Source: Armatimonadota bacterium (GTDB taxonomy: Bacteria > Armatimonadota > UBA10988). From it: a stretch of DNA of 64,000 nucleotides. A model generated the notes under the pieces. That model had not been told where the DNA came from and made no database searches. It worked only from the letters and a program-made list of their open reading frames with translations. Below are positions 1-64,000 of the stretch, in pieces. The position numbers were made by a program, and so were the translations under genes. Each line of letters starts with the position of its first letter. Positions within the stretch are counted from its first letter, which is position 1. The stretch spans positions 1 to 64,000 of the forward strand of contig JACRKZ010000085.1 in assembly GCA_016235455.1 (NCBI GenBank), read 5' to 3'.

Positions 1-1
1 G

Positions 2-1591
2 GCGCGGACCGCGCAATGGGCGCGCGCGGTGGCCCTGTGGCGCCGGGCCTATGGCGACGGCGAGCTGCTGCTCAGCCGCGCACCAGCCCGGCTCTCGCTC
101 AACCCGCACTCGGACCACCAAGGCATCTACGTGCTCTATGCCTGCCACCAGCGCGAAGTGGTGGTCGCCGCCGGCCGGCGAGATGACGGGCGGGTCGTGC
201 TCAGCCACGCCGACCCGGCCTACCAGGGCGGTCTGAGCTTCGACCTGACTACCGAGATGGCGCGCGACGCGGCCGCCTGGGACCGTGGCTGGCGAGACTA
301 CATCGAGGCCGATGCGGTGCGGCATGCCGTCGACGAGTTGCGCGACCCCAGGGGACGCTCCAGCGGCCGTACCGGCAGCCTGAACTACGTCAAGGCGGCG
401 CTGCTGCGCCTGGCACGGCGGTTCCCAGGTTGCATCGGCGGGCTCAATCTGCTGCTCGCGGGCGACATCCCGCCGGCCGCGGGCATGAGCTCGTCGAGCG
501 CCATCGTCGTGGCCTCGGCGCTCGCCGCCTTGGCTGCCGCCGGTCTGTCCATGGACCGCGCCGAGCTGACCGAACTGCTGGGCGAGGCGGAATGGTATGT
601 CGGCACGCGCGGCGGATCGGGCGACCACTCGGCCATGCTGCTGGGTCAGCTTGGGCGCTGGACCAACATCCGCTTCGAGCCGCCGCTCGGAGTGCGCGAT
701 GTGCGTCTGGCGGCGTGGCCCGACGGCTACCGCCTGTGGCTGGTCAACTCAGGTGTGCGGGCCGAGAAGTCCAGCGCCGAGAAGCGGCTGTTCAACCGCG
801 GTGTGTTCGCCTACAAGTTCGCCTATGCCGAGCTGCGCCGAGCCTTGGAGCGCCATGCCGAGGCTTGGGGTATCGAACCGGCCGTGGTGGCAGAGACGAG
901 CCGCCTGGCCGACTTCAATGTCGAACGGCTGCCGCTGCACCGGCTCTACGACCTGCTTCTGGAGTTGCCGGCCTACGCCTCCGCCGGCGAGTTGCGTGAC
1001 CGGTATGACGGCGCGTTCCATGCAGCCGCGCGGAGCTTCTTCGACACCGACGACCTGGCCGACCTGCCCGAGTCGTTTCCGCTGCGCGGCGCCGCGGTCT
1101 ACGGCCTGGGGCGCGCCGACCGTGGCCTGACCCAGGACCAGTTGCTGGCCCGTGGCGATGCGGACGCCATCGCCGAGTTTGGCCGGCTGATGACCATCAC
1201 CCACGATGGCGACCGTCTGTTCAGCCGGCTGTCGGACGGCACGGCGGTGCGTTACGACGGCCACGACCTGACATTGTCAGACGACGCGCTGGCCGCCATG
1301 CGCGACCTGGCCGCCGCCCAGCCGACGCACCAGGCGGTGCAGCTGCGCGAGCAGGCGGGATTCTACGGCGCCAGCATCGAGCCGCTCGACCGCCTCGTCG
1401 ACACCGCTCTGGCGCAGCCCGGCGTTCTGGGCGCGGGCCTCATGGGCGCCGGCGGCGGCGGCGTGGTGCTCGTCCTGGGCGATGCTCAGGCCGACGGCGA
1501 GGCGCTGGCCGAGGTACTGCTCGCGGAACTGCCGGGCGCCACCGTGGAGCCCTGGCGGCCAGCGGCGGGAGCCGGCGTGGTGGACGGCTGA
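2..1591 (+). CDS. GHMP-family sugar kinase (galactokinase-like), probably 5'-truncated by the window edge
   Basis: Motifs GDIPPAAGMSSSSA, GTRGGSGDH and GAGLMGAGGGG; frame is open from position 2, ORF track starts at GTG 29. Confidence 0.8.
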   Translation, partial: ARTAQWARAVALWRRAYGDGELLLSRAPARLSLNPHSDHQGIYVLYACHQREVVVAAGRRDDGRVVLSHADPAYQGGLSFDLTTEMARDAAAWDRGWRDYIEADAVRHAVDELRDPRGRSSGRTGSLNYVKAALLRLARRFPGCIGGLNLLLAGDIPPAAGMSSSSAIVVASALAALAAAGLSMDRAELTELLGEAEWYVGTRGGSGDHSAMLLGQLGRWTNIRFEPPLGVRDVRLAAWPDGYRLWLVNSGVRAEKSSAEKRLFNRGVFAYKFAYAELRRALERHAEAWGIEPAVVAETSRLADFNVERLPLHRLYDLLLELPAYASAGELRDRYDGAFHAAARSFFDTDDLADLPESFPLRGAAVYGLGRADRGLTQDQLLARGDADAIAEFGRLMTITHDGDRLFSRLSDGTAVRYDGHDLTLSDDALAAMRDLAAAQPTHQAVQLREQAGFYGASIEPLDRLVDTALAQPGVLGAGLMGAGGGGVVLVLGDAQADGEALAEVLLAELPGATVEPWRPAAGAGVVDG

Positions 1592-1678
1592 CACATCGGG
1601 TAACGGGGCACCATACTGCTCGAAGGCCGGTCTACCGGCCGCCGCGGGCAGCACCGCGGTGCCTCGAAAGGAAACCCG

Positions 1679-2479
1679 ATGCGATATACACCCAAGCAGC
1701 GTTGGCGTCGTCGAGCCGCGCTGTTGGTCCTCTGTCTGGCCACCGTGGCCGTTCTGCCGGCCTGCTCCAGCGGCAGCGGCGCGTCTTTCGCCAACGGCGA
1801 CTCGGCCACGGTGTTCGGTGGCACGGTCAACACCTTCGCCCGCACGGCTGACGGGCTGGTGCGCAGTGCCGGCATGAGCCTGCCGCTGACCACCGTGGCC
1901 GCCGCGCCGGCCTCACGCCAGAACCACGGCGAGGGCACCGGGCCGGCCGGCGCCTGGGCCGTGCTCGACTTCCCCGCCAGCACGCAGCAGACCACCGTGC
2001 TCAACCACGCGGAGATCCACTGGAACATGCACGGACATCCGCCGAACGTGTTCGCGGTGCCGCACTTCGACTTCCACTTCTACACCATCCCCGAGCATCA
2101 TGTGATGGCCATCACGCCGGCCGACACCCATGTGCCGGCCGCCAACCGCGTGCCCGCCGGCTACAGCAATGCCGACAGCGTACAGGCCTACCAGGCGCAG
2201 ATCGTGCCGCAGATGGGCTTCCACTCGCTGTTGCTGGCCGACCTGGGCAAGCCGTTCACCGCGACGATGGTGCTCGGCTACTACGGTGGCTCGCTGATCT
2301 TCATCGAGCCGATGATCACCCAGGAGCACCTGCTGATGCGGCAGTCGTTCACCATGGACGTGGCCGTGCCGCCGGTGTTCGGGCGGTCGACGCTCTATCC
2401 GACGCGCTTCGTAGCCACCTACGACCCGGGTGCCGACGCTTACCAGATGCTCTTCGACTCGTTCGTCCACGTCAACTGA
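1679..2479 (+). CDS. DUF5602-like His-rich lipoprotein
   Basis: Lipobox-like VLPAC; motifs HWNMHGHPP, PHFDFHFY, VPQMGFH, FIEPMIT. Confidence 0.7.
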   Translation: MRYTPKQRWRRRAALLVLCLATVAVLPACSSGSGASFANGDSATVFGGTVNTFARTADGLVRSAGMSLPLTTVAAAPASRQNHGEGTGPAGAWAVLDFPASTQQTTVLNHAEIHWNMHGHPPNVFAVPHFDFHFYTIPEHHVMAITPADTHVPAANRVPAGYSNADSVQAYQAQIVPQMGFHSLLLADLGKPFTATMVLGYYGGSLIFIEPMITQEHLLMRQSFTMDVAVPPVFGRSTLYPTRFVATYDPGADAYQMLFDSFVHVN

Positions 2480-2486
2480 CGCTCAT

Positions 2487-2525
2487 GGCTGGGATGGCCC
2501 GTCACAGCGACGGGTCGTCCCAGCC
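2487..2525 (+). terminator. Stem-loop directly after the DUF5602-like gene (terminator-like, no U-tract)
   Basis: GGCTGGGATGGCCCGTC-acagc-GACGGGTCGTCCCAGCC, 17-bp stem with G-U pairs. Confidence 0.4.
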
Positions 2526-2772
2526 CTGGCCGGAGGCGTCCACACGAAAGGCTTGCCAGAGCCGGCGGGCCTCGTCATCGTGGGTCCGCCTCCAGGCGAA
2601 TGGCGGTTCCGCGCGCCGATGATCGGCCTGCAAATTGGCCGTGGTCCGAAGGACCACCATTGGCCGCCGGGCCACTGCAATGTCGACCTGCGGCTTCGCC
2701 GCCGGCCGATGCCAATCTGGCGTTTGGCGTACCGGCACCCGCGGCACTGACCGGCCGATGGAGGCGCCATCA

Positions 2773-2830
2773 GCCTTCAGGCGATTGGCCAGCGATTCGC
2801 GGACAACCGCCTGAAGGCGGGACTACCAAC
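2773..2830. repeat. GTAG-type REP doublet (REPIN-like)
   Basis: Minus strand 2826-2807 reads GTAGTC-CCGCCT-TC-AGGCGG; inverted partial partner GCCTTCAGGCG at 2773-2783. Confidence 0.6.
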
Positions 2831-2838
2831 TCGGCATC

Positions 2839-3630
2839 CTACCCCTCGTCATACCCCTTCAACTCGCGCACCCAGATGTTGCGATACCGAACGGGGTTGC
2901 CGTGGTCCTGGATATGGATCGGGCCCTTGACATCGTGCCGCTGGTACTGGGAAAGCGCACGGAACCGCATCGGACCCTTGGGCGCGGTATGGTTGTGCAC
3001 CACCACGCCATTGAACAGTACCGTGAAGTAGGCCGGCGTCTCCACCTCGTTGCCGGCCTCGCCCTTGAAGCGCGGCGCGGTCCACAGGATGTCGTAGCTA
3101 TTCCACTCGCCCGGCTTGCGGCAGACGTTGGCCAGCGGCGGGAACTGGCCGTAGATGGCGGCGGCCATGCCGTCGGCGTAGGTCTTGTTCTCGTAGCAGT
3201 CGAGCACCTGAATCTCGTAGTCGCCACAGAGGAAGACACCGCTGTTACCGCGGCCCTGGTCAGTGCCGTTGGGCGGGTTGGGCGAGGACCACTCCACGTG
3301 CAACTGGCAGTCGCCGAAGCTCTGCTTGGTCCAAGCATCGCCGCCGCCCACGGTCATGGCGCCATCGGCCACCTTGAAGGTGCAGGGCTTGCCGTCGCCG
3401 GCGCGCCAGGCGTCAGTGTTGGTGCCATCGAACAGCACCACGGCGTCCGACGGCGGTGCCACGGACACGGCCGGACCGGGCGTGACCACCGGCGGCTGCG
3501 GGCGAGTGCCGTCGTGCACGCGCCACTTGGAGCCGGGGTAGAAGGGCGTGTCGTCGTAGCCCAGCCCAATCACCACACCCGCGCCCAGCACGAGGCCCAG
3601 GCCCAGCAACACGCCGAAGCGCTTGGTCAT
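2839..3630 (-). CDS. DUF1080 (3-keto-glycoside hydrolase/lyase-like) secreted protein
   Basis: True start MTKRFGVLL with a signal peptide; motifs LFDG, FGDCQLHVEW, GNSGVF, YEIQVLD, GEWNSYDI, IQDHGNPVRYRNIW. The ORF track extension to 4674 is spurious. Confidence 0.85.
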   Translation of the reverse strand: MTKRFGVLLGLGLVLGAGVVIGLGYDDTPFYPGSKWRVHDGTRPQPPVVTPGPAVSVAPPSDAVVLFDGTNTDAWRAGDGKPCTFKVADGAMTVGGGDAWTKQSFGDCQLHVEWSSPNPPNGTDQGRGNSGVFLCGDYEIQVLDCYENKTYADGMAAAIYGQFPPLANVCRKPGEWNSYDILWTAPRFKGEAGNEVETPAYFTVLFNGVVVHNHTAPKGPMRFRALSQYQRHDVKGPIHIQDHGNPVRYRNIWVRELKGYDEG

Positions 3631-3632
3631 CA

Positions 3633-6449
3633 CTATCCTCCCGTCAGCAGCCCGGCCCAAGCCGTGCGCAGTTGCTGCAATTGCTTCTCTTCGTCGGCGC
3701 TGTAGCTGCCCTGCCGCTGGCCGTAGGTGTCGATCCAGGTGACCAGGGCATCGAGATCGGCGCCCGCCAGCTTCACGCCCTGATGCCCTTCCGGCGTCGC
3801 CAACAGCTTCATCAGTGCGCTGTTGCGGGCCTCGCCATCGCCCGGCAGCGAGCGGCCCGCGCCGTAGCGCGCCTTGACCTGGTCTCGCAGGCTGGGCCGG
3901 CCGTAGCCGAACAGCATGTCGTAGGACCGGGCCGCGGTCAGATCGACCGACGGCGACTTGCCGCCCGGCTGGTGGCAGGTCACGCAGAGCTTGTCCAGCA
4001 CCGGCTGCACCAGCTTGTCGTAGCGCAGCGGCCAGGAGCCTGCCGGCCCCGGCGTGATGCTCGACGGCCGGTGCCGCGTGGCCTGCGGGCGGCTGTTGGC
4101 CGGTGAGGTCTGGCGCGGCTCGTGGCAGCCGGCGCACGACTGCGTCTGGCCGGGCATGACGCTGGTCAGCGTGCGCATGGTGCGGATGGCCATGCCGTCG
4201 GCGTCGAGCGCTTGCAGGAAGACGCCTACGCCCGCCGGCGCGCGGAAGAAGGCCGAGCCGTCGGCCTCCACCGGCACGGTGCCCAGCACGCACTTGCCCG
4301 GATCGTCGGCGGTGCCGCCCAGGTTCGGCGTGTTCATGTTCGGCTGAGTCTTGATTGGCGTGGTCACCACGCGCAGCCGCTTGATGCTGCCCCGCGGCAC
4401 GTTGGGCATGCCATCGTAGGCGTTGAGCACCAGGAAATTGCCCTCCGGCGCGCCTGCCCAGTTGACGTGGCTGGTCAGGTCGGGTGGCGCGTGGCGCGCT
4501 TTGAGCGGCATCGGGTAGTTGCTGGAAATGGTCGCGTCGCGGTGGATCAGTTCCAGGTTGCCGAAGGCATCGTAGTAGTAGAGGCCGAAGCCGTTGACCG
4601 CGTTGCCGCCGCCCTGGCCGTTGAGCGCCTGGTTGCTCCAGGCGGTCAGGTAGTAACGCTCGGAGAGCGGCCACGGGTTGGCATAGAACGCCGCCGGCCA
4701 GCCCTGGACTTCGGGGTAGACCACCTCGGGCGTCAGCTTGGTCAGCGGCTCGGGACCATCGAGCCCCTTGGCCGGGTCGAGCATGACCAGGCTGCCGCCG
4801 GTGATGCTGTGGTGCGCCGTGGCGGTGAATACCATGCGGCGCGAGTTGGGGATGGAGCGCGCCTCAAACACGCCATGCAGGTGCGTGGTGTAGTTGCCAT
4901 AGACCGCCTGCACGTTGCTGCCGTCGGGATTGGCCGACCACAGGCCCATGTATGGCATGTTGTTGCGGTCGACATAGTCCCACCGGGCATAGAGGATGCG
5001 GCCGTCGTCGGCGATGCTCGGGGTCCACTCGAAGCTCTCGAACGGCGAGATCGGCTTGAGGTCGGTGCCATCGGGGTTGATCGTGTGCAGGGTGTAGATG
5101 GACACCGGCCGGTAGGCGTCGCCGCCGCAACGCACGTAGCTGTCGGGCAGCGTGCTGGTCAGGCTGGCCTGCGTCGTGCCGGGCAGGCACTGGGCGAACT
5201 GACTGCGCCGCGTGGACAGGAAGACAAGCTGGCCGTTGGGCAGGTAGCGCGAATCGAAGTCGTCGTAACGGCCATGGGTGATCTGGTGCAGGCCCGTGCC
5301 GTCGACGTTGATCTCGAACACGTGGTAGAAGCCGTCCTCAGGCAGCTTGTCCTTGTCCACCTTGTCCGGCCGCCCGGCCAGGTCGGGGTAGTACCGGCAC
5401 CAGGCGAAGGTGATCTTCTTGCCGTCCCACGACAGGTCGGGCGACATGACGCTGCCCGGCGGCAGGTCAGGCGTCAGGCTGCGCACCTGCGGCGCGCCGG
5501 ACTTGAGCCCGTCGAGCACGTAGAGCCCGCCACCAGGCCGTGACCACCAGCCGTAGTGCTGGTCCGACTGATGGCTGAACGAGCCCGGCGCGCGCTTGGC
5601 GAAGACGAGTTGGTCAAAGTCGAGCAGCGGATTGCTGAACGCCAGGTCGCGCACCACCCAGCGCGTCTCGAAGTACAGCGCCCGCTTCCCGGCGTCGTCC
5701 AGCGTCTCCCACTCCCGGTCGACCCGCTGGCCCAGGCTGTTGAGCTTGGCGGCGGCGGCCGCCGCGGCGGTCACACCGGCCGCGCTCAGGTCGCCGGCGA
5801 GCTTCGTGCCGCGCTCCAGCACGGTGCGCACGGGATAGCCAGCGGCCTTGGGCGCCAGATGCCGAACCGACCACTGGCTCAGGCTGCACTGGTCAGCCGG
5901 CATGCCCAGGGCGATATTGGTCTTGGGGTCGGCGGCGGCGTAGACCTCCACCTCATCGAGGTTGAAGTACTGCGTGCTGGGAACCTGGAAGCGCAGGTAC
6001 CGCGCGGACTGGCCCTTCAGGTCGATGTTCAGCGGCTTCTTGTCGTTGTAGCCATAGAACATCACGTCGTCGTGGCGGTAGACACGCTTCCAGGTCTTGC
6101 CGTCGTCGGAGCTGTAGGCCTCAAAAGCGCGGGTGCGGTCGGCGGTGCCGACCCGGTTGTAGACCAGGGCATGGTCCAACGCCACGGCCTGGCCGAGATC
6201 CACCTGCCACCAGGGATTGGCCTGGTTGTTGGTGTGGAATCCCCACTCGCCGTTGATCACGCCGTCGACGGCGCCGGCGGCGTCCTCGGCGGTGTTCATG
6301 GCCACCGCCGTTTGGCCGCGGAGCTTGTCTTGGGTCAGCCAGTCAGCCTCCACCTGCGCGCGGAACTCAGCCTGAGTAGCCGCCCAAGAGGGCAGCGCCA
6401 TCACGAGTACGACCAGCCACCGGACACGCATCGTCCGTCTCCCGATCAC
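3633..6449 (-). CDS. HzsA-like protein: signal peptide, F5/8-type C (discoidin) domain, TolB-like beta-propeller, hydrazine synthase alpha middle domain, two CxxCH haem motifs
   Basis: WWQVDLG...RYLRF (F5/8); PDLSWDG and DGRILYARWDYVDR (propeller); LGTVPVEADGSAFFRAP...FLQALDADG; CAGCH and CVTCH. Alternative start ATG 6431. Confidence 0.8.
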   Translation of the reverse strand: MIGRRTMRVRWLVVLVMALPSWAATQAEFRAQVEADWLTQDKLRGQTAVAMNTAEDAAGAVDGVINGEWGFHTNNQANPWWQVDLGQAVALDHALVYNRVGTADRTRAFEAYSSDDGKTWKRVYRHDDVMFYGYNDKKPLNIDLKGQSARYLRFQVPSTQYFNLDEVEVYAAADPKTNIALGMPADQCSLSQWSVRHLAPKAAGYPVRTVLERGTKLAGDLSAAGVTAAAAAAAKLNSLGQRVDREWETLDDAGKRALYFETRWVVRDLAFSNPLLDFDQLVFAKRAPGSFSHQSDQHYGWWSRPGGGLYVLDGLKSGAPQVRSLTPDLPPGSVMSPDLSWDGKKITFAWCRYYPDLAGRPDKVDKDKLPEDGFYHVFEINVDGTGLHQITHGRYDDFDSRYLPNGQLVFLSTRRSQFAQCLPGTTQASLTSTLPDSYVRCGGDAYRPVSIYTLHTINPDGTDLKPISPFESFEWTPSIADDGRILYARWDYVDRNNMPYMGLWSANPDGSNVQAVYGNYTTHLHGVFEARSIPNSRRMVFTATAHHSITGGSLVMLDPAKGLDGPEPLTKLTPEVVYPEVQGWPAAFYANPWPLSERYYLTAWSNQALNGQGGGNAVNGFGLYYYDAFGNLELIHRDATISSNYPMPLKARHAPPDLTSHVNWAGAPEGNFLVLNAYDGMPNVPRGSIKRLRVVTTPIKTQPNMNTPNLGGTADDPGKCVLGTVPVEADGSAFFRAPAGVGVFLQALDADGMAIRTMRTLTSVMPGQTQSCAGCHEPRQTSPANSRPQATRHRPSSITPGPAGSWPLRYDKLVQPVLDKLCVTCHQPGGKSPSVDLTAARSYDMLFGYGRPSLRDQVKARYGAGRSLPGDGEARNSALMKLLATPEGHQGVKLAGADLDALVTWIDTYGQRQGSYSADEEKQLQQLRTAWAGLLTGG

Positions 6450-8177
6450 AATGATCGCAGATACGCCAGTAGGGCGTCGATCTCCTCCGGCCGCAGATGG
6501 GCCGTATGTCCGTGCCGCTCGCCACGGTTACGCGTGGTCAGCACGTCGCGCAGCGACACTGCCGAACCGTCATGCAGGTACGGCGCCGTGCGCCACAACT
6601 CGCTTGCGGCCCGCCGCCGCCACCGGCGCCAGCCGGCCACCCACCAGGTACGGGCTCGGCTCGGGCACCAGCGACCGCAGGTAGGCCTGCACGTCGGCCA
6701 GGTCGCCCGGCTCGGGCTGCCGGAACAGGATGTATTTGAACCCCGCCTCGGCGGCGACCTCCATGTCGGCGCGCACCCCGTGGGCCATGCTCGGCGGCGT
6801 CCTGGCCGACCAGACCAACGACTTGGTCGACTTCGGGTTGCCGATACCGTCGTTGAGCAGGTCCCAGTTGAGCCCGTCGGCACGCGCGTTGGGGTGGCAA
6901 CTCGCGCAGCTCAGCCAGCCCTGGAAGCTCTGGCGGCCGTCATGGAACAACCGCTCGCCGCGTCGCTCGGCCGTGTCCTTGGCCGGCGCGCCGCGCAGGA
7001 CCGAGTACGGGCCCTGCAGCGACGAGCCGCCCGCGGCCACCATGCCGCTGAAGGCATTGGCCAGGGCCAACTGTCCCTGGCTGGACACGGCGACCGTGCG
7101 CCAGCCCGCTTCGCCCGGGCCGGACCGCGAGATGGCCTCGGCCTGCACCAGCGCGGCCAGGTCGTTGACCAGTTCCATGCGCCGCTCGGGCTGCTCGGCG
7201 ATGCCCAGCCACAGGTTGCGGCTGGTGATGGCGTACTCGCCCGACAACCTGGCTGCCGCCCAATCGGTCGGCAGCTTGCCCGCCAACAGCGGATGCAGGC
7301 GGGCCAGATCGACCCGCGCCAGTTGGCCAATGCCGGACAGGACCACCCAGAGCGTCTGGCCATCGCCCGACAGCGCCATGCCCCAGGGGTCGGCCGCGCC
7401 GCGGGTCGGCTCGTCGAGCAGGAAGGTGGTGTACAGCCGGCGCTCGGCCAGGTCGATGATGCTGACCGCATTGGTGCTCACCCAGCCGCGGTCGAGTTGC
7501 GTGGGCAGCAGATTGTAGCGACCGACCAGGTGCGCCACGTAGGCCCACCGGCCGTCGGGCGAGATGCACACCGAGCGCGCCGCGGTGGCGCCGGCCGGCA
7601 GCTTGACAGTCGCTGCCGCGGCGCCGCTGGGCAGATCGACGAGTTGCACCGCGACGGCGTTGTCTTCGGTGGTCGCGTCGCCGCCGGGCAGCAGCGGTAC
7701 TACCACCGCCAGCGACTCGTCGGGCGTCACGGCCACGGCTTCGGGTTGCCCGGCTACCGCCAGGCTGCCGTGCGGCTGGCCGTCGCTCAGGCCGGTGAGA
7801 GACAATCCCTCCAGGTTGCACGCCAGAAGCAGGCCATGTTTGGGCGCCAGGGCCAGGCCCTGCGGCCGCGGACCGACCGCCCAGCGTCGCAAGCCCCGGC
7901 CGGTGGCTGCGTCGAACAGGCCCACCGTGCCGCCCAGCACATCGGCCACCCAGAGCCGATCGCCACGCAGCACCAGGCCGCTGGGTCGGGGCAGCTTGAC
8001 CTGTCGCGCATCACGACCGGAACGGTAGTCAACCCAGTGCAGCAGGTTGTCACCGTGGTCGGCCACCACGAACTGAGCGCCGTCCGCGGTGAAGGCCAAA
8101 GCCTGGGGCCGCGGCGAGGCACAGACCACCGCGGCGGCCAGTAGACCTGACAGCGCCACCAGACAACGCTTGGGCAC
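6446..8177 (-). pseudogene. YVTN/YncE beta-propeller fused to a cytochrome c peroxidase/MauG-like domain, disrupted near 6602
   Basis: GTG 8177 with GGGGAG RBS; propeller repeats; LSCASCHP, NPKSTKSL. The frame ends at 6570, while the conserved tail ELWRTAPYLHDG...LLAYLRSL continues in another frame to 6446; the expected second CxxCH is absent. Confidence 0.7.
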
Positions 8178-8311
8178 GCGACACTCCCCTACCCGGCTCG
8201 CGCGAGCCGGCTGATGGGTACTGACGATCATTGAGCGGTGCATGTTTCGCACATTCCCAGGGAATGACAGGAGCCCTGCCCGACGCGGACAATGTTTGCG
8301 TGGAGACCGTC

Positions 8312-10057
8312 ATGGGTGAGCTAGGCCGGCCGAACGTGATCCTGCTGCTGACCGACGACCAGGGGCCCGGCGACCTGGGATGCGCGGGCAACCCGGTGCT
8401 GCGCACGCCGCATCTGGACCGCCTGCACGGTGAGTCGGTGCGGCTGACCGACTACCATGTCGGCCCGACCTGCGCCCCAACCCGGGCCGGGCTGATGACC
8501 GGGCACTGGGCCAACTCGACTGGCGTCTGGCACACCATCGGCGGCCGCTCGCTGCTGCGCCGTGGCGAATGGACCCTGGCCCAGGCGTTGGGCGAGGCCG
8601 GCTACGCCACAGGCATCTTCGGCAAGTGGCATCTGGGCGACACGTATCCCTATCGGCCCGGCGATCGCGGTTTCGCCACCAGCGTGGTGCATGGCGGCGG
8701 CGGCATCAGCCAGACGCCCGACCACTGGGGCAACGACTACTTCGACGACACCTACCAGGTCGACGGCCAGCCGCAAGCCTTCTCGGGCTACTGCACAGAC
8801 GTCTTCTTCGACTGCGCGATGGGCTTTGTCGAGGCGCACCGCGACCAGCCGTTCTTCTGCTATCTACCCACCAACGCGCCACATGGGCCGTTCAATGTCG
8901 AGCCGGCCTACCGCGAGCCGTACGACGGCCTGGTGCCCGACGAGCGCGCGCGGTTCTACGGCATGGTCACCTGCATCGACGCCAACCTGGGCCGGCTGCG
9001 CGCGCGGCTCGACGCGCTGGGCCTGGCCGAGAACACGATTCTGATGTTCATGACGGACAACGGCACGGCCGGCGGTTGTCAGCTCGATCACGACGGATTC
9101 GTCACCGACGGCTACAATGCCGGGCTGCGCGGCGTCAAGGGCTGGCCGTATGACGGCGGCCACCGCACGCCCTGCTGGTGGCACTGGCCGGCGGGCGGAC
9201 TGACCGACGGACGCGATGTCGACCAGGTCACGGCCAACGTCGACATCATGCCCACGCTGCTGGACCTGTGCGGCGCCGCGGCGCCCGCCGAGCACGCCTT
9301 CCACGGTGTCAGCCTGGCCCCGCTCTTGCGCCGCGAGCGGGTCGACTGGCCCGACCGAGCCGTGGTCACCGACTCGCAGCGGCTGACCGAGCCGGTCAAG
9401 TGGCGACAGAGCGCGGTCTGCACCGAGAGCTGGCGGTTGGTCAACGGCGTGGAACTGTACGACGCCCGCGCCGACCGCGGCCAACGGTGCGACGTGGCCG
9501 CGGCCCGCCCCGACGTGGTCGCGGCCTTGCGGGGCGAATACGAGCGCTGGTGGGAGCTGGTCTCGGGACAGTTCGCCGAGGAGGTGCCGACCGTGCTCGG
9601 CCCGACGCCCGAGGTCACGCTGACCTGCCACGACTGGCGCAACGAGCAGTGCGACTGCCCGTGGAACCAGAGCCACATCCGCGCCGGCCAGCGCAGCGAA
9701 GGCTACTGGGAGGTGGACGTCGCCCAGGCCGGCGACTACACCGTCGAGCTGCGCCGCTGGCCCGCCGAGGCCGGGCACGCCCTGCGCGCGGGCCTTGACG
9801 GCGACGACGTGACCTGGCGCCGCGACGCAGTGTCCGAGCGCGACTGGGGCCACTACACCGGCGGCACGGCACTGGCCATCAGCCGGGCGCGCTTCGAGCT
9901 GGGCGAGGTGGCGGCGCAGACCGAGGTCGGCGGGCATGACCCGGCGGCGGTCATGCGCGTGACCTTGCCGGCCGGGCCGGGGCATCTGCAGGCCTGGTTC
10001 GAGGGCGACGATGGGTTGCGGCTGGGCGCCTACTACGTCGTGGTGCGGAAGGCCTGA
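8312..10057 (+). CDS. Arylsulfatase (Cys-type, formylglycine-dependent)
   Basis: RPNVILLLTDDQG, CAPTRAGLMTG, GKWHLG, TDNG; no clear signal peptide. Confidence 0.9.
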   Translation: MGELGRPNVILLLTDDQGPGDLGCAGNPVLRTPHLDRLHGESVRLTDYHVGPTCAPTRAGLMTGHWANSTGVWHTIGGRSLLRRGEWTLAQALGEAGYATGIFGKWHLGDTYPYRPGDRGFATSVVHGGGGISQTPDHWGNDYFDDTYQVDGQPQAFSGYCTDVFFDCAMGFVEAHRDQPFFCYLPTNAPHGPFNVEPAYREPYDGLVPDERARFYGMVTCIDANLGRLRARLDALGLAENTILMFMTDNGTAGGCQLDHDGFVTDGYNAGLRGVKGWPYDGGHRTPCWWHWPAGGLTDGRDVDQVTANVDIMPTLLDLCGAAAPAEHAFHGVSLAPLLRRERVDWPDRAVVTDSQRLTEPVKWRQSAVCTESWRLVNGVELYDARADRGQRCDVAAARPDVVAALRGEYERWWELVSGQFAEEVPTVLGPTPEVTLTCHDWRNEQCDCPWNQSHIRAGQRSEGYWEVDVAQAGDYTVELRRWPAEAGHALRAGLDGDDVTWRRDAVSERDWGHYTGGTALAISRARFELGEVAAQTEVGGHDPAAVMRVTLPAGPGHLQAWFEGDDGLRLGAYYVVVRKA

Positions 10058-10072
10058 GGCCGGCCGCGTGGG

Positions 10073-11350
10073 TCAGTCGAGCACGACCAGGTAGGTGTCG
10101 CTCGGCTCGAGCACCAGCTCGCAGCGCGCAGCGTTGTGCAGGGCGGCGATGGGGGTCAGGCCATCTTGGACGTCATACACCGTCGCGTTGGCGAAGGCGC
10201 GCGAGAACTCGACGGTGACCGGCACCTCGTGGGCCGTGTCATTCATCAACTGCTCCGACCAGAGGGCCACCACGAACTCGCCGGTCGGCTTGGCCAGGAG
10301 CAGGTGGCTGACTTCCTTGCCCGCCACGGCGATGGGCAGCACGCCCGGCGTGAAGGTGGGCTTGGCGCCGGGGCCGTAGCAACCGCTTTTGCTGGCCAGC
10401 AGCGTGGTCAGCGTGTGGAAGAACCGCGCCGACGGGTGCGCGATGCCGCCGGGGAAGGTGTAGAAGCCGTAGGTTGCCTCGGGCTTGCTGTCTTGCAGGC
10501 CGTAGACCAGATAGCCCACATCGCCCGCCGCGGCGCTGTCCAGGGCGCCCATGACCAGATACTGCCCGTAGACCCGCGGGCTGAGCCGGGCGCTGTAGTA
10601 GCCGCCGACCTCGGTGTGCGCCACGGGCTTGCCCAGCGTGCACAGGCGCGCGTTGGCACGCATCATGTTGATGATGCTCGCCGGCCGCTGCGCCGGATCC
10701 GACAGGTACGTGTGAGCAGCGGCGAAATCGGCCGGACCGGGGGTGTAGTTCTGTTTGCTGCCGGTGTTGGTCGGGTTGTAGTTGCCCTGCCAGCCGTTGG
10801 CGGCGGTCCAGCCGGCGCCGAACTCCATCTGGCTGACCAGCAGGCCGAGTGGGTGCGCCCAGTCGTAGAGCTGCCGCTGCACCAGCGCAGCGTCGGGCAG
10901 CGTGGCGCCGAGCTTCTGAGCGTACTCGTCATCCTCTTCGTTGGGCCCGCCGACGGCGTACAGCAGGCCCGGCAGGTCGCGCGCCAGCGCCTGCGTCAGG
11001 GCCAGGCTGTCGCGCTGGTCCTTGGTGCTGCCCTCGGCGATGGACGTCCAGAACCGACCGTCAAGCCGCCAGGCGGCGTGCAGCGCGCGTACGCGCTCCA
11101 GGTCGCGCGGGCTGACCATCCAGTCTCGCACCAGCCGCACCCCCAGATAGCGCAGTTGCTCGCCGATCTGTGTGGTGTCGGTGTTCCAAGGGTCGTCGCG
11201 GGTCAGGCCACCCAGGTGGGTGTTGACGCCCAGCGTGTTCAGGAACGCCTCGCTGGACATGGCCGGTTCGGCGGCCAACCTCGCCATCACACACAGTCCA
11301 ACCGTCGCCCCCAGCAGCCAATGTCGCCTCACGTCGCGTGCTCCCGGCAT
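10073..11350 (-). CDS. Secreted clan GH-A-like glycoside hydrolase, family uncertain
   Basis: Hydrophobic N-terminus; LGVNTHL, GPNEED (acid/base-like), HTEVG (nucleophile-like); start uncertain. Confidence 0.55.
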   Translation of the reverse strand: MPGARDVRRHWLLGATVGLCVMARLAAEPAMSSEAFLNTLGVNTHLGGLTRDDPWNTDTTQIGEQLRYLGVRLVRDWMVSPRDLERVRALHAAWRLDGRFWTSIAEGSTKDQRDSLALTQALARDLPGLLYAVGGPNEEDDEYAQKLGATLPDAALVQRQLYDWAHPLGLLVSQMEFGAGWTAANGWQGNYNPTNTGSKQNYTPGPADFAAAHTYLSDPAQRPASIINMMRANARLCTLGKPVAHTEVGGYYSARLSPRVYGQYLVMGALDSAAAGDVGYLVYGLQDSKPEATYGFYTFPGGIAHPSARFFHTLTTLLASKSGCYGPGAKPTFTPGVLPIAVAGKEVSHLLLAKPTGEFVVALWSEQLMNDTAHEVPVTVEFSRAFANATVYDVQDGLTPIAALHNAARCELVLEPSDTYLVVLD

Positions 11351-11420
11351 CGATAGACGCCGCGATGGGCCGAAAGGTCCCCCGCCGCGGGGGTCGAACA
11401 GACCGCTCGGAGACCTGACC

Positions 11421-13961
11421 ATGTCCTGGTTGGCCGCACCGCTGCTCCTGGGAGGACTGCTCATGGCCGAAAGCGCGCCACCGCCGCCGCAAGCGCCGTA
11501 CCTGAACACGTGGCTCATCTCGGCGCCGTTTGCCACCACCGCCGTGGCCACGCGCGAGGCGCTGGCGGAGGCCGACTGGACCCCGCGGCCCGGCGAGCGC
11601 TGGAGTTGGTTCGATGATCGCCTCTTCTCCCGCAACTACGACAACTACCAGGACCTGTTCAGCTACCTGCGCTATCACCAGGCCCAGACCGCGGCCGGCC
11701 AGGCCGTCTATGCGCATGTCTACCTGCATGTGCCGGCCGGCGTCGCCGCCGAACTGCGGCTGGGCGTGGACCGCGACGTGCGAGTCTGGCTCAACCAGCA
11801 GCCCGTGCCGACCGGCGAGCAGAAGGGCTACCTGCGCGACAGCATCCGCGTGCCGGTGACGCTGTCCGCCGGCTGGAACCGGCTCATGCTGCGCATCAGC
11901 AACGCCGCCGCAGGCCGGCTGGGGTTCTATGCGCGCGTCTGCGGAGCCGATGGCGTCGTCGTGCCCGGCCTGACCGCCTCGCCCCTCGGCCCGCTGGCCA
12001 AGCTCCAGGTGGCCACGCAAGGCATGGGCGATGTCAGCTTGCAGCCGCTGCCCACGGCCTGGCGCGAGTGGCCCTATGTCGCCGCCGACGCCGTGCGCGA
12101 TGCCCGCCTGGAGATGGGGGCCTTCGTCCGGCACAAGCCGCAACTGGCCATGAACGCCTCACCGTTTCAGCTCACCGCCGGTGGTGGCACGCCGCCGTAC
12201 ACCTGGGCCGTGGCCGAGGGCAAACTGCCCGACGGACTCACGCTGGCGCCCGACGGCACGATCCTGGGCACGGTCTCGGCCAAGGCCGAACTGGGGCAGC
12301 GCGATGTGACCGTGGCGGTGACCGACGGCGCCGGCGCGACGGCCAAGGCGCCACTCTGGCTGACCGTGGCCGAGCGGCCCAACAAGTGGTACGAGGACAT
12401 GCGCCTCGTGGCGCTGATCCACAATCCCGAGAGCCTGCTGCAGGGCGCCGACGAGAAGACGGCGCTACCCGAGTTCGCCAAGCTGATGCGCCGCCAGGGC
12501 TATGGCCTGGGCATGATGATCAGCTACAACAACGGCGAGCACAAGTACCGCTTCCCCAACCAGTTCGACGCCAACGCGCCGGACCTGGCCGCCAAGTACA
12601 GCGCCGCGCTGCGCGCCGAAGGCATGCGCTTCGGCATGTACATGGGCAACCTGAACGGCGACAACCACGGCGGCCAGCAGGGCGCCATGCTCATGGTCGA
12701 GGAGGCCATGAAGCGCTACGACCCGGCCGCGTTGTGGTTTGACTGGGCCAGCGCCGATCCCGATGGCTACGAGCAACTCGACGCGCTGTACTCGATGATC
12801 CGTTCGCTCAACCCGGACACGCTCATCGTGCTCAACGGCATCACCACCAGCTATCACGGCGATTGGGACGTCGTCTGTCTCGAGGGCTGGGGTGCCTGGG
12901 GCGACAAGATGTGGGGCCTGTGGCCGTTCGACATCGACTGGCCCAAGAAGCCCGTGCTGGAGAGCTGGCGGATGCTGGCCGACCCCGGCTTCGACTTCAG
13001 CCGGGGCGTCTCGCCCGACCCGCGCGAGTACCTGCGCGTGCAACTCAGCCTGATCCTGGAGGGCTATGTGGCCAACATCGACCACAGCCCGACCATCCGC
13101 ACGGCCTGGAAGAAGCTCTCCGACTCGCCCGTGGCGCGGGCCCACGAAGAGATGGCCAAGTGGGCCAATCCGCCTGGCCTGCCCAGCCTGACCACGGCCT
13201 ACACCCTGGTCAAACCCGCTCCGGTGAGTGTCGGCCGCTGGGGCTATGCGGCCCAGAGCCTCGATGGCCGTACGCTGTACCTGCACATCATGACCAACGC
13301 GCGCGGCAAGACCGGGCTGCCCAAGGATGGGCGCATCAGCCTGAGCGGCGTGTCGCCCAAGGTCACTGCCGCGAGCTGCCTCAATGTGGGCCGGGCGGTG
13401 CGCTTCTTCCAGCAGAAGGACGAACTGACGCTGAACCTGGCCGACATCACGCCCGACGCCGTCGACACCATCGTGCGCGTCAGCCTGGCCGCGCCGCTGC
13501 CCGACCGGCCGCGCCCGGCCGAGCGCGTCGAACCCGTGCCGGCGGGCAATCTGGCCACCGGCAAGCCGGCACGCCTGCTGAGCACCGACGGCCAGCGCGA
13601 GCTGGTGCCCAGCGCGTTCTCGTTCGCGCGGTTCGGCGTCGACGGCCTGCCGTCGACCGTGGCGCAAGGTGCCTACGAGTGGGCTTGGGCCTTCGAGGTC
13701 GACCTGACGCGAGCGGAGCCGGTCAAGCGCGTGGTGGTGCACTTCCCCGCGGGCGGCTGGGCCACGGAGTACGAGGTGCTGCTCTCGGCCGACGGCACCA
13801 CCTGGCGCAGCGTGGCCCACCTCAAGGACGCCGTCTCGGGCCGGCATGAGCATGCCGCCGACGGCACGCCCGCGCGCTTCGTGCGCATCAAAGCCATCAA
13901 GCCCGACGGGCCAGGCCAGCCCGGCAGTCAGATGGCCATCAGCGAACTGGAGGTGTACTGA
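11421..13961 (+). CDS. Secreted alpha-L-fucosidase-like (GH29-like) protein with a putative Ig domain and C-terminal F5/8-type C domain
   Basis: ATG 11421 with GGAG RBS; GGTPPYTW...GKLPDGLTL (Ig-like); GMRFGMY, ALWFDW (GH29-like nucleophile context); C-terminal VDL...ARFVRI...ISELEVY. Confidence 0.65.
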   Translation: MSWLAAPLLLGGLLMAESAPPPPQAPYLNTWLISAPFATTAVATREALAEADWTPRPGERWSWFDDRLFSRNYDNYQDLFSYLRYHQAQTAAGQAVYAHVYLHVPAGVAAELRLGVDRDVRVWLNQQPVPTGEQKGYLRDSIRVPVTLSAGWNRLMLRISNAAAGRLGFYARVCGADGVVVPGLTASPLGPLAKLQVATQGMGDVSLQPLPTAWREWPYVAADAVRDARLEMGAFVRHKPQLAMNASPFQLTAGGGTPPYTWAVAEGKLPDGLTLAPDGTILGTVSAKAELGQRDVTVAVTDGAGATAKAPLWLTVAERPNKWYEDMRLVALIHNPESLLQGADEKTALPEFAKLMRRQGYGLGMMISYNNGEHKYRFPNQFDANAPDLAAKYSAALRAEGMRFGMYMGNLNGDNHGGQQGAMLMVEEAMKRYDPAALWFDWASADPDGYEQLDALYSMIRSLNPDTLIVLNGITTSYHGDWDVVCLEGWGAWGDKMWGLWPFDIDWPKKPVLESWRMLADPGFDFSRGVSPDPREYLRVQLSLILEGYVANIDHSPTIRTAWKKLSDSPVARAHEEMAKWANPPGLPSLTTAYTLVKPAPVSVGRWGYAAQSLDGRTLYLHIMTNARGKTGLPKDGRISLSGVSPKVTAASCLNVGRAVRFFQQKDELTLNLADITPDAVDTIVRVSLAAPLPDRPRPAERVEPVPAGNLATGKPARLLSTDGQRELVPSAFSFARFGVDGLPSTVAQGAYEWAWAFEVDLTRAEPVKRVVVHFPAGGWATEYEVLLSADGTTWRSVAHLKDAVSGRHEHAADGTPARFVRIKAIKPDGPGQPGSQMAISELEVY

Positions 13962-16456
13962 TGCATCGCTGGCTCCTCTCGCTCCTGGCCGCCGGCCTCG
14001 CCAGCGCGGCGACGCTGACCGTGCCCGCCGGCGGTGACCTGCTGGGCACGGTGGCCAAGGCCCGCGATCTGCCGCGCCCGGTGACCATCGAGCTCGGCGA
14101 CGGCACGCACTATCTGCCGGCCACGCTGCGCCTGGGACCGCGCGACAGCGGCCTGAAGTTCGTCGCCGCGCGCGGGGCCAAACCGGTGCTCTCGGGCGGC
14201 CGGCCGGTCACCGGCTGGCAGGTGCGTGACGGCATCTGGGAGGTGACCTTGCCAGAGGTCGCCGCGGGCGCCTGGCGCCCGCGCCAGCTGTTTGTCGGCG
14301 GCCAGCGTGCCACGGTGTGCCGCGCGCCCAACACCGGCTTCTATCGCGTCGGCGGCTACGACAACGAACTGCCCAAGCGCGCCTTCACCTACAACGCGGG
14401 CGAACTGGCCGCCTGGCCGGACCTGGCCTCGGCCACGCTGGTCGTGCTGCACTCTTGGGAGACGTCGGTCATGCCCATCGCCTCGGTCGATCCGGCCAGG
14501 CGACGGGTGGTGCTCGGCGGCGACAGCGTGTGGAACTTCGGTTACTGGGGCACGCCGCAGCGCTGGTACGTCGAGGGCGTCGCGGCGGCGTTCGACGCGC
14601 CGGGCGAGTGGCACCTGGACGCCCGCACGGGGCTGCTGCGCTATCGGCCGCTGCCGGGCCAGACGCCGGCCAACACACCGGTGGTCGCGGGCCACCTGGT
14701 GGATGTGGTGCGGGTCAATGGTGACCCGCGCGTCGGCCTGCCGGTCACCGACGTCAGCTTCTCGGGCCTCACCTTCGCTCACGGCGACTGGGCACTGGAG
14801 CCTGCCGGCCACAGCGATCCGCAGGCGGTGTGCAGCGCCGATGGCAACGTGTCGTTGCGGGGCGCGGTCGGCTGTTCGTTCGCCGATTGCCGCTTCGCCC
14901 ACATGGGCAGCTACGCGCTGGCGCTGCGCGGCGGCAGCCGCGACTGCCGCGTGGAGCGCTGCGAGTTCGTGGACGTCGGGGCGGGCGCGGTGCGGCTCGG
15001 CGAGACGTTCGTCGCCAAGGAGCCTGAGCAGCGCTGCGAGGGCCATGTGGTCGACAACTGCTGGGTGCACGACTACGGCCAGGTCTATGCCGGTGGCGTG
15101 GGCATCTGGCTGGCCATGGCCGGCGACTGCCGCATCTCGCACAACGATATCCACGACGGATGGTATACCGGCATCTCGGTCGGCTGGGATTGGGGCCGCG
15201 CGCCGACGACCAGCCACGGCGACCAGATCTTGGACAACCATATCCACCACATCGTCAAGGGCCGCCTGAGCGACGCGGGCGGCATCTACACACTCGGCGA
15301 GCTCGACGGCGGCCGCTTGGCGGGCAACGTCATCCACGATGTGCTGGCCTACACCGAGCCCGACTACTCGTGGGGCATCTACCTGGACTCCGAGTCGCAC
15401 GGGCTGACCGTCGAGGACAACCGCGTCTGGGCCATCGAAGACGGCCTGATGCTGCACAACGGCGCTTACAACAACGTCATCCGCCGCAATGTCTTCGCCC
15501 AGGCCGCCGACTACCTGATCTGGCGCTCGCCGTCGGGCATTCCCATGCCCAACACGTTCACCGACAACATCGGCCTGGTCACCCAAGGCAGCCTGTTCCT
15601 GCCCGACGGCACGCCGGACACGGTGTCCACCTGGGACCGCAACACCTACTGGCGCGCTGACGGTCGCGAGCTGTTGTTCATGGATGACTCGTTCGCCGAG
15701 TGGCAGGCGCGTGGCGTGGACAAGGCTTCGCGCGTGGCCGACCCCAAGCTCCGGCTGCCGCTGCCCATCGGCCAGGCCGGCCTGTATGGCGACCCGGCCT
15801 GGGTCGCCAAGCCGCGCGCGGTCGCGTTCGCTCCGACGGTCATGCCGACGACCAAGGTGACCGACGGGCCGCAGCCGGTGATCGAGGACTTCGAATCCAC
15901 CGCGGTCGGCCAGGCGCCGCCCCGGCTGGTGGTCTCACTGGGCAAAGAGCCCGGCGGCAGCGTCCAGGTCAGCGACCAGCAGCCCGCCGTGGGCCGGCAT
16001 TGCCTGCGCTTTGCCGATGCCAAGGCCCTCGAGCACACCTGGGAGCCGCACGCCTTCTGGCAGCCGCGGCTGCGCAAGGGAACGGCCAGGCTGACCTTCC
16101 ACTGGTGGGTCGGGCCGGGCTCCGAGCCCTGGACCGAATGGCGTAGCGCCGGCCAGCCTTTCAAGACCGGCCCAAGCATCCGCATCGGCGCGGACCGCCA
16201 ACTGGTGGCCAATGGCAAGGCGCTGGTCAAGGTGCCAGAGCAGACCTGGCTCAAGCTGACCATCACCTGCCCGCTGGGCAAGGCCGCACACGGCCACTAC
16301 GGCCTGACGCTGGCCGTCGGCGAGGCGGCGGCGACCGACCTGGGCGAGCAGACTTGCGACCCGGCCTTCGACAACCTGGGCTGGCTCGGCTTCGTGGCGC
16401 TGGCGGACGCGACGGGCGAGTTCAGGATCGATGATGTGCGCCTGACGATTGAGTAG
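13961..16456 (+). CDS. Right-handed beta-helix protein (GH141-like) with a C-terminal beta-sandwich domain
   Basis: PVLSGGRPVTGW, FDAPGEWHLD, ISHNDIHD..YTGISVGW, DAGGIYTLG, GIYLD; TGATG overlap with the upstream stop. Confidence 0.75.
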   Translation: MHRWLLSLLAAGLASAATLTVPAGGDLLGTVAKARDLPRPVTIELGDGTHYLPATLRLGPRDSGLKFVAARGAKPVLSGGRPVTGWQVRDGIWEVTLPEVAAGAWRPRQLFVGGQRATVCRAPNTGFYRVGGYDNELPKRAFTYNAGELAAWPDLASATLVVLHSWETSVMPIASVDPARRRVVLGGDSVWNFGYWGTPQRWYVEGVAAAFDAPGEWHLDARTGLLRYRPLPGQTPANTPVVAGHLVDVVRVNGDPRVGLPVTDVSFSGLTFAHGDWALEPAGHSDPQAVCSADGNVSLRGAVGCSFADCRFAHMGSYALALRGGSRDCRVERCEFVDVGAGAVRLGETFVAKEPEQRCEGHVVDNCWVHDYGQVYAGGVGIWLAMAGDCRISHNDIHDGWYTGISVGWDWGRAPTTSHGDQILDNHIHHIVKGRLSDAGGIYTLGELDGGRLAGNVIHDVLAYTEPDYSWGIYLDSESHGLTVEDNRVWAIEDGLMLHNGAYNNVIRRNVFAQAADYLIWRSPSGIPMPNTFTDNIGLVTQGSLFLPDGTPDTVSTWDRNTYWRADGRELLFMDDSFAEWQARGVDKASRVADPKLRLPLPIGQAGLYGDPAWVAKPRAVAFAPTVMPTTKVTDGPQPVIEDFESTAVGQAPPRLVVSLGKEPGGSVQVSDQQPAVGRHCLRFADAKALEHTWEPHAFWQPRLRKGTARLTFHWWVGPGSEPWTEWRSAGQPFKTGPSIRIGADRQLVANGKALVKVPEQTWLKLTITCPLGKAAHGHYGLTLAVGEAAATDLGEQTCDPAFDNLGWLGFVALADATGEFRIDDVRLTIE

Positions 16457-16517
16457 GATCGGCTTCACGCCTGGCGAATGAGCCGGGCCACGGATAGGTG
16501 ATGAGGGGAGTTAGCCC

Positions 16518-17630
16518 ATGATCGCTGTGATGATTGCGCCGCGCCGCTATGTGCAGGGACGCGGCGTCCTGGCGGATGCGGGGACGTACCTGAAGGCCAT
16601 CGGTCACAAGCCGCTGGTGCTGTGGGATGCCGGTGTCAAAGGCATTGTCGGCGAGCGCGTGCTGGCCAGCCTGACGGCGGCGGGGCTGGAGGTGGTCGAT
16701 GTGGCCTTTGGCGGCGACTCCACCCATGCCGAGGTGGACCGCGTGGCGGCCATCGCCCGCGAGTCCGGCGCCGATGTGGCCGTGGGTGTTGGTGGTGGCA
16801 AGACGCTCGACACGGCCAAGGCAGCCGCGGCGGCTACCGGCATCGCCATGGTCACCGTGCCGACCATCGCCAGCAACGACTCGCCGACCAGTTCGTACAC
16901 GGTGTGGTACGACGAGCAGGGCAACTGCCTGGGCTTCGAGAGCTGGGGCCGCAACCCGGATCTCGTGCTGGTGGACAGCGAAGTCATTGCCAACGCGCCG
17001 GTCCGCTCGTTCGTGGCCGGCATGGGCGATGCCCTGGCCACCTGGGTGGAGGCCGAGGCGGCCTACAAGACGCGCGCGGGCAACCTGGCCGGCGGCGGCA
17101 GCACCCAGGCGGCGCTGACGCTGGCGCGGCTAGGCTACGACATCCTGCTCGAGCACGGTCTCAACGCCAAGCGAGCGGTCGAGAAGAAGGTCGTCACGCC
17201 GGCGGTGGAGCGCTGCATCGAGGCCAACGTGTTGCTGTCCGGACTGGGGTTCGAGAGCAGCGGCGTGTGCACCGCGCACATGATCGCCAACTGCCTGCCC
17301 AGCTTCCCCGAGTGCCACGGCCTGATGCACGGCGAGGAGGTCGGCTTCGGCATCATCAGCCAGCTCTGCCTGGACGAGGATGTCAGCGTGGCCGAGATGA
17401 ACCGCATCGTCGACTTCGAGATCGCCGTCGGCCTGCCGGTGACGTTCGCCGACATCCGCCTGGCCGGCGTGAGCCGCGACCGGCTGAAGGTCATCGGCGA
17501 CATCTGCGCCGGCGCCGGCTCGCTGTGTGACAACCACCCGTTCGCTGTCTCCTCGGACAGCATTGTTGACGCCATGATCGCCGCCGATGCCCTGGGCACG
17601 GAGCGCAAGAAACTAGCTGGTAAGGAGTAA
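16518..17630 (+). CDS. gldA: Glycerol dehydrogenase (iron-containing ADH superfamily)
   Basis: PRRYVQGRG, GVGGGKTLDTAK, PTIASNDSPTS, AGMGDALATW, LSGLGFES, AH, HGEEV. Confidence 0.85.
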   Translation: MIAVMIAPRRYVQGRGVLADAGTYLKAIGHKPLVLWDAGVKGIVGERVLASLTAAGLEVVDVAFGGDSTHAEVDRVAAIARESGADVAVGVGGGKTLDTAKAAAAATGIAMVTVPTIASNDSPTSSYTVWYDEQGNCLGFESWGRNPDLVLVDSEVIANAPVRSFVAGMGDALATWVEAEAAYKTRAGNLAGGGSTQAALTLARLGYDILLEHGLNAKRAVEKKVVTPAVERCIEANVLLSGLGFESSGVCTAHMIANCLPSFPECHGLMHGEEVGFGIISQLCLDEDVSVAEMNRIVDFEIAVGLPVTFADIRLAGVSRDRLKVIGDICAGAGSLCDNHPFAVSSDSIVDAMIAADALGTERKKLAGKE

Positions 17631-17633
17631 CCC

Positions 17634-17954
17634 ATGCGGAAGTTCGCACACATCGGTCTGCTCACCACCGAGCCCAAGCCGGGCGAGATGTGGTTCGACT
17701 CGCTCAAGGTCTGGGGTACCGATCCGTCCGGCGACCCGAACCTGATCGAGTGGGTCCGCTTCACCCCCGAGAGCCCCTTGTTCGACACGCCGGTGTCCAA
17801 AGGCCCGCACGTCTCCTACCAGGTGGACGACCTCGATGCCGAACTGGTCGGCAAGGACGTCAAGGTGCCGCCGGTGCAGGCCGCGCCGGGCATCCGCATC
17901 GCCTACTTCGAGGAAGATGGCGCGCTGATCGAGTACATGGAGGTCAAAGCTTAG
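17634..17954 (+). CDS. VOC/glyoxalase-fold protein
   Basis: FAHIG, PHVSYQVDDLD, IAYFEEDGALIEYME; AAGGAG RBS. Confidence 0.7.
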   Translation: MRKFAHIGLLTTEPKPGEMWFDSLKVWGTDPSGDPNLIEWVRFTPESPLFDTPVSKGPHVSYQVDDLDAELVGKDVKVPPVQAAPGIRIAYFEEDGALIEYMEVKA

Positions 17955-17962
17955 GCGCGGCC

Positions 17963-18481
17963 ATGGTCGACGACAGCCAGCCGCATCGGCGCCGGTCGGT
18001 GCGGCTGGTGGGTTATCGCTACGCCAGGCCGGGCACCTGCTCTGTGACGGTCTGCACCGCCGGCTGGCGCTGCATCCTGGCGCGGTTGGACGATGGCTAC
18101 CTGGACCTCACGCCCACCGGCCGCATCGTCGCGGAGGAGTGGTTGCGCGCGCCCGTGCTGCGGCCCGAGGTAGAGCTCGACGCCTTCGTAGTGATGCCCA
18201 ACCACCGCCATGCGGTCTTGGTCATCGGAGAGACCGCCAGCGAGCGAGGCCGGGTGGGCGAGTTCCACCGCCCTGCGCGGTCGTTGGGCGCGGTGCTGGC
18301 CGGTTTCAAGTCGACAACGACCAGCCGCGTACGCCGCCTGCCCGGCTGGTCAGGCCGGGCGGTCTGGCAGCGCGGCTACCACGAGCACATCGTGCGCAGT
18401 GAGGGCGCGCTGGCCAACATCCGCGCCTGTGTTGCTGACAACCCAGCCAGCTGGCGGATGGACCGGCACAACCAACGGTAG
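17963..18481 (+). mobile_element. REP-associated tyrosine transposase (RAYT, IS200-like Y1 HUH), apparently degenerate
   Basis: HRRRSVRLVGY, VTVCT, DAFVVMPNHRH, FKS, VWQRGYHEHIVR, and IRACVADNP where IRxYIxxNP is expected. Confidence 0.85.
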
Positions 18482-18504
18482 GGGCGCACGCCGTGCGCCC
18501 CTAC
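18478..18504. repeat. GTAG-type REP palindrome abutting the RAYT
   Basis: GTAGGGGCGCACG-C-CGTGCGCCCCTAC, perfect 13-bp arms. Confidence 0.85.
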
Positions 18505-20447
18505 GGGGTGCTCGTGGTTGCTGCCGTGCGTAGGACGTAGCCGCCGTTGGCCGCCAGGCTCACCGCGCCGACCTCATGCCCAACGCGCAGCGTGCCTTCC
18601 GGCCCGTCGCTCAGGCAGGTCACCAGACTGCCCCTGCCCAGCCAGGCCAGGTCAAGCGGCAAGGTCAATGGCGCACTGGTGCCGTTGAGCGCCGCGACGA
18701 ACCACGTCGTGCCCGACCGCCGCGCCACGGCCACGTAGCGGCCGGGATCGGCGGCCAGACAGCGCGACTCGTCCCACGCCGCCGGCACCGAACCCAGCAG
18801 ATCGAGCGCCGCGTCGGGCAGCGCGCGGTACCAGTCGGCACGGCCGCCATGGTGCTGCACGCCCGAGGTGAAGAGCACCGGCAACGCCAGTTGGTGCGCG
18901 GCGGTGACGCGATGTCGCCACGGTGCGCCGTCCAGCAACGCTGGCGTGTAGTCCATCGGGGCGATCACGTTGCGCGTGAACGGCAGGATGGCGTGGTGGG
19001 CCGCCGCGCGGTCGCCGTAGTCGCTCTCGAAGTGGTAGCTCTCCTCGCCCAGTACCGCCTCGGCCGACAGCAGGTTGGGCCAGGTGCGCTGCCAGCCGCG
19101 CGGGATGGTGCAGCCGTGCAGCACGACGACCAGCCGGCGCTCCGCCGCATCGCGACACAGGTCGAGCATGGTCCTGACCGCGAGTTGCTTGTCGCTGCAC
19201 CAGAAGTCGATTTTGAACCCCGCCACGCCGGCGGCCGCCGCCTCGTCCAGCCGGCGGCGGCGGTCGGGCACGTCGTACATCTCCGTGCTGTCGCCCCACA
19301 GCAGCAGCCGCACGCCGCGTTCGCGCGCCGCCGCGGCCATCTCGCCCAGCGGCACGTTCCACCAGCCGGCGTCGAGCAGCTCATACTCCCAGCCGCGTTC
19401 GGCCGCGAAGTCGAGGAACGTGCCGAAGGCACGCCGGTCGAAGCGCTCGGGCTGACTCAGCCAGGACCAACTGGCCCGGCCCGGCGCGATCCACGAGGGG
19501 TCGGTGACCTCGCACGGCTGGGCCAAGTCGGTAGGCCAGGTGCTGGTCACGATGCTCCCGGCCTCGCCGGCCAACGCCAGCCCGCGCCACGCCGTGGTCA
19601 GCGGCAGCGTGGTCAACGGCGCAGCCGACGAGGCCAGGAGCGCGGGCACCTTCTGCTTGTACTCGCCCGCCGACGGCCAGCGCACACGGTAGACACCGTC
19701 GGTGCCATCGCTCAGGTGCGTGCCGCACCAGCTCTCGTCGACGCCTGATTCCACGCTCAGCGCCCAGGCGTCGCCGTCGGCCAGGCGGTACAGGCCACCG
19801 AAGCTCCAGCCCGCGGCCGGGTTCGGCCCGCGACAGCGCCCCGGCGCCTGGCCGATGGCCACCGCTTGGTAATAGTCCTCGTAGGCCGGCGTGTAGTCGC
19901 TGGGTTGATGGTACGGCTGCAGCCAGGCCTGGCCGGAAGTGAAGGCGAAGCCGGTGTGGTCGGCGGCCACGGCCACCGGTTGGCCATCATAGCCCGGCGG
20001 CGCGGGCAGGCGGTAGCGCACGGCCACACCGCCGTCGGCCACGCGCAGGTCGATCAGCAGCAGCGCACCGCGCGCGTTGCGCAGAGTCGCCGTGACCTGC
20101 CGCCAGGGGCTGTCCACCTGCCGGCAGGGCCCGGTCCACAGCGCGTAGCGCTCGCGCCCGTCGATGCCCGGAGTCGCGCCCACCAGGCTCAGGCCGGAGT
20201 CGAACGAGTCGGCGCCGACGGTCAATCCCAGCGGCGAATCGGCCAGGACCGGGTGGTCGCGATACCACACGCGCCACAGCAGGCTTCCCTGCGGGGTCAA
20301 CGTCAGTTCGGCGCGGACCCGATTCTGTGGCGATGCGATGGATGCAACCGGGCGCGAGCCGGCGGCGTCGAGGGTCAGCAGCATGCACAGGGCAAGAGCG
20401 GTCAACGGGTGCTCCCGGGTGAGGACGGTCTTTCCGTCGCTCGGCAT
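18501..20447 (-). CDS. Glycoside hydrolase family 97
   Basis: DPSWIAPGRASWSW, LLDAGW, GVAGFKIDF, HGCTIPRGWQRTWPN, LPFTRNVIAPMDYTP, WDES. Confidence 0.9.
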   Translation of the reverse strand: MPSDGKTVLTREHPLTALALCMLLTLDAAGSRPVASIASPQNRVRAELTLTPQGSLLWRVWYRDHPVLADSPLGLTVGADSFDSGLSLVGATPGIDGRERYALWTGPCRQVDSPWRQVTATLRNARGALLLIDLRVADGGVAVRYRLPAPPGYDGQPVAVAADHTGFAFTSGQAWLQPYHQPSDYTPAYEDYYQAVAIGQAPGRCRGPNPAAGWSFGGLYRLADGDAWALSVESGVDESWCGTHLSDGTDGVYRVRWPSAGEYKQKVPALLASSAAPLTTLPLTTAWRGLALAGEAGSIVTSTWPTDLAQPCEVTDPSWIAPGRASWSWLSQPERFDRRAFGTFLDFAAERGWEYELLDAGWWNVPLGEMAAAARERGVRLLLWGDSTEMYDVPDRRRRLDEAAAAGVAGFKIDFWCSDKQLAVRTMLDLCRDAAERRLVVVLHGCTIPRGWQRTWPNLLSAEAVLGEESYHFESDYGDRAAAHHAILPFTRNVIAPMDYTPALLDGAPWRHRVTAAHQLALPVLFTSGVQHHGGRADWYRALPDAALDLLGSVPAAWDESRCLAADPGRYVAVARRSGTTWFVAALNGTSAPLTLPLDLAWLGRGSLVTCLSDGPEGTLRVGHEVGAVSLAANGGYVLRTAATTSTP

Positions 20448-20478
20448 GAGTTCCTGCCTGCCCGGCGAATGCAGCGAT

Positions 20479-20596
20479 GTTCGTAGTTCGGCCCAGAGGC
20501 CAATGGCGATTCCACACCAGATCGGCGCCGCCAGCGGCGCGGTGGACTGCCACCGCCGTGTGGGATCGCCATTCGCCCAAGACCGAAACTACGAAC
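20479..20596. repeat. REPIN/MITE-like 118-bp inverted-repeat element with GTAG ends
   Basis: GTTCGTAGTTCGG...CCGAAACTACGAAC outer arms; AATGGCGATTCCACAC (20502-20517) / GTGTGGGATCGCCATT (20558-20573) inner arms. Confidence 0.65.
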
Positions 20597-20614
20597 CCTG
20601 AGCGGAGGAAGGCA

Positions 20615-22633
20615 ATGCTGACATTTCGACTGGCGACGTTGTGCCTGGCCGGGGCGCTCCTGGGGGCAGGAGAGGCCGAGGCACAACCGCACCGGGCCAT
20701 GACCCTGACCGAGGCGCTGTCGCCGTATGTCGGCCCGGTGGTCAAGGGCGTCGACACCACGACCGTCGACGGCAAGGTCATGGCCGGCTACCAGGGCTGG
20801 TTCATGGCCAAGGGCGACGGCTATGAGCCGGGCTGGGTGCACTGGGGCGGTGTCGACCAGAACCCGCCGCGGGCCAGCTTCGACCTGTGGCCCGACATGA
20901 CGGAGCTACCGCCGAGCGAGCGCTTCGCCAGCGGGTATCGCTATGCCGACGGCACGCGCGGCGAACTGTTCAGCTCCACGGTCAAGGAGACCGTGCTGCG
21001 CCACTTCGAATGGATGAAGCAGTACGGCATCGACGGCGTCTGGGTGCAGCGCTTCACCAGCTGCGTGAGCAACCAGAACGACTGGAACTATCTGCGCACG
21101 ACGGCCGTGCTGAGCCATTGCCGCGAGGGCGCCAACCGCACTGGCCGTGCCTTTGCCGTGATGTACGACACCGACTTCGACCGCCGCGCCATCGACGCCA
21201 TGAAGTCCGACTGGACGCGGCTGGTGCGCGAGATGAAGCTGCTCGACACGCCTGCCTACATCAAGCATCGCGGCGGCCCGGTCATCGCGCTGTGGGGCTA
21301 CGGCTTCGACCATCGCAAGTTCGACCCGGTGGCCACGCGCGAGTTCTTCGAATGGCTGAAGAAGCCGGAGAACGGCGCCTGCACCATCATGCTGGGCATC
21401 CCCAACGACTGGGTCGGCTGGACCGACGAGCGTATGACGCTGCTGCGACAGTACGGCCAGATCATCAGCCCCTGGAACGTCGGCCGTTACGGCACGCTGG
21501 ACGGCGCGAGCGCCCATGCCAAGCGCTACTGGCCGGCCGATCTGGCGTTCTGCAGGGCGAACGACAAGGACTACTACGCAGTGGCCTTCCCCGGCTTCTC
21601 GTGGACCAACCTGATGAAGGGCAACAGCCCGCTCAACCAGATCCCGCGCCAAGGCGGGCGGTTCCTCTGGCGGCAGATCGAGGAGATCCGCCGGTACGGC
21701 ATGAAGATGGTCTACATCGCCATGTTCGACGAAGTCGACGAGGGCACGGCAGTCTTCAAGGTCACCAACCAGCCGCCGCAGGGCCGGTTCGGCACCTACG
21801 AGGGCCTGCCCAGCGACCACTACCTCAGACTGTGCGGCCTGGCCGGCCGCTATCTACGCGGCGAGGACGTGACCTTCCCCGAGGTCCAGCCGGACCCGGC
21901 GCAGATGACCTATCGGCCGATCCCGCAGTTGGCCTACTACCAGCAGCCGAGCCGGTTCTTGCAAGCCACGCGTGACCGCTGGAAGCAACTGCTCGACGGC
22001 GTGCCCATCGTGCTGCATGACGAGCCTTACAGCGAGTGGATCAGCGACCTCTACAACGCTGGCTCGCTGGACATGCGGCTGTCGACCTGGGCTGACATCC
22101 TGGCCAAGCCCGACGCGTCAAAGCTGATGGTCTTCGCCGCGGGCAACGAGAGCTTCGGCGCGCCGGACGCACAGGTGCCGGCGATCGTCGAACGCGCCAG
22201 GCAGCACTTGCGCGGCGGCGGCGTGGTGCTGGTCGCGGGCGGTGGCGGCTATCCGCTGTTCTACCCCGGCGGCAGCACCGAAGCGGCCAAGTTCGGCTTC
22301 CGGCTGCAGATGGTCAACAGCCCCGCGGGCAGCCGCGTGAAGTTCGACCCGGCCCTGGGCACCGACGTTCCGGCGTTCCAGCTCAAGAGCGCTGGCAGCT
22401 CGCGCCTGATGCGAAAGACACAGTACCCGGGAGCGCCGCGTTACGTGTCTCTGGCGCGCGTGGACCTGCCCGACGGCACGGCCAACGGTGATGCGCTGGC
22501 GGCGGTGCAGCCGGGCGGAGACCTGGGCCAGGGCTGGATCGTCTATGTGGCGGCCGACCTGCTGCAGTGCCCCGACCGCGAGACACTGCTCGACGCGCTG
22601 CTCAACTGGCTCCGGCCGCGGCTCAACGGCTGA
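20615..22633 (+). CDS. Secreted GH71/GH99-like glycoside hydrolase with a C-terminal extra domain
   Basis: ATG 20615 with GGAGG RBS; KVMAGYQGWF, DLWPDMTE, HFEWMKQYGIDGVWVQRF, FPGFSWTN, YIAMFDEVDEGT. Confidence 0.8.
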   Translation: MLTFRLATLCLAGALLGAGEAEAQPHRAMTLTEALSPYVGPVVKGVDTTTVDGKVMAGYQGWFMAKGDGYEPGWVHWGGVDQNPPRASFDLWPDMTELPPSERFASGYRYADGTRGELFSSTVKETVLRHFEWMKQYGIDGVWVQRFTSCVSNQNDWNYLRTTAVLSHCREGANRTGRAFAVMYDTDFDRRAIDAMKSDWTRLVREMKLLDTPAYIKHRGGPVIALWGYGFDHRKFDPVATREFFEWLKKPENGACTIMLGIPNDWVGWTDERMTLLRQYGQIISPWNVGRYGTLDGASAHAKRYWPADLAFCRANDKDYYAVAFPGFSWTNLMKGNSPLNQIPRQGGRFLWRQIEEIRRYGMKMVYIAMFDEVDEGTAVFKVTNQPPQGRFGTYEGLPSDHYLRLCGLAGRYLRGEDVTFPEVQPDPAQMTYRPIPQLAYYQQPSRFLQATRDRWKQLLDGVPIVLHDEPYSEWISDLYNAGSLDMRLSTWADILAKPDASKLMVFAAGNESFGAPDAQVPAIVERARQHLRGGGVVLVAGGGGYPLFYPGGSTEAAKFGFRLQMVNSPAGSRVKFDPALGTDVPAFQLKSAGSSRLMRKTQYPGAPRYVSLARVDLPDGTANGDALAAVQPGGDLGQGWIVYVAADLLQCPDRETLLDALLNWLRPRLNG

Positions 22634-22646
22634 TAAGGACCTATCC

Positions 22647-25600
22647 ATGACCAATTGTCTGCGTTTGGCGGCCTGCCTGTTGTTGGCCGTGTCGGCTGGA
22701 TCTGCCGAGCAACTCGTGGTGCGCGACCTGCTGACGGGCACCGCGCCGAACTGGGCCGCCGGCCCGTGGGACACGGCGCCGAGCCGTTCGTCCGCCACCA
22801 ATGACCGCCCGGCCGGCGCTGCCGGCCCGGCGGTGGAACTGACCGTGGCCTACACCGGCGGCGGGTTCGAGCATGTCACGCTGGCGCCGCCGTTCGGGCC
22901 GATCCCTGGTCGCATCCGGCGGCTCAGCGTGTGGGCCAAGGCGCTGGCCGCCGACTACGCCTGGATCGTCTCGTTCCAGGACGCCGAAGGCAAGGACACC
23001 GTCGGTGGCAAGAAGCTCGAATGGGGCCTGCGCACCGTGCCCAGCCAATGGGTCAAGTTGGACTTCACCGTACCCGCCGACTGGCCGCAGCCGCTGAAGC
23101 TGGCCGGCTTGACCGGCCACAACTGGGAGAAGCAGAATGCCAAGGCCGAGGCGTCGGTGCGGCTGGCCGGCTTCACGGTAGAGACCGACATCGACGGCAT
23201 CACCGACCCGGCCAAGCTGGTCAGCCTGAGCGCGACCACCGGTGTGCCCAGCAACCTGTTCCAGCCCGACGCGCCCGTGCGCTACACCGTGGTCTGCGAT
23301 AGCTGGCTGGGCAAGGAGCTTAGTGGCACCCTCGCCTACGAACTGCGCGACGCCGAGGGCAAGGTGGTCGGCAGCGAGTCCCGCCCGCTGGCCATGCGCG
23401 ACACGCAGACGGTGCCGCTGGACCTCAAGCCGCCGGGCTTTGGCGCCTACCGACTGCGTCTCTCGGCCAAACTGGGCGACGTCAGCTTCGAGCGGCAGAG
23501 CCGCTTCGCCTACACGCCGGCTCCACCCAAACAGACCTGGGAGCAGAAGGTCGCCGGCCCGTACGGCCTGAACATCCACGGCGGGCTGGCCGGGATCGAC
23601 TACCGTGGCATCGCGCGCATGGGCTTCACGTGGGTCCGCGACTACGCGTATAGCTTCGAGTGGATGACCCGCGCGCGCGGCGCTGACAGCCGGTATGCCG
23701 GCTGGCCCTACTACAACAAGCTCGACGCCGCGGTGCAGGACGCCGGCCTGGTGCTGCTGCCGTGCCTCATGGGTGGCATCGGCCAGCCGGTCAAGGGCGG
23801 GAGACTGGCGCCGGACAAGGCGTGGCGCTCGGACATTCTGCCCATCTTGCTGCGCTTCCCGCAGTATGTGGCCTGGGAGCTGGACAACGAGTACGACTAC
23901 CACAGCGGCCGCGAGGAGGAAGCACGAGGCTGGTCGAGCTACGATGCCTACCATCGTGGGTTCGCCCAGGTGCTCAAGGTGGTCGATGACAAGACGCTGG
24001 CCGTGGCCCAAGGCCAGGCCGGCGTCCATCCCGACTGGGTGCGCCGCAGCGTGGCCAACCACAGCTTCGACCAGATCGATGTGGTCAACGCGCATGTCTA
24101 CACCGGCACCAAGCCGCCCGAGATCGTCACCGAGAACGCCAACGTCGGCCAGGAAGGCGAGGCACCCGGCCTGCTGTACGACGTGTTCCGGGACTTCGTG
24201 TCGGCCTCGCGGTCCGATGGCAAGCAGCGCCAGACCTGGCTGACCGAGTTCGGCTGGGACACGCTGGCGGGCTACATCGTCAACGAGAAGGAGCAGGCAG
24301 CCTACCTGCAGCGCGGCTATGCGCTGGGCCTGCAGGCCGGGCTGGACAAGATGTTCTGGTACTGGCAGCGCGATACTAAGGACAAGCCGAAGCAGTACTT
24401 CGACGGCTGCGGCCTGCTGGACCCGGCCGACGAGCCCAAGCCCGCCGCCGCCGCCATCGCAGCGCTGACCGCCTTCCTGCCCCATCCAACGCCGGTGGGC
24501 CGCTGCGCCCCGGCGCCGGGCGCCATGGGCCATGTGTTCCGGTCCGCCGACCAGATCGTGGCCATGGTCTTCCGCGTCGAGCCCGAGGCCGCCGCGCCGA
24601 CCGTCGACCTGCCCAACGGCAAGCTCTTCGATATGTGGGGCAACCCGCTGACCGAGCGCCGCCAGAAGCTGGACATCACGCCGGTGTGGATTGTCGGCCT
24701 GCCCGAAACAGACGCGCTGTACCGACAGGCCGCCTACGACCTGGCCACGCCGGGCTTCATGCGCGTCACCGCGGGCGATCCCTTGACCATCGAGACCAAG
24801 GTGACCAACAACCGCACGACGGCCCTGGCTGCGACGCTGGCGGTGAACGCGCCGAAGGGCTGGACGGCTACCGCCGCGCCAGCGGTGTCGCTCGCGCCGG
24901 GCGCCACCCAGACCGCGCCGGTGACCGTCACCATCGACCCGCGCGAGCCGGCCGGACAGAGCGCGGTGATGATCGACATCACCGAGAACGGCTTGAAGCA
25001 CCGCCTGACCACGCTGGTCGAGGTGGCGGCCGCGGCCAACCTGAGCGTGTCGCCGTTGAGCGGCGCGCCCGGCGCGGCCAAGGTCGAAGTCGCCGTGCGC
25101 AACAACCGCCGCCGGCCGGCCAGCTTCGAGCTGACCTCGGTGCTGCCCGCCAACTGGAAGATAGAGCCGGCGAAGGCCACCGTGGCCGATATCGCGCCCG
25201 GTGCCACGGCCAAGACGACCTTCACCGTGACCTGGACGCCGAGTTGGACCACCGGTGAGCAGGCGTTGATCAAGGTGGCCACGCCCGAGGGGCAGGTGGT
25301 CTCGAGCGCCGGTCTGCGGCCGGGCACGCTGAGCATCCCGCGGGTGGATGCGCCCAAGCTCGACGGTAATCCAGCGGGCTGGCCGGCGGCTGCCAAGCTG
25401 CCCGACTGGGCCATGGGCCGCGTCGGCAGCGGCACCAAGGGCGATGTCTGGCTGGGCTGGACGCCCGACGGGCTGTGGGTGGCCTGCCGGGTCGACCCGT
25501 CGCCGGTCACGGTGACCGATCCGCGCGCCTTCTGGGCGCAAGACTGCCTGGAGTTGTTCGTCGATACGGCCAACAGCAAGGCCGAGCGGGCCAAGTATGT

Positions 25601-25937
25601 GCCGGGCGACCACCAGTTCTGGCTCTGCCCGCTGGTCGGCGAGAAGCGCGCCTACCTGGGCCAGTGGCAGCGCGGTACGGAGATCGAGGCCACGCACTGG
25701 GACATCCAGGGCATCCGTAGCTTCGCGGGCCGGTCGGGCGGCGGGTACGTGATGGAGGCGCTCATTCCGGCGGCGCAGATCAAGGGCTTTGCCGGCCAGG
25801 CTGGCCGCAAGCTGGGCCTTTGCGCGAACCTGTCGGTGCCGGGCGACACGGGTCGTGGCGAGCTGTACTGGCCGCTGGACAAGGCCGGCGGCGTGGCTGA
25901 GAAGCCGGCGCTGTGGGGTACGGTGGAGCTGCGCTAG
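22647..25937 (+). CDS. Secreted multidomain GH39-like (clan GH-A) protein with NEW3-like and CBM9-like domains
   Basis: ATG 22647 with AAGGA RBS; WELDNEYD, WLTEFGWD, MFWY; APKGWT (NEW3-like); PKLDG...W...DCLELFVD...YVMEALIP (CBM9-like). Confidence 0.7.
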   Translation: MTNCLRLAACLLLAVSAGSAEQLVVRDLLTGTAPNWAAGPWDTAPSRSSATNDRPAGAAGPAVELTVAYTGGGFEHVTLAPPFGPIPGRIRRLSVWAKALAADYAWIVSFQDAEGKDTVGGKKLEWGLRTVPSQWVKLDFTVPADWPQPLKLAGLTGHNWEKQNAKAEASVRLAGFTVETDIDGITDPAKLVSLSATTGVPSNLFQPDAPVRYTVVCDSWLGKELSGTLAYELRDAEGKVVGSESRPLAMRDTQTVPLDLKPPGFGAYRLRLSAKLGDVSFERQSRFAYTPAPPKQTWEQKVAGPYGLNIHGGLAGIDYRGIARMGFTWVRDYAYSFEWMTRARGADSRYAGWPYYNKLDAAVQDAGLVLLPCLMGGIGQPVKGGRLAPDKAWRSDILPILLRFPQYVAWELDNEYDYHSGREEEARGWSSYDAYHRGFAQVLKVVDDKTLAVAQGQAGVHPDWVRRSVANHSFDQIDVVNAHVYTGTKPPEIVTENANVGQEGEAPGLLYDVFRDFVSASRSDGKQRQTWLTEFGWDTLAGYIVNEKEQAAYLQRGYALGLQAGLDKMFWYWQRDTKDKPKQYFDGCGLLDPADEPKPAAAAIAALTAFLPHPTPVGRCAPAPGAMGHVFRSADQIVAMVFRVEPEAAAPTVDLPNGKLFDMWGNPLTERRQKLDITPVWIVGLPETDALYRQAAYDLATPGFMRVTAGDPLTIETKVTNNRTTALAATLAVNAPKGWTATAAPAVSLAPGATQTAPVTVTIDPREPAGQSAVMIDITENGLKHRLTTLVEVAAAANLSVSPLSGAPGAAKVEVAVRNNRRRPASFELTSVLPANWKIEPAKATVADIAPGATAKTTFTVTWTPSWTTGEQALIKVATPEGQVVSSAGLRPGTLSIPRVDAPKLDGNPAGWPAAAKLPDWAMGRVGSGTKGDVWLGWTPDGLWVACRVDPSPVTVTDPRAFWAQDCLELFVDTANSKAERAKYVPGDHQFWLCPLVGEKRAYLGQWQRGTEIEATHWDIQGIRSFAGRSGGGYVMEALIPAAQIKGFAGQAGRKLGLCANLSVPGDTGRGELYWPLDKAGGVAEKPALWGTVELR

Positions 25938-25961
25938 GCGTTGAGCATGGAGCGTGAACGC

Positions 25962-26750
25962 ATGAGGACGCGTGGTCTGCTGGCTGGCGTGGTGATGGTT
26001 CTGTCGGCTCGGGCCGGCCTCTGCCAGGCGGCAGTACCGCCGGGAGTAGGGCTGCCGGCGGCGCCCGACGGGCTGGTCTGGAAGCTGGTCTGGCAAGACG
26101 AGTTCGATGGGCCGAAGCTCGATGAGACCAAGTGGGAGACGCCGCCGGATGGCCCACGCCACGACGGATGGTGGATGCGCAAGGCCGTCTCGGTGGATGG
26201 CAACGGGCATTTGGTCATTCAGACGTCGCGCGAGGGTGACAAGATCATCGGTGGCTGCGCGCGCACCAAGGGCAGGTTCGCGCACACCTTCGGCTACTAC
26301 GAGGCGCGGGTCAAGCTGCCCCATGAGCAGGGACACTGGTCGGCGTTCTGGCTGTTTGAGGGTGTGCACACCACGCCGGACGGCTGGTACAACGGCTCCG
26401 AGATCGACGTCTACGAGAAGTTCTGGCCCAACGATGAGGTCAAGCATACGCTCTACTGGGACCCGGCCGGCGACCACAAGCTCAAGGAATGGAACCGAAT
26501 CGAGACGGTGCCTGGCATCCGTGAAGGTTGGCACACCTTTGCGGTATGGCGGAAGCCTGACGAGTACGTGTACTACGTCGACGGTCGGGAGTCCTGGCGC
26601 ATCAACCCCGGCGGCATAGCCCAGGTGCCCATGTACATCAAGCTCAGCGACGAGCACGCGGCCTGGTGTAAGGACATCACCAAGGCGGCTCTACCCGACG
26701 AGTTCATGGTCGACCATGTCCGCGTGTATGACCTGGTGGACAAGCCGTAG
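25962..26750 (+). CDS. Glycoside hydrolase family 16
   Basis: WKLVWQDEFDG, FGYYEARVKLP, GHWSAFWL, catalytic EIDVYE, MVDHVRVY. Confidence 0.9.
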   Translation: MRTRGLLAGVVMVLSARAGLCQAAVPPGVGLPAAPDGLVWKLVWQDEFDGPKLDETKWETPPDGPRHDGWWMRKAVSVDGNGHLVIQTSREGDKIIGGCARTKGRFAHTFGYYEARVKLPHEQGHWSAFWLFEGVHTTPDGWYNGSEIDVYEKFWPNDEVKHTLYWDPAGDHKLKEWNRIETVPGIREGWHTFAVWRKPDEYVYYVDGRESWRINPGGIAQVPMYIKLSDEHAAWCKDITKAALPDEFMVDHVRVYDLVDKP

Positions 26751-26775
26751 TCGTGCGGCTTCGCGTCGGCCTGGG

Positions 26776-27492
26776 TCAGGTGCCGCCCGCTTCGGCGTCC
26801 GCCAGAACCACGCAGTCCGCATGCCACTGCAACAGCGACGCGGGGAACTTGGAGCTGATCGGCCCCTTTACCATGCGTTCCAGCGCCTCACGCTTGTCCG
26901 CGCCGCTGACCAGTACCAGGATGCGCGCCGCGCGCATCAGGTCGGCCAGGCCGAGCGTCATGCCGTGCGTCGGCGGCTGGGCCAGATGCGCCAGCATGGA
27001 GTGCTTCCGCGTCGAAGCGCTGAGTTGGGTGAGGTGCGGCCCGCCGCTGAGCCAACCAGCGGGCTCGTTGAGCCCCAGGTGCCCATTGAGCCCGAGGCCC
27101 AGCAGGCAGAGGTCGGTATCGCCTCGCTCGGCCAGCGCCACAGCCACGCGCGCACACTCGGCCAGCGGGTCTTCGGCGGCGCTGTCAAAGCCCAGCCACT
27201 GCTCGGACCTCAGGCCCAGCGGCGTGGCCAGATGCTCGCGCAGGTCGTTCAAGCAAGTGCCCGGGTCGTCGGGCAGCAGGCCGTACCACTCGTCGAGCTG
27301 GGTGAAGCGCGCCTGCTCGAAGCTGATCAGGCCAGCGGTCGCGCGACGGGTCAGCTCCGCATAGAGCGGCCGCGGGCTACGCCCGGCGGGCAGGCAGAAG
27401 TGCGCGGTCGGCTTGGCGGCCAGCAGTTCCGCCACCATGTCGGCCGCCTGCTGGGCGATGGCGTCAGCGTCGGGCACAATGCGCAGGTCCAT
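26776..27492 (-). CDS. Glucosamine/galactosamine-6-phosphate isomerase-deaminase family (NagB/YieK-like)
   Basis: LPAGRSP, LDEWYGL, LLGLGLNGHLGLNEP, MTLGL, PASLLQWH. Confidence 0.85.
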   Translation of the reverse strand: MDLRIVPDADAIAQQAADMVAELLAAKPTAHFCLPAGRSPRPLYAELTRRATAGLISFEQARFTQLDEWYGLLPDDPGTCLNDLREHLATPLGLRSEQWLGFDSAAEDPLAECARVAVALAERGDTDLCLLGLGLNGHLGLNEPAGWLSGGPHLTQLSASTRKHSMLAHLAQPPTHGMTLGLADLMRAARILVLVSGADKREALERMVKGPISSKFPASLLQWHADCVVLADAEAGGT

Positions 27493-27494
27493 GT

Positions 27495-28781
27495 TCACTC
27501 CAAGGTGGGCAGGTAGGCGGCTTGCAGCGACAGCATGTCGTCCATCAACGCCCGCGAAGCCGCGATGCCAGGCGTACACGGATCCAGCAGCAACGCCTGC
27601 AACAGCGGCAAGCGCCGGCGCGTGGCGTAGGCCTCGGTGACCAGCGCGGTGATCTGGCACTGAAGCGTCAGCGCGGCGGCAAAGGCGTCGGGCAGCGCAC
27701 CGACGGGAACCGGGTGGACGCCGGACCGGTCCACCAGCGCCGGCACCTCCACCGCCGCCCAGACGGGCAGGTTGCCGATCAGCGGGCCGCCGTTGAGCAC
27801 ATTCACCGCCGACAGCCGCGTCGGCTCGGTGCGGCCGAGCGCGGCGATGCACGGCACCGCCAATTCACCGCTGGGCCGCAGCAAGGGCTCGGATGGGCCG
27901 GCACCACGTAGATACAGGTCCACCGGCGACTCGCTCGCCGCCTCGGCGCCCACGGCGCGGCTCTCGACGCCGTACGACCATTTGCGCCCGTGGAACTCGG
28001 CGCCGAAGGCGAAGTACTCGCCGATGTGGTCGTCGGAGGGGAAGGTGACCACCTCGAAGGCGCGGGCGAACTCGCGGAACAGCGGCGGCACGTCCAGCGG
28101 CTCGTCGGACTGTAGCCGCGCCAGCAGCGCCGGGAGGTGCTCCGTGCCGTCGCGCTTGTCCTTGACGCTCAGCGCGCAGTACGCATGGTTCAGCCCGGCC
28201 GAGGTGAGTTCCAGGTGTTCCGGCGGCACGCCGGTCAGCCGGGCGGCCAACTGCTCCAGCGAGAAGACGCCATGGCACAAGCCCAGCGCGCGCACCCCGG
28301 TCAGGTGCGACACGGCATGGAGCACGCGCGCCTCGGGGTTGGTAAAGTTGAGCAGCAGTGCGTCGGGACACAAGGCCTCGATGTCGCGGCAGATGGGGAT
28401 CATCAGGTGCAGGCTACGCAGCGCGTGGAACGCCGCGCCCGGCCCGCCGTTCTCGCCCAGGATGTGGTTCACGCCGTGCGCCTGGGGCACGCGGAAGTCC
28501 TGCTCCCACAGCGGCATGCGCCGCACGGAGACGGCGGTGATGACGTAATCGGAGCCGGGCAGAGCCGCGCGCCGGTCCGTGTGGCCAGTGACCGTCAGCG
28601 GCCGGCCGACCTCGGCGCTGAGCTTGTCGGCCAAGGCGGTCATGCGCCCCAGGGCGTCAGCGGCGGTGTCCACCAGACACAGCTCGACCTGGCCCAGACC
28701 GCGCGCTGACGGAGTGAGCAGATCGGCGATGATGCCGCGCCCGAAGCTGCCGCTGCCCGCGCCGATGACCGTGATCTTCAT
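27495..28781 (-). CDS. GH4 NAD-dependent alpha-galactosidase/glucosidase
   Basis: MKITVIGAGSGSFG, GENGGPG, LNFTNP, GLCHG, AGLNH, DHIGEY. Confidence 0.9.
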   Translation of the reverse strand: MKITVIGAGSGSFGRGIIADLLTPSARGLGQVELCLVDTAADALGRMTALADKLSAEVGRPLTVTGHTDRRAALPGSDYVITAVSVRRMPLWEQDFRVPQAHGVNHILGENGGPGAAFHALRSLHLMIPICRDIEALCPDALLLNFTNPEARVLHAVSHLTGVRALGLCHGVFSLEQLAARLTGVPPEHLELTSAGLNHAYCALSVKDKRDGTEHLPALLARLQSDEPLDVPPLFREFARAFEVVTFPSDDHIGEYFAFGAEFHGRKWSYGVESRAVGAEAASESPVDLYLRGAGPSEPLLRPSGELAVPCIAALGRTEPTRLSAVNVLNGGPLIGNLPVWAAVEVPALVDRSGVHPVPVGALPDAFAAALTLQCQITALVTEAYATRRRLPLLQALLLDPCTPGIAASRALMDDMLSLQAAYLPTLE

Positions 28782-28838
28782 GACGTCGCTCCGCTGGGCC
28801 AACGCGTTGCAGGGCTCCCTGTCAGGAGACACACCGCC

Positions 28839-29258
28839 GTGGACCCAAGCACCAAGGACTATGTCGCCATTGTACAGTGTCACATCGTCAAGCAGCGCTG
28901 CGCCGGCTACTTCTGCGAGCAGGCCCTGCAACAGCGCACCGGCGGGTTCGCCGCGTACCCCGCCGACCGCACCTACCGCCATGTGATGATCGATTGTGGC
29001 GGGTGCTGCGGGCGCGGCCTGCAACGCAAGCTGGCCAATCTGGTCCATCAACTCGAGAAGCAGGAAGGCATCACCCGCGACCGCGTGGCCGTCCAGCTCT
29101 CGTCGTGCATCACCAAGGACAGCCACCATGGCCCGCCTTGCCCGCACCTGGACTACCTCAAGACGCTCATCGCGCGGATGAACCTGGAGGTCGGCGAGGA
29201 TACGCGCATCTCGCGCCTGACCGAGAGCCGGCGCGAGTCGGGCGAGTACCAGGCGTAG
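28839..29258 (+). CDS. CGGC domain protein (putative metal/Fe-S binding)
   Basis: IVQC...CAGYFC, GGFAAY, DCGGCCG, LSSC, PPCPH; AGGAG RBS. Confidence 0.85.
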   Translation: MDPSTKDYVAIVQCHIVKQRCAGYFCEQALQQRTGGFAAYPADRTYRHVMIDCGGCCGRGLQRKLANLVHQLEKQEGITRDRVAVQLSSCITKDSHHGPPCPHLDYLKTLIARMNLEVGEDTRISRLTESRRESGEYQA

Positions 29259-29328
29259 ACCGGCGTTCGGCGGCGTGGCCAGTGGTCGGCCGGCCGGCTA
29301 GAATGGCGTGATAGCGGAGGTCCACCCG

Positions 29329-30132
29329 ATGCGCACGTTGTTCTACTGCCTGCTGCTGGCCACGCCCTTGTGGTCGGCCGAGCCGTACTTCGCCGAGAGC
29401 TTCGACGACACGAAGCTGAATGACCGTGGCTGGTACGACGGCGAACGGTACGTGTTGGGCAAGGAGCCCTTCGCCGGTGCCGGGTGCATCGAGTTCCACT
29501 GGCGCGCCGGCGACACCAAACCCGAGTACAGCCAGGGCGCCCGCCACGCCATCCCGCCCACGGACACGGTCTATGTGCGCTACTACCAGCGCCTGTCGCC
29601 CGGCTGGGGCTGGACCGGCGTGAACTACCACCCGCACCTGATGCTGCTGATGACCACCGAGAACGGCGCCTGGGACGGGCCAGCCGCCACCCACCTGACC
29701 ACCTACATTGAGCCTGTAAACGGACTGCTGCGTCTGGCGGCGCAGGACATCCAGAATCAGGATGCGCCGCACGGCCTGACCCAAGGAGAGCTCCGTGGCG
29801 GTTACAACGGAACGCTGTACGACAGCCAGGAGAAGGTCTTTGCCGACGCCAAGTGGCATCTGGTGGAGGCCATGTTCCGTCTGAACACGGTGGACGCGGC
29901 GGCTGGCACCTGGCAGCGTAACGGCGAACTGCGGGCCTGGCTGGACGGCAAGCTGCTCGTCGAACGCACCGACGCGGTCTTCCGCTCGGCGGACTTCCCC
30001 AACATGCGCTTCAACCAGTTCCTGATGCTGCCCTACTTCGGCGAGGGTCTGCTGCCTCACGCGCAGACGCTGTGGATCGACGAACTGGCCGTGGGCCCGG
30101 AACGACTGGGCCCGGCCAGGCACCCGAACTGA
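29329..30132 (+). CDS. Secreted hypothetical protein, possible beta-jelly-roll (polysaccharide lyase/ConA-like) fold
   Basis: Signal peptide; FAESFDD, VYVRYY, KWHLVE, GELRAWLDG, LWIDELAV. Confidence 0.6.
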   Translation: MRTLFYCLLLATPLWSAEPYFAESFDDTKLNDRGWYDGERYVLGKEPFAGAGCIEFHWRAGDTKPEYSQGARHAIPPTDTVYVRYYQRLSPGWGWTGVNYHPHLMLLMTTENGAWDGPAATHLTTYIEPVNGLLRLAAQDIQNQDAPHGLTQGELRGGYNGTLYDSQEKVFADAKWHLVEAMFRLNTVDAAAGTWQRNGELRAWLDGKLLVERTDAVFRSADFPNMRFNQFLMLPYFGEGLLPHAQTLWIDELAVGPERLGPARHPN

Positions 30133-30148
30133 GCTGGCCGCGGCCCGG

Positions 30149-31972
30149 TCAGGCGCCGGCGGTGACGAAACTGTGGTGCAGTCGGGCATAGAGCCCGCCG
30201 GCAGACACCAGGTCGTCGTGACTGCCCGATTCCACCACGCGGCCACCATCGAGCACCAGGATCACGTCCGCGTGGCGCACGGTGCTCAGCCGGTGGGCGA
30301 TGAGGAACGAGGTGCGCCCCTCCATCACCCGCAGCATGGCCTCCTGGATGTGCGCCTCGGTGCGGGTGTCCACGCTGCTGGTGGCCTCGTCGAGGATGAG
30401 GATGGCCGGATCGGCGAGGATGGCTCGCGCGATGGCCACGAGCTGGCGCTGGCCGCGGCTCAGGCCCGAGCCAGACTCCGTCAACACCGTGTCGTAGCCC
30501 TCGGGCAGATGGCGAATGAAGGCGTCGGCGTTGGCCACGCGCGCCGCTTCCACCACCTCGTCGTCGGTCGCCTCCAGGCGGCCGTAGCGGATATTCTCGC
30601 GCACCGTGTCGCCAAACAGGAACGGGTCCTGGGGCACGATGGCCAGGGCATGGCGCAAGTCCGCGCGACGCACGCCGCGCAGGTCGTGGCCGTCGATGCG
30701 GATGGCGCCGTTGGCCACGTCGTAGAACCGCGTGAGCAGGTTGATGATGGTGGTCTTGCCGGCGCCCGTCGGCCCGACCAGGCCGATGGTCTGGCCGGCA
30801 TGGGCGTGGAAGCTCACCTCGCGCAGCACCAGCGTCTCCGGCTCATAGGCGAAGTCGACGTTGTCGAACGTCACCTCGCCGCGCACGGCCGGCAGCGGCA
30901 CGGCATCGGGCTCGTCGGGCGGCTCGGGCGCCTCGTCCATGGTGGCGAAGACCCGCTCCGCGCCGGCGAGAGCGCCCTGCACCATGCCGTAGACCTGCGC
31001 GATCTGCATAAGGGGCCGCATGAACTGGCCGGAGTACTCCAGGAACGCCGCCACCAGGCCAATGGTGGCCAGGCCACGGCCCACCATCCAGCAGCCGGCC
31101 CCGACCATGATGGCGTAGCTCAGGTTGCGCGTCAGGTTCATGCACGGGCCCATGCTGCCGCCGATGATGCCCGCGCGAATGGCCGCCTTCTTGAGCCGCT
31201 CGTTGGCCTCGTCGAAGTCGGCCAGGATGCGCTCCTCGCGTCGGAAGGCCTTGACCACGCGCTGGCCGGTCAGAGTCTCCTCGATCAGGCCGTTGAGCGC
31301 CCCAAGATCCTTCTGCCGCGCCCTGAAGGCCACACGCGTCATCTTGCCGAGCAGGCCCGTAACGGCGTAGATCAGCGGCACCATGGTCATGGTCACCAGC
31401 GCCAGGCGCCAGTGCAGCCAGAAGATCATGACCAGCGTGGCAGTCAGCCCCAGCAGGCTGCCCACGAGTTGCACCACGCCCTGGCTCAGCGCGTTGTTCA
31501 CCGTGTCGACGTCGTTGGTCAGCCGGCTCATCACGTCGCCGTGAGCGTGGGTGTCGAAGAACGAGACCGACAGGCGCTGCAGCCGCTCAAACAGGTGCCG
31601 CCGCAGATCACGCACGGCGCGCTGCGACACCGTAACCATCAACACGCTCTGCAGGTACATGCCGACGGGGTTGATGATGTGGATCATCGCCAGCAGCCCG
31701 ACGATGTGGGCCAGATCACCAATGTGCCGCTGGCGCAGGCAGTGGTCGATGGCGCGGCCCAGCAGGTACGGCGCTAGCACGCCCAGCAGCGTGGTGATGA
31801 CCACCAGGCCCGAGACGATGATCAACTCGCGCGCACTGGAGCGCAGGTACGGCCACAGGCGGCGCACCGTGCCGCGGCGATCCTTGGCCTGCTGGAAGGT
31901 GACGCCGTGCATCGGCCCGCCGGGCCCGAAGCCGAACGGTCGCTGGGCCGGGGTCGTGCGCTGCTCACGCAT
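30149..31972 (-). CDS. Heterodimeric ABC exporter, subunit with consensus catalytic residues (TMD+NBD)
   Basis: GPTGAGKT, LSRGQ, LDEATS, IAHRLST; transmembrane N-terminal half. Confidence 0.92.
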   Translation of the reverse strand: MREQRTTPAQRPFGFGPGGPMHGVTFQQAKDRRGTVRRLWPYLRSSARELIIVSGLVVITTLLGVLAPYLLGRAIDHCLRQRHIGDLAHIVGLLAMIHIINPVGMYLQSVLMVTVSQRAVRDLRRHLFERLQRLSVSFFDTHAHGDVMSRLTNDVDTVNNALSQGVVQLVGSLLGLTATLVMIFWLHWRLALVTMTMVPLIYAVTGLLGKMTRVAFRARQKDLGALNGLIEETLTGQRVVKAFRREERILADFDEANERLKKAAIRAGIIGGSMGPCMNLTRNLSYAIMVGAGCWMVGRGLATIGLVAAFLEYSGQFMRPLMQIAQVYGMVQGALAGAERVFATMDEAPEPPDEPDAVPLPAVRGEVTFDNVDFAYEPETLVLREVSFHAHAGQTIGLVGPTGAGKTTIINLLTRFYDVANGAIRIDGHDLRGVRRADLRHALAIVPQDPFLFGDTVRENIRYGRLEATDDEVVEAARVANADAFIRHLPEGYDTVLTESGSGLSRGQRQLVAIARAILADPAILILDEATSSVDTRTEAHIQEAMLRVMEGRTSFLIAHRLSTVRHADVILVLDGGRVVESGSHDDLVSAGGLYARLHHSFVTAGA

Positions 31973-33767
31973 CGGCGTCTCCCGGCGCATTGGTCTGCGA
32001 CCAGACAATGTCGCGGTACGTGGGGCACGACTCCATCAGCTGGTCGTGCGGACCCAAGCCGACCACGACGCCGTCCTCCAGCACGGCCACCCGGTCGGCC
32101 GAGCGGATGGCGCCCAGCCGTTGGGCGATGACCAAGCGCGTGCACCGATGGTCCCACTCGGCCAGCGCGGCCAGCAGGCGCGCCTCGGTGCCGGCGTCGA
32201 GCGCGCTGGTGCAGTCGTCCAGCACCAGCACCTCCGGTCGGCACAGGACCGCCCGCGCGATGGCCAGTCGCTGCCGCTGCCCGCCGGACAGGTTGGTGCC
32301 CTGGGCCTCCAGCAGCGTCGCGTAGCCCTCGGGCATGGCGCTGACGAAATCGTGCGCCTGCGCCAAGCGGGCCGCGGCCTCGACCTCGTCGTCGCTGGCC
32401 TCGGGCCGGCCGAAGCGGATGTTGTCGGCCACGCTGATGCTGAATAGACTGGGCACCTGCGGCACAATGGCCACGCGCCCGCGCAGCTCCGACTGGCTCA
32501 CCTCACGCACGTCATCGCCACCCACGCACACCGCGCCGCCCAGCACGTCGTAGAAGCGCGGCACCAGGTTGGCCAGCGTCGACTTGCCCGAGCCCGTGGC
32601 GCCCACAATGGCCAGCACCTCGCCCGGCGCGACGTCGATGTCGATGCCGCGCAGCACTGGCTCCGCCTGCGCACCGCGGTACCCGAAATCCACCGCCGCC
32701 CAGCTCACGGCGGTGTCAGGGACCGATCTGAAAACGGTGTCAGGGACCGTTTTCGCTCTGCGAAAACGGTCCCTGACACCGTTTTCAGTGCTGACGTCTT
32801 CCACATCGTTGATGCTGGGGATGGTGCTGAGCACCTGTTCGATGCGTTCGGCGGAGGCGTCGGCCTGGACGAGGCGCACAACGAACATGCCGACCATCAT
32901 CAGCGAGAAGAGCATCTGCACCAGGTAGTTGGTGAATGCCAGGAGTTGGCCGAGTTTGGCCTCGCCCGCATAGACCTGCCAGCCGCCGAGCCACAGCGCC
33001 GCGACCAAGCCCATGTTCAGCGTGAACACCATGATCGGCAGCGTGGTGGCCGTGACGCGGCCGGCGGCGACGCCGCGGACCATGAGGTCGTCGTTGGCCA
33101 CGCCGAAGCGCTGCTCCTCATGGTCCTCGCGCACATAGGCGCGCACCAGCCGCGCGCCGGCCAGGTTCTCGCGCAGCACGACGTTAACGCGGTCCAGCCG
33201 GTCCTGGACCGCCAGGAACAGATCGTGGCCGCGACGGCTGATGTACATGAACGTCCACAGGAACAGCGGCGACATGACGACGATGAGCCAGCACAGCCGC
33301 GGGTAGGTGATGAGCGCCATGATCAGGCTGCCGACCATGGTCATCGGCGCGCGCACGAGGATGCGCATGACCATCATGGCCGCCTCTTGCACCTGCTCAA
33401 CGTCGTTGGTCAGCCGCGTCACCAGCCGGCCGGTCTCGAGGCGGTCGAGGTCGGCAAAGGAGAGGCTCTGCACCCGTCGCATGAGCGCGGAGCGCAGGTC
33501 GGCGCCGAAGTTGAGCCCGGCGAAGTTGGCGTAGATGCCACAACCCACGCCGAACACCAGGCCCAGCAGCGCGGCCAGCACCATGATCCCAGCGAGGCGC
33601 AGCGTCATGCCCATATCGGCCGCGGGCAAGGCGCGGTCCACGATGGTCTGCATCAGCCGCGGCTGAGTCAGGTCCATCGCCACTTCCAGCACCATCAGCG
33701 CGGGCGCGAGCAAGGCCCACTTCCGATAGGGCCGCATGTATCGCAAAAGGCCACGAAATGCACGCAC
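31965..33767 (-). CDS. Heterodimeric ABC exporter, degenerate subunit (TMD+NBD), carrying an in-frame palindromic insertion
   Basis: GATGSGKS, LSGGQ, LDDCTS (E to D), IAQR (H to Q); linker contains ENGVRDRFRRAKTVPDTVFRSVPDT. Confidence 0.92.
   Translation of the reverse strand: MRAFRGLLRYMRPYRKWALLAPALMVLEVAMDLTQPRLMQTIVDRALPAADMGMTLRLAGIMVLAALLGLVFGVGCGIYANFAGLNFGADLRSALMRRVQSLSFADLDRLETGRLVTRLTNDVEQVQEAAMMVMRILVRAPMTMVGSLIMALITYPRLCWLIVVMSPLFLWTFMYISRRGHDLFLAVQDRLDRVNVVLRENLAGARLVRAYVREDHEEQRFGVANDDLMVRGVAAGRVTATTLPIMVFTLNMGLVAALWLGGWQVYAGEAKLGQLLAFTNYLVQMLFSLMMVGMFVVRLVQADASAERIEQVLSTIPSINDVEDVSTENGVRDRFRRAKTVPDTVFRSVPDTAVSWAAVDFGYRGAQAEPVLRGIDIDVAPGEVLAIVGATGSGKSTLANLVPRFYDVLGGAVCVGGDDVREVSQSELRGRVAIVPQVPSLFSISVADNIRFGRPEASDDEVEAAARLAQAHDFVSAMPEGYATLLEAQGTNLSGGQRQRLAIARAVLCRPEVLVLDDCTSALDAGTEARLLAALAEWDHRCTRLVIAQRLGAIRSADRVAVLEDGVVVGLGPHDQLMESCPTYRDIVWSQTNAPGDADA
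32711..32788. repeat. Intragenic palindromic element (CGGTGTCAGGGACCG family), copy 1
   Basis: Perfect 29-bp arms 32728-32756 / 32760-32788 plus an extra CGGTGTCAGGGACCG at 32711-32725. Confidence 0.9.
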
Positions 33768-33831
33768 GACCGGGTATCCTGGGCTCTAGGATACGCCTAA
33801 GTGGCGGTTGGGGCCAGAAACATGGGGGCCA

Positions 33832-34413
33832 CTACACCAGGTCGCACGCATCCGCGGGCATCCAGTGCGCGTCCATGCCGTCCCACTTCACGTTGCAGCC
33901 GATGGGGTTGGTCAGCGGCGTGGTGACGCTCGCGCCGGCGACGATCTCGGCCAGGGCGTTGTCCAGGTCGTTGACCGTCATCTTGGTCACATCGCGCGGG
34001 CTGTCCACGCCGCGGCCGGTGTAGACCAGGCGGCGCTCGGCATCGAACACGAAGAAGTGCGGCGTGCGCAGCGCGCCGTAGGCGCGGGCCACGTCCTGGC
34101 TCTCGTCCCGCAGATAGACCCACGGGAAGCGGTGCTCGGCCATGCGCTCCACCATGTGGTCGAACGAGTCCTCGGCGTAGGTCTGCTTGCTGTTGGCGTT
34201 GATGCCCACGAAGCGCACTCCGTGTCCCGCGTACTTGTCGGCGGTGGCGCGCGTCACCTCGTCCGAACCGACGACGTACGGGCAGTGGTTGCAGGTGAAG
34301 AAGACCACCAGCGTGTTGGCCTCGGCAAAGTCGGCCAGGCTCCAGGTCCGGCCATCGGTGCCCGGCAGAGCAAAGTCGGGCGCCTCGGCCCCCAGGGGTA
34401 GCGTGAATGGCAT
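33832..34413 (-). CDS. Thioredoxin-family (AhpC/TSA-like) protein
   Basis: [38 protein letters not shown]. Confidence 0.9.
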
Positions 34414-34439
34414 AGCGTGCCTCCAGTACTCAGTATGCG

Positions 34440-37400
34440 TCAGCGCGCGCCGATGGCCAGATCGTCCAGGTACCACGTAGCGCCGACGGGATTGCCTTGG
34501 AACCCGGCGTTGACGTACGGATCCGGCTCCAGGTTCCCCGCCATGAGCCGCATGATGCGCAGGTCATCGCTGCGCCCGGCCTTCTGCAGCACCTGGCTCA
34601 GGTCGATTTTGGCCTCGTGCCAGCGGTTGTCGGCGGTGATGCCTTCCACCTGGCCCAACATGACCTGGCCCGGCGCGGCCTCCTCGCCGCCGGTCAGCCG
34701 CAGCACACCCACCGCGCCGCCGCCCAGGTCTGCATAGAGATTGGTGCGCACGTTGGCCGGGATGCGGTAGCGGAAGGTCAGCAGCGGGTGCTCCTTGGCC
34801 ACGAAGCTCCACTTGGCCAGCTTCACCAGGAACGTGCCGCCCGAGACCAGGTTGGTCATCTGCAGCGCGTAGCGGCCCTCTGCGGCCTCACGCGTGCGTG
34901 TGCAGAGCACATGTTGCGCGTTGTCTACCGCCGCCACGCCGCCGAGACCGACCTCGAAGTCGTTGCGCCAGTCCTCTTTGACCTCGTCGCCGTCGTCGGC
35001 CGCGGCCAGCATGGCGCCCGTGTCGGGCAGCTTGGCGGGCTCGGCCAGATGCTCATAGGTGATCCGCGCGCGAGTCACGTTGAGCGTGTTGTTGACGGCG
35101 TAGATGGCCACGTGGCCGCTGTCGATGGGGTTCGGATCGGCCACGTCGAAGACCGTGCGGTCGTCGAGCTGGCACAGGATGCGCCCGCCGGCCTTACGCA
35201 CGCTCAGGTGGAACCAGTGCCGATGGAATTCGGTCAGGCCATTGCCGGCATCGCTCGTGTAGCGGAACCGGCCGTCATCGGTCTTGTTCTCGGCCATGAG
35301 CTTGCCGTTCTTGTAGAGCAGCGACGCCGTGTTGTTGCGCCCGGCGAAGAGGAACGCGTAGCCGCTGTTGACCTGCTGTCCGTCGCCACACAGCGTGACG
35401 GACAGGTCGCTGGGGTGGAAGTAGTGCTCGCCCTGGCGCGAGTCCATCTTGATGCCCATGTAGGCATCGACTTGCACATCACCGCCGAAGGCCTGCTTGG
35501 TCCAGATGGTCGGGTTGCGGTCGCCGAAGCCACCGAAGAAGCTCCAGCGCGGGTCGCACTTCCAGCGGTTGGTGGTCTCCCACACGCCCTTGGCCTGCCA
35601 CCATTCCCACGGCGCGCGCACGAAGGTGGTGTCGAAGCACTGCTCGGCGGCCACCTGCACCCGCGCCAGATCGAATCGGGCCTCCGAGCTGCGCAGCGCC
35701 ACCTGCGGACCGTCCAGCGGCTGGCCGGGCTCCTGCCAGGTGAGCAGCGCCGCATTGTCGGCCATGGCCACCAGCGAACGGCCACGCCGCACGAAGCGCA
35801 GCAGGTTGACGTCCTGCAGCGACCCGGCCGCCTTGGCCACCTCCTGGTCGCCACGGCGGATGCTCAGTTGCACCTGCCGGCGCTTGTCGTTGTCCTGCTC
35901 GATGAGCAGGTTGTAGCCGGTGTCGGGTTTGCGTCGCTCGCCGCCGATGGTCAGCCGCAGCTTGCGCTGACGGTCGTTCCAGACGCGTTTGGCGTCCACC
36001 ACCAGTTCCACGGGTCCGTGGACGTCGCTGCGGTACCACAGGTTGCCGTCCTCGCGGTCGTGCTCGTCGAGCCACCAAGAGCCTTCGGGCCGCGCCCACT
36101 GCGCCATCAGCTCCTCCTGGCTGAACTGCGGCGCCACTTCGGGCGAGAACTCCACCTCATGTACCTGGGGCATGGGCGTCACGGTGCAACCGGCGAACAT
36201 GGCGCCACGCTGGCCCCAAAGACCGGCCTTGCCGCTCTCCTGGCTCGGCTCGAACGCCTCCACCACCGATTCACCATCGACCCGCACCGTGACGAAGCCA
36301 CCGCGTGACGAGGCCGACAGCTTGGACCAGCGGTCGCGGCGCGCCGGCAGCGGCGCCTCGGCCAGCACCTTCACATTGGGTCCGTCCACCTTGACCAGCC
36401 GCAGCCGGTCGGCCCAGCGCACCTGCAGCCCATGGTCGGCATCGGCCGAGCAGAGCACCAGTCCCACGCCGCCGTCGCCGGCCCGCACCTGACTGGACAC
36501 TTCGTAGGCAGACCAGTCCGCCGAGCCGGTGAGCGCGAGGCCCTCGGTGCCGGCCTTGATGAACTTGATGCCCTGGCCGTCGGGCCCCTTGGCGCCCAGG
36601 TCGAAGCCCCACTCGCCGGCCACCGCGCGCCACAGGCCCGGCGTGAGCCGGTCGAAGCGATCGCGCAGGCCGTCGAGACCGGCCACCTGCACATCGTCAA
36701 AGTCGGCGAACGCCACCGACCGCGCGTAGAGGCCGACCTGGCCCTGGCCATACAGGTCGCAGGCCGCGGACAGCACGGGCTCACCGTCGACAAACGCGGT
36801 CAGGCGACCATCGCCAAGCTCCAAGCCCAGCCGGTACCACTGGTCGGCGCGCCAACTGCCGGGCGCCTCGGCCAGCACCTGCCGCTGCCCGTTGACGTGA
36901 GCCACCAGCCGGCGCACGTTGCCCGGTCCCCAGGCCCATTCGAAGGCCAGGTAGTTGCGGTCGTCGCGCAGGTAGCCAGCCACACCGATGGCGGCGTCCT
37001 TGCCCTGCGCCGGGCCGGGCCGGGCCGAGACCTCGGCGCGATAGCTATCCCAGAACCACTGGCCCGCGGTGGCCAGGGCTTCGCCCTTGACGTCGCTGGC
37101 GCGGTAGGCGAACGGGTTGGCGCTGAACGTGGCCTGCGGTCGTTTGCCGGGGTCTTCCACGTTCTCCTCGCTCACGCCGCTGGCCGCCCACTTGCCCGAG
37201 CGCGTCTGCCAGTCGCCCTGGCCGCCGCGCACGCGCATGAAGTCGTCGTCGAAGTACAGCGCCTCGACCGGCTGTACCTTGCTCTCGATGAGGTCCAAAC
37301 CGGCATCGCTGGTGCCCGCGGCCACCTTGCCGGGCGGCAGGTCGTCCCAGGCGCTGAGCACGACCCGGTCGTCGGCCAGAAGGCGCAGCCGGCGGCCAGA

Positions 37401-38789
37401 GCGGTCGATGGTCACCTGCGCGGGCATGGTCTCGACCTTGCCCTGGGCCAACAGCGTTTCCGCACCGCCCGGCTCCGCTCGCGACAGCTTGGCGGTGCCG
37501 CCCGCGAGGCTCAGCACGTGGCTCGCGCCCTTGTCGTCGGCGTCGAAGACCAGGCCCACCGTCGCCGCGGCCGGTGCATCTTCCGGCGCGTCGAGCGCCA
37601 GACTGATCTTGTAGGCCTCAACATTGGCGTCAGGCAGATCGTGCAGCGCCACCTTGGCCGCGCTCAGCGAGCGGCTGGTCAGCCGGCTGACCGGGCCGCC
37701 ATCGCGACTGCGCAGCTTCACCGCGTAGAGGTTGCCGTCCATGCAGCCGGCGTAGAGCCGCTCGCCAACCACCACCGGAGGCCACATGATGCCGCGCAGG
37801 TACTGGTCGCTGCCCGGCTGCGGCGTGGTCCAGCGGCTCTTGATCTCGCCCGAGCGCAGATCCACGAAGTTGAGCGAACCATCCTTGTTGCCGGCCACAC
37901 CCAGGCGGCCCAGCGGCGTCGGCGCGCTCGGCCAGGCGTCCGGCGCGTCACGCTGCCAGCGGCGCTCGCCCGTGGCGGCATCGAGCGCGTAGAGGCGGTA
38001 GTCGATAGACCCAAACAGCAGCAGCCCGCGCGACAGCACCAACGTCGACCAGTTGCTGACCTGGTCGGCGGGCACCGGCGGTTGCGGTGAGGTGTACTTC
38101 CAGATCTGCTTGCCGTCGGCCACGGCCAGGCAGTAGGTGGTGTCGTTGGGCAGCTTGACATACACCCGCTCGCCGGCCACCAGCGGCATCGAGTCGACGA
38201 TGCCGTCCGTGGTGAACGTCCAGGCCAGCTTGCCCGTGGCGGCGTCGAGCACATACAGCTTGCGGTCGTGCGAGCCGACGAACAGTCGGCCGTCGGCCAG
38301 CGCCATGCCCGAGCCCATGCGCGCGCCAAGCTGGTAGCTCCACTTGAGCTGCCCACTGGACGAGACCAGCGCGCGCAGCGTGCCGGTCTCGCCATTGCCC
38401 TGGAAGACCAGCCCACCGCCGACCGCCGGAGCGGCATAGGGCAGCCCGTCGAGCGTGTGCTGCCACTTGACATGGCCCGTGCGGGCGTCGAGCGCGGTGA
38501 GGATCTTGTCGGTGGAGGCACAGAAGGCCAGCCCGTCGGCCACCGTCACGCCGGCGTAGAACTTGCCGCCCGCGGGGTAGTCCCACAACACCTTGCCGCT
38601 GTCGGCGGCCAGCGCATAGACATGCTGGTCGAGCGCCGCGGCGTAGACCGTGTTACCGACCACGGCCGGCGCCGCGTAGAACCCGCCAGGCGCCGAATGC
38701 TTCCACATCAACTCGACAGGTGGCTCGTCTTGGGCCCACACCGCCACGACCGAGACCAGAACCATCAGCGCGAGACGCGCACGAACCAT
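34440..38789 (-). CDS. Large secreted protein: PQQ/BamB-like beta-propeller repeats followed by several LamG/DUF1080-like beta-sandwich domains
   Basis: Signal peptide; repeated YALDAATG..W motifs; later WYRLGL...VDG..V, GQVGL, FDDVQV patterns. Confidence 0.7.
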
Positions 38790-38867
38790 TGTCCATCCCC
38801 GAGCACCCGGCAGGAGTCGTCCGCCGGGTCACAAACCAACACCAGCACCGACGGCCAAGGAGGCACC

Positions 38868-39872
38868 ATGGTTCCCCGACGACTGACCGCTTGTCTGGCG
38901 CTGTCACTCGCGCTCATCACGGCACTGGCCGCGGAGCCGCCACACGCCGTCTGGCCGCGGCCGCTGCGCGTGGGCGACACCATCGGCGTGGTCGCGCCGG
39001 CCGGCGCCGTGCGCAACCGCGCCACGCTCGAGCGCGGCCTGGATCGCCTGCGCGGCCGTGGCTACCGGGTCCGCCTCGGCGCCAATCTGATGGCCGACAA
39101 TGGGCTCACCGCCGGCACCGAAGCCCAGCGCGCCGCCGACCTGAACGCGATGTGGCGCGACGAGTCGGTCCAGGCCATCTGGTGCGCCAAGGGCGGCTAC
39201 GGCACGCTGGCCCTGCTGGACCTGCTGGACTGGGCGACGGTTGCCCGCCGGCCGCTGCCGCTTGTCGGCTACAGCGACATCACCGGGCTGCAGATGGCGG
39301 TGCTGGCACGCACGGGACTGGTCAGCTTCCACGGCCCGATGGTGGCTGACCAACTGGGCCTCGCCGGCTCACTCGATGCCGGCACCTTGTCGTCGCTGTT
39401 CGGCTGGCTGGGCGGGCTGACGCTGCCACACGCACCCACCAATCCCAACGGCGCACCGCTCCGCGCGCTGCGCGGCGGCCAGGCCACGGGCCGGCTGATC
39501 GGCGGCAACCTATCGCTACTGGCGGCGCTCTGCGGGTCGCGCTACCTGCCCGAGACGACCGGCGCCATCCTGGTCATCGAGGATGTCAACGAGTACCCGT
39601 ACCGCGTGGCGCGGATGCTGGACACGCTGAAGCTCGCGGGCGTGCTGGACCGCATCGGCGGGCTGGTCATCGGCAGCTTCACCGACTGCTTCGAGGGCAG
39701 CGGCATCGCCGTTTCCGAATTGCTGGCGGCACGGCTCGTCGGGCGGCAGATCCCCATCGTCGCCGGCCTGAGCTTCGGGCACGTGGCCAGCCGCGCGACG
39801 CTGCCGCTGGGCGCTCTGGCCCGGCTGGACGCCACGGGGCCGTCACTGACCATCATGCCAGAGCCTCAGTAG
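38868..39872 (+). CDS. S66 family LD-carboxypeptidase
   Basis: ATG 38868 with AAGGAGG RBS; GDTIGVVAPA, KGGYG, GYSD (Ser), HGPM, GGNL, IEDVNE (Glu), FGH (His). Confidence 0.9.
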   Translation: MVPRRLTACLALSLALITALAAEPPHAVWPRPLRVGDTIGVVAPAGAVRNRATLERGLDRLRGRGYRVRLGANLMADNGLTAGTEAQRAADLNAMWRDESVQAIWCAKGGYGTLALLDLLDWATVARRPLPLVGYSDITGLQMAVLARTGLVSFHGPMVADQLGLAGSLDAGTLSSLFGWLGGLTLPHAPTNPNGAPLRALRGGQATGRLIGGNLSLLAALCGSRYLPETTGAILVIEDVNEYPYRVARMLDTLKLAGVLDRIGGLVIGSFTDCFEGSGIAVSELLAARLVGRQIPIVAGLSFGHVASRATLPLGALARLDATGPSLTIMPEPQ

Positions 39873-39876
39873 GGGT

Positions 39877-39946
39877 CCAAGATCCACAGATTGGGCAGAT
39901 TGGCGGACCAGCCATCGGTGCAATCTGCGTCATCTGTGGATCTTGG
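39877..39946. repeat. CAGAT-family inverted repeat between convergent genes, copy 1
   Basis: CCAAGATCCACAGATtggGCAGATTG...CAATCTGCgtcATCTGTGGATCTTGG. Confidence 0.75.
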
Positions 39947-39958
39947 GATGCGCCGCTG

Positions 39959-40981
39959 CTAGATCGCCACCGGCTTGCCACTGGCGATGCTCTCGTTGGC
40001 GGCCAGCGTCAGGCGCAGGGTCTTCGACGCGTCGGGATAGGTCGAGGCGATGGCCGAGCCGTCCTTGGCGCGCACGGCGTCGACGAAGACGCGGTCCTCG
40101 ATGGCGAAGATGTCGCCATCGCCCTTGATCTCCTGGGCCTCGGCGCCCTTGCGCAGGATCTTCACCGCATGGTCCCAGCCGGTGAACAGGCAGGTGGTGT
40201 CGTGGGCATAGACATTCAGCCACACGCCGCCACCGCCGGCATTGGCGCTGCACGAGGACATCAGGTTGGCCACGCCACCGTTGGCCATCTGCAGCACCAC
40301 CGAGCTGGCATCGTCGATGGTGTAGCTGTAGAGGTCCTTGTTGAAGCCGTTGGCCGCACGCGCATAGACCTCGACGGCTTCGCCGCACAGGTAGCGAAGC
40401 ACATCGAAGGTGTGCGTGCACTGCTCGACGATCTGGCCGCCGGAGCGCTCCTTGATGACCCACCATGAGCCGATGTTGGTGTCACCCGGCTTGGGGCTCG
40501 GCGAGCCGCCGATCCAGCCACCATGCACCAGTGCCGCGGGATCCTGGTCCAGCAGCGCCTTGGCGCTGCGCAGGCTCTGGCGGTAGCGGTTCATGTAGCC
40601 CGCGCAGGTCATCAGGCCCTGGGCCTCAACCTCGGCCACGAGTTCCTGGGTCAGCGCCCAGTCGAGGCCGACCGGCTTCTCCACGAAGAACGGGGTGCTG
40701 TGCTTCAGGCAGGCCCGCTCGGCCGCGCCATGGGCGAACGGCGGCAGAAGCAGCCAGGCAGCGTCGACGCCCGTCTCGGCCAACATCGTGTCGGCATCGG
40801 CGAAGGTGGCCGGCGCGGCGTCGGGCTGGGCGGCCTTCAGCTCCGCCACACGCAGCTCCAGCTTGGCCGGATCGGGATCGCAGAACGCAGCGATCTCGAC
40901 GTCCTCGAAGCCGATCATCGCCTTGAGATGGGCGTTGGCCATGCCGCCGGCGCCCACGAATCCCACTCGCAACTTGCTCAC
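39959..40981 (-). CDS. Gfo/Idh/MocA family oxidoreductase
   Basis: LRVGFVGAGGMA, PPFAH, FVEKP, SGGQIVEQCTHTFD. Confidence 0.9.
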   Translation of the reverse strand: MSKLRVGFVGAGGMANAHLKAMIGFEDVEIAAFCDPDPAKLELRVAELKAAQPDAAPATFADADTMLAETGVDAAWLLLPPFAHGAAERACLKHSTPFFVEKPVGLDWALTQELVAEVEAQGLMTCAGYMNRYRQSLRSAKALLDQDPAALVHGGWIGGSPSPKPGDTNIGSWWVIKERSGGQIVEQCTHTFDVLRYLCGEAVEVYARAANGFNKDLYSYTIDDASSVVLQMANGGVANLMSSCSANAGGGGVWLNVYAHDTTCLFTGWDHAVKILRKGAEAQEIKGDGDIFAIEDRVFVDAVRAKDGSAIASTYPDASKTLRLTLAANESIASGKPVAI

Positions 40982-41110
40982 AATGGCTCTCCTCTGAGCG
41001 GATGCGACACGGTTCTAGCCCACCGCGCGGTCACCTCCCCGCGAGCCGTGACTCTACCGGAGGAGTCCCTCGCCCCGCGACGAATCGGCCGGTCCACAAA
41101 GGAGTGTGCC

Positions 41111-41443
41111 ATGCGTCGATTGTGCGCCGTTCTGGCCGTTGCCGGCTCGTTGCTGCTGAGTGCTTGCGGCCCGCGTGCGCCCCAGCAGGTGCAGGTCGTG
41201 CCCCAACCCGAGCCGATGCGGCAGGCCCCCATGCCGGCGCCGGCACCCGCGCCGCCCAAGTCCATGCCGCAGAGCGCCGGCAAGCCGACCACGCTGGCCA
41301 AGGCCGACCCGGTCTACATCACCCAGTCGGGCAAGAAGTACCACCGCGCCGACTGCCAGCACCTGGCCAAGAGCGCGGCCAAGATGGCCCGCGCGCAGGC
41401 CCAGAAGCAAGGCTACACCGCCTGCGATACGTGCAAGCCGTAG
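41111..41443 (+). CDS. Small lipoprotein with Pro-rich linker and C-terminal Cys/His metal-binding domain (Ada_Zn-like)
   Basis: GGAG RBS; lipobox LLSAC; VYITQSGKKYHRADC...GYTACDTCKP. Confidence 0.8.
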   Translation: MRRLCAVLAVAGSLLLSACGPRAPQQVQVVPQPEPMRQAPMPAPAPAPPKSMPQSAGKPTTLAKADPVYITQSGKKYHRADCQHLAKSAAKMARAQAQKQGYTACDTCKP

Positions 41444-41469
41444 CGCCTTCGCTCCCACTCGAGACAAGC

Positions 41470-41536
41470 AACGACCATCCGCAGATGGACGCAGATAGCA
41501 GTGCCAAGCCATCTGCGCCATCTGCGGATGGTCGTT
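41470..41536. repeat. CAGAT-family inverted repeat between convergent genes, copy 2
   Basis: AACGACCATCCGCAGATGGaCGCAGAT...ATCTGCGCCATCTGCGGATGGTCGTT. Confidence 0.75.
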
Positions 41537-41562
41537 CTTCGCGGCGTCCGTCGCCGGTCGGC

Positions 41563-42402
41563 CTAGAGCCCCATCACCCGCTTCACGGCGTCGACGTTCT
41601 TGGTGCAGTCGGCCTCGCCGTTGCCGGTCGGGCAGCTCGTCTCGAGCACGATCCAGCCCTTGTACTCGATGGCCTTGAGCGCGTCGGCGGCGGCCTGAAT
41701 GTCCACCTTGCCCTCGCCCAGGAAGTTGCCGCCGTCCTTGAAGTGGATCAGCGCCAGGCGCTTGCCGATGGCCTTGATGTCGTTCGTCGGCACCAGGCCC
41801 GCACCGGTCGAGTTGCCGATGTCGTAGTAGGCGCCCACCCAGTCGGAGCCCACGCGGTCGAGGATCTCGTTGAACTGCGCGCCGCTCAGCGTGCATTCCA
41901 GACCCAGCTTCACGCCGGCGTCCTGGGCGATCGGGGCCAGCTTCTTCAGGCGCTCGACGAGCTGGTCGATCTCGGGCTTCCACTCCTTGCCGTTGAGCAT
42001 GTGTGCCTTGCCAAAGAACGGCACCAGGATGCCGGTCCCGCCCAGTGCCTTGGTGGCGGCGATGGTCTGCTCGACCCAGGCCGGGGCCCGCTCATCAGTG
42101 GCCAAAGGGTTGCCGTTGAGCAGGTCCATGGAGGTCGACGAGATCACCACACCGGCGGCCTCGGCGGCGTCCTTGGTGCGCTTCTGCCAGTCAGGGTCGG
42201 CTACCTGCAGTTTGTCGGCGGGGCCGCCCACGCCGACCTCGACACCGGCCAGCCCGGCCTTCTTGGCCGATTCCCATTTGCCGCCAAAGGTACCCTGCCG
42301 GCCGGAGATGCGCACCCTCGGCGCCTCCTCGCCGCGCGCCAGGCGCGCCGCGACCGTTGCCAGGGCCAGACTGCCCACGAACTCTCTGCGGTTCATTGCC
42401 AT
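41563..42402 (-). CDS. Tat-exported sugar phosphate isomerase/epimerase (xylose isomerase-like TIM barrel)
   Basis: MNRREFVG twin-arginine signal; LVPFFG, LGLE, YYDIGN, IHFKD, GWIVLE. Confidence 0.85.
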   Translation of the reverse strand: MAMNRREFVGSLALATVAARLARGEEAPRVRISGRQGTFGGKWESAKKAGLAGVEVGVGGPADKLQVADPDWQKRTKDAAEAAGVVISSTSMDLLNGNPLATDERAPAWVEQTIAATKALGGTGILVPFFGKAHMLNGKEWKPEIDQLVERLKKLAPIAQDAGVKLGLECTLSGAQFNEILDRVGSDWVGAYYDIGNSTGAGLVPTNDIKAIGKRLALIHFKDGGNFLGEGKVDIQAAADALKAIEYKGWIVLETSCPTGNGEADCTKNVDAVKRVMGL

Positions 42403-42407
42403 GTTGC

Positions 42408-43403
42408 TTACTCCACGGCCGGCTCGCCCGACGGCGCGGGGATGGCCAGGCCCGTGGGCACCGGCTCACCCAGCGCCGGCAGACCGCCGGCATCGAACGC
42501 TATCGGTTGTGCTCGAAAATCGCGCGGCACCCAGTCGCCGCGGCGCTCGCCATGGTGCGCATGGTAGGCCAGCCAGACCTGCGCGCCGTCGGGCGAGCGG
42601 AAGAAGCAGCCGTGGCCGGGCCCATCGACGCCGCTGGCCCGCCAGAACGCCGGCCAGGGCGCCTTCTGCCAGTTGCCTGCCACCAGCGGATCCCCGCCGG
42701 CCAGTGTCAGCCGGCCCAGGGAGTACTCCCGCAGCCAGTATGGGTTGGCCGAGTAGTAAATGTGCAGACGGCCATTGGCCACCAGTACCTGCGGACCTTC
42801 GTTGACCTGATGGCCGTGCCTCTCCCAGGCCAGGCTGGGCTCGCTGATCTCCACGCGCGGGCCGATCAGCATCCGCGGGCCAGCCATCCTGGCCAGGTAG
42901 AGCCGCTGGCCATGGCGCGGCGGATCATCCCAGCCCGACCAGCACATGTACCACTCGCCCTGCCATTCGAACACGGTGCCGTCGATGGCCCAATGGTCAT
43001 CGGGCGTGGCCACCTTGCCCAGCAGCGCGTAGGGACCCAGCGGGTCGTCGGCAGCACTGCCCAGGACGTACATGCGGTGGTTGGCGTCGTTGCCGTCGTC
43101 GGCGCAGTAGTAGATGTACCAGCGGTCGCCCATGCGGTGCAGTTCGGGCGCCCACAGATTGCGCGACCAGGCCGTGTCCTCTGGCGGCGTGTAGACCACG
43201 CGACCCGGGGCGCTCCCCAGCTCGGCCAGGCGAGGCGCGGTCCAGAGCATGATGTTGCGCGCCGTGGTGCAGGTGTAGTAGTAGCGGCCTTGCCAACAGA
43301 CGACCCACGGGTCGGCGCTGCGCTCGGCAATGGGGTTGGTGACGGTCGGCGCGCCCGCCGTCAAGCTCAGGGCCAAGGTCACAATCATCAAGCCACCTGT
43401 CAC
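42408..43403 (-). CDS. Glycoside hydrolase family 43 (arabinofuranosidase-like)
   Basis: ADPW, LWAPELH, WAIDGT, VNEGP, YSAN, GPGHG; GTG 43403 with GAGGTGG RBS. Confidence 0.9.
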   Translation of the reverse strand: MTGGLMIVTLALSLTAGAPTVTNPIAERSADPWVVCWQGRYYYTCTTARNIMLWTAPRLAELGSAPGRVVYTPPEDTAWSRNLWAPELHRMGDRWYIYYCADDGNDANHRMYVLGSAADDPLGPYALLGKVATPDDHWAIDGTVFEWQGEWYMCWSGWDDPPRHGQRLYLARMAGPRMLIGPRVEISEPSLAWERHGHQVNEGPQVLVANGRLHIYYSANPYWLREYSLGRLTLAGGDPLVAGNWQKAPWPAFWRASGVDGPGHGCFFRSPDGAQVWLAYHAHHGERRGDWVPRDFRAQPIAFDAGGLPALGEPVPTGLAIPAPSGEPAVE

Positions 43404-43470
43404 GCTATCCACCTCACCAGCAGAGAGGACTCCGCGAGGCCACCGCCAAGTTCCCGCCGGGAGTGTTTCG

Positions 43471-46194
43471 ATGGGGCGGGTGGTTCTCCTCTGCAATCGG
43501 CCGCGCGAGTTGGCCCGCGAGCTGGTGACCGCGGCCGAAGTCGTCACGCCCAACCGCTACGCCGCCGCGGCGCTGGGGGTGCCGTACTTGGGCCTGGACA
43601 GCCTGGCCCGCGAGTGCCTGCCCAGCGGGCTCAGCACGGCACGCGGCCTGGCGCGCCGCCGCGTGTTGCGCGACAACGTCGCGACCCTGTGGCCCGGCGA
43701 GCCCGCGCAGCGCGTGTGCCAGTGGGTGGAGCCGGCGTTGCGCCGCTGGTTGCGCGCCGGGCTGCACACGCGCGACCTGGGCCCCGGCCTGCCGCCGCGC
43801 GCGAGCGAGGTGGACGCCCTGGCCCGCGGCTACGTGGCGCAGCTGCGCCGACGCGGCGAGGTCGACTCGGCCTGCGCCGCCTGGCTGGCCGCCGGCGACC
43901 GTGCCCGACGGCGGCTGGTCACCGGCTTCCCACGGCTTGAACGCGATGCGCTGCACCTGCTGGACGCCGCCTGCGCCGACGGCTCTACGGTCATCCTGCC
44001 CTTTGCCGAGCTGCCGCTGTTCGCCGACAACCTGGCCTGCGCGCGCTGGCTCGAGGCCCGCGGCTGGCGCATCGACCGGCGCCGCGACGAGCCGCAATCG
44101 CTGGGTGATCGCCTCGCCGCGCGCTGGCTCGGCGCCGATGTCGCCCTCGACGGCTGCGGTCGGCAGACCTGGCCCGACGCCGAGAGCGAGGTACGCGGCG
44201 TGTTGGCCGAGGCCAAGCGGCTGATCCTGCGGGCCGGGGTGCGCGCCGACGAGATCGCGCTGGTGACGCGCGACGAGCGCGCCTACGGCCCGCTGGTCTC
44301 GGCGGTGGCAGCGGAGATGGACCTGCGCGTGCACATCGCCTACGCCATCCCCTTGCGCGAGACGCGGCTGGGCTGGTGGCTGGCCCAAGGCCTGGCGGCG
44401 CTGGGCGAGGACCTACCCTATGAGTTGACGCTGCGCTGGCTGGGCACGCGCTGGCACGAACTGGCCGACGCCTGGGACCCCGCCAACGCGCTCCGCCAGC
44501 GGCCCAACGGCCCCGACGACTGGGCCCGGGCCGGCGCACCGCCGGCCCTGCTCGGCGTGCCCAGCGGCCGGGCACCGGCCGCCGCCTGGCTCGATTGGCT
44601 GACGGCGCTGTTGGATACCGCCGCGAGCATCCAGCACGAGCATGCCCGCGAAGCGCTGGCCCTGCGGCGGTTGCGCGCGGCCATAGACGAGGCCCGGCGC
44701 GAGGCGCCCGGCACGCCGTGGTCGCTGCTGGACTTCGCCGAGGAGGTCGGAGACTGGCTGGATACCCTCACCGTGCCGGCTCAGCCGGGGCGCGGCGGCC
44801 TGGAACTGCACACGCCGCTGGCCCTGCTCGGTGCCCAGCGCCGTCACCTGTTCGTGCTCGGCACCACCGAAGGTGCCCTGCCCCAGCCCGTATCCGATGA
44901 CGCCTTCCTCGACTTCCGCGACCGCGAAGCGGTCAACGCCTTGGTCGGTGGCGACCCGCCGGCGCTGGAGACCGCCGAGCAGGCCGCTCGGCGCGAGGCG
45001 CTGATGTTCTGGTCGCTGCTCGGCGCGCCCACCGAAACGCTGCGCTTCACGCTGCCCGAGACCGCCGGCAACAGCGCCACCTCGCCCAGCGCCTGGCTGG
45101 CGCCGCTGGCCCTGCCCGCGCTGCCGCGCGAGCCGTGGCAGGCCGACTGGCCCTCCTGGCGCCAGACCGTTCTGCGCGGCGACCAGCGCGAGCCGGTGGT
45201 GGACGAGGCGCGACGCGCGCACTGCGTGGAATGGCGGCGCGAAGGCATCGACTCGCCCGACGCCCACGACGGCGCGCTGGGCCACGCCTTCGCGCCGCCC
45301 AAGCACTACAGCGTCAGCCAGCTCACGGCGCTGGCCAGTTGCCCGTTCCGTTGGTTCGGGCAGCGCGCGCTGGGCCTCAGCGGGCCCGACGAGACCGCGG
45401 CCGATCCCGACCCCGCGGCCCGCGGCTCGGCGCTGCATCGTGCGCTGGAGCTGACGCTGCGCGCGGCGTTGGCGGCCGGTTTTCTGCGTGACCGCACGGC
45501 CCTGGCCAAGCTGGCCGAACATGCGCTGGACGCCGCCGTCGGCGCCGACCCGCCGGACACGGCGTTGGGTCAGGCAGTCGCGCGCGCCAAGGAAGCCCAT
45601 CCCGCGCGCCGCTCGCAGGATGCTGACCGCAACGACGACGAGGCCCGCGCCGAATGGCTCGGTCGGCTGCCCAACTGGCCGCGACTGCGCGCCGAGTGGC
45701 TTGGGCTGCTGCAACGCGCCGTGCGCCAGCCCGACTTCATGCCCGAGGACGCCGCGCCTGTCGCTTTCGAGGTGGGCTTCGGCGGCGACTGGCGGGGCCT
45801 GCCGGTGATCGGCTTCATCGACCGCATCGACCGGCTCGATGACGGCAGCCTGGCCTTGCTGGACTACAAGACCGCCGCCCGAGTGGCGCCCGGCGTGCCT
45901 GAGCGCGAGGACTGGCCCAGGTTCGACCTGCAGGTGCCGCTCTACCAGTCGGTCTACGCCCAGCACAGCGGCGAGACGGTGTCCCAGGCGCTGTACTTGT
46001 GCCGCCTGGGCGAGGCACAGACGGCGAAGGTCCTCGACGATACGGTGTACATTGCCTTTGCCGACTGGGTGCGCCGGGTGTTCGACGAGGGCTCGTTCGC
46101 ACCCGATCCGGACGCTGCCGGCAACGCCTGCCGCTACTGCGATCTCGACGCCGTCTGCCGCCGCGGACCGCGGCTCGACCGCAAGAGGGGCTGA
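43471..46194 (+). CDS. AddB/RexB-like subunit with C-terminal PD-(D/E)XK nuclease and 4-Cys motif
   Basis: SVSQL...CPFRW, RGSALH, FEVGF, GFIDRID, LLDYKT, QVPLY, CRYCDLDAVC. Confidence 0.8.
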   Translation: MGRVVLLCNRPRELARELVTAAEVVTPNRYAAAALGVPYLGLDSLARECLPSGLSTARGLARRRVLRDNVATLWPGEPAQRVCQWVEPALRRWLRAGLHTRDLGPGLPPRASEVDALARGYVAQLRRRGEVDSACAAWLAAGDRARRRLVTGFPRLERDALHLLDAACADGSTVILPFAELPLFADNLACARWLEARGWRIDRRRDEPQSLGDRLAARWLGADVALDGCGRQTWPDAESEVRGVLAEAKRLILRAGVRADEIALVTRDERAYGPLVSAVAAEMDLRVHIAYAIPLRETRLGWWLAQGLAALGEDLPYELTLRWLGTRWHELADAWDPANALRQRPNGPDDWARAGAPPALLGVPSGRAPAAAWLDWLTALLDTAASIQHEHAREALALRRLRAAIDEARREAPGTPWSLLDFAEEVGDWLDTLTVPAQPGRGGLELHTPLALLGAQRRHLFVLGTTEGALPQPVSDDAFLDFRDREAVNALVGGDPPALETAEQAARREALMFWSLLGAPTETLRFTLPETAGNSATSPSAWLAPLALPALPREPWQADWPSWRQTVLRGDQREPVVDEARRAHCVEWRREGIDSPDAHDGALGHAFAPPKHYSVSQLTALASCPFRWFGQRALGLSGPDETAADPDPAARGSALHRALELTLRAALAAGFLRDRTALAKLAEHALDAAVGADPPDTALGQAVARAKEAHPARRSQDADRNDDEARAEWLGRLPNWPRLRAEWLGLLQRAVRQPDFMPEDAAPVAFEVGFGGDWRGLPVIGFIDRIDRLDDGSLALLDYKTAARVAPGVPEREDWPRFDLQVPLYQSVYAQHSGETVSQALYLCRLGEAQTAKVLDDTVYIAFADWVRRVFDEGSFAPDPDAAGNACRYCDLDAVCRRGPRLDRKRG

Positions 46195-46197
46195 ACC

Positions 46198-49100
46198 ATG
46201 GGCACTCGCCTGACCGACCAACAACGGGCCGTGGTGGAGGCACCGGTCAGCGTCGCGGTCACCGCCGGCGCCGGCACGGGCAAGACAGAGCTGCTGGCCG
46301 AGCGCTTCATCGCCCATCTCAGCCGCGCCGGCTGCCGGCCGTTGGAGATCGTCGCGGTGACCTTCACCGAGCGCGCCGCCGCGGAACTGCGCGAGCGCAT
46401 CCGCCGCAACCTGACGCGCGACTTCTCGGATCGTGCCGACTGGCTGGCCGAGGTGGAAGCGGCGCCCATCGGCACACTGCACGGGCTGTGCGCGCGCATC
46501 GCCCGCGAGCATCCGCGCCAGGCGGGCGTGGCGCCGGTGTTCGGTGTCATGGACGACCTCGACGGACGCGGCTGGCTGGCCGAGCGGCTCGACGACATCC
46601 TGTCGCGCACACCGACCGAATGGTATGGCGACGGCGACCGCCTGACCTTCACTCAGGCCCGCGCGGCGCTGTGGCCGCTGATCAACAACCCCATCCTGGC
46701 CGACGAGGCGTTGCTCGTGGCCACCACGCGCGACGGCCCGGCACAATGGCGCGAGCAGACCCGGCTGCGCCTGCGCGAGGTGGCCGAGGACCCGGCCTGG
46801 GTCGCCGCGGTGGCGCGGCTAGACGCCGTGTCGGGCCCCGACGGGCTGGACGACGCACGGCGCACGGCCCTGGGGCTGGTCGGGCGGCTGCAAAGCGAGC
46901 CGGCGCGCGCGGCCCGCGAACTGGCCGAGGTGAAGTACAAGCGCGCCGGTCAGAAGGCCAACTGGCAGGACATCACCGAGGTGCGCGACGCCCTCGGCGT
47001 GCTGGTCGAGGGGGCCACGCGCCTGGCCGGCGGGCCGCTGTATGACGATGTGGTCGATGGCCGCCATGCGCGACGCCTGGCCCGACTCCGCGAGCTGTTC
47101 GAGTTCGCGCGCGCCGAGCTGGCCGAGCAGAAGCGACTGGCCGGGCTGCTCGACTTCGCCGACCTCGAGGTGGCGGCGCTGCGCGCGCTCGATGATGCCA
47201 CGGTGCGCGCCTACTACGGCCAGCGCTGGCGAGCCTTCATCGTCGACGAGTGCCAGGACGTCAACCCCGTGCAAGGGCGTCTGCTGCGACGCTTGGTGGA
47301 CTGCTCCGCTGACGCGCTGGTCACGCTGGTGGGCGACGAGAAGCAGAGCATCTATGGCTTCCGTGGCGCGCGGCCCGAGGTGTTTGGCGAGCTGCGCGCG
47401 GACCTGGTGGCCGCGCGTAGCGGGCAGGCGAAGCATGACCTGAGCCGCAGCTTCCGCAGCCACGCGCCACTGGTCAAGGTGTTCAACACGCTGTTCGCGC
47501 CGGTGGTCGAGGGCTACCGCGACCAGACGGCCGAACGTGCCCAGGCGCCGCACGATGGACCATGCCTGGAGCTGGCCGTCGTCGAACCCGATGACAGCAA
47601 GCCCAACACCGCGCGGCTGCGGCGGGCTGAGGCCGACTACCTGGCGCGCCGCGTGGCCGGCTGGCTGGACCCGGCGGACCCGCTGCTGGTGGCCGGTCGC
47701 GACGGCACACCGCGGCCCGCGCGGCCCGGCGACATGGCCATCCTGACCCGCGCCTGGGCACCGCTGGAGTTGTACGGCGATGCCCTGGCCGCGGCAGGGA
47801 TTCCCGTCGTCCATGCCGGTGGCGGCGACCTGCTGGCCACGCGCGAAGCCAAGGACGCCGCGGCGCTGTTGCGCTTCCTGGCCGCGCCGCACGACAACCT
47901 GGCGCTGGCGGCGGTGCTGCGTTCGCCGTTCTTCGCCTGCGATGACCACGCCGTCCGGGCCCTGGCCAGGGCCGCTCGCGACAGCACCTGGTGGGCGGCG
48001 ATGCCCGCACTCGGCGCTGCCTGGCAACGGCCGCGCGAGGTGCTGGGCGAGCTGCTGGAGGCCGTGCCACGTGAGGCGCCGAGCCGCCTGCTGAGTCGCG
48101 CCGACGCGCTGACCGGCTACTCGGCCGTGATCGCCAACCTGCCGCCGGGCGAGCGCCGGCTGGCCGACTGGCGCGGCTTCGTGGCCTGGATACGCGACGC
48201 GGAGCAGGGCTCGGGCGAGGTGTTCGGCGTGGTCCGCCGACTGCGCCAGGCCGCCAACCTGGCGATCGAGGTCCCGCGGCCGGCGCTGGCCCCCGGCGAT
48301 GCCGTGCTGCTCATCACCTACCACGGCGCCAAGGGCCTGGAATGGCCTGTGGTCATCGCGCCCGACCTGGGCCGCGGCACGCCCAACGATGCCGGCGACC
48401 TGCTGTTCGACGCGCAACTCGGCGTGAGCCTGAGACAGCATGCCGACGACGGCGCGGTCGAACGGACCTGGCTCAGTGGCGTGCTGGACGCCGAGCAGAA
48501 GCGGCGCGCCGCCCAGGAGAACCAGCGACTGGCCTATGTGGCGCTGACGCGCGCCCGCGACCACCTGCTGCTGACCACTGCCGCGCGCGGCGACGCCGGC
48601 TCGCTATGGGCCACGCTGGAGCCAGGCCTGGCCACGGGCGTCGCCTGCACCGAGGACCGCGAAGCCTGCGCCTACCAGCCCGAGCGCGCGGTGCCGCGCC
48701 TACCGCAGATGCCGCCTGCTCCGCCCGCGCCGACGGCGGAGCACCTGCTGCTAGAGGCCACGCCGATCCAACCCGGCGAGTTGCCGGTCACCGCGCTCGG
48801 CGAATACCACACCTGCCCGCATCGCTTCCGTCGGCACTACCTCGACGGCTTCCCCACCGAGTTGGATCGCACGCCCGATGAGGATGATGCCGACGCGACC
48901 GCGGACGCCAGTTCGGCCAACCTGGGCACGCTCACCCACGAGGCGCTGGAGACGGGCGCCGACACGCCTGACGCGCTACGGTCGCCCGGCACGGCCGCCG
49001 AGCGCGACGAGGCCGTCGCCCTGGCTCGGCGCTTCCGCACCGAGGCCGTGTTCGACCGGGTGCGCGCCGACGATGATGCGTGCGAGGTGCGCATCCGCCT

Positions 49101-49425
49101 GCAGGTGGGCACGCTGACCCTCGTCGGCCGGGTGGACCGGGTCGGCGCCGACTACGTGGTCGACTACAAGACCGGCCGCCACGCCACGGTCGAGGAGCAC
49201 GGGCTGCAGCTCTGGGCGTACAGCGAGGCGCTCGACAAGCGGACCGCCTACCTGGCCGATCTGCGGCAAGTGGTCCTGCACGAACTGGGGCCCGACCGCC
49301 TGGCCGAGTTCGGCGACCAGGCCCGACGCGTGGCCGAGGCCATCGCCGCCGGCCGGTTCGAGCCGTCGAGCGGCGGGCACTGCCAGCACTGCCCCTTCCA
49401 GCCCGGCTGCCCGGCCAAACCGTAG
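46198..49425 (+). CDS. AddA/RexA-like UvrD-family helicase with C-terminal PD-(D/E)XK nuclease
   Basis: AGAGTGKT, VTFTERAA.E, VDECQD, VGDEKQSIYGFRGA, TYHGAKGLEW, YVALTRARD, GRVDRV..VVDYKT, CQHCPF..C. Confidence 0.9.
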   Translation: MGTRLTDQQRAVVEAPVSVAVTAGAGTGKTELLAERFIAHLSRAGCRPLEIVAVTFTERAAAELRERIRRNLTRDFSDRADWLAEVEAAPIGTLHGLCARIAREHPRQAGVAPVFGVMDDLDGRGWLAERLDDILSRTPTEWYGDGDRLTFTQARAALWPLINNPILADEALLVATTRDGPAQWREQTRLRLREVAEDPAWVAAVARLDAVSGPDGLDDARRTALGLVGRLQSEPARAARELAEVKYKRAGQKANWQDITEVRDALGVLVEGATRLAGGPLYDDVVDGRHARRLARLRELFEFARAELAEQKRLAGLLDFADLEVAALRALDDATVRAYYGQRWRAFIVDECQDVNPVQGRLLRRLVDCSADALVTLVGDEKQSIYGFRGARPEVFGELRADLVAARSGQAKHDLSRSFRSHAPLVKVFNTLFAPVVEGYRDQTAERAQAPHDGPCLELAVVEPDDSKPNTARLRRAEADYLARRVAGWLDPADPLLVAGRDGTPRPARPGDMAILTRAWAPLELYGDALAAAGIPVVHAGGGDLLATREAKDAAALLRFLAAPHDNLALAAVLRSPFFACDDHAVRALARAARDSTWWAAMPALGAAWQRPREVLGELLEAVPREAPSRLLSRADALTGYSAVIANLPPGERRLADWRGFVAWIRDAEQGSGEVFGVVRRLRQAANLAIEVPRPALAPGDAVLLITYHGAKGLEWPVVIAPDLGRGTPNDAGDLLFDAQLGVSLRQHADDGAVERTWLSGVLDAEQKRRAAQENQRLAYVALTRARDHLLLTTAARGDAGSLWATLEPGLATGVACTEDREACAYQPERAVPRLPQMPPAPPAPTAEHLLLEATPIQPGELPVTALGEYHTCPHRFRRHYLDGFPTELDRTPDEDDADATADASSANLGTLTHEALETGADTPDALRSPGTAAERDEAVALARRFRTEAVFDRVRADDDACEVRIRLQVGTLTLVGRVDRVGADYVVDYKTGRHATVEEHGLQLWAYSEALDKRTAYLADLRQVVLHELGPDRLAEFGDQARRVAEAIAAGRFEPSSGGHCQHCPFQPGCPAKP

Positions 49426-49502
49426 CCGGCCAGATTGCCTGGCCAACTGCTGAGACTCCCGACTCTTGGGGATGTCAAACCGGGCGAAGGTGGATCGTAG
49501 AC

Positions 49503-49712
49503 GTGGCTCGACGAGCGAAGGACAGCTTGCAGGTGTTGCCAGGCGGCGAGCCCGAGGTCCAGGTGGTGGACCTCGGCGAACTGCCACCCGAGCCCCAGCC
49601 GGTCTGGCTGTTTTGGACGGTCATGAACATGCTATGGCCGGCCGGTGAGCTGGCCGCCGACCCACCGCAGACCGCCCATTTGCCGCGTAAGCGCGCGCCG
49701 CGCCCGCAGTAG
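49503..49712 (+). CDS. Possible small hypothetical protein (69 aa)
   Basis: GTG preceded by GAAGGTGG; fills the gap between the helicase stop and the palindrome; no recognised motif. Confidence 0.3.
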   Translation: MARRAKDSLQVLPGGEPEVQVVDLGELPPEPQPVWLFWTVMNMLWPAGELAADPPQTAHLPRKRAPRPQ

Positions 49713-49714
49713 CG

Positions 49715-49782
49715 CATAAACGGTGTCAGGGACCGTTTTCGCTCGTGGAAACGGTCCCTGACACCGTTTATGGCTGACACCG
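49715..49782. repeat. Palindromic element (CGGTGTCAGGGACCG family), intergenic copy 2
   Basis: 24-bp arms CATAAACGGTGTCAGGGACCGTTT 49715-49738 / 49749-49772, trailing partial CTGACACCG. Confidence 0.9.
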
Positions 49783-49785
49783 CTT

Positions 49786-50805
49786 CTACGCCGGGCAAGC
49801 CAACAGGTAGTCGAGCAACTCGCTCAGCGAGCAGGTGGCCAGGCCGACGTACTTGTCCGCGCCACCGTAGTAGACAAACAGCGTGTCGCCGATGACCACC
49901 TTGCCGCACGGGAAGACCACGCCCTGGTACGGGCCTTCGAGCTCGTACCACTCCTCCGGCTGCAGCAGCCAGTCCCGTCCGCGGTAGCGCACGATGCTGG
50001 GATCGTCGAGGTCGAGCAGCATCGCACCCAGCCGATAGTGCCGGTCGGTGCCCACCGCGTGGTACAGCGTCAGCCAGCCATGCGGCGTGCGGATGGGCGG
50101 CGTGTTGCCGCCAATCTTGCGGTTCTCCCACTCCAGTTCGGCCTTGGCCAGGAGCTTGGGTGAGTCCCAGCAAAGCAGATCGTCCGCGCTGCTGACCCAC
50201 ATGGCCGGGTACTCGGTGCCGTACTCCGGACCGACCCAGGTCATCGGCCGGTGCATCATGGCCCAACGGCCGCCGATCTTCTCGGGGAAGAGGATCACGT
50301 CGCGGTCGTCCACGCGTGGGTCGGTCAGCCGGCCAGCGCGGATCCAGGTCTTGAAGTCGCGAGTCAGCGCCAAGCCCGTTGCCGTCACGTTGTTGGCGAT
50401 GGAGAACGGGAATTCGGGCGGGCACTCGGGCTTCTGGTAGCCCTTCTCGGGATCGTGCACCCAATACTGACCCGGCGGGAACGGGCGCGCCGCATAGGTC
50501 ACGTAGTACCACTCGCCGATCTTGATGATGCGCGGGTCTTCCACGCAGCCAGCGTCGAATCCGTCGGCGGAGGGGCCGAAGACGGGCTCGGAGGAGACGC
50601 GGCGGAAGGTGTAGCCGTCATCACTGACCGCCAGGCCGAAGTAGATGCGATGCTCGACATCGGCGCCCGCGGCGCGATAGAGCATCAGCACCTGTCCGCT
50701 GGCTTCGTCATACCACGCGCCTGGATTGGTCGTGACAAACGACTCCCAAGCGTTCTCCGGGTTCGGCGCCAGGATCGGGTTGGCATCGTGCCGCACTAGC
50801 TTCAT
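49786..50805 (-). CDS. GH130 glycoside phosphorylase/hydrolase (mannoside phosphorylase-like)
   Basis: NPIL.P, TNPGA, MLYRA, CVEDPR, DRDVILFPEKIGG, HRP, KIGGNTPP, YH, VVFPCG, YYGGAD. Confidence 0.9.
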   Translation of the reverse strand: MKLVRHDANPILAPNPENAWESFVTTNPGAWYDEASGQVLMLYRAAGADVEHRIYFGLAVSDDGYTFRRVSSEPVFGPSADGFDAGCVEDPRIIKIGEWYYVTYAARPFPPGQYWVHDPEKGYQKPECPPEFPFSIANNVTATGLALTRDFKTWIRAGRLTDPRVDDRDVILFPEKIGGRWAMMHRPMTWVGPEYGTEYPAMWVSSADDLLCWDSPKLLAKAELEWENRKIGGNTPPIRTPHGWLTLYHAVGTDRHYRLGAMLLDLDDPSIVRYRGRDWLLQPEEWYELEGPYQGVVFPCGKVVIGDTLFVYYGGADKYVGLATCSLSELLDYLLACPA

Positions 50806-50879
50806 GGCCCAGTCGTCCTTTCGGATCACCAGTCTAGCAGACGGCCCAAGCCCGCGCTCCGCTCAACGGCAGAGGCCGG

Positions 50880-51365
50880 CTAACCGCCGGCCACATGACA
50901 CGGTGCGATGACCTGGTCTGGCGCCACCACCACCACGGCGCGCCGCGCTGCCCATTCATCACCCGCGGCCAGCAGTCCGGCGTCGCCTACGATGCCCTGG
51001 GCCATGGGGAACAGCACCTGCTCCTCCTTGCCAAAGTGGCTCGGCGCCACCTGCGCGAGCGCATGGACCGCGGCGCGGGCCGCCTCCACGACGGTCGCGT
51101 CGGCCACCGTGGTCAGCGCGCCTTCCACCTGGTCATGCTCGTGGCGCATCACGTACAGCGGGCCCGGCCCGGTGCCCAGTACCGGCTCCAGCCGCGCAAA
51201 CAGCAACTCATCCTCGAGACCGGCATGGCCCGCCAGCGCCGCGGCCAACACACCCACCGCCGCTTGCACCTGCCCCAGGTCATACCCGTCCACCACGGCG
51301 TCCAGATGCGCCAACTGCGCATAGAACACCCCATGCTCACCACACAACGCCTCGGTCAGTCGCAT
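50880..51365 (-). CDS. Hemerythrin-like (HHE) domain protein
   Basis: GEHG, HAGLEDELLF, MRHEH, HFGKEEQVLFP; AGGAG RBS. Confidence 0.85.
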   Translation of the reverse strand: MRLTEALCGEHGVFYAQLAHLDAVVDGYDLGQVQAAVGVLAAALAGHAGLEDELLFARLEPVLGTGPGPLYVMRHEHDQVEGALTTVADATVVEAARAAVHALAQVAPSHFGKEEQVLFPMAQGIVGDAGLLAAGDEWAARRAVVVVAPDQVIAPCHVAGG

Positions 51366-51387
51366 CGTCTCGGCTCCTACAAGCCTC

Positions 51388-51424
51388 AGTCTAGAACAGT
51401 CGAAGTGGATGTAAAGGTCCACTT
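51388..51424 (-). promoter_or_regulatory. Sigma70-like promoter for the hemerythrin gene, overlapped by a palindromic operator candidate
   Basis: TTTACA-N16-TAGACT on the minus strand; AAGTGGA-N8-TCCACTT (51403-51424) straddles the -35 box. Confidence 0.6.
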
Positions 51425-51515
51425 TTAGGGCCGGGCATCGTCGGCCGGCAGCCCGAGCTGGGAGCTACCACGAAAACGATGAATGTGGTACAAGGCAAGC
51501 GTCGTGGAGAATCGG

Positions 51516-52877
51516 ATGGCGCTACTACTGTCGCTCTTGCTGGCCGGTGGGCTGACCGCCGAGCCTTGGCCCGCGCCGCAGGCACCGCTTGATGACTCGC
51601 GGTTTGGCGCGCGCATCCAGCGCACCATGCGACTGCTGGCGGAGAGCACGCCGGAGCACCGCCACACGGTGCGCATCCTGTTCTACGGTCAGTCGATCAC
51701 GGTGCAGCCGTGGGCTGGCGAGGTCACCCGATGGCTGCGCGCCACCTACCCCAACGCCGACCTGGTCATCGAGAATCGCGCCATCGGCGGGTTCGCCTCG
51801 CAGGTGCTGGTGAAGACCGCGGAGTGCGACCTGTACCCGTTTGACCCTGACCTGGTCATCTTCTACGTCTACGGCAGCCACATTGAGTACGAGAACATCA
51901 TCCGGCGCATCCGGGAGCGCACCAGCGCCGAGATCCTGATGCAGACCGACCACTGCACCGCCGATGCCGACCTGACCGAGGAGGCAGATCGGGCCAAACT
52001 CAGCCCCAAGCAGTGGTCCGCCTGGATGAACCACGTGTTCCTGCCCGATACTGCTCGCAAGTACGGCGCGGAGCTGTGTGACCAGCGCGCCGAGTGGAAG
52101 CGCTACCTGACCGCCAACAAGCTGGCCGCCAAGGACCTGCTCGTGGACGGCGTGCACCTCAACGAGCAGGGCAACTACGTCATGGGCGAGCTGGTGAAGC
52201 AGCACCTGCGCTACCTGCCCACCGAGCCAGACACTGCCTGGCGAGACCTGGTGCGCGACTACCAGGTGGGCACCGACGTCCGCTGGCAGGATGGCCGGCT
52301 GCGGCTGGAGTTCGACGGCAACCGCGTGGACCTGCTGGCCCCGCCCGGTGGCGCCGCCGGCGGCGACCTGTCCTTCACCATCGACGAGCAGAGGCCGGCG
52401 GCGGTCAAGGAGTTGTTCGCGTTCACGCGGCCCAGCGGCTACCCCGGTGTGGGCTGGCCGATGCTCATGCGTGTGCAGTGGAACCAGGTGCCCGTGGCCG
52501 AGACGTGGTCGGTCCGGCTGATCGACCCCAGCGACGACCTGAAGACCTTCCGCCTCGCGGTGACCGGCTCGGTGACGGGACCGGATGGCGAGGGCAGCAG
52601 TGCCGAGCGATTCGTCAGTCGCTCGGGCCGGGTGATCATCGAGCCCGACGACTGGAGCCTGGCGCGCTCGCGCGAGTTCACCAAGAAGCCGCTCGGCGAC
52701 ACGCCAATCACCTGGCAGGTGGTGCCGCGGTTCGTCGCGACCTACCGCGCCGCGCCGTGTACGACGCTCTTCTCAGGCCTGGCCAATGGCCACCACGTGC
52801 TGGAGTTGACGGCGACGGGCGCCGTGCCGGTGCTGGCGACCGTCCGCGTGTACCGGCCCCCGCTGGTCGCCGGCTAG
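51516..52877 (+). CDS. Secreted SGNH/GDSL-like esterase
   Basis: ILFYGQSIT, NRAIGG, PDLVIF, DGVHLNEQG. Confidence 0.75.
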   Translation: MALLLSLLLAGGLTAEPWPAPQAPLDDSRFGARIQRTMRLLAESTPEHRHTVRILFYGQSITVQPWAGEVTRWLRATYPNADLVIENRAIGGFASQVLVKTAECDLYPFDPDLVIFYVYGSHIEYENIIRRIRERTSAEILMQTDHCTADADLTEEADRAKLSPKQWSAWMNHVFLPDTARKYGAELCDQRAEWKRYLTANKLAAKDLLVDGVHLNEQGNYVMGELVKQHLRYLPTEPDTAWRDLVRDYQVGTDVRWQDGRLRLEFDGNRVDLLAPPGGAAGGDLSFTIDEQRPAAVKELFAFTRPSGYPGVGWPMLMRVQWNQVPVAETWSVRLIDPSDDLKTFRLAVTGSVTGPDGEGSSAERFVSRSGRVIIEPDDWSLARSREFTKKPLGDTPITWQVVPRFVATYRAAPCTTLFSGLANGHHVLELTATGAVPVLATVRVYRPPLVAG

Positions 52878-52885
52878 ACGTGCAA

Positions 52886-52941
52886 GACGCCGATGGACGC
52901 GGAGCGGCTGGTTGACCAGTCCCGCCGCGTCCATCGGCGTC
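52886..52941. repeat. Inverted repeat between convergent genes, related to the CAGAT family (GATGGACGC core)
   Basis: GACGCCGATGGACGCGG / CCGCGTCCATCGGCGTC, perfect 17-bp arms. Confidence 0.7.
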
Positions 52942-52969
52942 GTCTGCCAAGGTAGCCACAGGCTGCGGC

Positions 52970-54088
52970 TCAGGCGCCGCCGAACACCTCGAGGCACTCC
53001 TGCAGCTGCCGGCGGATCTCGATGTTCTGCGGGCAGTAGCCCTCGCACTCGCCGCACTCAACGCAGGCATCGGCCTTGGCGCCCTTGTGGTGCTGGCCGC
53101 CGATGCTGTTGTAGATGCCCTTGGCGTGGTCGGCCAGGCCGTACACCCGGTGCCAGTTCATGGCCTCGAAGATGCGCGGGATGTTGACATCGTTGGGGCA
53201 ATGCGGCGTGCAGTAGTTGCAGCCGGTGCAGTACAGCTCGGCCAGGCGCTTGTTCTCGGCCATGGCATCGTTGACGCGCTGGGCCTCGTCGGCGGTGAGC
53301 GGGCCGGAGGTGGCGGCGGTCTGCGCGTTCTCGACCACGTGCGCCATCTCGCTCATGCCCGACAAGGCGATGTCGACGTTCGGGTTGGCCAGCACGAAGC
53401 GCAGGGCCAACTCGGCGCTGGACGCGACCTTGATGCCGAGCTTGTCGGCGATGTCGAGCGGCATGCCGGAGATGCGGCCGCCGCCCACGGGGCCCATGAC
53501 CACGGTGCCGAGTCCATTGGCCTTGGCGTTGGCCAGCGCGTCCTCGTTGGCGCGGTCCAGCAGGTTGTACTGGCACAGCACCGAGGAGAAGACGCCCAGG
53601 TCGACGATCTTGGCCATCACTTCGGGCTTGTCGTGGAACGAGAAGGAGATGTTGCGGATGAGGCCCTCTTCCTTGGCCTGCAGCGCGTCCTTCAGGTACT
53701 GGTCGCGGTCCTCGCTGTCCACGAACCACTGGCCGATGCCGTGGAAGTGGTAGAAGTCGATGTGGTCGGTATCGAGCTTGGTGAGCTGCTTCTCCAGCGT
53801 CTCGCGATAGGGCCGCTCTTTGCCGCACGGATATTTGGTCGACAGCAGCACCTTGTCGCGCCAGCCCTTGAGCGCCTTGCCAACGGTGACTTCGCTCAGA
53901 CCGTCGCAGTAGAACAGGGCAGTGTCGATGTACGTCACACCCAGCTCGAAGGCGCGGTGAATCATTGGGATGGCCAACTCGTCGTTGACCACGCGCTTGC
54001 CGTCCACTTCGTGCATGGGCAGCCGCATGGCGCCAAAGCCAAGGCGCGATACCTGCGCACCACACTTGCCGAATTCGCGGTATTGCAT
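52970..54088 (-). CDS. Aldo/keto reductase with C-terminal 4Fe-4S dicluster domain
   Basis: SRLGFGAMRLP, YIDTA.FY, LSTK, FSFH, QYN; CTGCNYC..HCP and CVECGECEGYCPQ. Confidence 0.9.
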   Translation of the reverse strand: MQYREFGKCGAQVSRLGFGAMRLPMHEVDGKRVVNDELAIPMIHRAFELGVTYIDTALFYCDGLSEVTVGKALKGWRDKVLLSTKYPCGKERPYRETLEKQLTKLDTDHIDFYHFHGIGQWFVDSEDRDQYLKDALQAKEEGLIRNISFSFHDKPEVMAKIVDLGVFSSVLCQYNLLDRANEDALANAKANGLGTVVMGPVGGGRISGMPLDIADKLGIKVASSAELALRFVLANPNVDIALSGMSEMAHVVENAQTAATSGPLTADEAQRVNDAMAENKRLAELYCTGCNYCTPHCPNDVNIPRIFEAMNWHRVYGLADHAKGIYNSIGGQHHKGAKADACVECGECEGYCPQNIEIRRQLQECLEVFGGA

Positions 54089-54224
54089 CTGAGGAACTCT
54101 CCAGTTAAACGATACACGGGCGCCGGCCGATTGGCAAGGCGCTCACGTTGGTTGTTTCGTCCGCAGGCGTTCGCATGGGCTGGCTGGCGGACAACCCCCA
54201 AGAGCAGAACAACCGGCAAGCGTC

Positions 54225-57155
54225 CTACGGCACGAGGCTGATCTCGGCGATCTCGAAGCGCCAGGGCTGCCCTTGCGCCGTGGGGTTGAGCCACGAGCCG
54301 AAGGTCACGAACAGCCGCGCCAGCTGGTCGAGCGCCGGGCGATCGCCAGTCCCGCCGCGACCGGCCGGAACGGGCCAGCCGCGCCATACACGCACACCGG
54401 ACAGCGGAAGTTCAGTCGTCGTCCAGTCGGGCCCGAGCGGGATGTTGGCGCCCCAGGGCGTGCCGTCGGCCTCGCCAATGACCAGTTCGAACGCCGTGGC
54501 CGCCGGCGTGAGCGACCGGGCGCGGACGCGCAGCCGGGTGCAGCGGGTCAGCACATCGGCCGGCAGCCCGGCCACCTGCAGGTCCAGCGAGATGCCGCTG
54601 GAATCGGGCGGCGGGCCGAACCCGCGATGCGCCATCTCCACCGACTGCCCGCCGTCCTCGAGGTCGACAGCGAAGACGCGGCCGCCGCGCGACAGATCGT
54701 TGCGCCGCGCGGCCTCGACCGGCCGCAGCAGCGGAATGGCCGAGCGCGGCGACCAGACCGGCACGTCGAAGACGTTGGTCGGCCCGCGCAGCTCGGCCCA
54801 GGCCAGGTCGAAGCCGTGCGGCTGATTGGCGCGGTCGCCATACAGCCAGGCGCCGTAGACCAGCGAGACCTGCCGGATCTGTTCGGGCTTCCAGGGCGCG
54901 TCCTTGGTGCCCCACAGCGGCCGCAGCGTGGCCAGCGGCAGCTTGACCTCGCGCCAGGCCTGCGACAGCGCCACCTCGGCGCCGTAGGCACGGCCATCGT
55001 CGAGTACGAGTCCGATCTCGAAGGCCTCGGTGGCCGGCTGGCTGGCGCGCGCGCGCACCACGAGCACCGCGTCGGCCGGCATGGCCGCCGACGGCGCCCT
55101 GGCCGGCAGCCGCGCGCCGACCGCCTGATTACCCGCGAAGCCCTTGGCCCCGCACACCAACGCACCATCGCGCTGCACGCAGGTGGTGCCGTTCTCGGTC
55201 GTGCCGCCGAAGTTGGGCACCTCGGCCAGCGGCTGACCCAGATCGAGCAGGCGCTCGGGCGCGACCTTGGCCACCTCGTCCGGCGCCTTGACGCCGGGCA
55301 CGGTGACCGTCCCGCCGGCGCCCTGCCAGACGAGCGCGTAGCGCGCATGGCCTTCCCGGAGCAGGTCGGCCGGCACCGTGGCGCGACGGTTGTACGGCCC
55401 GTCTGCGGTCATCGGCAGGCGTCGCCAGGTGCCACCATCGGCCCACACCAGCGTCAGGCTCCCGGGCGCGCGGTCGTCGGCGCCGGTCGGTGGCACGACA
55501 CTGCAGTTCACCGTGAACGGCTGCCCAGCGAGCAGTTCTGCCGGTGGCCGATGGTCCAACGACCACGGCCGGCCCTTGGCCTCGGGCGGCGCGAAGTAGG
55601 CAGGATCCACCGGCACGGCCTTGGCGCCGGCGCGGAGCAGGCGGTAGACCCCGGGTCGCACGGCAAACGCGCCCTGCTTGGCCGTCGGCCGATGCTGGTT
55701 GCCCACATCGACCGGCTCAACGGCGAAGCCGTCACCCAGGTCCGGCAGCGTCAGGGCCATCCGCCGCTCGGCCCACAGCAGCCGGGTCACCTCGCGGCTC
55801 AGCCGGTTGGCGCCATAGGGATCGCGTACGGGCACGGCGTCGGGGAAGACTTCCAGCCGCCAGCAACCAGGCGCCAGCCGGTCCAGGAACCACGCACCGG
55901 TGCCGTCGTAGCGCACCAACGGCGAGGCGCCACCAGCCAGATGCTCCAGCCTGGCCGGCGCCGGCGGCGTGGTCGCGGTCAGGCCGGTAGTGTAGAACTC
56001 GGTGTCGGTGACGAACTCGCTGCGCGCTTGCGCGTGACTGACCGTGGTGGCTCCGAAGTGGTCGGCATCACCCGTGGCCTGGCCGCGCGGCAGCGCATGG
56101 AAGGCCGCCGCGGCGATGCGGAAGCTGAGCGCCTTGGCCGGGGTGAACGGCAGCGACAGGTAGTGCGTCTGCCAGTTGACGTTGCTGTCGGCCAGCGGCC
56201 AGGCATCGTACTGGAACTGCGTGGCGAACTGCACGCCGGCCGCCCGGAACGACCGGGCCATGGCCGGGTACATCACCGGCCGGTTGACGTCGGCGCAGTC
56301 GAACTCGTAGATGCCCTTGGGCTTGTTCTGCACCGCCGGATCGGCGAACGCGTTGTAGGTGCGCACCAGGTGCAGCGTCGGCCCGGTGATCTCCGCGCCG
56401 GAGGCCAAGCCGGTAGGATACCAATTGTTGGTGACGCCGTCGATGCGGCTGGCGGCGCAGGCCTTGTCTCGGCCGCCCCAGGCGTTGTAGAACAGCAGTT
56501 TGCGGCAGCCGGCGCCACGGACCGCGTCGACCAGCGCGTTGATGTACTCAGTGACCTGCGCGTCGGTGGTGCCGTCGGCATAGATCGGCTCATTGATCAA
56601 CTCGAAGGCGATGATGGCCGGGTCCTCGCCGTACGTCAGGCCGGTCTCCGGGTTGCGGTGCTGGGCGAACTGCGCCAGATAGCGGCGCTGCGCCGCGCGC
56701 GGCGCGCCGGGATCGCCGGTCATCTGGGGCATGGTGTAGAGCGTGGAGAAGCCGGGCGAGTCATTGGGCGTGCCCCACCAGGCGATGGGCGTGAGCACTG
56801 CATGGATGCCTTGCCGTCGGCACTCGGCCAGCAGGTGATCAAGCACGGCCAGATGGTCGTTGGCCAGCAGGTTGCCCTGATGGTCGCTCAGTTCTCGGTC
56901 AAAGACATGCACCCGTAGCAGGTCGATGCCCAGCCGTTTGAAGTGCAGCACGTCCTGGTTGGTGACGGCTTTGCGGTCCGCGCCGACAACGCCCAGATTG
57001 AGGTAGTCATGCCAGTGTGCCGCATAGTAGTTGACGCCGAACAGCGCCACTTCGCTCTGGTCGTCGGTCCAGCGCAACACGCCCTGGGGGTCGAGCACGA
57101 CAGCGCGGTCGGCCGGCGCGGCGAGCGCCAGCATCAGCGGCAGCAAGGCAAGCAT
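54225..57155 (-). CDS. Secreted GH5-like glycoside hydrolase with accessory carbohydrate-binding-like domains
   Basis: LFGVNY, LRVHVFD, NPETG..YGEDPAIIAFELINEP, IYEFD, ATQFQYD. Confidence 0.75.
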   Translation of the reverse strand: MLALLPLMLALAAPADRAVVLDPQGVLRWTDDQSEVALFGVNYYAAHWHDYLNLGVVGADRKAVTNQDVLHFKRLGIDLLRVHVFDRELSDHQGNLLANDHLAVLDHLLAECRRQGIHAVLTPIAWWGTPNDSPGFSTLYTMPQMTGDPGAPRAAQRRYLAQFAQHRNPETGLTYGEDPAIIAFELINEPIYADGTTDAQVTEYINALVDAVRGAGCRKLLFYNAWGGRDKACAASRIDGVTNNWYPTGLASGAEITGPTLHLVRTYNAFADPAVQNKPKGIYEFDCADVNRPVMYPAMARSFRAAGVQFATQFQYDAWPLADSNVNWQTHYLSLPFTPAKALSFRIAAAAFHALPRGQATGDADHFGATTVSHAQARSEFVTDTEFYTTGLTATTPPAPARLEHLAGGASPLVRYDGTGAWFLDRLAPGCWRLEVFPDAVPVRDPYGANRLSREVTRLLWAERRMALTLPDLGDGFAVEPVDVGNQHRPTAKQGAFAVRPGVYRLLRAGAKAVPVDPAYFAPPEAKGRPWSLDHRPPAELLAGQPFTVNCSVVPPTGADDRAPGSLTLVWADGGTWRRLPMTADGPYNRRATVPADLLREGHARYALVWQGAGGTVTVPGVKAPDEVAKVAPERLLDLGQPLAEVPNFGGTTENGTTCVQRDGALVCGAKGFAGNQAVGARLPARAPSAAMPADAVLVVRARASQPATEAFEIGLVLDDGRAYGAEVALSQAWREVKLPLATLRPLWGTKDAPWKPEQIRQVSLVYGAWLYGDRANQPHGFDLAWAELRGPTNVFDVPVWSPRSAIPLLRPVEAARRNDLSRGGRVFAVDLEDGGQSVEMAHRGFGPPPDSSGISLDLQVAGLPADVLTRCTRLRVRARSLTPAATAFELVIGEADGTPWGANIPLGPDWTTTELPLSGVRVWRGWPVPAGRGGTGDRPALDQLARLFVTFGSWLNPTAQGQPWRFEIAEISLVP

Positions 57156-57168
57156 GGGGATCTCCGGC

Positions 57169-58320
57169 TCACAGCGGCTGGTAGCGGCCCTCGTTCTGAA
57201 TGACGCTCATCGCGGCGCGCAGGCCGGACAAGCGGCTGCCGGCGTTGATGGAACCGGCCGTGGCGATGACCAGGCCACCGTCGGCGCCCGCGGTCTGGAT
57301 GTCGCGACGCACCTCGGCCGCGACCTCTTCGTCGGTGCCGCGGGCAAAGGTCCAGGGCGCGAGTTGGCCGTAGATGACCGTACGCGGCATCTTGGCGCGG
57401 ATGTCGGCGGCCAGGACCGTGGGGCCGAAGTTGGCACCCTTGAGCCCGACCTCGTTCAGCAACGGCATGAGATGGCCCATGGCGCTGTCCGAATGCTGGT
57501 AGCGCCAGTCGTTCTCGCCCGGCGCGAACGTGCCGAACACGCGTCGCAGGATGGGCTGTGCCCAGAAGGCGTACATGTCGTAGTTGAGCAGGCAGCAGTC
57601 GTCGTCGGCGAAGCTGAAGCCGCGCCGGTCGGGCGTGCCGCTGAGCTCGTAGAAAAGCCGGGTCATGTTGATGATGGCATCGCACAGCACCTGGCCAAAG
57701 CGCGCGGCCAGGTCGGGCTGGTCGACGATCAGGAAGATCAGGCTCTCCACGCCGTAGATGCTCATAGCCGCGGTGACCGGTCCACGCACATGCCCGCCGA
57801 GCTGTGGCTTCCGGCCATACTGCTCGAACAGGCGCCGGCACTCGCTGTCCCAGTTGGCCGGCAGCAGTGCCTCGCGCAGGTCCTTGGCCTCGACGCGGTC
57901 CAGCAGCGCCTCGAGTTCGGCGGGCGTGTTGGCCGCGGGCATGACCCAGCCGGTGCCACCGACATTGCGTACGGGCGCCTCGAACAGGTCGGTGATGCCG
58001 CGCACGCCGGGGAAGGCGCGGTCGGCCGGCGGCGGGTCGTCCTCGGGGAAGCAGGCCCGGCCGATCACCTCGCGTGCCTTCTCGTTGTAGCGTTGGCGCA
58101 ATTCGCGGGGCACATCGTACGCGCCGATCTCGGTGGCGGCCGTGTCGGGATAGGGCAAGCCCAACTCGTCGTAGATGCACTGTGCGGGCAGGCCGATGCC
58201 TAACGGCACCTGCGGCTTGTCGGTGGAGAAGGGCTTGCCCTGCGATGCCTTGTCATCAACCCAGAAGCGCTCCAGGTCGCAGGGGAAGAGGTACGAGCTA
58301 CGCGGGTCGGCCATCGGCAT
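57169..58320 (-). CDS. Uroporphyrinogen decarboxylase (URO-D/MtaA)-like family protein
   Basis: RGPVT, FSFADD, YQHSDS, IYGQLAP, GLVIATAG; GGAG RBS before ATG 58320. Confidence 0.75.
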   Translation of the reverse strand: MPMADPRSSYLFPCDLERFWVDDKASQGKPFSTDKPQVPLGIGLPAQCIYDELGLPYPDTAATEIGAYDVPRELRQRYNEKAREVIGRACFPEDDPPPADRAFPGVRGITDLFEAPVRNVGGTGWVMPAANTPAELEALLDRVEAKDLREALLPANWDSECRRLFEQYGRKPQLGGHVRGPVTAAMSIYGVESLIFLIVDQPDLAARFGQVLCDAIINMTRLFYELSGTPDRRGFSFADDDCCLLNYDMYAFWAQPILRRVFGTFAPGENDWRYQHSDSAMGHLMPLLNEVGLKGANFGPTVLAADIRAKMPRTVIYGQLAPWTFARGTDEEVAAEVRRDIQTAGADGGLVIATAGSINAGSRLSGLRAAMSVIQNEGRYQPL

Positions 58321-58374
58321 ACGCTCCAAGGGCCGCGTTCGCGACGCCTGTACGCAATCCTCCTTGGCCGGCCC

Positions 58375-58410
58375 AAAAGCACGACGGGCCCGCCGCGGCA
58401 GGCCCGTCGT
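58375..58410 (-). terminator. Rho-independent terminator after the prepilin-type gene
   Basis: ACGACGGGCC...GGCCCGTCGT stem followed by GCTTTT on the minus strand. Confidence 0.6.
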
Positions 58411-58432
58411 CGATGGGTCCAGTGGCGCGGCA

Positions 58433-59224
58433 CTAGTCGGTGTCGCGGCAGGTCCACAGGTTGTTGGGTGAGATGGTCCGCATGAACGGCACGAGCTTGG
58501 AGTGACCGTCAGCGAACACGCACATGGTCTGGCCCTCGGCCATGGCTTGCGCCTGCGAGGCGCCCTGCAGCCCGTTGTGCCGTCGGCAGTCGGCTTGGCC
58601 TTCCACCGAGGGCGGGTCATACGGGCCGTTGCCGCCAGCCAGGTCCCACGGCGAGGCGCCGCCCTGGTTGGCATCGGCCAGCGAGATGACGTTGGCCGGC
58701 GACACGATGCTGGACAGGGATGTGGTCTCCGCCGAGAACGGCCCGCACGACATCGCCGGCTGGCCGGCTGGCGTGTCGAATGAGTTCGTGCCGTAGCTGG
58801 ACTCCGTGTTGGCCGGCAAAGCGGCGCCCGAACAGGCATCGGTGGTGGCGCCGGCACCCACGCCGCCGCGGCGCCGCCAGAAGCGGCCGGTTGCGGCGTT
58901 ATAGCGCATCTTGATGGCGGCCGACGGGCAGTCGAACGCCTGCGAACTCTTGATGTAGGGCTGCACCAGGTCCTGCCACCCGTAGGCCGTCGGCGTATCG
59001 ACCACGCCAACAGCCGGCGGACACAACTGCTCGTCGTAGTCCTGCGCGTACTGCAGAATGGCGATGCCCAACTGCTTGCCGTTGCTGATACACGACGACT
59101 GGCGCGCCTTCTCCCTGGCCTTGGCGAAAACAGGGAATAGAATGGCCGCCAGAATGGCGATGATGGCGATGACCACCAAGAGTTCGATGAGCGTAAAACC
59201 TCTACGTCCGGTAGATCGCGGCAT
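58433..59224 (-). CDS. Prepilin-type N-terminal cleavage/methylation protein (DUF1559, H-X9-DG-like C-terminus)
   Basis: [39 protein letters not shown]; YAQDYDE; F.CPS; RH...FADGH; GGAGG RBS. Confidence 0.92.
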
Positions 59225-59274
59225 GGTTACCTCCGTGGCGTGAGTGCATCTGACCAGATGAGTATCACACCATG

Positions 59275-59303
59275 ATTCTGGAGACTCGCGCACCCGGTGT
59301 CAA
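59275..59303 (-). promoter_or_regulatory. Sigma70-like promoter for the prepilin-type gene
   Basis: TTGACA-N17-CAGAAT. Confidence 0.55.
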
Positions 59304-59411
59304 GGCGTATTCTGAGGTGAAGATGACCCCGGCAGCCCCTAAGCACACCGGTCGACGGCCGATAGAGCGAGTATGCCACGGCCGGCAGAGAGCGGCCGAA
59401 GGGGTCGGACG

Positions 59412-60284
59412 ATGTCGTTACTGGTGATCGGCGCGAATGGTCGGCTGGGCCGGCAAGTGGTTACGCATTTCGAGGCCGCGGGGCATCAGGTCTGGCGCAC
59501 CTCGCATCGCGAGCCGGCCGACTTCCACCTGGACCTGGCGGAGCCGGTCGGTCGCTGGGCCACGGCTCTGCCCTCGTGCATCACCCACGCCTGGGTTTGC
59601 AGCGGCACCGGCCAGCCGGAAGTGTGTCACCGCGAGCCGCAAAGCACGCGTCTGCTCAACGTAGACCACACGGTCGACCTGCTTGGCGGATTGCTCGACC
59701 GCGGCATCAAGCCGATCATCTGCTCCACGGCCGAAGTGTTCGCGGGCCGCCGCGGCAGTTACAGGGAAGATGACCAGACGGGCCCCGGCACGGAGTTCGG
59801 GCGGCAGAAGAAGGACCTGGAGACCTGGCTGCTGGCCCAGGGCAGACCGTGCCTGGTCGTCCGGCTGACCCAGCTCTACACGACAGACGCGCCCGACACG
59901 TCGCCGGTAGGCGCCCTGCTGGCGAGCTTGCTGGCCGGAGAGACCGTGGCGGCCGCCGACGACGAAGTGCTCTGTCCCACCTTCGTCGGCGACATCCCCG
60001 GCGCGGTGGAGCGACTCACGCGCGCCGGCGCGAACGGCGTCTACCATGTGGCCAATCCGACCACCTGGACGGCCTACGCTCTGGCGCTGCTGCTGGCCAA
60101 CCGCCTCGGACGCGCCCGGCTGGTGGAACGCACCAGCCTGCGCGAGCAACTGGGCGCGGGCCACCGCCTGCCCAACACGAGCCTGGACGTCCGCCGCGTC
60201 CTGGCCACCGGGTTCCGGTTCTCCGCGCTCGAGGAGCGCCTGCCCGCCATCCTCGAGGCCAACTGCGCGCCGGCCGCGGCCTGA
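59412..60284 (+). CDS. RmlD-like (dTDP-4-dehydrorhamnose reductase family) extended SDR
   Basis: LLVIGANGRLG, STAEVF.G, Y.EDD, EFGRQK, CPTFVGD, GVYHV, NTSLD. Confidence 0.75.
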   Translation: MSLLVIGANGRLGRQVVTHFEAAGHQVWRTSHREPADFHLDLAEPVGRWATALPSCITHAWVCSGTGQPEVCHREPQSTRLLNVDHTVDLLGGLLDRGIKPIICSTAEVFAGRRGSYREDDQTGPGTEFGRQKKDLETWLLAQGRPCLVVRLTQLYTTDAPDTSPVGALLASLLAGETVAAADDEVLCPTFVGDIPGAVERLTRAGANGVYHVANPTTWTAYALALLLANRLGRARLVERTSLREQLGAGHRLPNTSLDVRRVLATGFRFSALEERLPAILEANCAPAAA

Positions 60285-60305
60285 ACGCCGCGCCAACACG
60301 CCGCG

Positions 60306-61799
60306 TCAGCGCGGCGCGGACGTGGTGGTGGTGGTCGTTGTCGTCGCCGGCGGACCGGCGGGCGAGGTCACGTCGCTCGGTGCCGCCACCTCGATCTCGG
60401 CCACTTCGATGCCCCGGCCGAGAAGAAGCTTGTAGGTGCCGGGCGCCAGGCCGGCGCCGCGAGGCGCCTTGTCGTCCAGCGCGCCCTTGCTCGCGGGCGC
60501 CGCGCCGGTCTTGCCCGTCGTGCTCTCGAAGCGGTAGGACTGCCCTTGGGCCTCGCTCTTGAGCGTGAACTCGTAACCGCCGCCCACCTGCTTGGGCTTG
60601 TAGTTGCCGAGGCCGGTGAGCTTCACGGTGCTGCCCGCGGGCGGCGTCACGGTGAAGGTCTTGCCCTTGGCGCTCAGCACGAGCTTGATCTTGTCCGTGG
60701 GCGCCGCCGCCTTGGCCGGCGGCGTGGCGGGTGGCGATGGCATGGCTGCCGCCGTCGTGCCGACAGCCGCGGTGGGCAGCGGCGCGCCCGCGCCGACCGG
60801 CACGCCGGCCTCGGCGCCGGGCGCGGGCGCGGGCGGCGCACCGACCACCGTGCCGGGGGCCGGCGTGGCGGGCGCCACCGGCGTGAAGGTCTGCGGCGCC
60901 GCGCTGCCGGCGGCGACGGTGCCGCTACTTTGAGCCGACTTGCGCCCGAAGAAGACACCCAGCAGCAGCGCCAGCACGATCGCCACAACGGCGTACTGTA
61001 GCCACTGCCGGGGCGACAATTGGTCCAGGCGGCTCGGGTTGCCAAGCGGTGCGTAGTCGGGCTGAGGCTGATACGACATAGTCGCTTCTCCGGCGGCAGG
61101 CGGCGCGGCGGGCGCCGATGACGAGATGATGGGCAGCGGACCCACTTGCGCGATGGTAATCGATGTCGGCTCGACTTGGCCACGGTCTGCCGCGAGTCGA
61201 AGGACTCGTTCGCAGGCCACGATCAGATCGGTCTGACCGATCTGGCTGACCAGGTCGGCCGCGCTGACTACCTGACCCAGCCTGCGGCCGGTGAGGATGA
61301 TGCGGTCGCCTGGCCGAATGGTGCCGGTGCCGACACTCACCTCCGGCGTCTCGAGTTGGCCGAGCAGCGCGGTCGATTCGTTGGTCAGCGGGTGGATGTG
61401 GGCCACGCGTAAGTGGTAGGCGCCGCCGCCACCGATGTGGGCCAGCGCGAACCCGTCATCGCGGAAGCACAGGCAGGTGAGCGCACAGTACTGCCCCGCG
61501 TCGCGTAGCGCGGTGTTGATCGACAGCACGCACTGGTAGACATAGTCGGCGAGCCGCTCGCGGTCCGTCGCGGCCGGGGCGCTGGGCGCGGTCAGCATCC
61601 GTTCCAGGTGGTCGAGCACGAAGGCGGCCGTCTGCCCGGCGGCGGCCTGGCCACCGGCGTCGGCCAGGGCGACGATGCCGCGCAGGCCCAGCGGCGAGGC
61701 GTCGCCAGACGGCGCCTGCCAGATCAGCTGCCGTTCGCCGGCCGGTCCGCCGTACGCCAACTGGTGCCGGGCCACCGCGGTAATGTCGACGCGGTCCAT
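60306..61799 (-). CDS. Membrane protein with a degenerate PP2C-like N-terminal domain, one TM helix and a Pro/Ala-rich C-terminal region
   Basis: ALADAGG, AHIGGG.AY.LR, GDRIIL; TM YAVVAIVLALLLGVFF. Confidence 0.6.
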   Translation of the reverse strand: MDRVDITAVARHQLAYGGPAGERQLIWQAPSGDASPLGLRGIVALADAGGQAAAGQTAAFVLDHLERMLTAPSAPAATDRERLADYVYQCVLSINTALRDAGQYCALTCLCFRDDGFALAHIGGGGAYHLRVAHIHPLTNESTALLGQLETPEVSVGTGTIRPGDRIILTGRRLGQVVSAADLVSQIGQTDLIVACERVLRLAADRGQVEPTSITIAQVGPLPIISSSAPAAPPAAGEATMSYQPQPDYAPLGNPSRLDQLSPRQWLQYAVVAIVLALLLGVFFGRKSAQSSGTVAAGSAAPQTFTPVAPATPAPGTVVGAPPAPAPGAEAGVPVGAGAPLPTAAVGTTAAAMPSPPATPPAKAAAPTDKIKLVLSAKGKTFTVTPPAGSTVKLTGLGNYKPKQVGGGYEFTLKSEAQGQSYRFESTTGKTGAAPASKGALDDKAPRGAGLAPGTYKLLLGRGIEVAEIEVAAPSDVTSPAGPPATTTTTTTTSAPR

Positions 61800-61874
61800 G
61801 CCGGACCCTCCTCGCCGGGACAGTTCGGCGCCGGGCCGCTCTCTCCTTCAAGGCCGCCGCGGTTGGCGCGCTGC

Positions 61875-61903
61875 TTGGCGCAAATCGCCTTCTCGGGTAC
61901 CAT
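61875..61903 (+). promoter_or_regulatory. Possible sigma70-like promoter for pfp
   Basis: TTGGCG-N17-TACCAT. Confidence 0.35.
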
Positions 61904-61970
61904 ATTGGGCGACCAACACCCAGCTAGCCGGTCCGCGGACGCATCTTGCGGCTCGGCGGGAGAAGTGACG

Positions 61971-63626
61971 ATGAGTGCCAAGGTTTCCGCCCTGCAAGCC
62001 GCGCGGGCGTCGTACAGTCCGAAGCTGCCGCATGTGCTGCTGGCCGTGGACCAGACCATCGAGCTCGGCGCGCCGACCGCGCCGCCCACCCATGCCGAGG
62101 ACATCGCCAAGCGCTTCCCCGAGACCTTCGGTCAGCCCGTGGCCACCGTCCGCGCCGGCGATCTGGCCGGCAGGCAGGCGCGGCCGCTGAAGGTGGGCGT
62201 GGTCCTCTCCGGCGGCCAGGCGCCCGGTGGTCACAACGTCATCGCCGGCCTGTTCGACGCGCTCAAGGCGGTCCATCCCGACAGCCAGCTGTTCGGCTTC
62301 CTCAAGGGGCCCGGCGGCGTGATCAAGGGCAAGTACACCGAACTGACCGCCGAGTCCATCCTGCCCTTCCGCAACACCGGCGGCTTCTCGATGATCATGT
62401 CTGGTCGCGACAAGATTGAGAAGCCCGACGATCTCGAAGCCTGCCGGAAGAACTTCGAAGCGATGGGCCTCGACGGCCTGGCCGTGGTCGGCGGCGACGA
62501 CAGCAACACCAACGCTGCCGTGCTGGCCGAGTACCTCAAGGCCAAGGGCTGCAAGACGGTGGTGGTCGGCGTACCCAAGACCATCGACGGCGACATGAAG
62601 AACGAGCAGATCGAGACCTCGTTCGGCTTCGACACGGCCTGTAAAGTCTACAGTGAGCTGATCGGCAACATCGCCCGCGACGCCACCTCGGCGGTCAAGT
62701 ACTGGCACTTCATCCGCCTCATGGGCCGCGCCGCCAGCCACGTGACGCTGGAGTGCGCCCTGCAGACTCAACCCAACCTGGCGCTCATCTCCGAGCAGGT
62801 GGAGGCCGACGGCAAAACGCTCAGCGACGTGGTCGACATGATCGTCGAGGCCGTCGTGGCCCGCGCCAACGCCGGCCGGCACTACGGCATCCTGTTGCTG
62901 CCCGAGGGCATCATCGAGTTCATGCCCGACCTCAAGAAGCTCATTCGCGAACTGCAGGACATCCTCCACAGCAACGAGAAGTATGTCAACGGGCTGCCGA
63001 ACCACGGAGAACGGGTGCAGTATGTGATGGGCCAACTGCCCGCCGATAGCGCCAAGGTCTACGGCGGTCTGCCCGAGGGCGTGCAGGCGGTGCTGCTGAC
63101 CTGCGACAGCCACGGCAACATTCCGCTGTCCCAGGTGGAGACCGAGCGCCTGCTCATGGACCTGGCCGGCGACAAGATCCGCCTGTTGGAGGAGCAGCGC
63201 GGCGCCAAGTACAAGTTCGCGCCGCTCGGCCACTTCCTGGGCTACGAAGGCCGCTGCGCCGCGCCGACCAACTTCGACGCCGACTACTGCTACAGCCTGG
63301 GCTACACCGCCGCGCTGTTCGTGCGCGATGGCCTAACCGGCTACACCGTCCACGTCCGCAACCTGATGGCGCCGGCCGCCGAATGGCAGCCAGGTGGCAC
63401 GCCCGTGACCATGATGCTCAACATGGAGCAGCGCAAGGGCAAGCCGACCCCGGTCATCAAGAAGACGCTGGTCGACCTGGCCGGCAAGCCGCTGGCGCAG
63501 TACCTGGCCAACGCCGCCGAGTGGTCGATCAACGACTGCTTCGTACAGCCGGGCCCCATCCAGTACTTTGGGCCGAGCGAAGTCTGCGATCAGCCGACCG
63601 AGACGCTGCGGCTTGAGTCGACGTAG
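61971..63626 (+). CDS. pfp: Pyrophosphate-dependent phosphofructokinase (long clade)
   Basis: LSGGQAPGGHN, RNTGGF, GGDDSNTNA, PKTIDGD, MGR.ASH, GYEGRC, PGPIQY. Confidence 0.93.
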   Translation: MSAKVSALQAARASYSPKLPHVLLAVDQTIELGAPTAPPTHAEDIAKRFPETFGQPVATVRAGDLAGRQARPLKVGVVLSGGQAPGGHNVIAGLFDALKAVHPDSQLFGFLKGPGGVIKGKYTELTAESILPFRNTGGFSMIMSGRDKIEKPDDLEACRKNFEAMGLDGLAVVGGDDSNTNAAVLAEYLKAKGCKTVVVGVPKTIDGDMKNEQIETSFGFDTACKVYSELIGNIARDATSAVKYWHFIRLMGRAASHVTLECALQTQPNLALISEQVEADGKTLSDVVDMIVEAVVARANAGRHYGILLLPEGIIEFMPDLKKLIRELQDILHSNEKYVNGLPNHGERVQYVMGQLPADSAKVYGGLPEGVQAVLLTCDSHGNIPLSQVETERLLMDLAGDKIRLLEEQRGAKYKFAPLGHFLGYEGRCAAPTNFDADYCYSLGYTAALFVRDGLTGYTVHVRNLMAPAAEWQPGGTPVTMMLNMEQRKGKPTPVIKKTLVDLAGKPLAQYLANAAEWSINDCFVQPGPIQYFGPSEVCDQPTETLRLEST

Positions 63627-63641
63627 GCTCTGTACCTCTGA

Positions 63642-63672
63642 GTGGGCGCCGCTGGCCGACGGCGGCGCCCAC
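63642..63672. terminator. Hairpin after pfp (terminator or REP-like)
   Basis: GTGGGCGCCGC...GCGGCGCCCAC. Confidence 0.45.
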
Positions 63673-63732
63673 GTCGGTTCTCAGTGAAGGACTCCGGCCG
63701 CACGCACCGCATACCCAACCTCGGAGCTGACC

Positions 63733-64000
63733 ATGGCACGATGGTGGGTCTTGTTTGCGGCATCGCTGGGCGCCGCGTCGGCGGCTGAATTGCGCCTCGT
63801 TGGTGAGGCCCAGCCGGGCCGCGTCGTGGTGGTGCGGCTGCAAGCACCGCCCACCGCACCAGGCGCCCCACCACTGGCGGCGTTCCTGGCGCGCGGGACC
63901 GAATTAGTGGCGCTGCCCAGCCAGTGGGACGGCCGAATGGCCGAGGAGCCGCTGGCCTTCTGGCTGCCGGCCGATGCCACACTGGACCAGGTGCGGCTCC
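63733..64000 (+). CDS. Secreted hypothetical protein, 3'-truncated by the window edge
   Basis: GGAG RBS; MARWWVLFAASLGAASAAEL signal peptide; frame open to the end of the window. Confidence 0.55.
   Translation, partial: MARWWVLFAASLGAASAAELRLVGEAQPGRVVVVRLQAPPTAPGAPPLAAFLARGTELVALPSQWDGRMAEEPLAFWLPADATLDQVRL

Follow-up and report, generated by a model that had tools for sequence, protein, structure and literature searches.

The window, a 64,000-nt stretch of DNA from an Armatimonadota genome, carries three real minus-strand genes at 2839–8177, called as open reading frames and encoding a DUF1080 protein, a protein resembling the alpha subunit of hydrazine synthase (HzsA-like, here alpha-like) and a protein resembling its beta and gamma subunits in one chain (beta-gamma). 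Their features are collected in Table 1. A sequence-only reading of this DNA had placed three minus-strand genes of these families here, and the open reading frames, Pfam and PDB matches all agree with it; the 2-nt spacing between the alpha-like and DUF1080 genes (3631–3632) is also as it described. The N-termini, judged by eye, resemble signal peptides, which would mark the proteins for export. The beta-gamma gene could start further upstream, as far as 8252. The start of the alpha-like gene bears on how it meets the beta-gamma gene. The GTGA overlap at 6446–6449 described earlier does exist in the sequence, but only with the alpha start placed at GTG. A start at the ATG at 6431 is more probable, since GGGAG lies ~8 nt upstream of it and the 14-nt spacer that it leaves to the beta-gamma gene is like the 13–16 nt found in two orthologous loci.

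Table 1. Features of the three-gene locus, in window coordinates.
Feature	Position	Strand	Description
Beta-gamma-like gene	6446..8177	(-)	signal peptide, 7-bladed YVTN/NHL-type propeller, di-haem CCP/MauG-like domain
First CxxCH (CASCH) of beta-gamma-like protein	6894..6908	(-)	aligns with first haem motif of HZS gamma
Assembly junction in beta-gamma-like gene	6602..6604	(-)	~131 nt missing
HzsA-like gene	3633..6449	(-)	938 aa from GTG at 6449; 932 aa from ATG at 6431
F5/8 type C / F-type-lectin-like domain of HzsA-like protein	5976..6290	(-)	N-terminal, residues 54-158
Three-helix linker of HzsA-like protein	5640-5831	(-)	residues 207-270; from secondary structure of model
TolB/PD40-like beta-propeller of HzsA-like protein	4425..5612	(-)	~residues 280-675; from model secondary structure, with TolB in Foldseek and profile search
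HZS_alpha middle domain (PF18582) of HzsA-like protein	4119..4391	(-)	residues 687-777, E 2.6e-22
CxxCH no. 1 (CAGCH) of HzsA-like protein	4122-4136	(-)	residues 772-776; end of middle domain
CxxCH no. 2 (CVTCH) of HzsA-like protein	3972..3986	(-)	residues 822-826; C-terminal cytochrome c-like domain
DUF1080 / 3-keto-disaccharide-hydrolase-family gene	2839..3630	(-)	263 aa; starts 2 nt past alpha stop codon

As assembled, the beta-gamma gene is split over two frames (6570–8177 and 6446 to ~6604), and an alignment with five intact homologues shows that the assembled protein is ~43–44 residues short, its second CxxCH included. All 53 beta-gamma homologues examined are free of stops and carry both CxxCH motifs. 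Logan contigs from runs X1 (depth 9.5) and X2 (depth 31), which come from one study and may represent the window's own source sample, contain 128 extra letters that, with a 3-nt overlap, make up 131 nt at 6602–6604. Going by the alignment with homologues, these nucleotides would supply ~44 codons, the second CxxCH among them. Given the extra 131 nt in both sets of contigs, an assembly fault or a minor variant is the most probable cause of the break. An X4 contig diverges from the window at 6604, no contig among those listed from four runs bridges the short junction of the window, and a 42-nt stretch beside the gap had no matches in a scan of metagenome contigs. Since Logan contigs show the presence and not the absence of a form, a deleted minor variant is still allowed. 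The beta-gamma gene could also be a true pseudogene here, the alpha-like protein using the intact paralog at C169:42709–44571 or none at all. This would explain why the assembled window is out of frame and lacks both the 131 nt and the second CxxCH, and an intact copy to take over does exist in the genome. However, we regard it as quite unlikely, as the X1 and X2 contigs hold the longer form, the junction of the window was not found among the contigs listed, and the flanking sequence shows no further decay. The earlier reading had only hinted at this break, with the word "repaired".

Both proteins are, by profile and model comparison, true but distant homologues of hydrazine synthase (HZS, PDB 5C2V), as had been proposed from the sequence. 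The window beta-gamma protein matched HZS beta (5c2v_B) with an E-value of 1e-14 and HZS gamma (5c2v_C) with 7.5e-8, and a family profile built from five proteins (A3) reached 1e-46 for 5c2v_C and 7e-41 for 5c2v_B, with the best peroxidase at 4.7e-12. For the alpha-like protein, a profile of 66 sequences matched 5c2v_A at an E-value of 2.7e-38, in an alignment that spans parts of the propeller, the middle domain and the haem domain at the C-terminus. The AlphaFold model of the same protein (pLDDT 92.8) returned 5c2v_A as the first Foldseek match (E 1.6e-26, 822 columns, target-normalised TM 0.60) and TolB as the second (2.9e-11). The model of the beta-gamma ortholog from genome G004 (pLDDT 87.7) returned 5c2v_B first, with a target-normalised TM of 0.85. 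A complex prediction that paired partial chains of the G004 proteins (alpha residues 197–928 and gamma domain 393–620), run without controls, scored 0.00, which counts neither for nor against contact between the two.

The correspondence with the HZS of Kuenenia stuttgartiensis (HzsA, HzsB and HzsC) extends to domain order. In both, alpha consists of a propeller, a middle domain ending in a CxxCH and a C-terminal haem domain, beta is a seven-bladed propeller, gamma is a di-haem CCP/MauG-like domain, and the genes are adjacent. The second alpha CxxCH is unchanged in four orthologs. Beta and gamma are fused in Scalindua HzsBC, as they are in the window. In contrast, sequence identity to the HZS chains is 16–19% in the Foldseek alignments, and the window alpha has an additional N-terminal lectin-type domain and a helical linker. 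The gamma-like domain also shares features with the CCP, MauG, MbnH and BthA family, having two CxxCH motifs, a CCP_MauG Pfam match (in the G004 ortholog, 35.4 bits vs. 25.6) and a stretch of RoxA-like cytochrome c. Unlike the members of that family, it is fused to a propeller and lies far nearer to HZS gamma than to peroxidases in the A3 profile search.

Judged from these sequences, the pair is not an anammox hydrazine synthase, because the NCBIfam equivalogs failed, a tyrosine haem ligand is absent and the genome has no close hydrazine dehydrogenase. The alpha-like protein scored 33.8 bits against the hydrazine_alpha equivalog NF052339 (cut-off 800), over residues 721–777 only, and the G004 ortholog, which is intact and shares 63% identity with the window beta-gamma protein, scored 104.5 bits against hydrazine_BC NF052342 (cut-off 1250). 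According to the text of PMC12758564, HZS alphaTyr591 is a haem ligand four residues past the His of the first alpha CxxCH; the window sequence at this site is CAGCHEPRQTSP (CAGCHEPRQ) and the consensus of 66 relatives is CxGCHEPR, so that no Tyr ligand follows the first alpha CxxCH. The same text describes gammaCys165 of HZS as binding haem gamma-I covalently, the third Cys to do so. The sole Cys of 5c2v_C between its haem motifs sits in a loop that is gapped in the family profile (HMMER alignment, residue numbering unconfirmed). The genome, which is 93% complete, has two octahaem HAO-family (PF13447) ORFs on other contigs, both with 4qo5 as the best PDB match (E 7.4e-120 and 1.6e-44), and no close hydrazine dehydrogenase was found in it, these ORFs matching 6hif only at 4.5e-8 and 7.7e-16 over ~80 residues. 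Anammox potential was rejected on these grounds, and the earlier claim that this is not an anammox system stands. That reading had also proposed confirming the absence of the anammox genes hdh and hao.

The N-terminal domain of the alpha-like protein matched Pfam F5_F8_type_C with 60.9 bits (cut-off 28.2) and is conserved in three orthologs. In the PDB it comes closest to F-type lectin domains (E 1.4e-9), and it belongs to the fold family of Anguilla agglutinin (1k12), Sm-hPAF (4gwi) and the N-terminal domain of galactose oxidase. The fucose-binding motif of F-type lectins is given in PMC5712786 as HX24RXDX4(R/K). In the window domain this motif is incomplete: H72 and R99 keep the spacing of the eel lectin's His52 and Arg79, and R105 lines up with the basic residue that closes the motif, but the residue two past R99 is Gly rather than Asp. 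Because the Asp of RxD is missing, fucose binding is not established. Galactose oxidase, also among the Foldseek matches, has a lectin-type domain followed by a propeller as well, but with an rmsd of 19–24 this likeness holds at the domain level only. Pfam modules on the 26 alpha paralogs of the genome include Laminin_G_3 in five, F5/8C in three, NPCBM in two and a CBM-like module in one, and FGE-type modules also occur on these paralogs. The accessory carbohydrate-binding-type modules suggest that alpha-like proteins may be linked to glycans. Among the papers listed by a literature search, none joined hydrazine synthase to polysaccharide use or to Armatimonadota, which does not imply that no such work is in print.

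The two genes are found together widely. An orthologous beta-gamma-to-alpha pair is present in genomes G004, G002 and G007. Among the best 80 of at least 577 beta-gamma loci, an alpha-like gene is adjacent and on the same strand at 39, across phyla, and lies within 10 kb at nine more. These counts uphold the expectation that the pair is conserved in other genomes. No alpha-like gene is nearby at 32 of the 80; 16 of these have short flanks, and 16 loci lack a nearby alpha-like gene even with 4 kb or more on either side. The beta-gamma and alpha genes are the only ones that recur at ten loci whose alpha is closely related (that of the window and nine others); no third neighbour is common to at least three of the ten. 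The two genes also co-occur at the genome level. In the set from the phylum of the window, alpha-like genes were found in 8 of 41 genomes, and all eight have a beta-gamma-like gene. In a Verrucomicrobia-centred set, 12 of 31 genomes have alpha-like genes, and a strong beta-gamma match (E 5.5e-66 or better) was found in 11 of these 12 and in none of the other 19, two of the matches being known only from contig-edge pieces. Genome G051 has three alpha-likes and no beta-gamma match (quality figures not given), and genomes G031, G018 and G026 lack alpha-likes but contain distant propeller-CCP fusions. Because related genomes are not independent, these counts make the co-occurrence look better supported than it is. 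Adjacency and genome-level co-occurrence of the beta-gamma and alpha genes are nevertheless shown to be conserved.

The copy numbers of the two genes differ widely. Unlike the situation in HZS, the window genome, that of a glycan degrader, has 26 alpha-like genes and two beta-gamma genes; 25 of the 26 have no beta-gamma gene alongside, and the second beta-gamma gene, on contig C169, has no alpha-like gene within ~6 kb. Per genome, one or two beta-gamma genes accompany up to 35 alpha-likes. The alpha-like family is large: the window protein matches 8,540 representative clusters at E≤0.001, of which 1,576 reach E≤1e-30. In a control search, a Bacteroides thetaiotaomicron gene was found to match PF18582.

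The product of the third gene of the locus, DUF1080, matched Pfam 3keto-disac_hyd (PF06439) with 144.3 bits (gathering cut-off 26.8) and PDB 4qhz at an E-value of 4e-62, and belongs to the uncharacterised 4qhz branch. In contrast, the 3-keto-disaccharide hydrolase and glycosyl hydrolase entries 8rr2, 8tda, 8v31 and 9fbe are reached only at E-values of 5e-5 to 6e-4. The sequence-only reading had the haem complex coupled to this enzyme. All three genes would then form one unit, the haem complex supplying or removing electrons for 3-keto-glycosides handled by the DUF1080 enzyme. With 2 nt separating the alpha stop codon from the start of DUF1080, co-transcription is likely, the surroundings point to glycan degradation (sulfatase, GH97, beta-helix and CBM proteins), and contigs C134 and C35 hold two more DUF1080 genes at 3.2 and 6.4 kb from an alpha-like gene. 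However, chance alone would put ~1.2 pairs within 7 kb in a 6.5-Mb genome that has 21 DUF1080 genes and 26 alpha-like genes, compared with the three seen. A DUF1080 gene is near only one of the 80 beta-gamma loci, on the opposite strand and ~6.4 kb off, and none lies downstream of alpha in five orthologous loci that each have 3.4–7 kb of room. Within the genome, one of the 26 alpha-like genes, that of the window, is directly adjacent to a DUF1080 gene. The three-gene unit is already largely refuted because the DUF1080 neighbourhood is not conserved, and the distance of the window protein from the solved 3-keto-disaccharide hydrolase-type entries also argues against it; we consider it very improbable. 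DUF1080 was thus rejected as a conserved partner, and the gene is a local neighbour outside the conserved unit.

Pairs of this kind have been seen before. The texts of PMC10732223 (2023, FEMS Microbiol Lett) and PMC12758564 (Hagglund et al. 2025, clades I–IV) already describe hzs-like alpha and fused beta-gamma pairs outside anammox, with examples in Planctomycetota, Desulfobacterota, Opitutus, Paludibaculum and KSB1, so the earlier claim of an undescribed system does not survive. As described there, the published pairs resemble the window locus in having an alpha with a propeller, an HZS_alpha middle domain and haem motifs, in the co-localisation of the genes, and in the fusion of beta and gamma, which in the published pairs has two haem motifs, the key residues for hydrazine synthesis not being conserved. 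As assembled, the window beta-gamma has one canonical haem motif and the 131-nt gap, while its orthologs have two motifs. Pairs of clades I–III adjoin an FG-GAP/CRTAC1 gene according to the text of PMC12758564. No Pfam match to such a gene was found among ten window neighbours scanned, and in having neither an FG-GAP/CRTAC1 nor an ABC-transporter neighbour the window pair is like clade IV as presented in that text. Neither "Armatimonad" nor "carbohydrate" occurs in the text of PMC12758564. Likewise, lectin-type fusion, copy-number asymmetry and genome-level co-occurrence were not found in the passages of PMC12758564 and PMC10732223 on such pairs.

Taken together, we favor a reading in which the beta-gamma and alpha genes form a conserved module of two, encoding exported haem proteins of the c type, of common stock with HZS, that work together in something other than hydrazine synthesis; we put its probability at roughly 0.55. 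The two proteins would cooperate in the periplasm or at the cell surface, with the low-copy beta-gamma protein acting as a shared subunit or as a redox or peroxide-handling partner of the alpha-like proteins. The haem beside the middle domain would be the reaction or electron-transfer center on the alpha side, the lectin-type domain may anchor the window's alpha-like protein on a glycan, and the reaction would be one other than hydrazine synthesis. DUF1080 would be co-transcribed here through a local accident of gene order and would stand outside the mechanism.

The copy-number asymmetry also invites a different division of labor, in which beta-gamma is a MauG/MbnH-like maturase whose di-haem domain oxidises residues of the alpha-like proteins to create a protein-derived cofactor or a metal site. 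Both MauG and MbnH modify a partner protein whose gene lies close by. One or two beta-gamma copies would then suffice for dozens of alpha-like substrates, as the near-obligate co-occurrence of 1–2 beta-gamma genes with up to 34–35 alpha-likes would allow. The gamma domain also matches MbnH (1.9e-12) and MauG (7.4e-9) models, and W504, W490, C441 and H546/H547 of the alpha propeller are invariant or nearly so. However, the closest solved relatives, HZS beta and gamma, are stoichiometric subunits and score far above MauG-type enzymes, and no modified residue is known, which leaves a maturase unlikely. Going further by analogy, beta-gamma might be the single shared activator of a huge HzsA-like family, installing a propeller cofactor and so yielding lectin-guided, quinohaemoprotein-type glycan oxidoreductases; this we hold to be a long shot. 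Descent from a common stock with HZS could instead mean that the pair performs nitrogen-oxide chemistry akin to the HZS half-reactions, reducing or detoxifying NO or hydroxylamine without making hydrazine. In HZS, the gamma haem reduces NO and the alpha haem handles hydroxylamine, as stated in the abstract of 10.64898/2026.02.25.707902, and the two octahaem HAO-family genes elsewhere in the genome would fit such a role. Against it stand the 26 paralogs of this glycan degrader, with their lectin/CBM-type and FGE-type modules, the absent Tyr ligand, the gapped loop that bears the Cys in HZS gamma, and the placement of the octahaem genes on other contigs with 4qo5 and not 6hif as their clear match. 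We therefore think nitrogen-oxide chemistry rather improbable, and retain the cooperating two-gene module as the preferred reading.

The window locus is itself unexceptional among hundreds alike. The non-anammox relatives of HZS are one of the larger families of exported haem proteins without a known function, and the locus extends the pair to an Armatimonadota genome. It adds that alpha-like proteins are modular, with lectin- or CBM-type heads, and that genomes with such proteins nearly always have one or two propeller/di-haem genes as well. The asymmetry in copy number could lead to the function of the family and to the origin of hydrazine synthase. If the activator reading were true, anammox HZS would be a specialised offshoot in which a maturase turned into a permanent subunit.

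The locus consists of three minus-strand ORFs arranged head to tail, with codon bias of the coding type, in a window of ~70% G+C. These packed genes and their domains are present as the sequence-only reading had placed them, and the gap between the HzsA-like and DUF1080 genes is exactly 2 nt (3631–3632). The GTGA overlap that the same reading described between the beta-gamma-like and HzsA-like genes requires a GTG start for the latter. Judged from the sequence, an ATG at 6431 with GGGAG upstream is the likelier start, which would leave a 14-nt spacer, and the spacers at two orthologous loci are 13–16 nt. In the HzsA-like (alpha-like) protein, Pfam places the F5/8 type C domain at residues 54–158, weak PD40 repeats, and the HZS_alpha middle domain at residues 687–777 (E 2.6e-22), with CxxCH motifs at 772–776 and 822–826. 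Residues 21–297 of the beta-gamma-like product match the beta chain of hydrazine synthase (HZS; 5c2v_B, E 1e-14), and residues 395–469 match the gamma chain (5c2v_C, E 7.5e-8).

Features of the locus, its surroundings and related genes (window coordinates unless a genome and contig are named; G000 is the window's genome)
Feature	Position	Strand	Description
DUF1080 gene	2839–3630	-	Pfam 3keto-disac_hyd, 144 bits; PDB 4qhz, E 4e-62
HzsA-like gene	3633–6449	-	938 aa; F5/8 type C, PD40, HZS_alpha middle, two CxxCH
Beta-gamma-like ORF	6570–8177	-	5c2v_B and 5c2v_C matches
Sulfatase gene	8231–10057	+	PF00884, E 1.1e-47
ORF lacking a Pfam match at E ≤ 1e-4	10073–11635	-	520 aa
ORF lacking a Pfam match at E ≤ 1e-4	20477–22633	+	718 aa
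Octahaem ORF, first of pair L100/L101	G000:C174 ~24725–26731	-	4qo5, E 1.6e-44
Octahaem ORF, second of pair L100/L101	G000:C6 ~12209–13756	-	4qo5, E 7.4e-120
Single alpha/beta-gamma pair	G008:C29:26697–28561
Single alpha/beta-gamma pair	G054:C13:3687–7276

The sulfatase gene runs divergently from the beta-gamma gene, their start regions at most ~55 nt apart or overlapping, depending on the starts chosen; fewer than three of the 10 related loci examined share such a neighbor. The two Pfam-less ORFs are long, have coding-type codon bias, and lie among sulfatase, beta-helix, F5/8C and GH97 genes.

Single-sequence matches of the locus proteins to HZS are modest, and as sequence evidence the profile searches are decisive for the relationship. 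A profile of 66 alpha-likes searched against the PDB returned the alpha chain, 5c2v_A, at E 2.7e-38, spanning the propeller, middle and C-terminal domains, while a profile of five beta-gamma proteins returned 5c2v_C at 1e-46 and 5c2v_B at 7e-41, with the best peroxidase at 4.7e-12. AlphaFold modelled the window's alpha-like protein at pLDDT 92.8 and pTM 0.88; in the PDB this model best matches 5c2v_A (E 1.6e-26, target TM 0.60, 822 columns), followed by TolB at 2.9e-11. For an intact beta-gamma ortholog from another genome, G004, the model (pLDDT 87.7) matches 5c2v_B best, with a TM of 0.85. As homology and architecture, the HZS-like reading of both proteins holds.

Hydrazine synthase itself was considered for the locus and rejected, in agreement with the earlier view that this is not anammox. 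Scores against the NCBI equivalogs, 33.8 vs. 800 bits and 104.5 vs. 1250 bits, are both below cut-off. Unlike HZS alpha, the window's protein lacks the Tyr ligand after the first CxxCH (CAGCHEPRQ), and the Cys-bearing loop of HZS gamma aligns to a gap in the beta-gamma family profile. The genome does contain two octahaem HAO-family ORFs (PF13447, 8 CxxCH) on contigs other than that of the locus; their best solved match is 4qo5, a 'hypothetical multiheme protein', far above hydrazine dehydrogenase.

The assembled beta-gamma gene changes frame near 6603. Its C-terminal part, 'ELWRTAPYLHDGS...LRSL', lies in a different frame (6446–~6604), and the second CxxCH is absent from every frame. Alignment with five intact homologues (three orthologs, the own-genome paralog on contig C169 and a G004 paralog) shows that ~43–44 residues bearing the second haem motif are missing. 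All 53 further homologues examined have two CxxCH and no stop; they come from 80 fetched loci, 27 near-duplicates or truncated matches having been omitted by hand. Logan contigs from two sequencing runs of one study, possibly the window's own source (X1, 5,596 nt, depth 9.5; X2, 20,022 nt, depth 31), each carry 128 extra letters between window 5900–6604 and 6602–7300. With the 3-nt overlap this gives 131 nt, known by length alone, which is exactly the length predicted from orthologs (44 codons minus one base). A 410-nt contig from a run of a second study (X4) diverges from the window at 6604, and none of the run contigs listed bridges the 6602–6604 junction. These contigs speak against a genuine deletion, and because of the extra 131 nt, the X4 departure and the unbridged junction we take the change of frame to reflect either a fault of the assembly or a minor variant. 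Since 131 nt are missing here though present in contigs of two runs, further collapsed stretches may exist in the assembly.

The beta-gamma–alpha pair recurs, in that order, in G004 (~63% and 72% identity), G002 (~50% and 58%) and G007 (~48% and 58%). When one genome per species was scanned, at least 577 loci proved to be beta-gamma-like, those named including Chthonomonadales, Planctomycetota, Verrucomicrobiota, Anaerolineales, Polyangiaceae, Acidobacteria and Bacteroidetes. Among the best 80 of these, an alpha-like gene of the same strand directly adjoins beta-gamma at 39 (downstream at 24, upstream at 15) and lies non-adjacent within 10 kb at nine others; 32 have none nearby, 16 of them short-flanked. 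When the window was compared with nine further loci bearing a close alpha relative (10 in all), beta-gamma and alpha were the only recurrent genes. Three loci on contigs labelled Brocadiaceae, Kuenenia stuttgartiensis and Brocadiia (L038, L068 and L077) carry a non-HZS-type beta-gamma-like gene, 41–47% identical to the query, and their fetched flanks contain no alpha-like gene; these are either an extra anammox paralog or a binning error.

Coupling of the haem pair to the DUF1080 enzyme, as proposed in the sequence-only reading, did not hold, and DUF1080 was rejected as part of the unit. It lies near one of the same best 80 loci, on the opposite strand and ~6.4 kb off, and downstream of alpha at none of five orthologous loci. 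The window's genome has 21 DUF1080 vs. 26 alpha-like genes, adjacent only in the window's pair; two further pairs are separated by 3.2 and 6.4 kb. Nor is the system undescribed. The relevant text of PMC10732223 reports hzsA-like genes adjoining fused hzsBC-like genes and proposes a wider family with other substrates; that of PMC12758564 groups co-localised pairs into clades I–IV, with key residues not conserved and no function named, and a word search of its text found no mention of Armatimonadota or carbohydrates. The locus belongs to a kind that is already known but whose function is unsolved.

All 26 ORFs with an HZS_alpha domain in the window's genome have a CxxCH ~60–100 residues past the domain start; a second follows ~50 residues further on in 25, and six have a third. 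Most begin like a signal peptide by a crude hydrophobicity rule. Beta-gamma genes number only two. The alpha-like copies have varied heads and tails, some in tandem pairs (e.g. C151:70294–77195 and C59:6582–12596), and their accessory Pfam domains are Laminin_G_3 (five members), FGE-sulfatase (four), F5/8C and DUF7402 (three each), NPCBM (two), and CBM-like and Bac_rhamnosid_N (one each). The FGE-sulfatase matches (~1,350–1,390 aa) are most likely the four longest copies, with long C-terminal extensions. Among 41 genomes of the window's phylum set, eight have alpha-likes and all eight have a beta-gamma-like gene, with distant propeller-CCP fusions in three or four of the remaining 33. Among 31 genomes around a Verrucomicrobia genome, 12 have alpha-likes (1–34 copies); 11 of these, but none of the 19 others, give a strong beta-gamma match (E 5.5e-66 or better). 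The counts from both sets are indicative only, because related genomes are not independent. Full-length beta-gamma genes in this second set number one or two where contigs allow, with contig-edge pieces only in two genomes.

The N-terminal domain of the window's alpha-like protein is nearest to F-type lectins. The fucose-binding triad given in PMC5712786 has aligned counterparts in H72, R99 and R105, but the motif Asp is missing, so glycan binding is plausible from the alignment and fucose binding unproven. Beside the observed homology, fold, adjacency, co-occurrence and failed hydrazine-synthase tests, we infer that alpha-like and beta-gamma proteins would be exported haem proteins working jointly, with a low-copy beta-gamma serving many alpha-likes. 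Beta-gamma could be a subunit that they share, their redox or peroxide partner, or a maturase of the MauG/MbnH type; its gamma domain also matches the MbnH and MauG models, at 1.9e-12 and 7.4e-9. In the two smallest system-bearing genomes, G008 and G054 (2.1 Mb each), a single alpha-like gene adjoins a single beta-gamma gene. These pairs may represent the system in its minimal form and are good experimental candidates, and the copy-number asymmetry and lectin/CBM modularity are useful leads.
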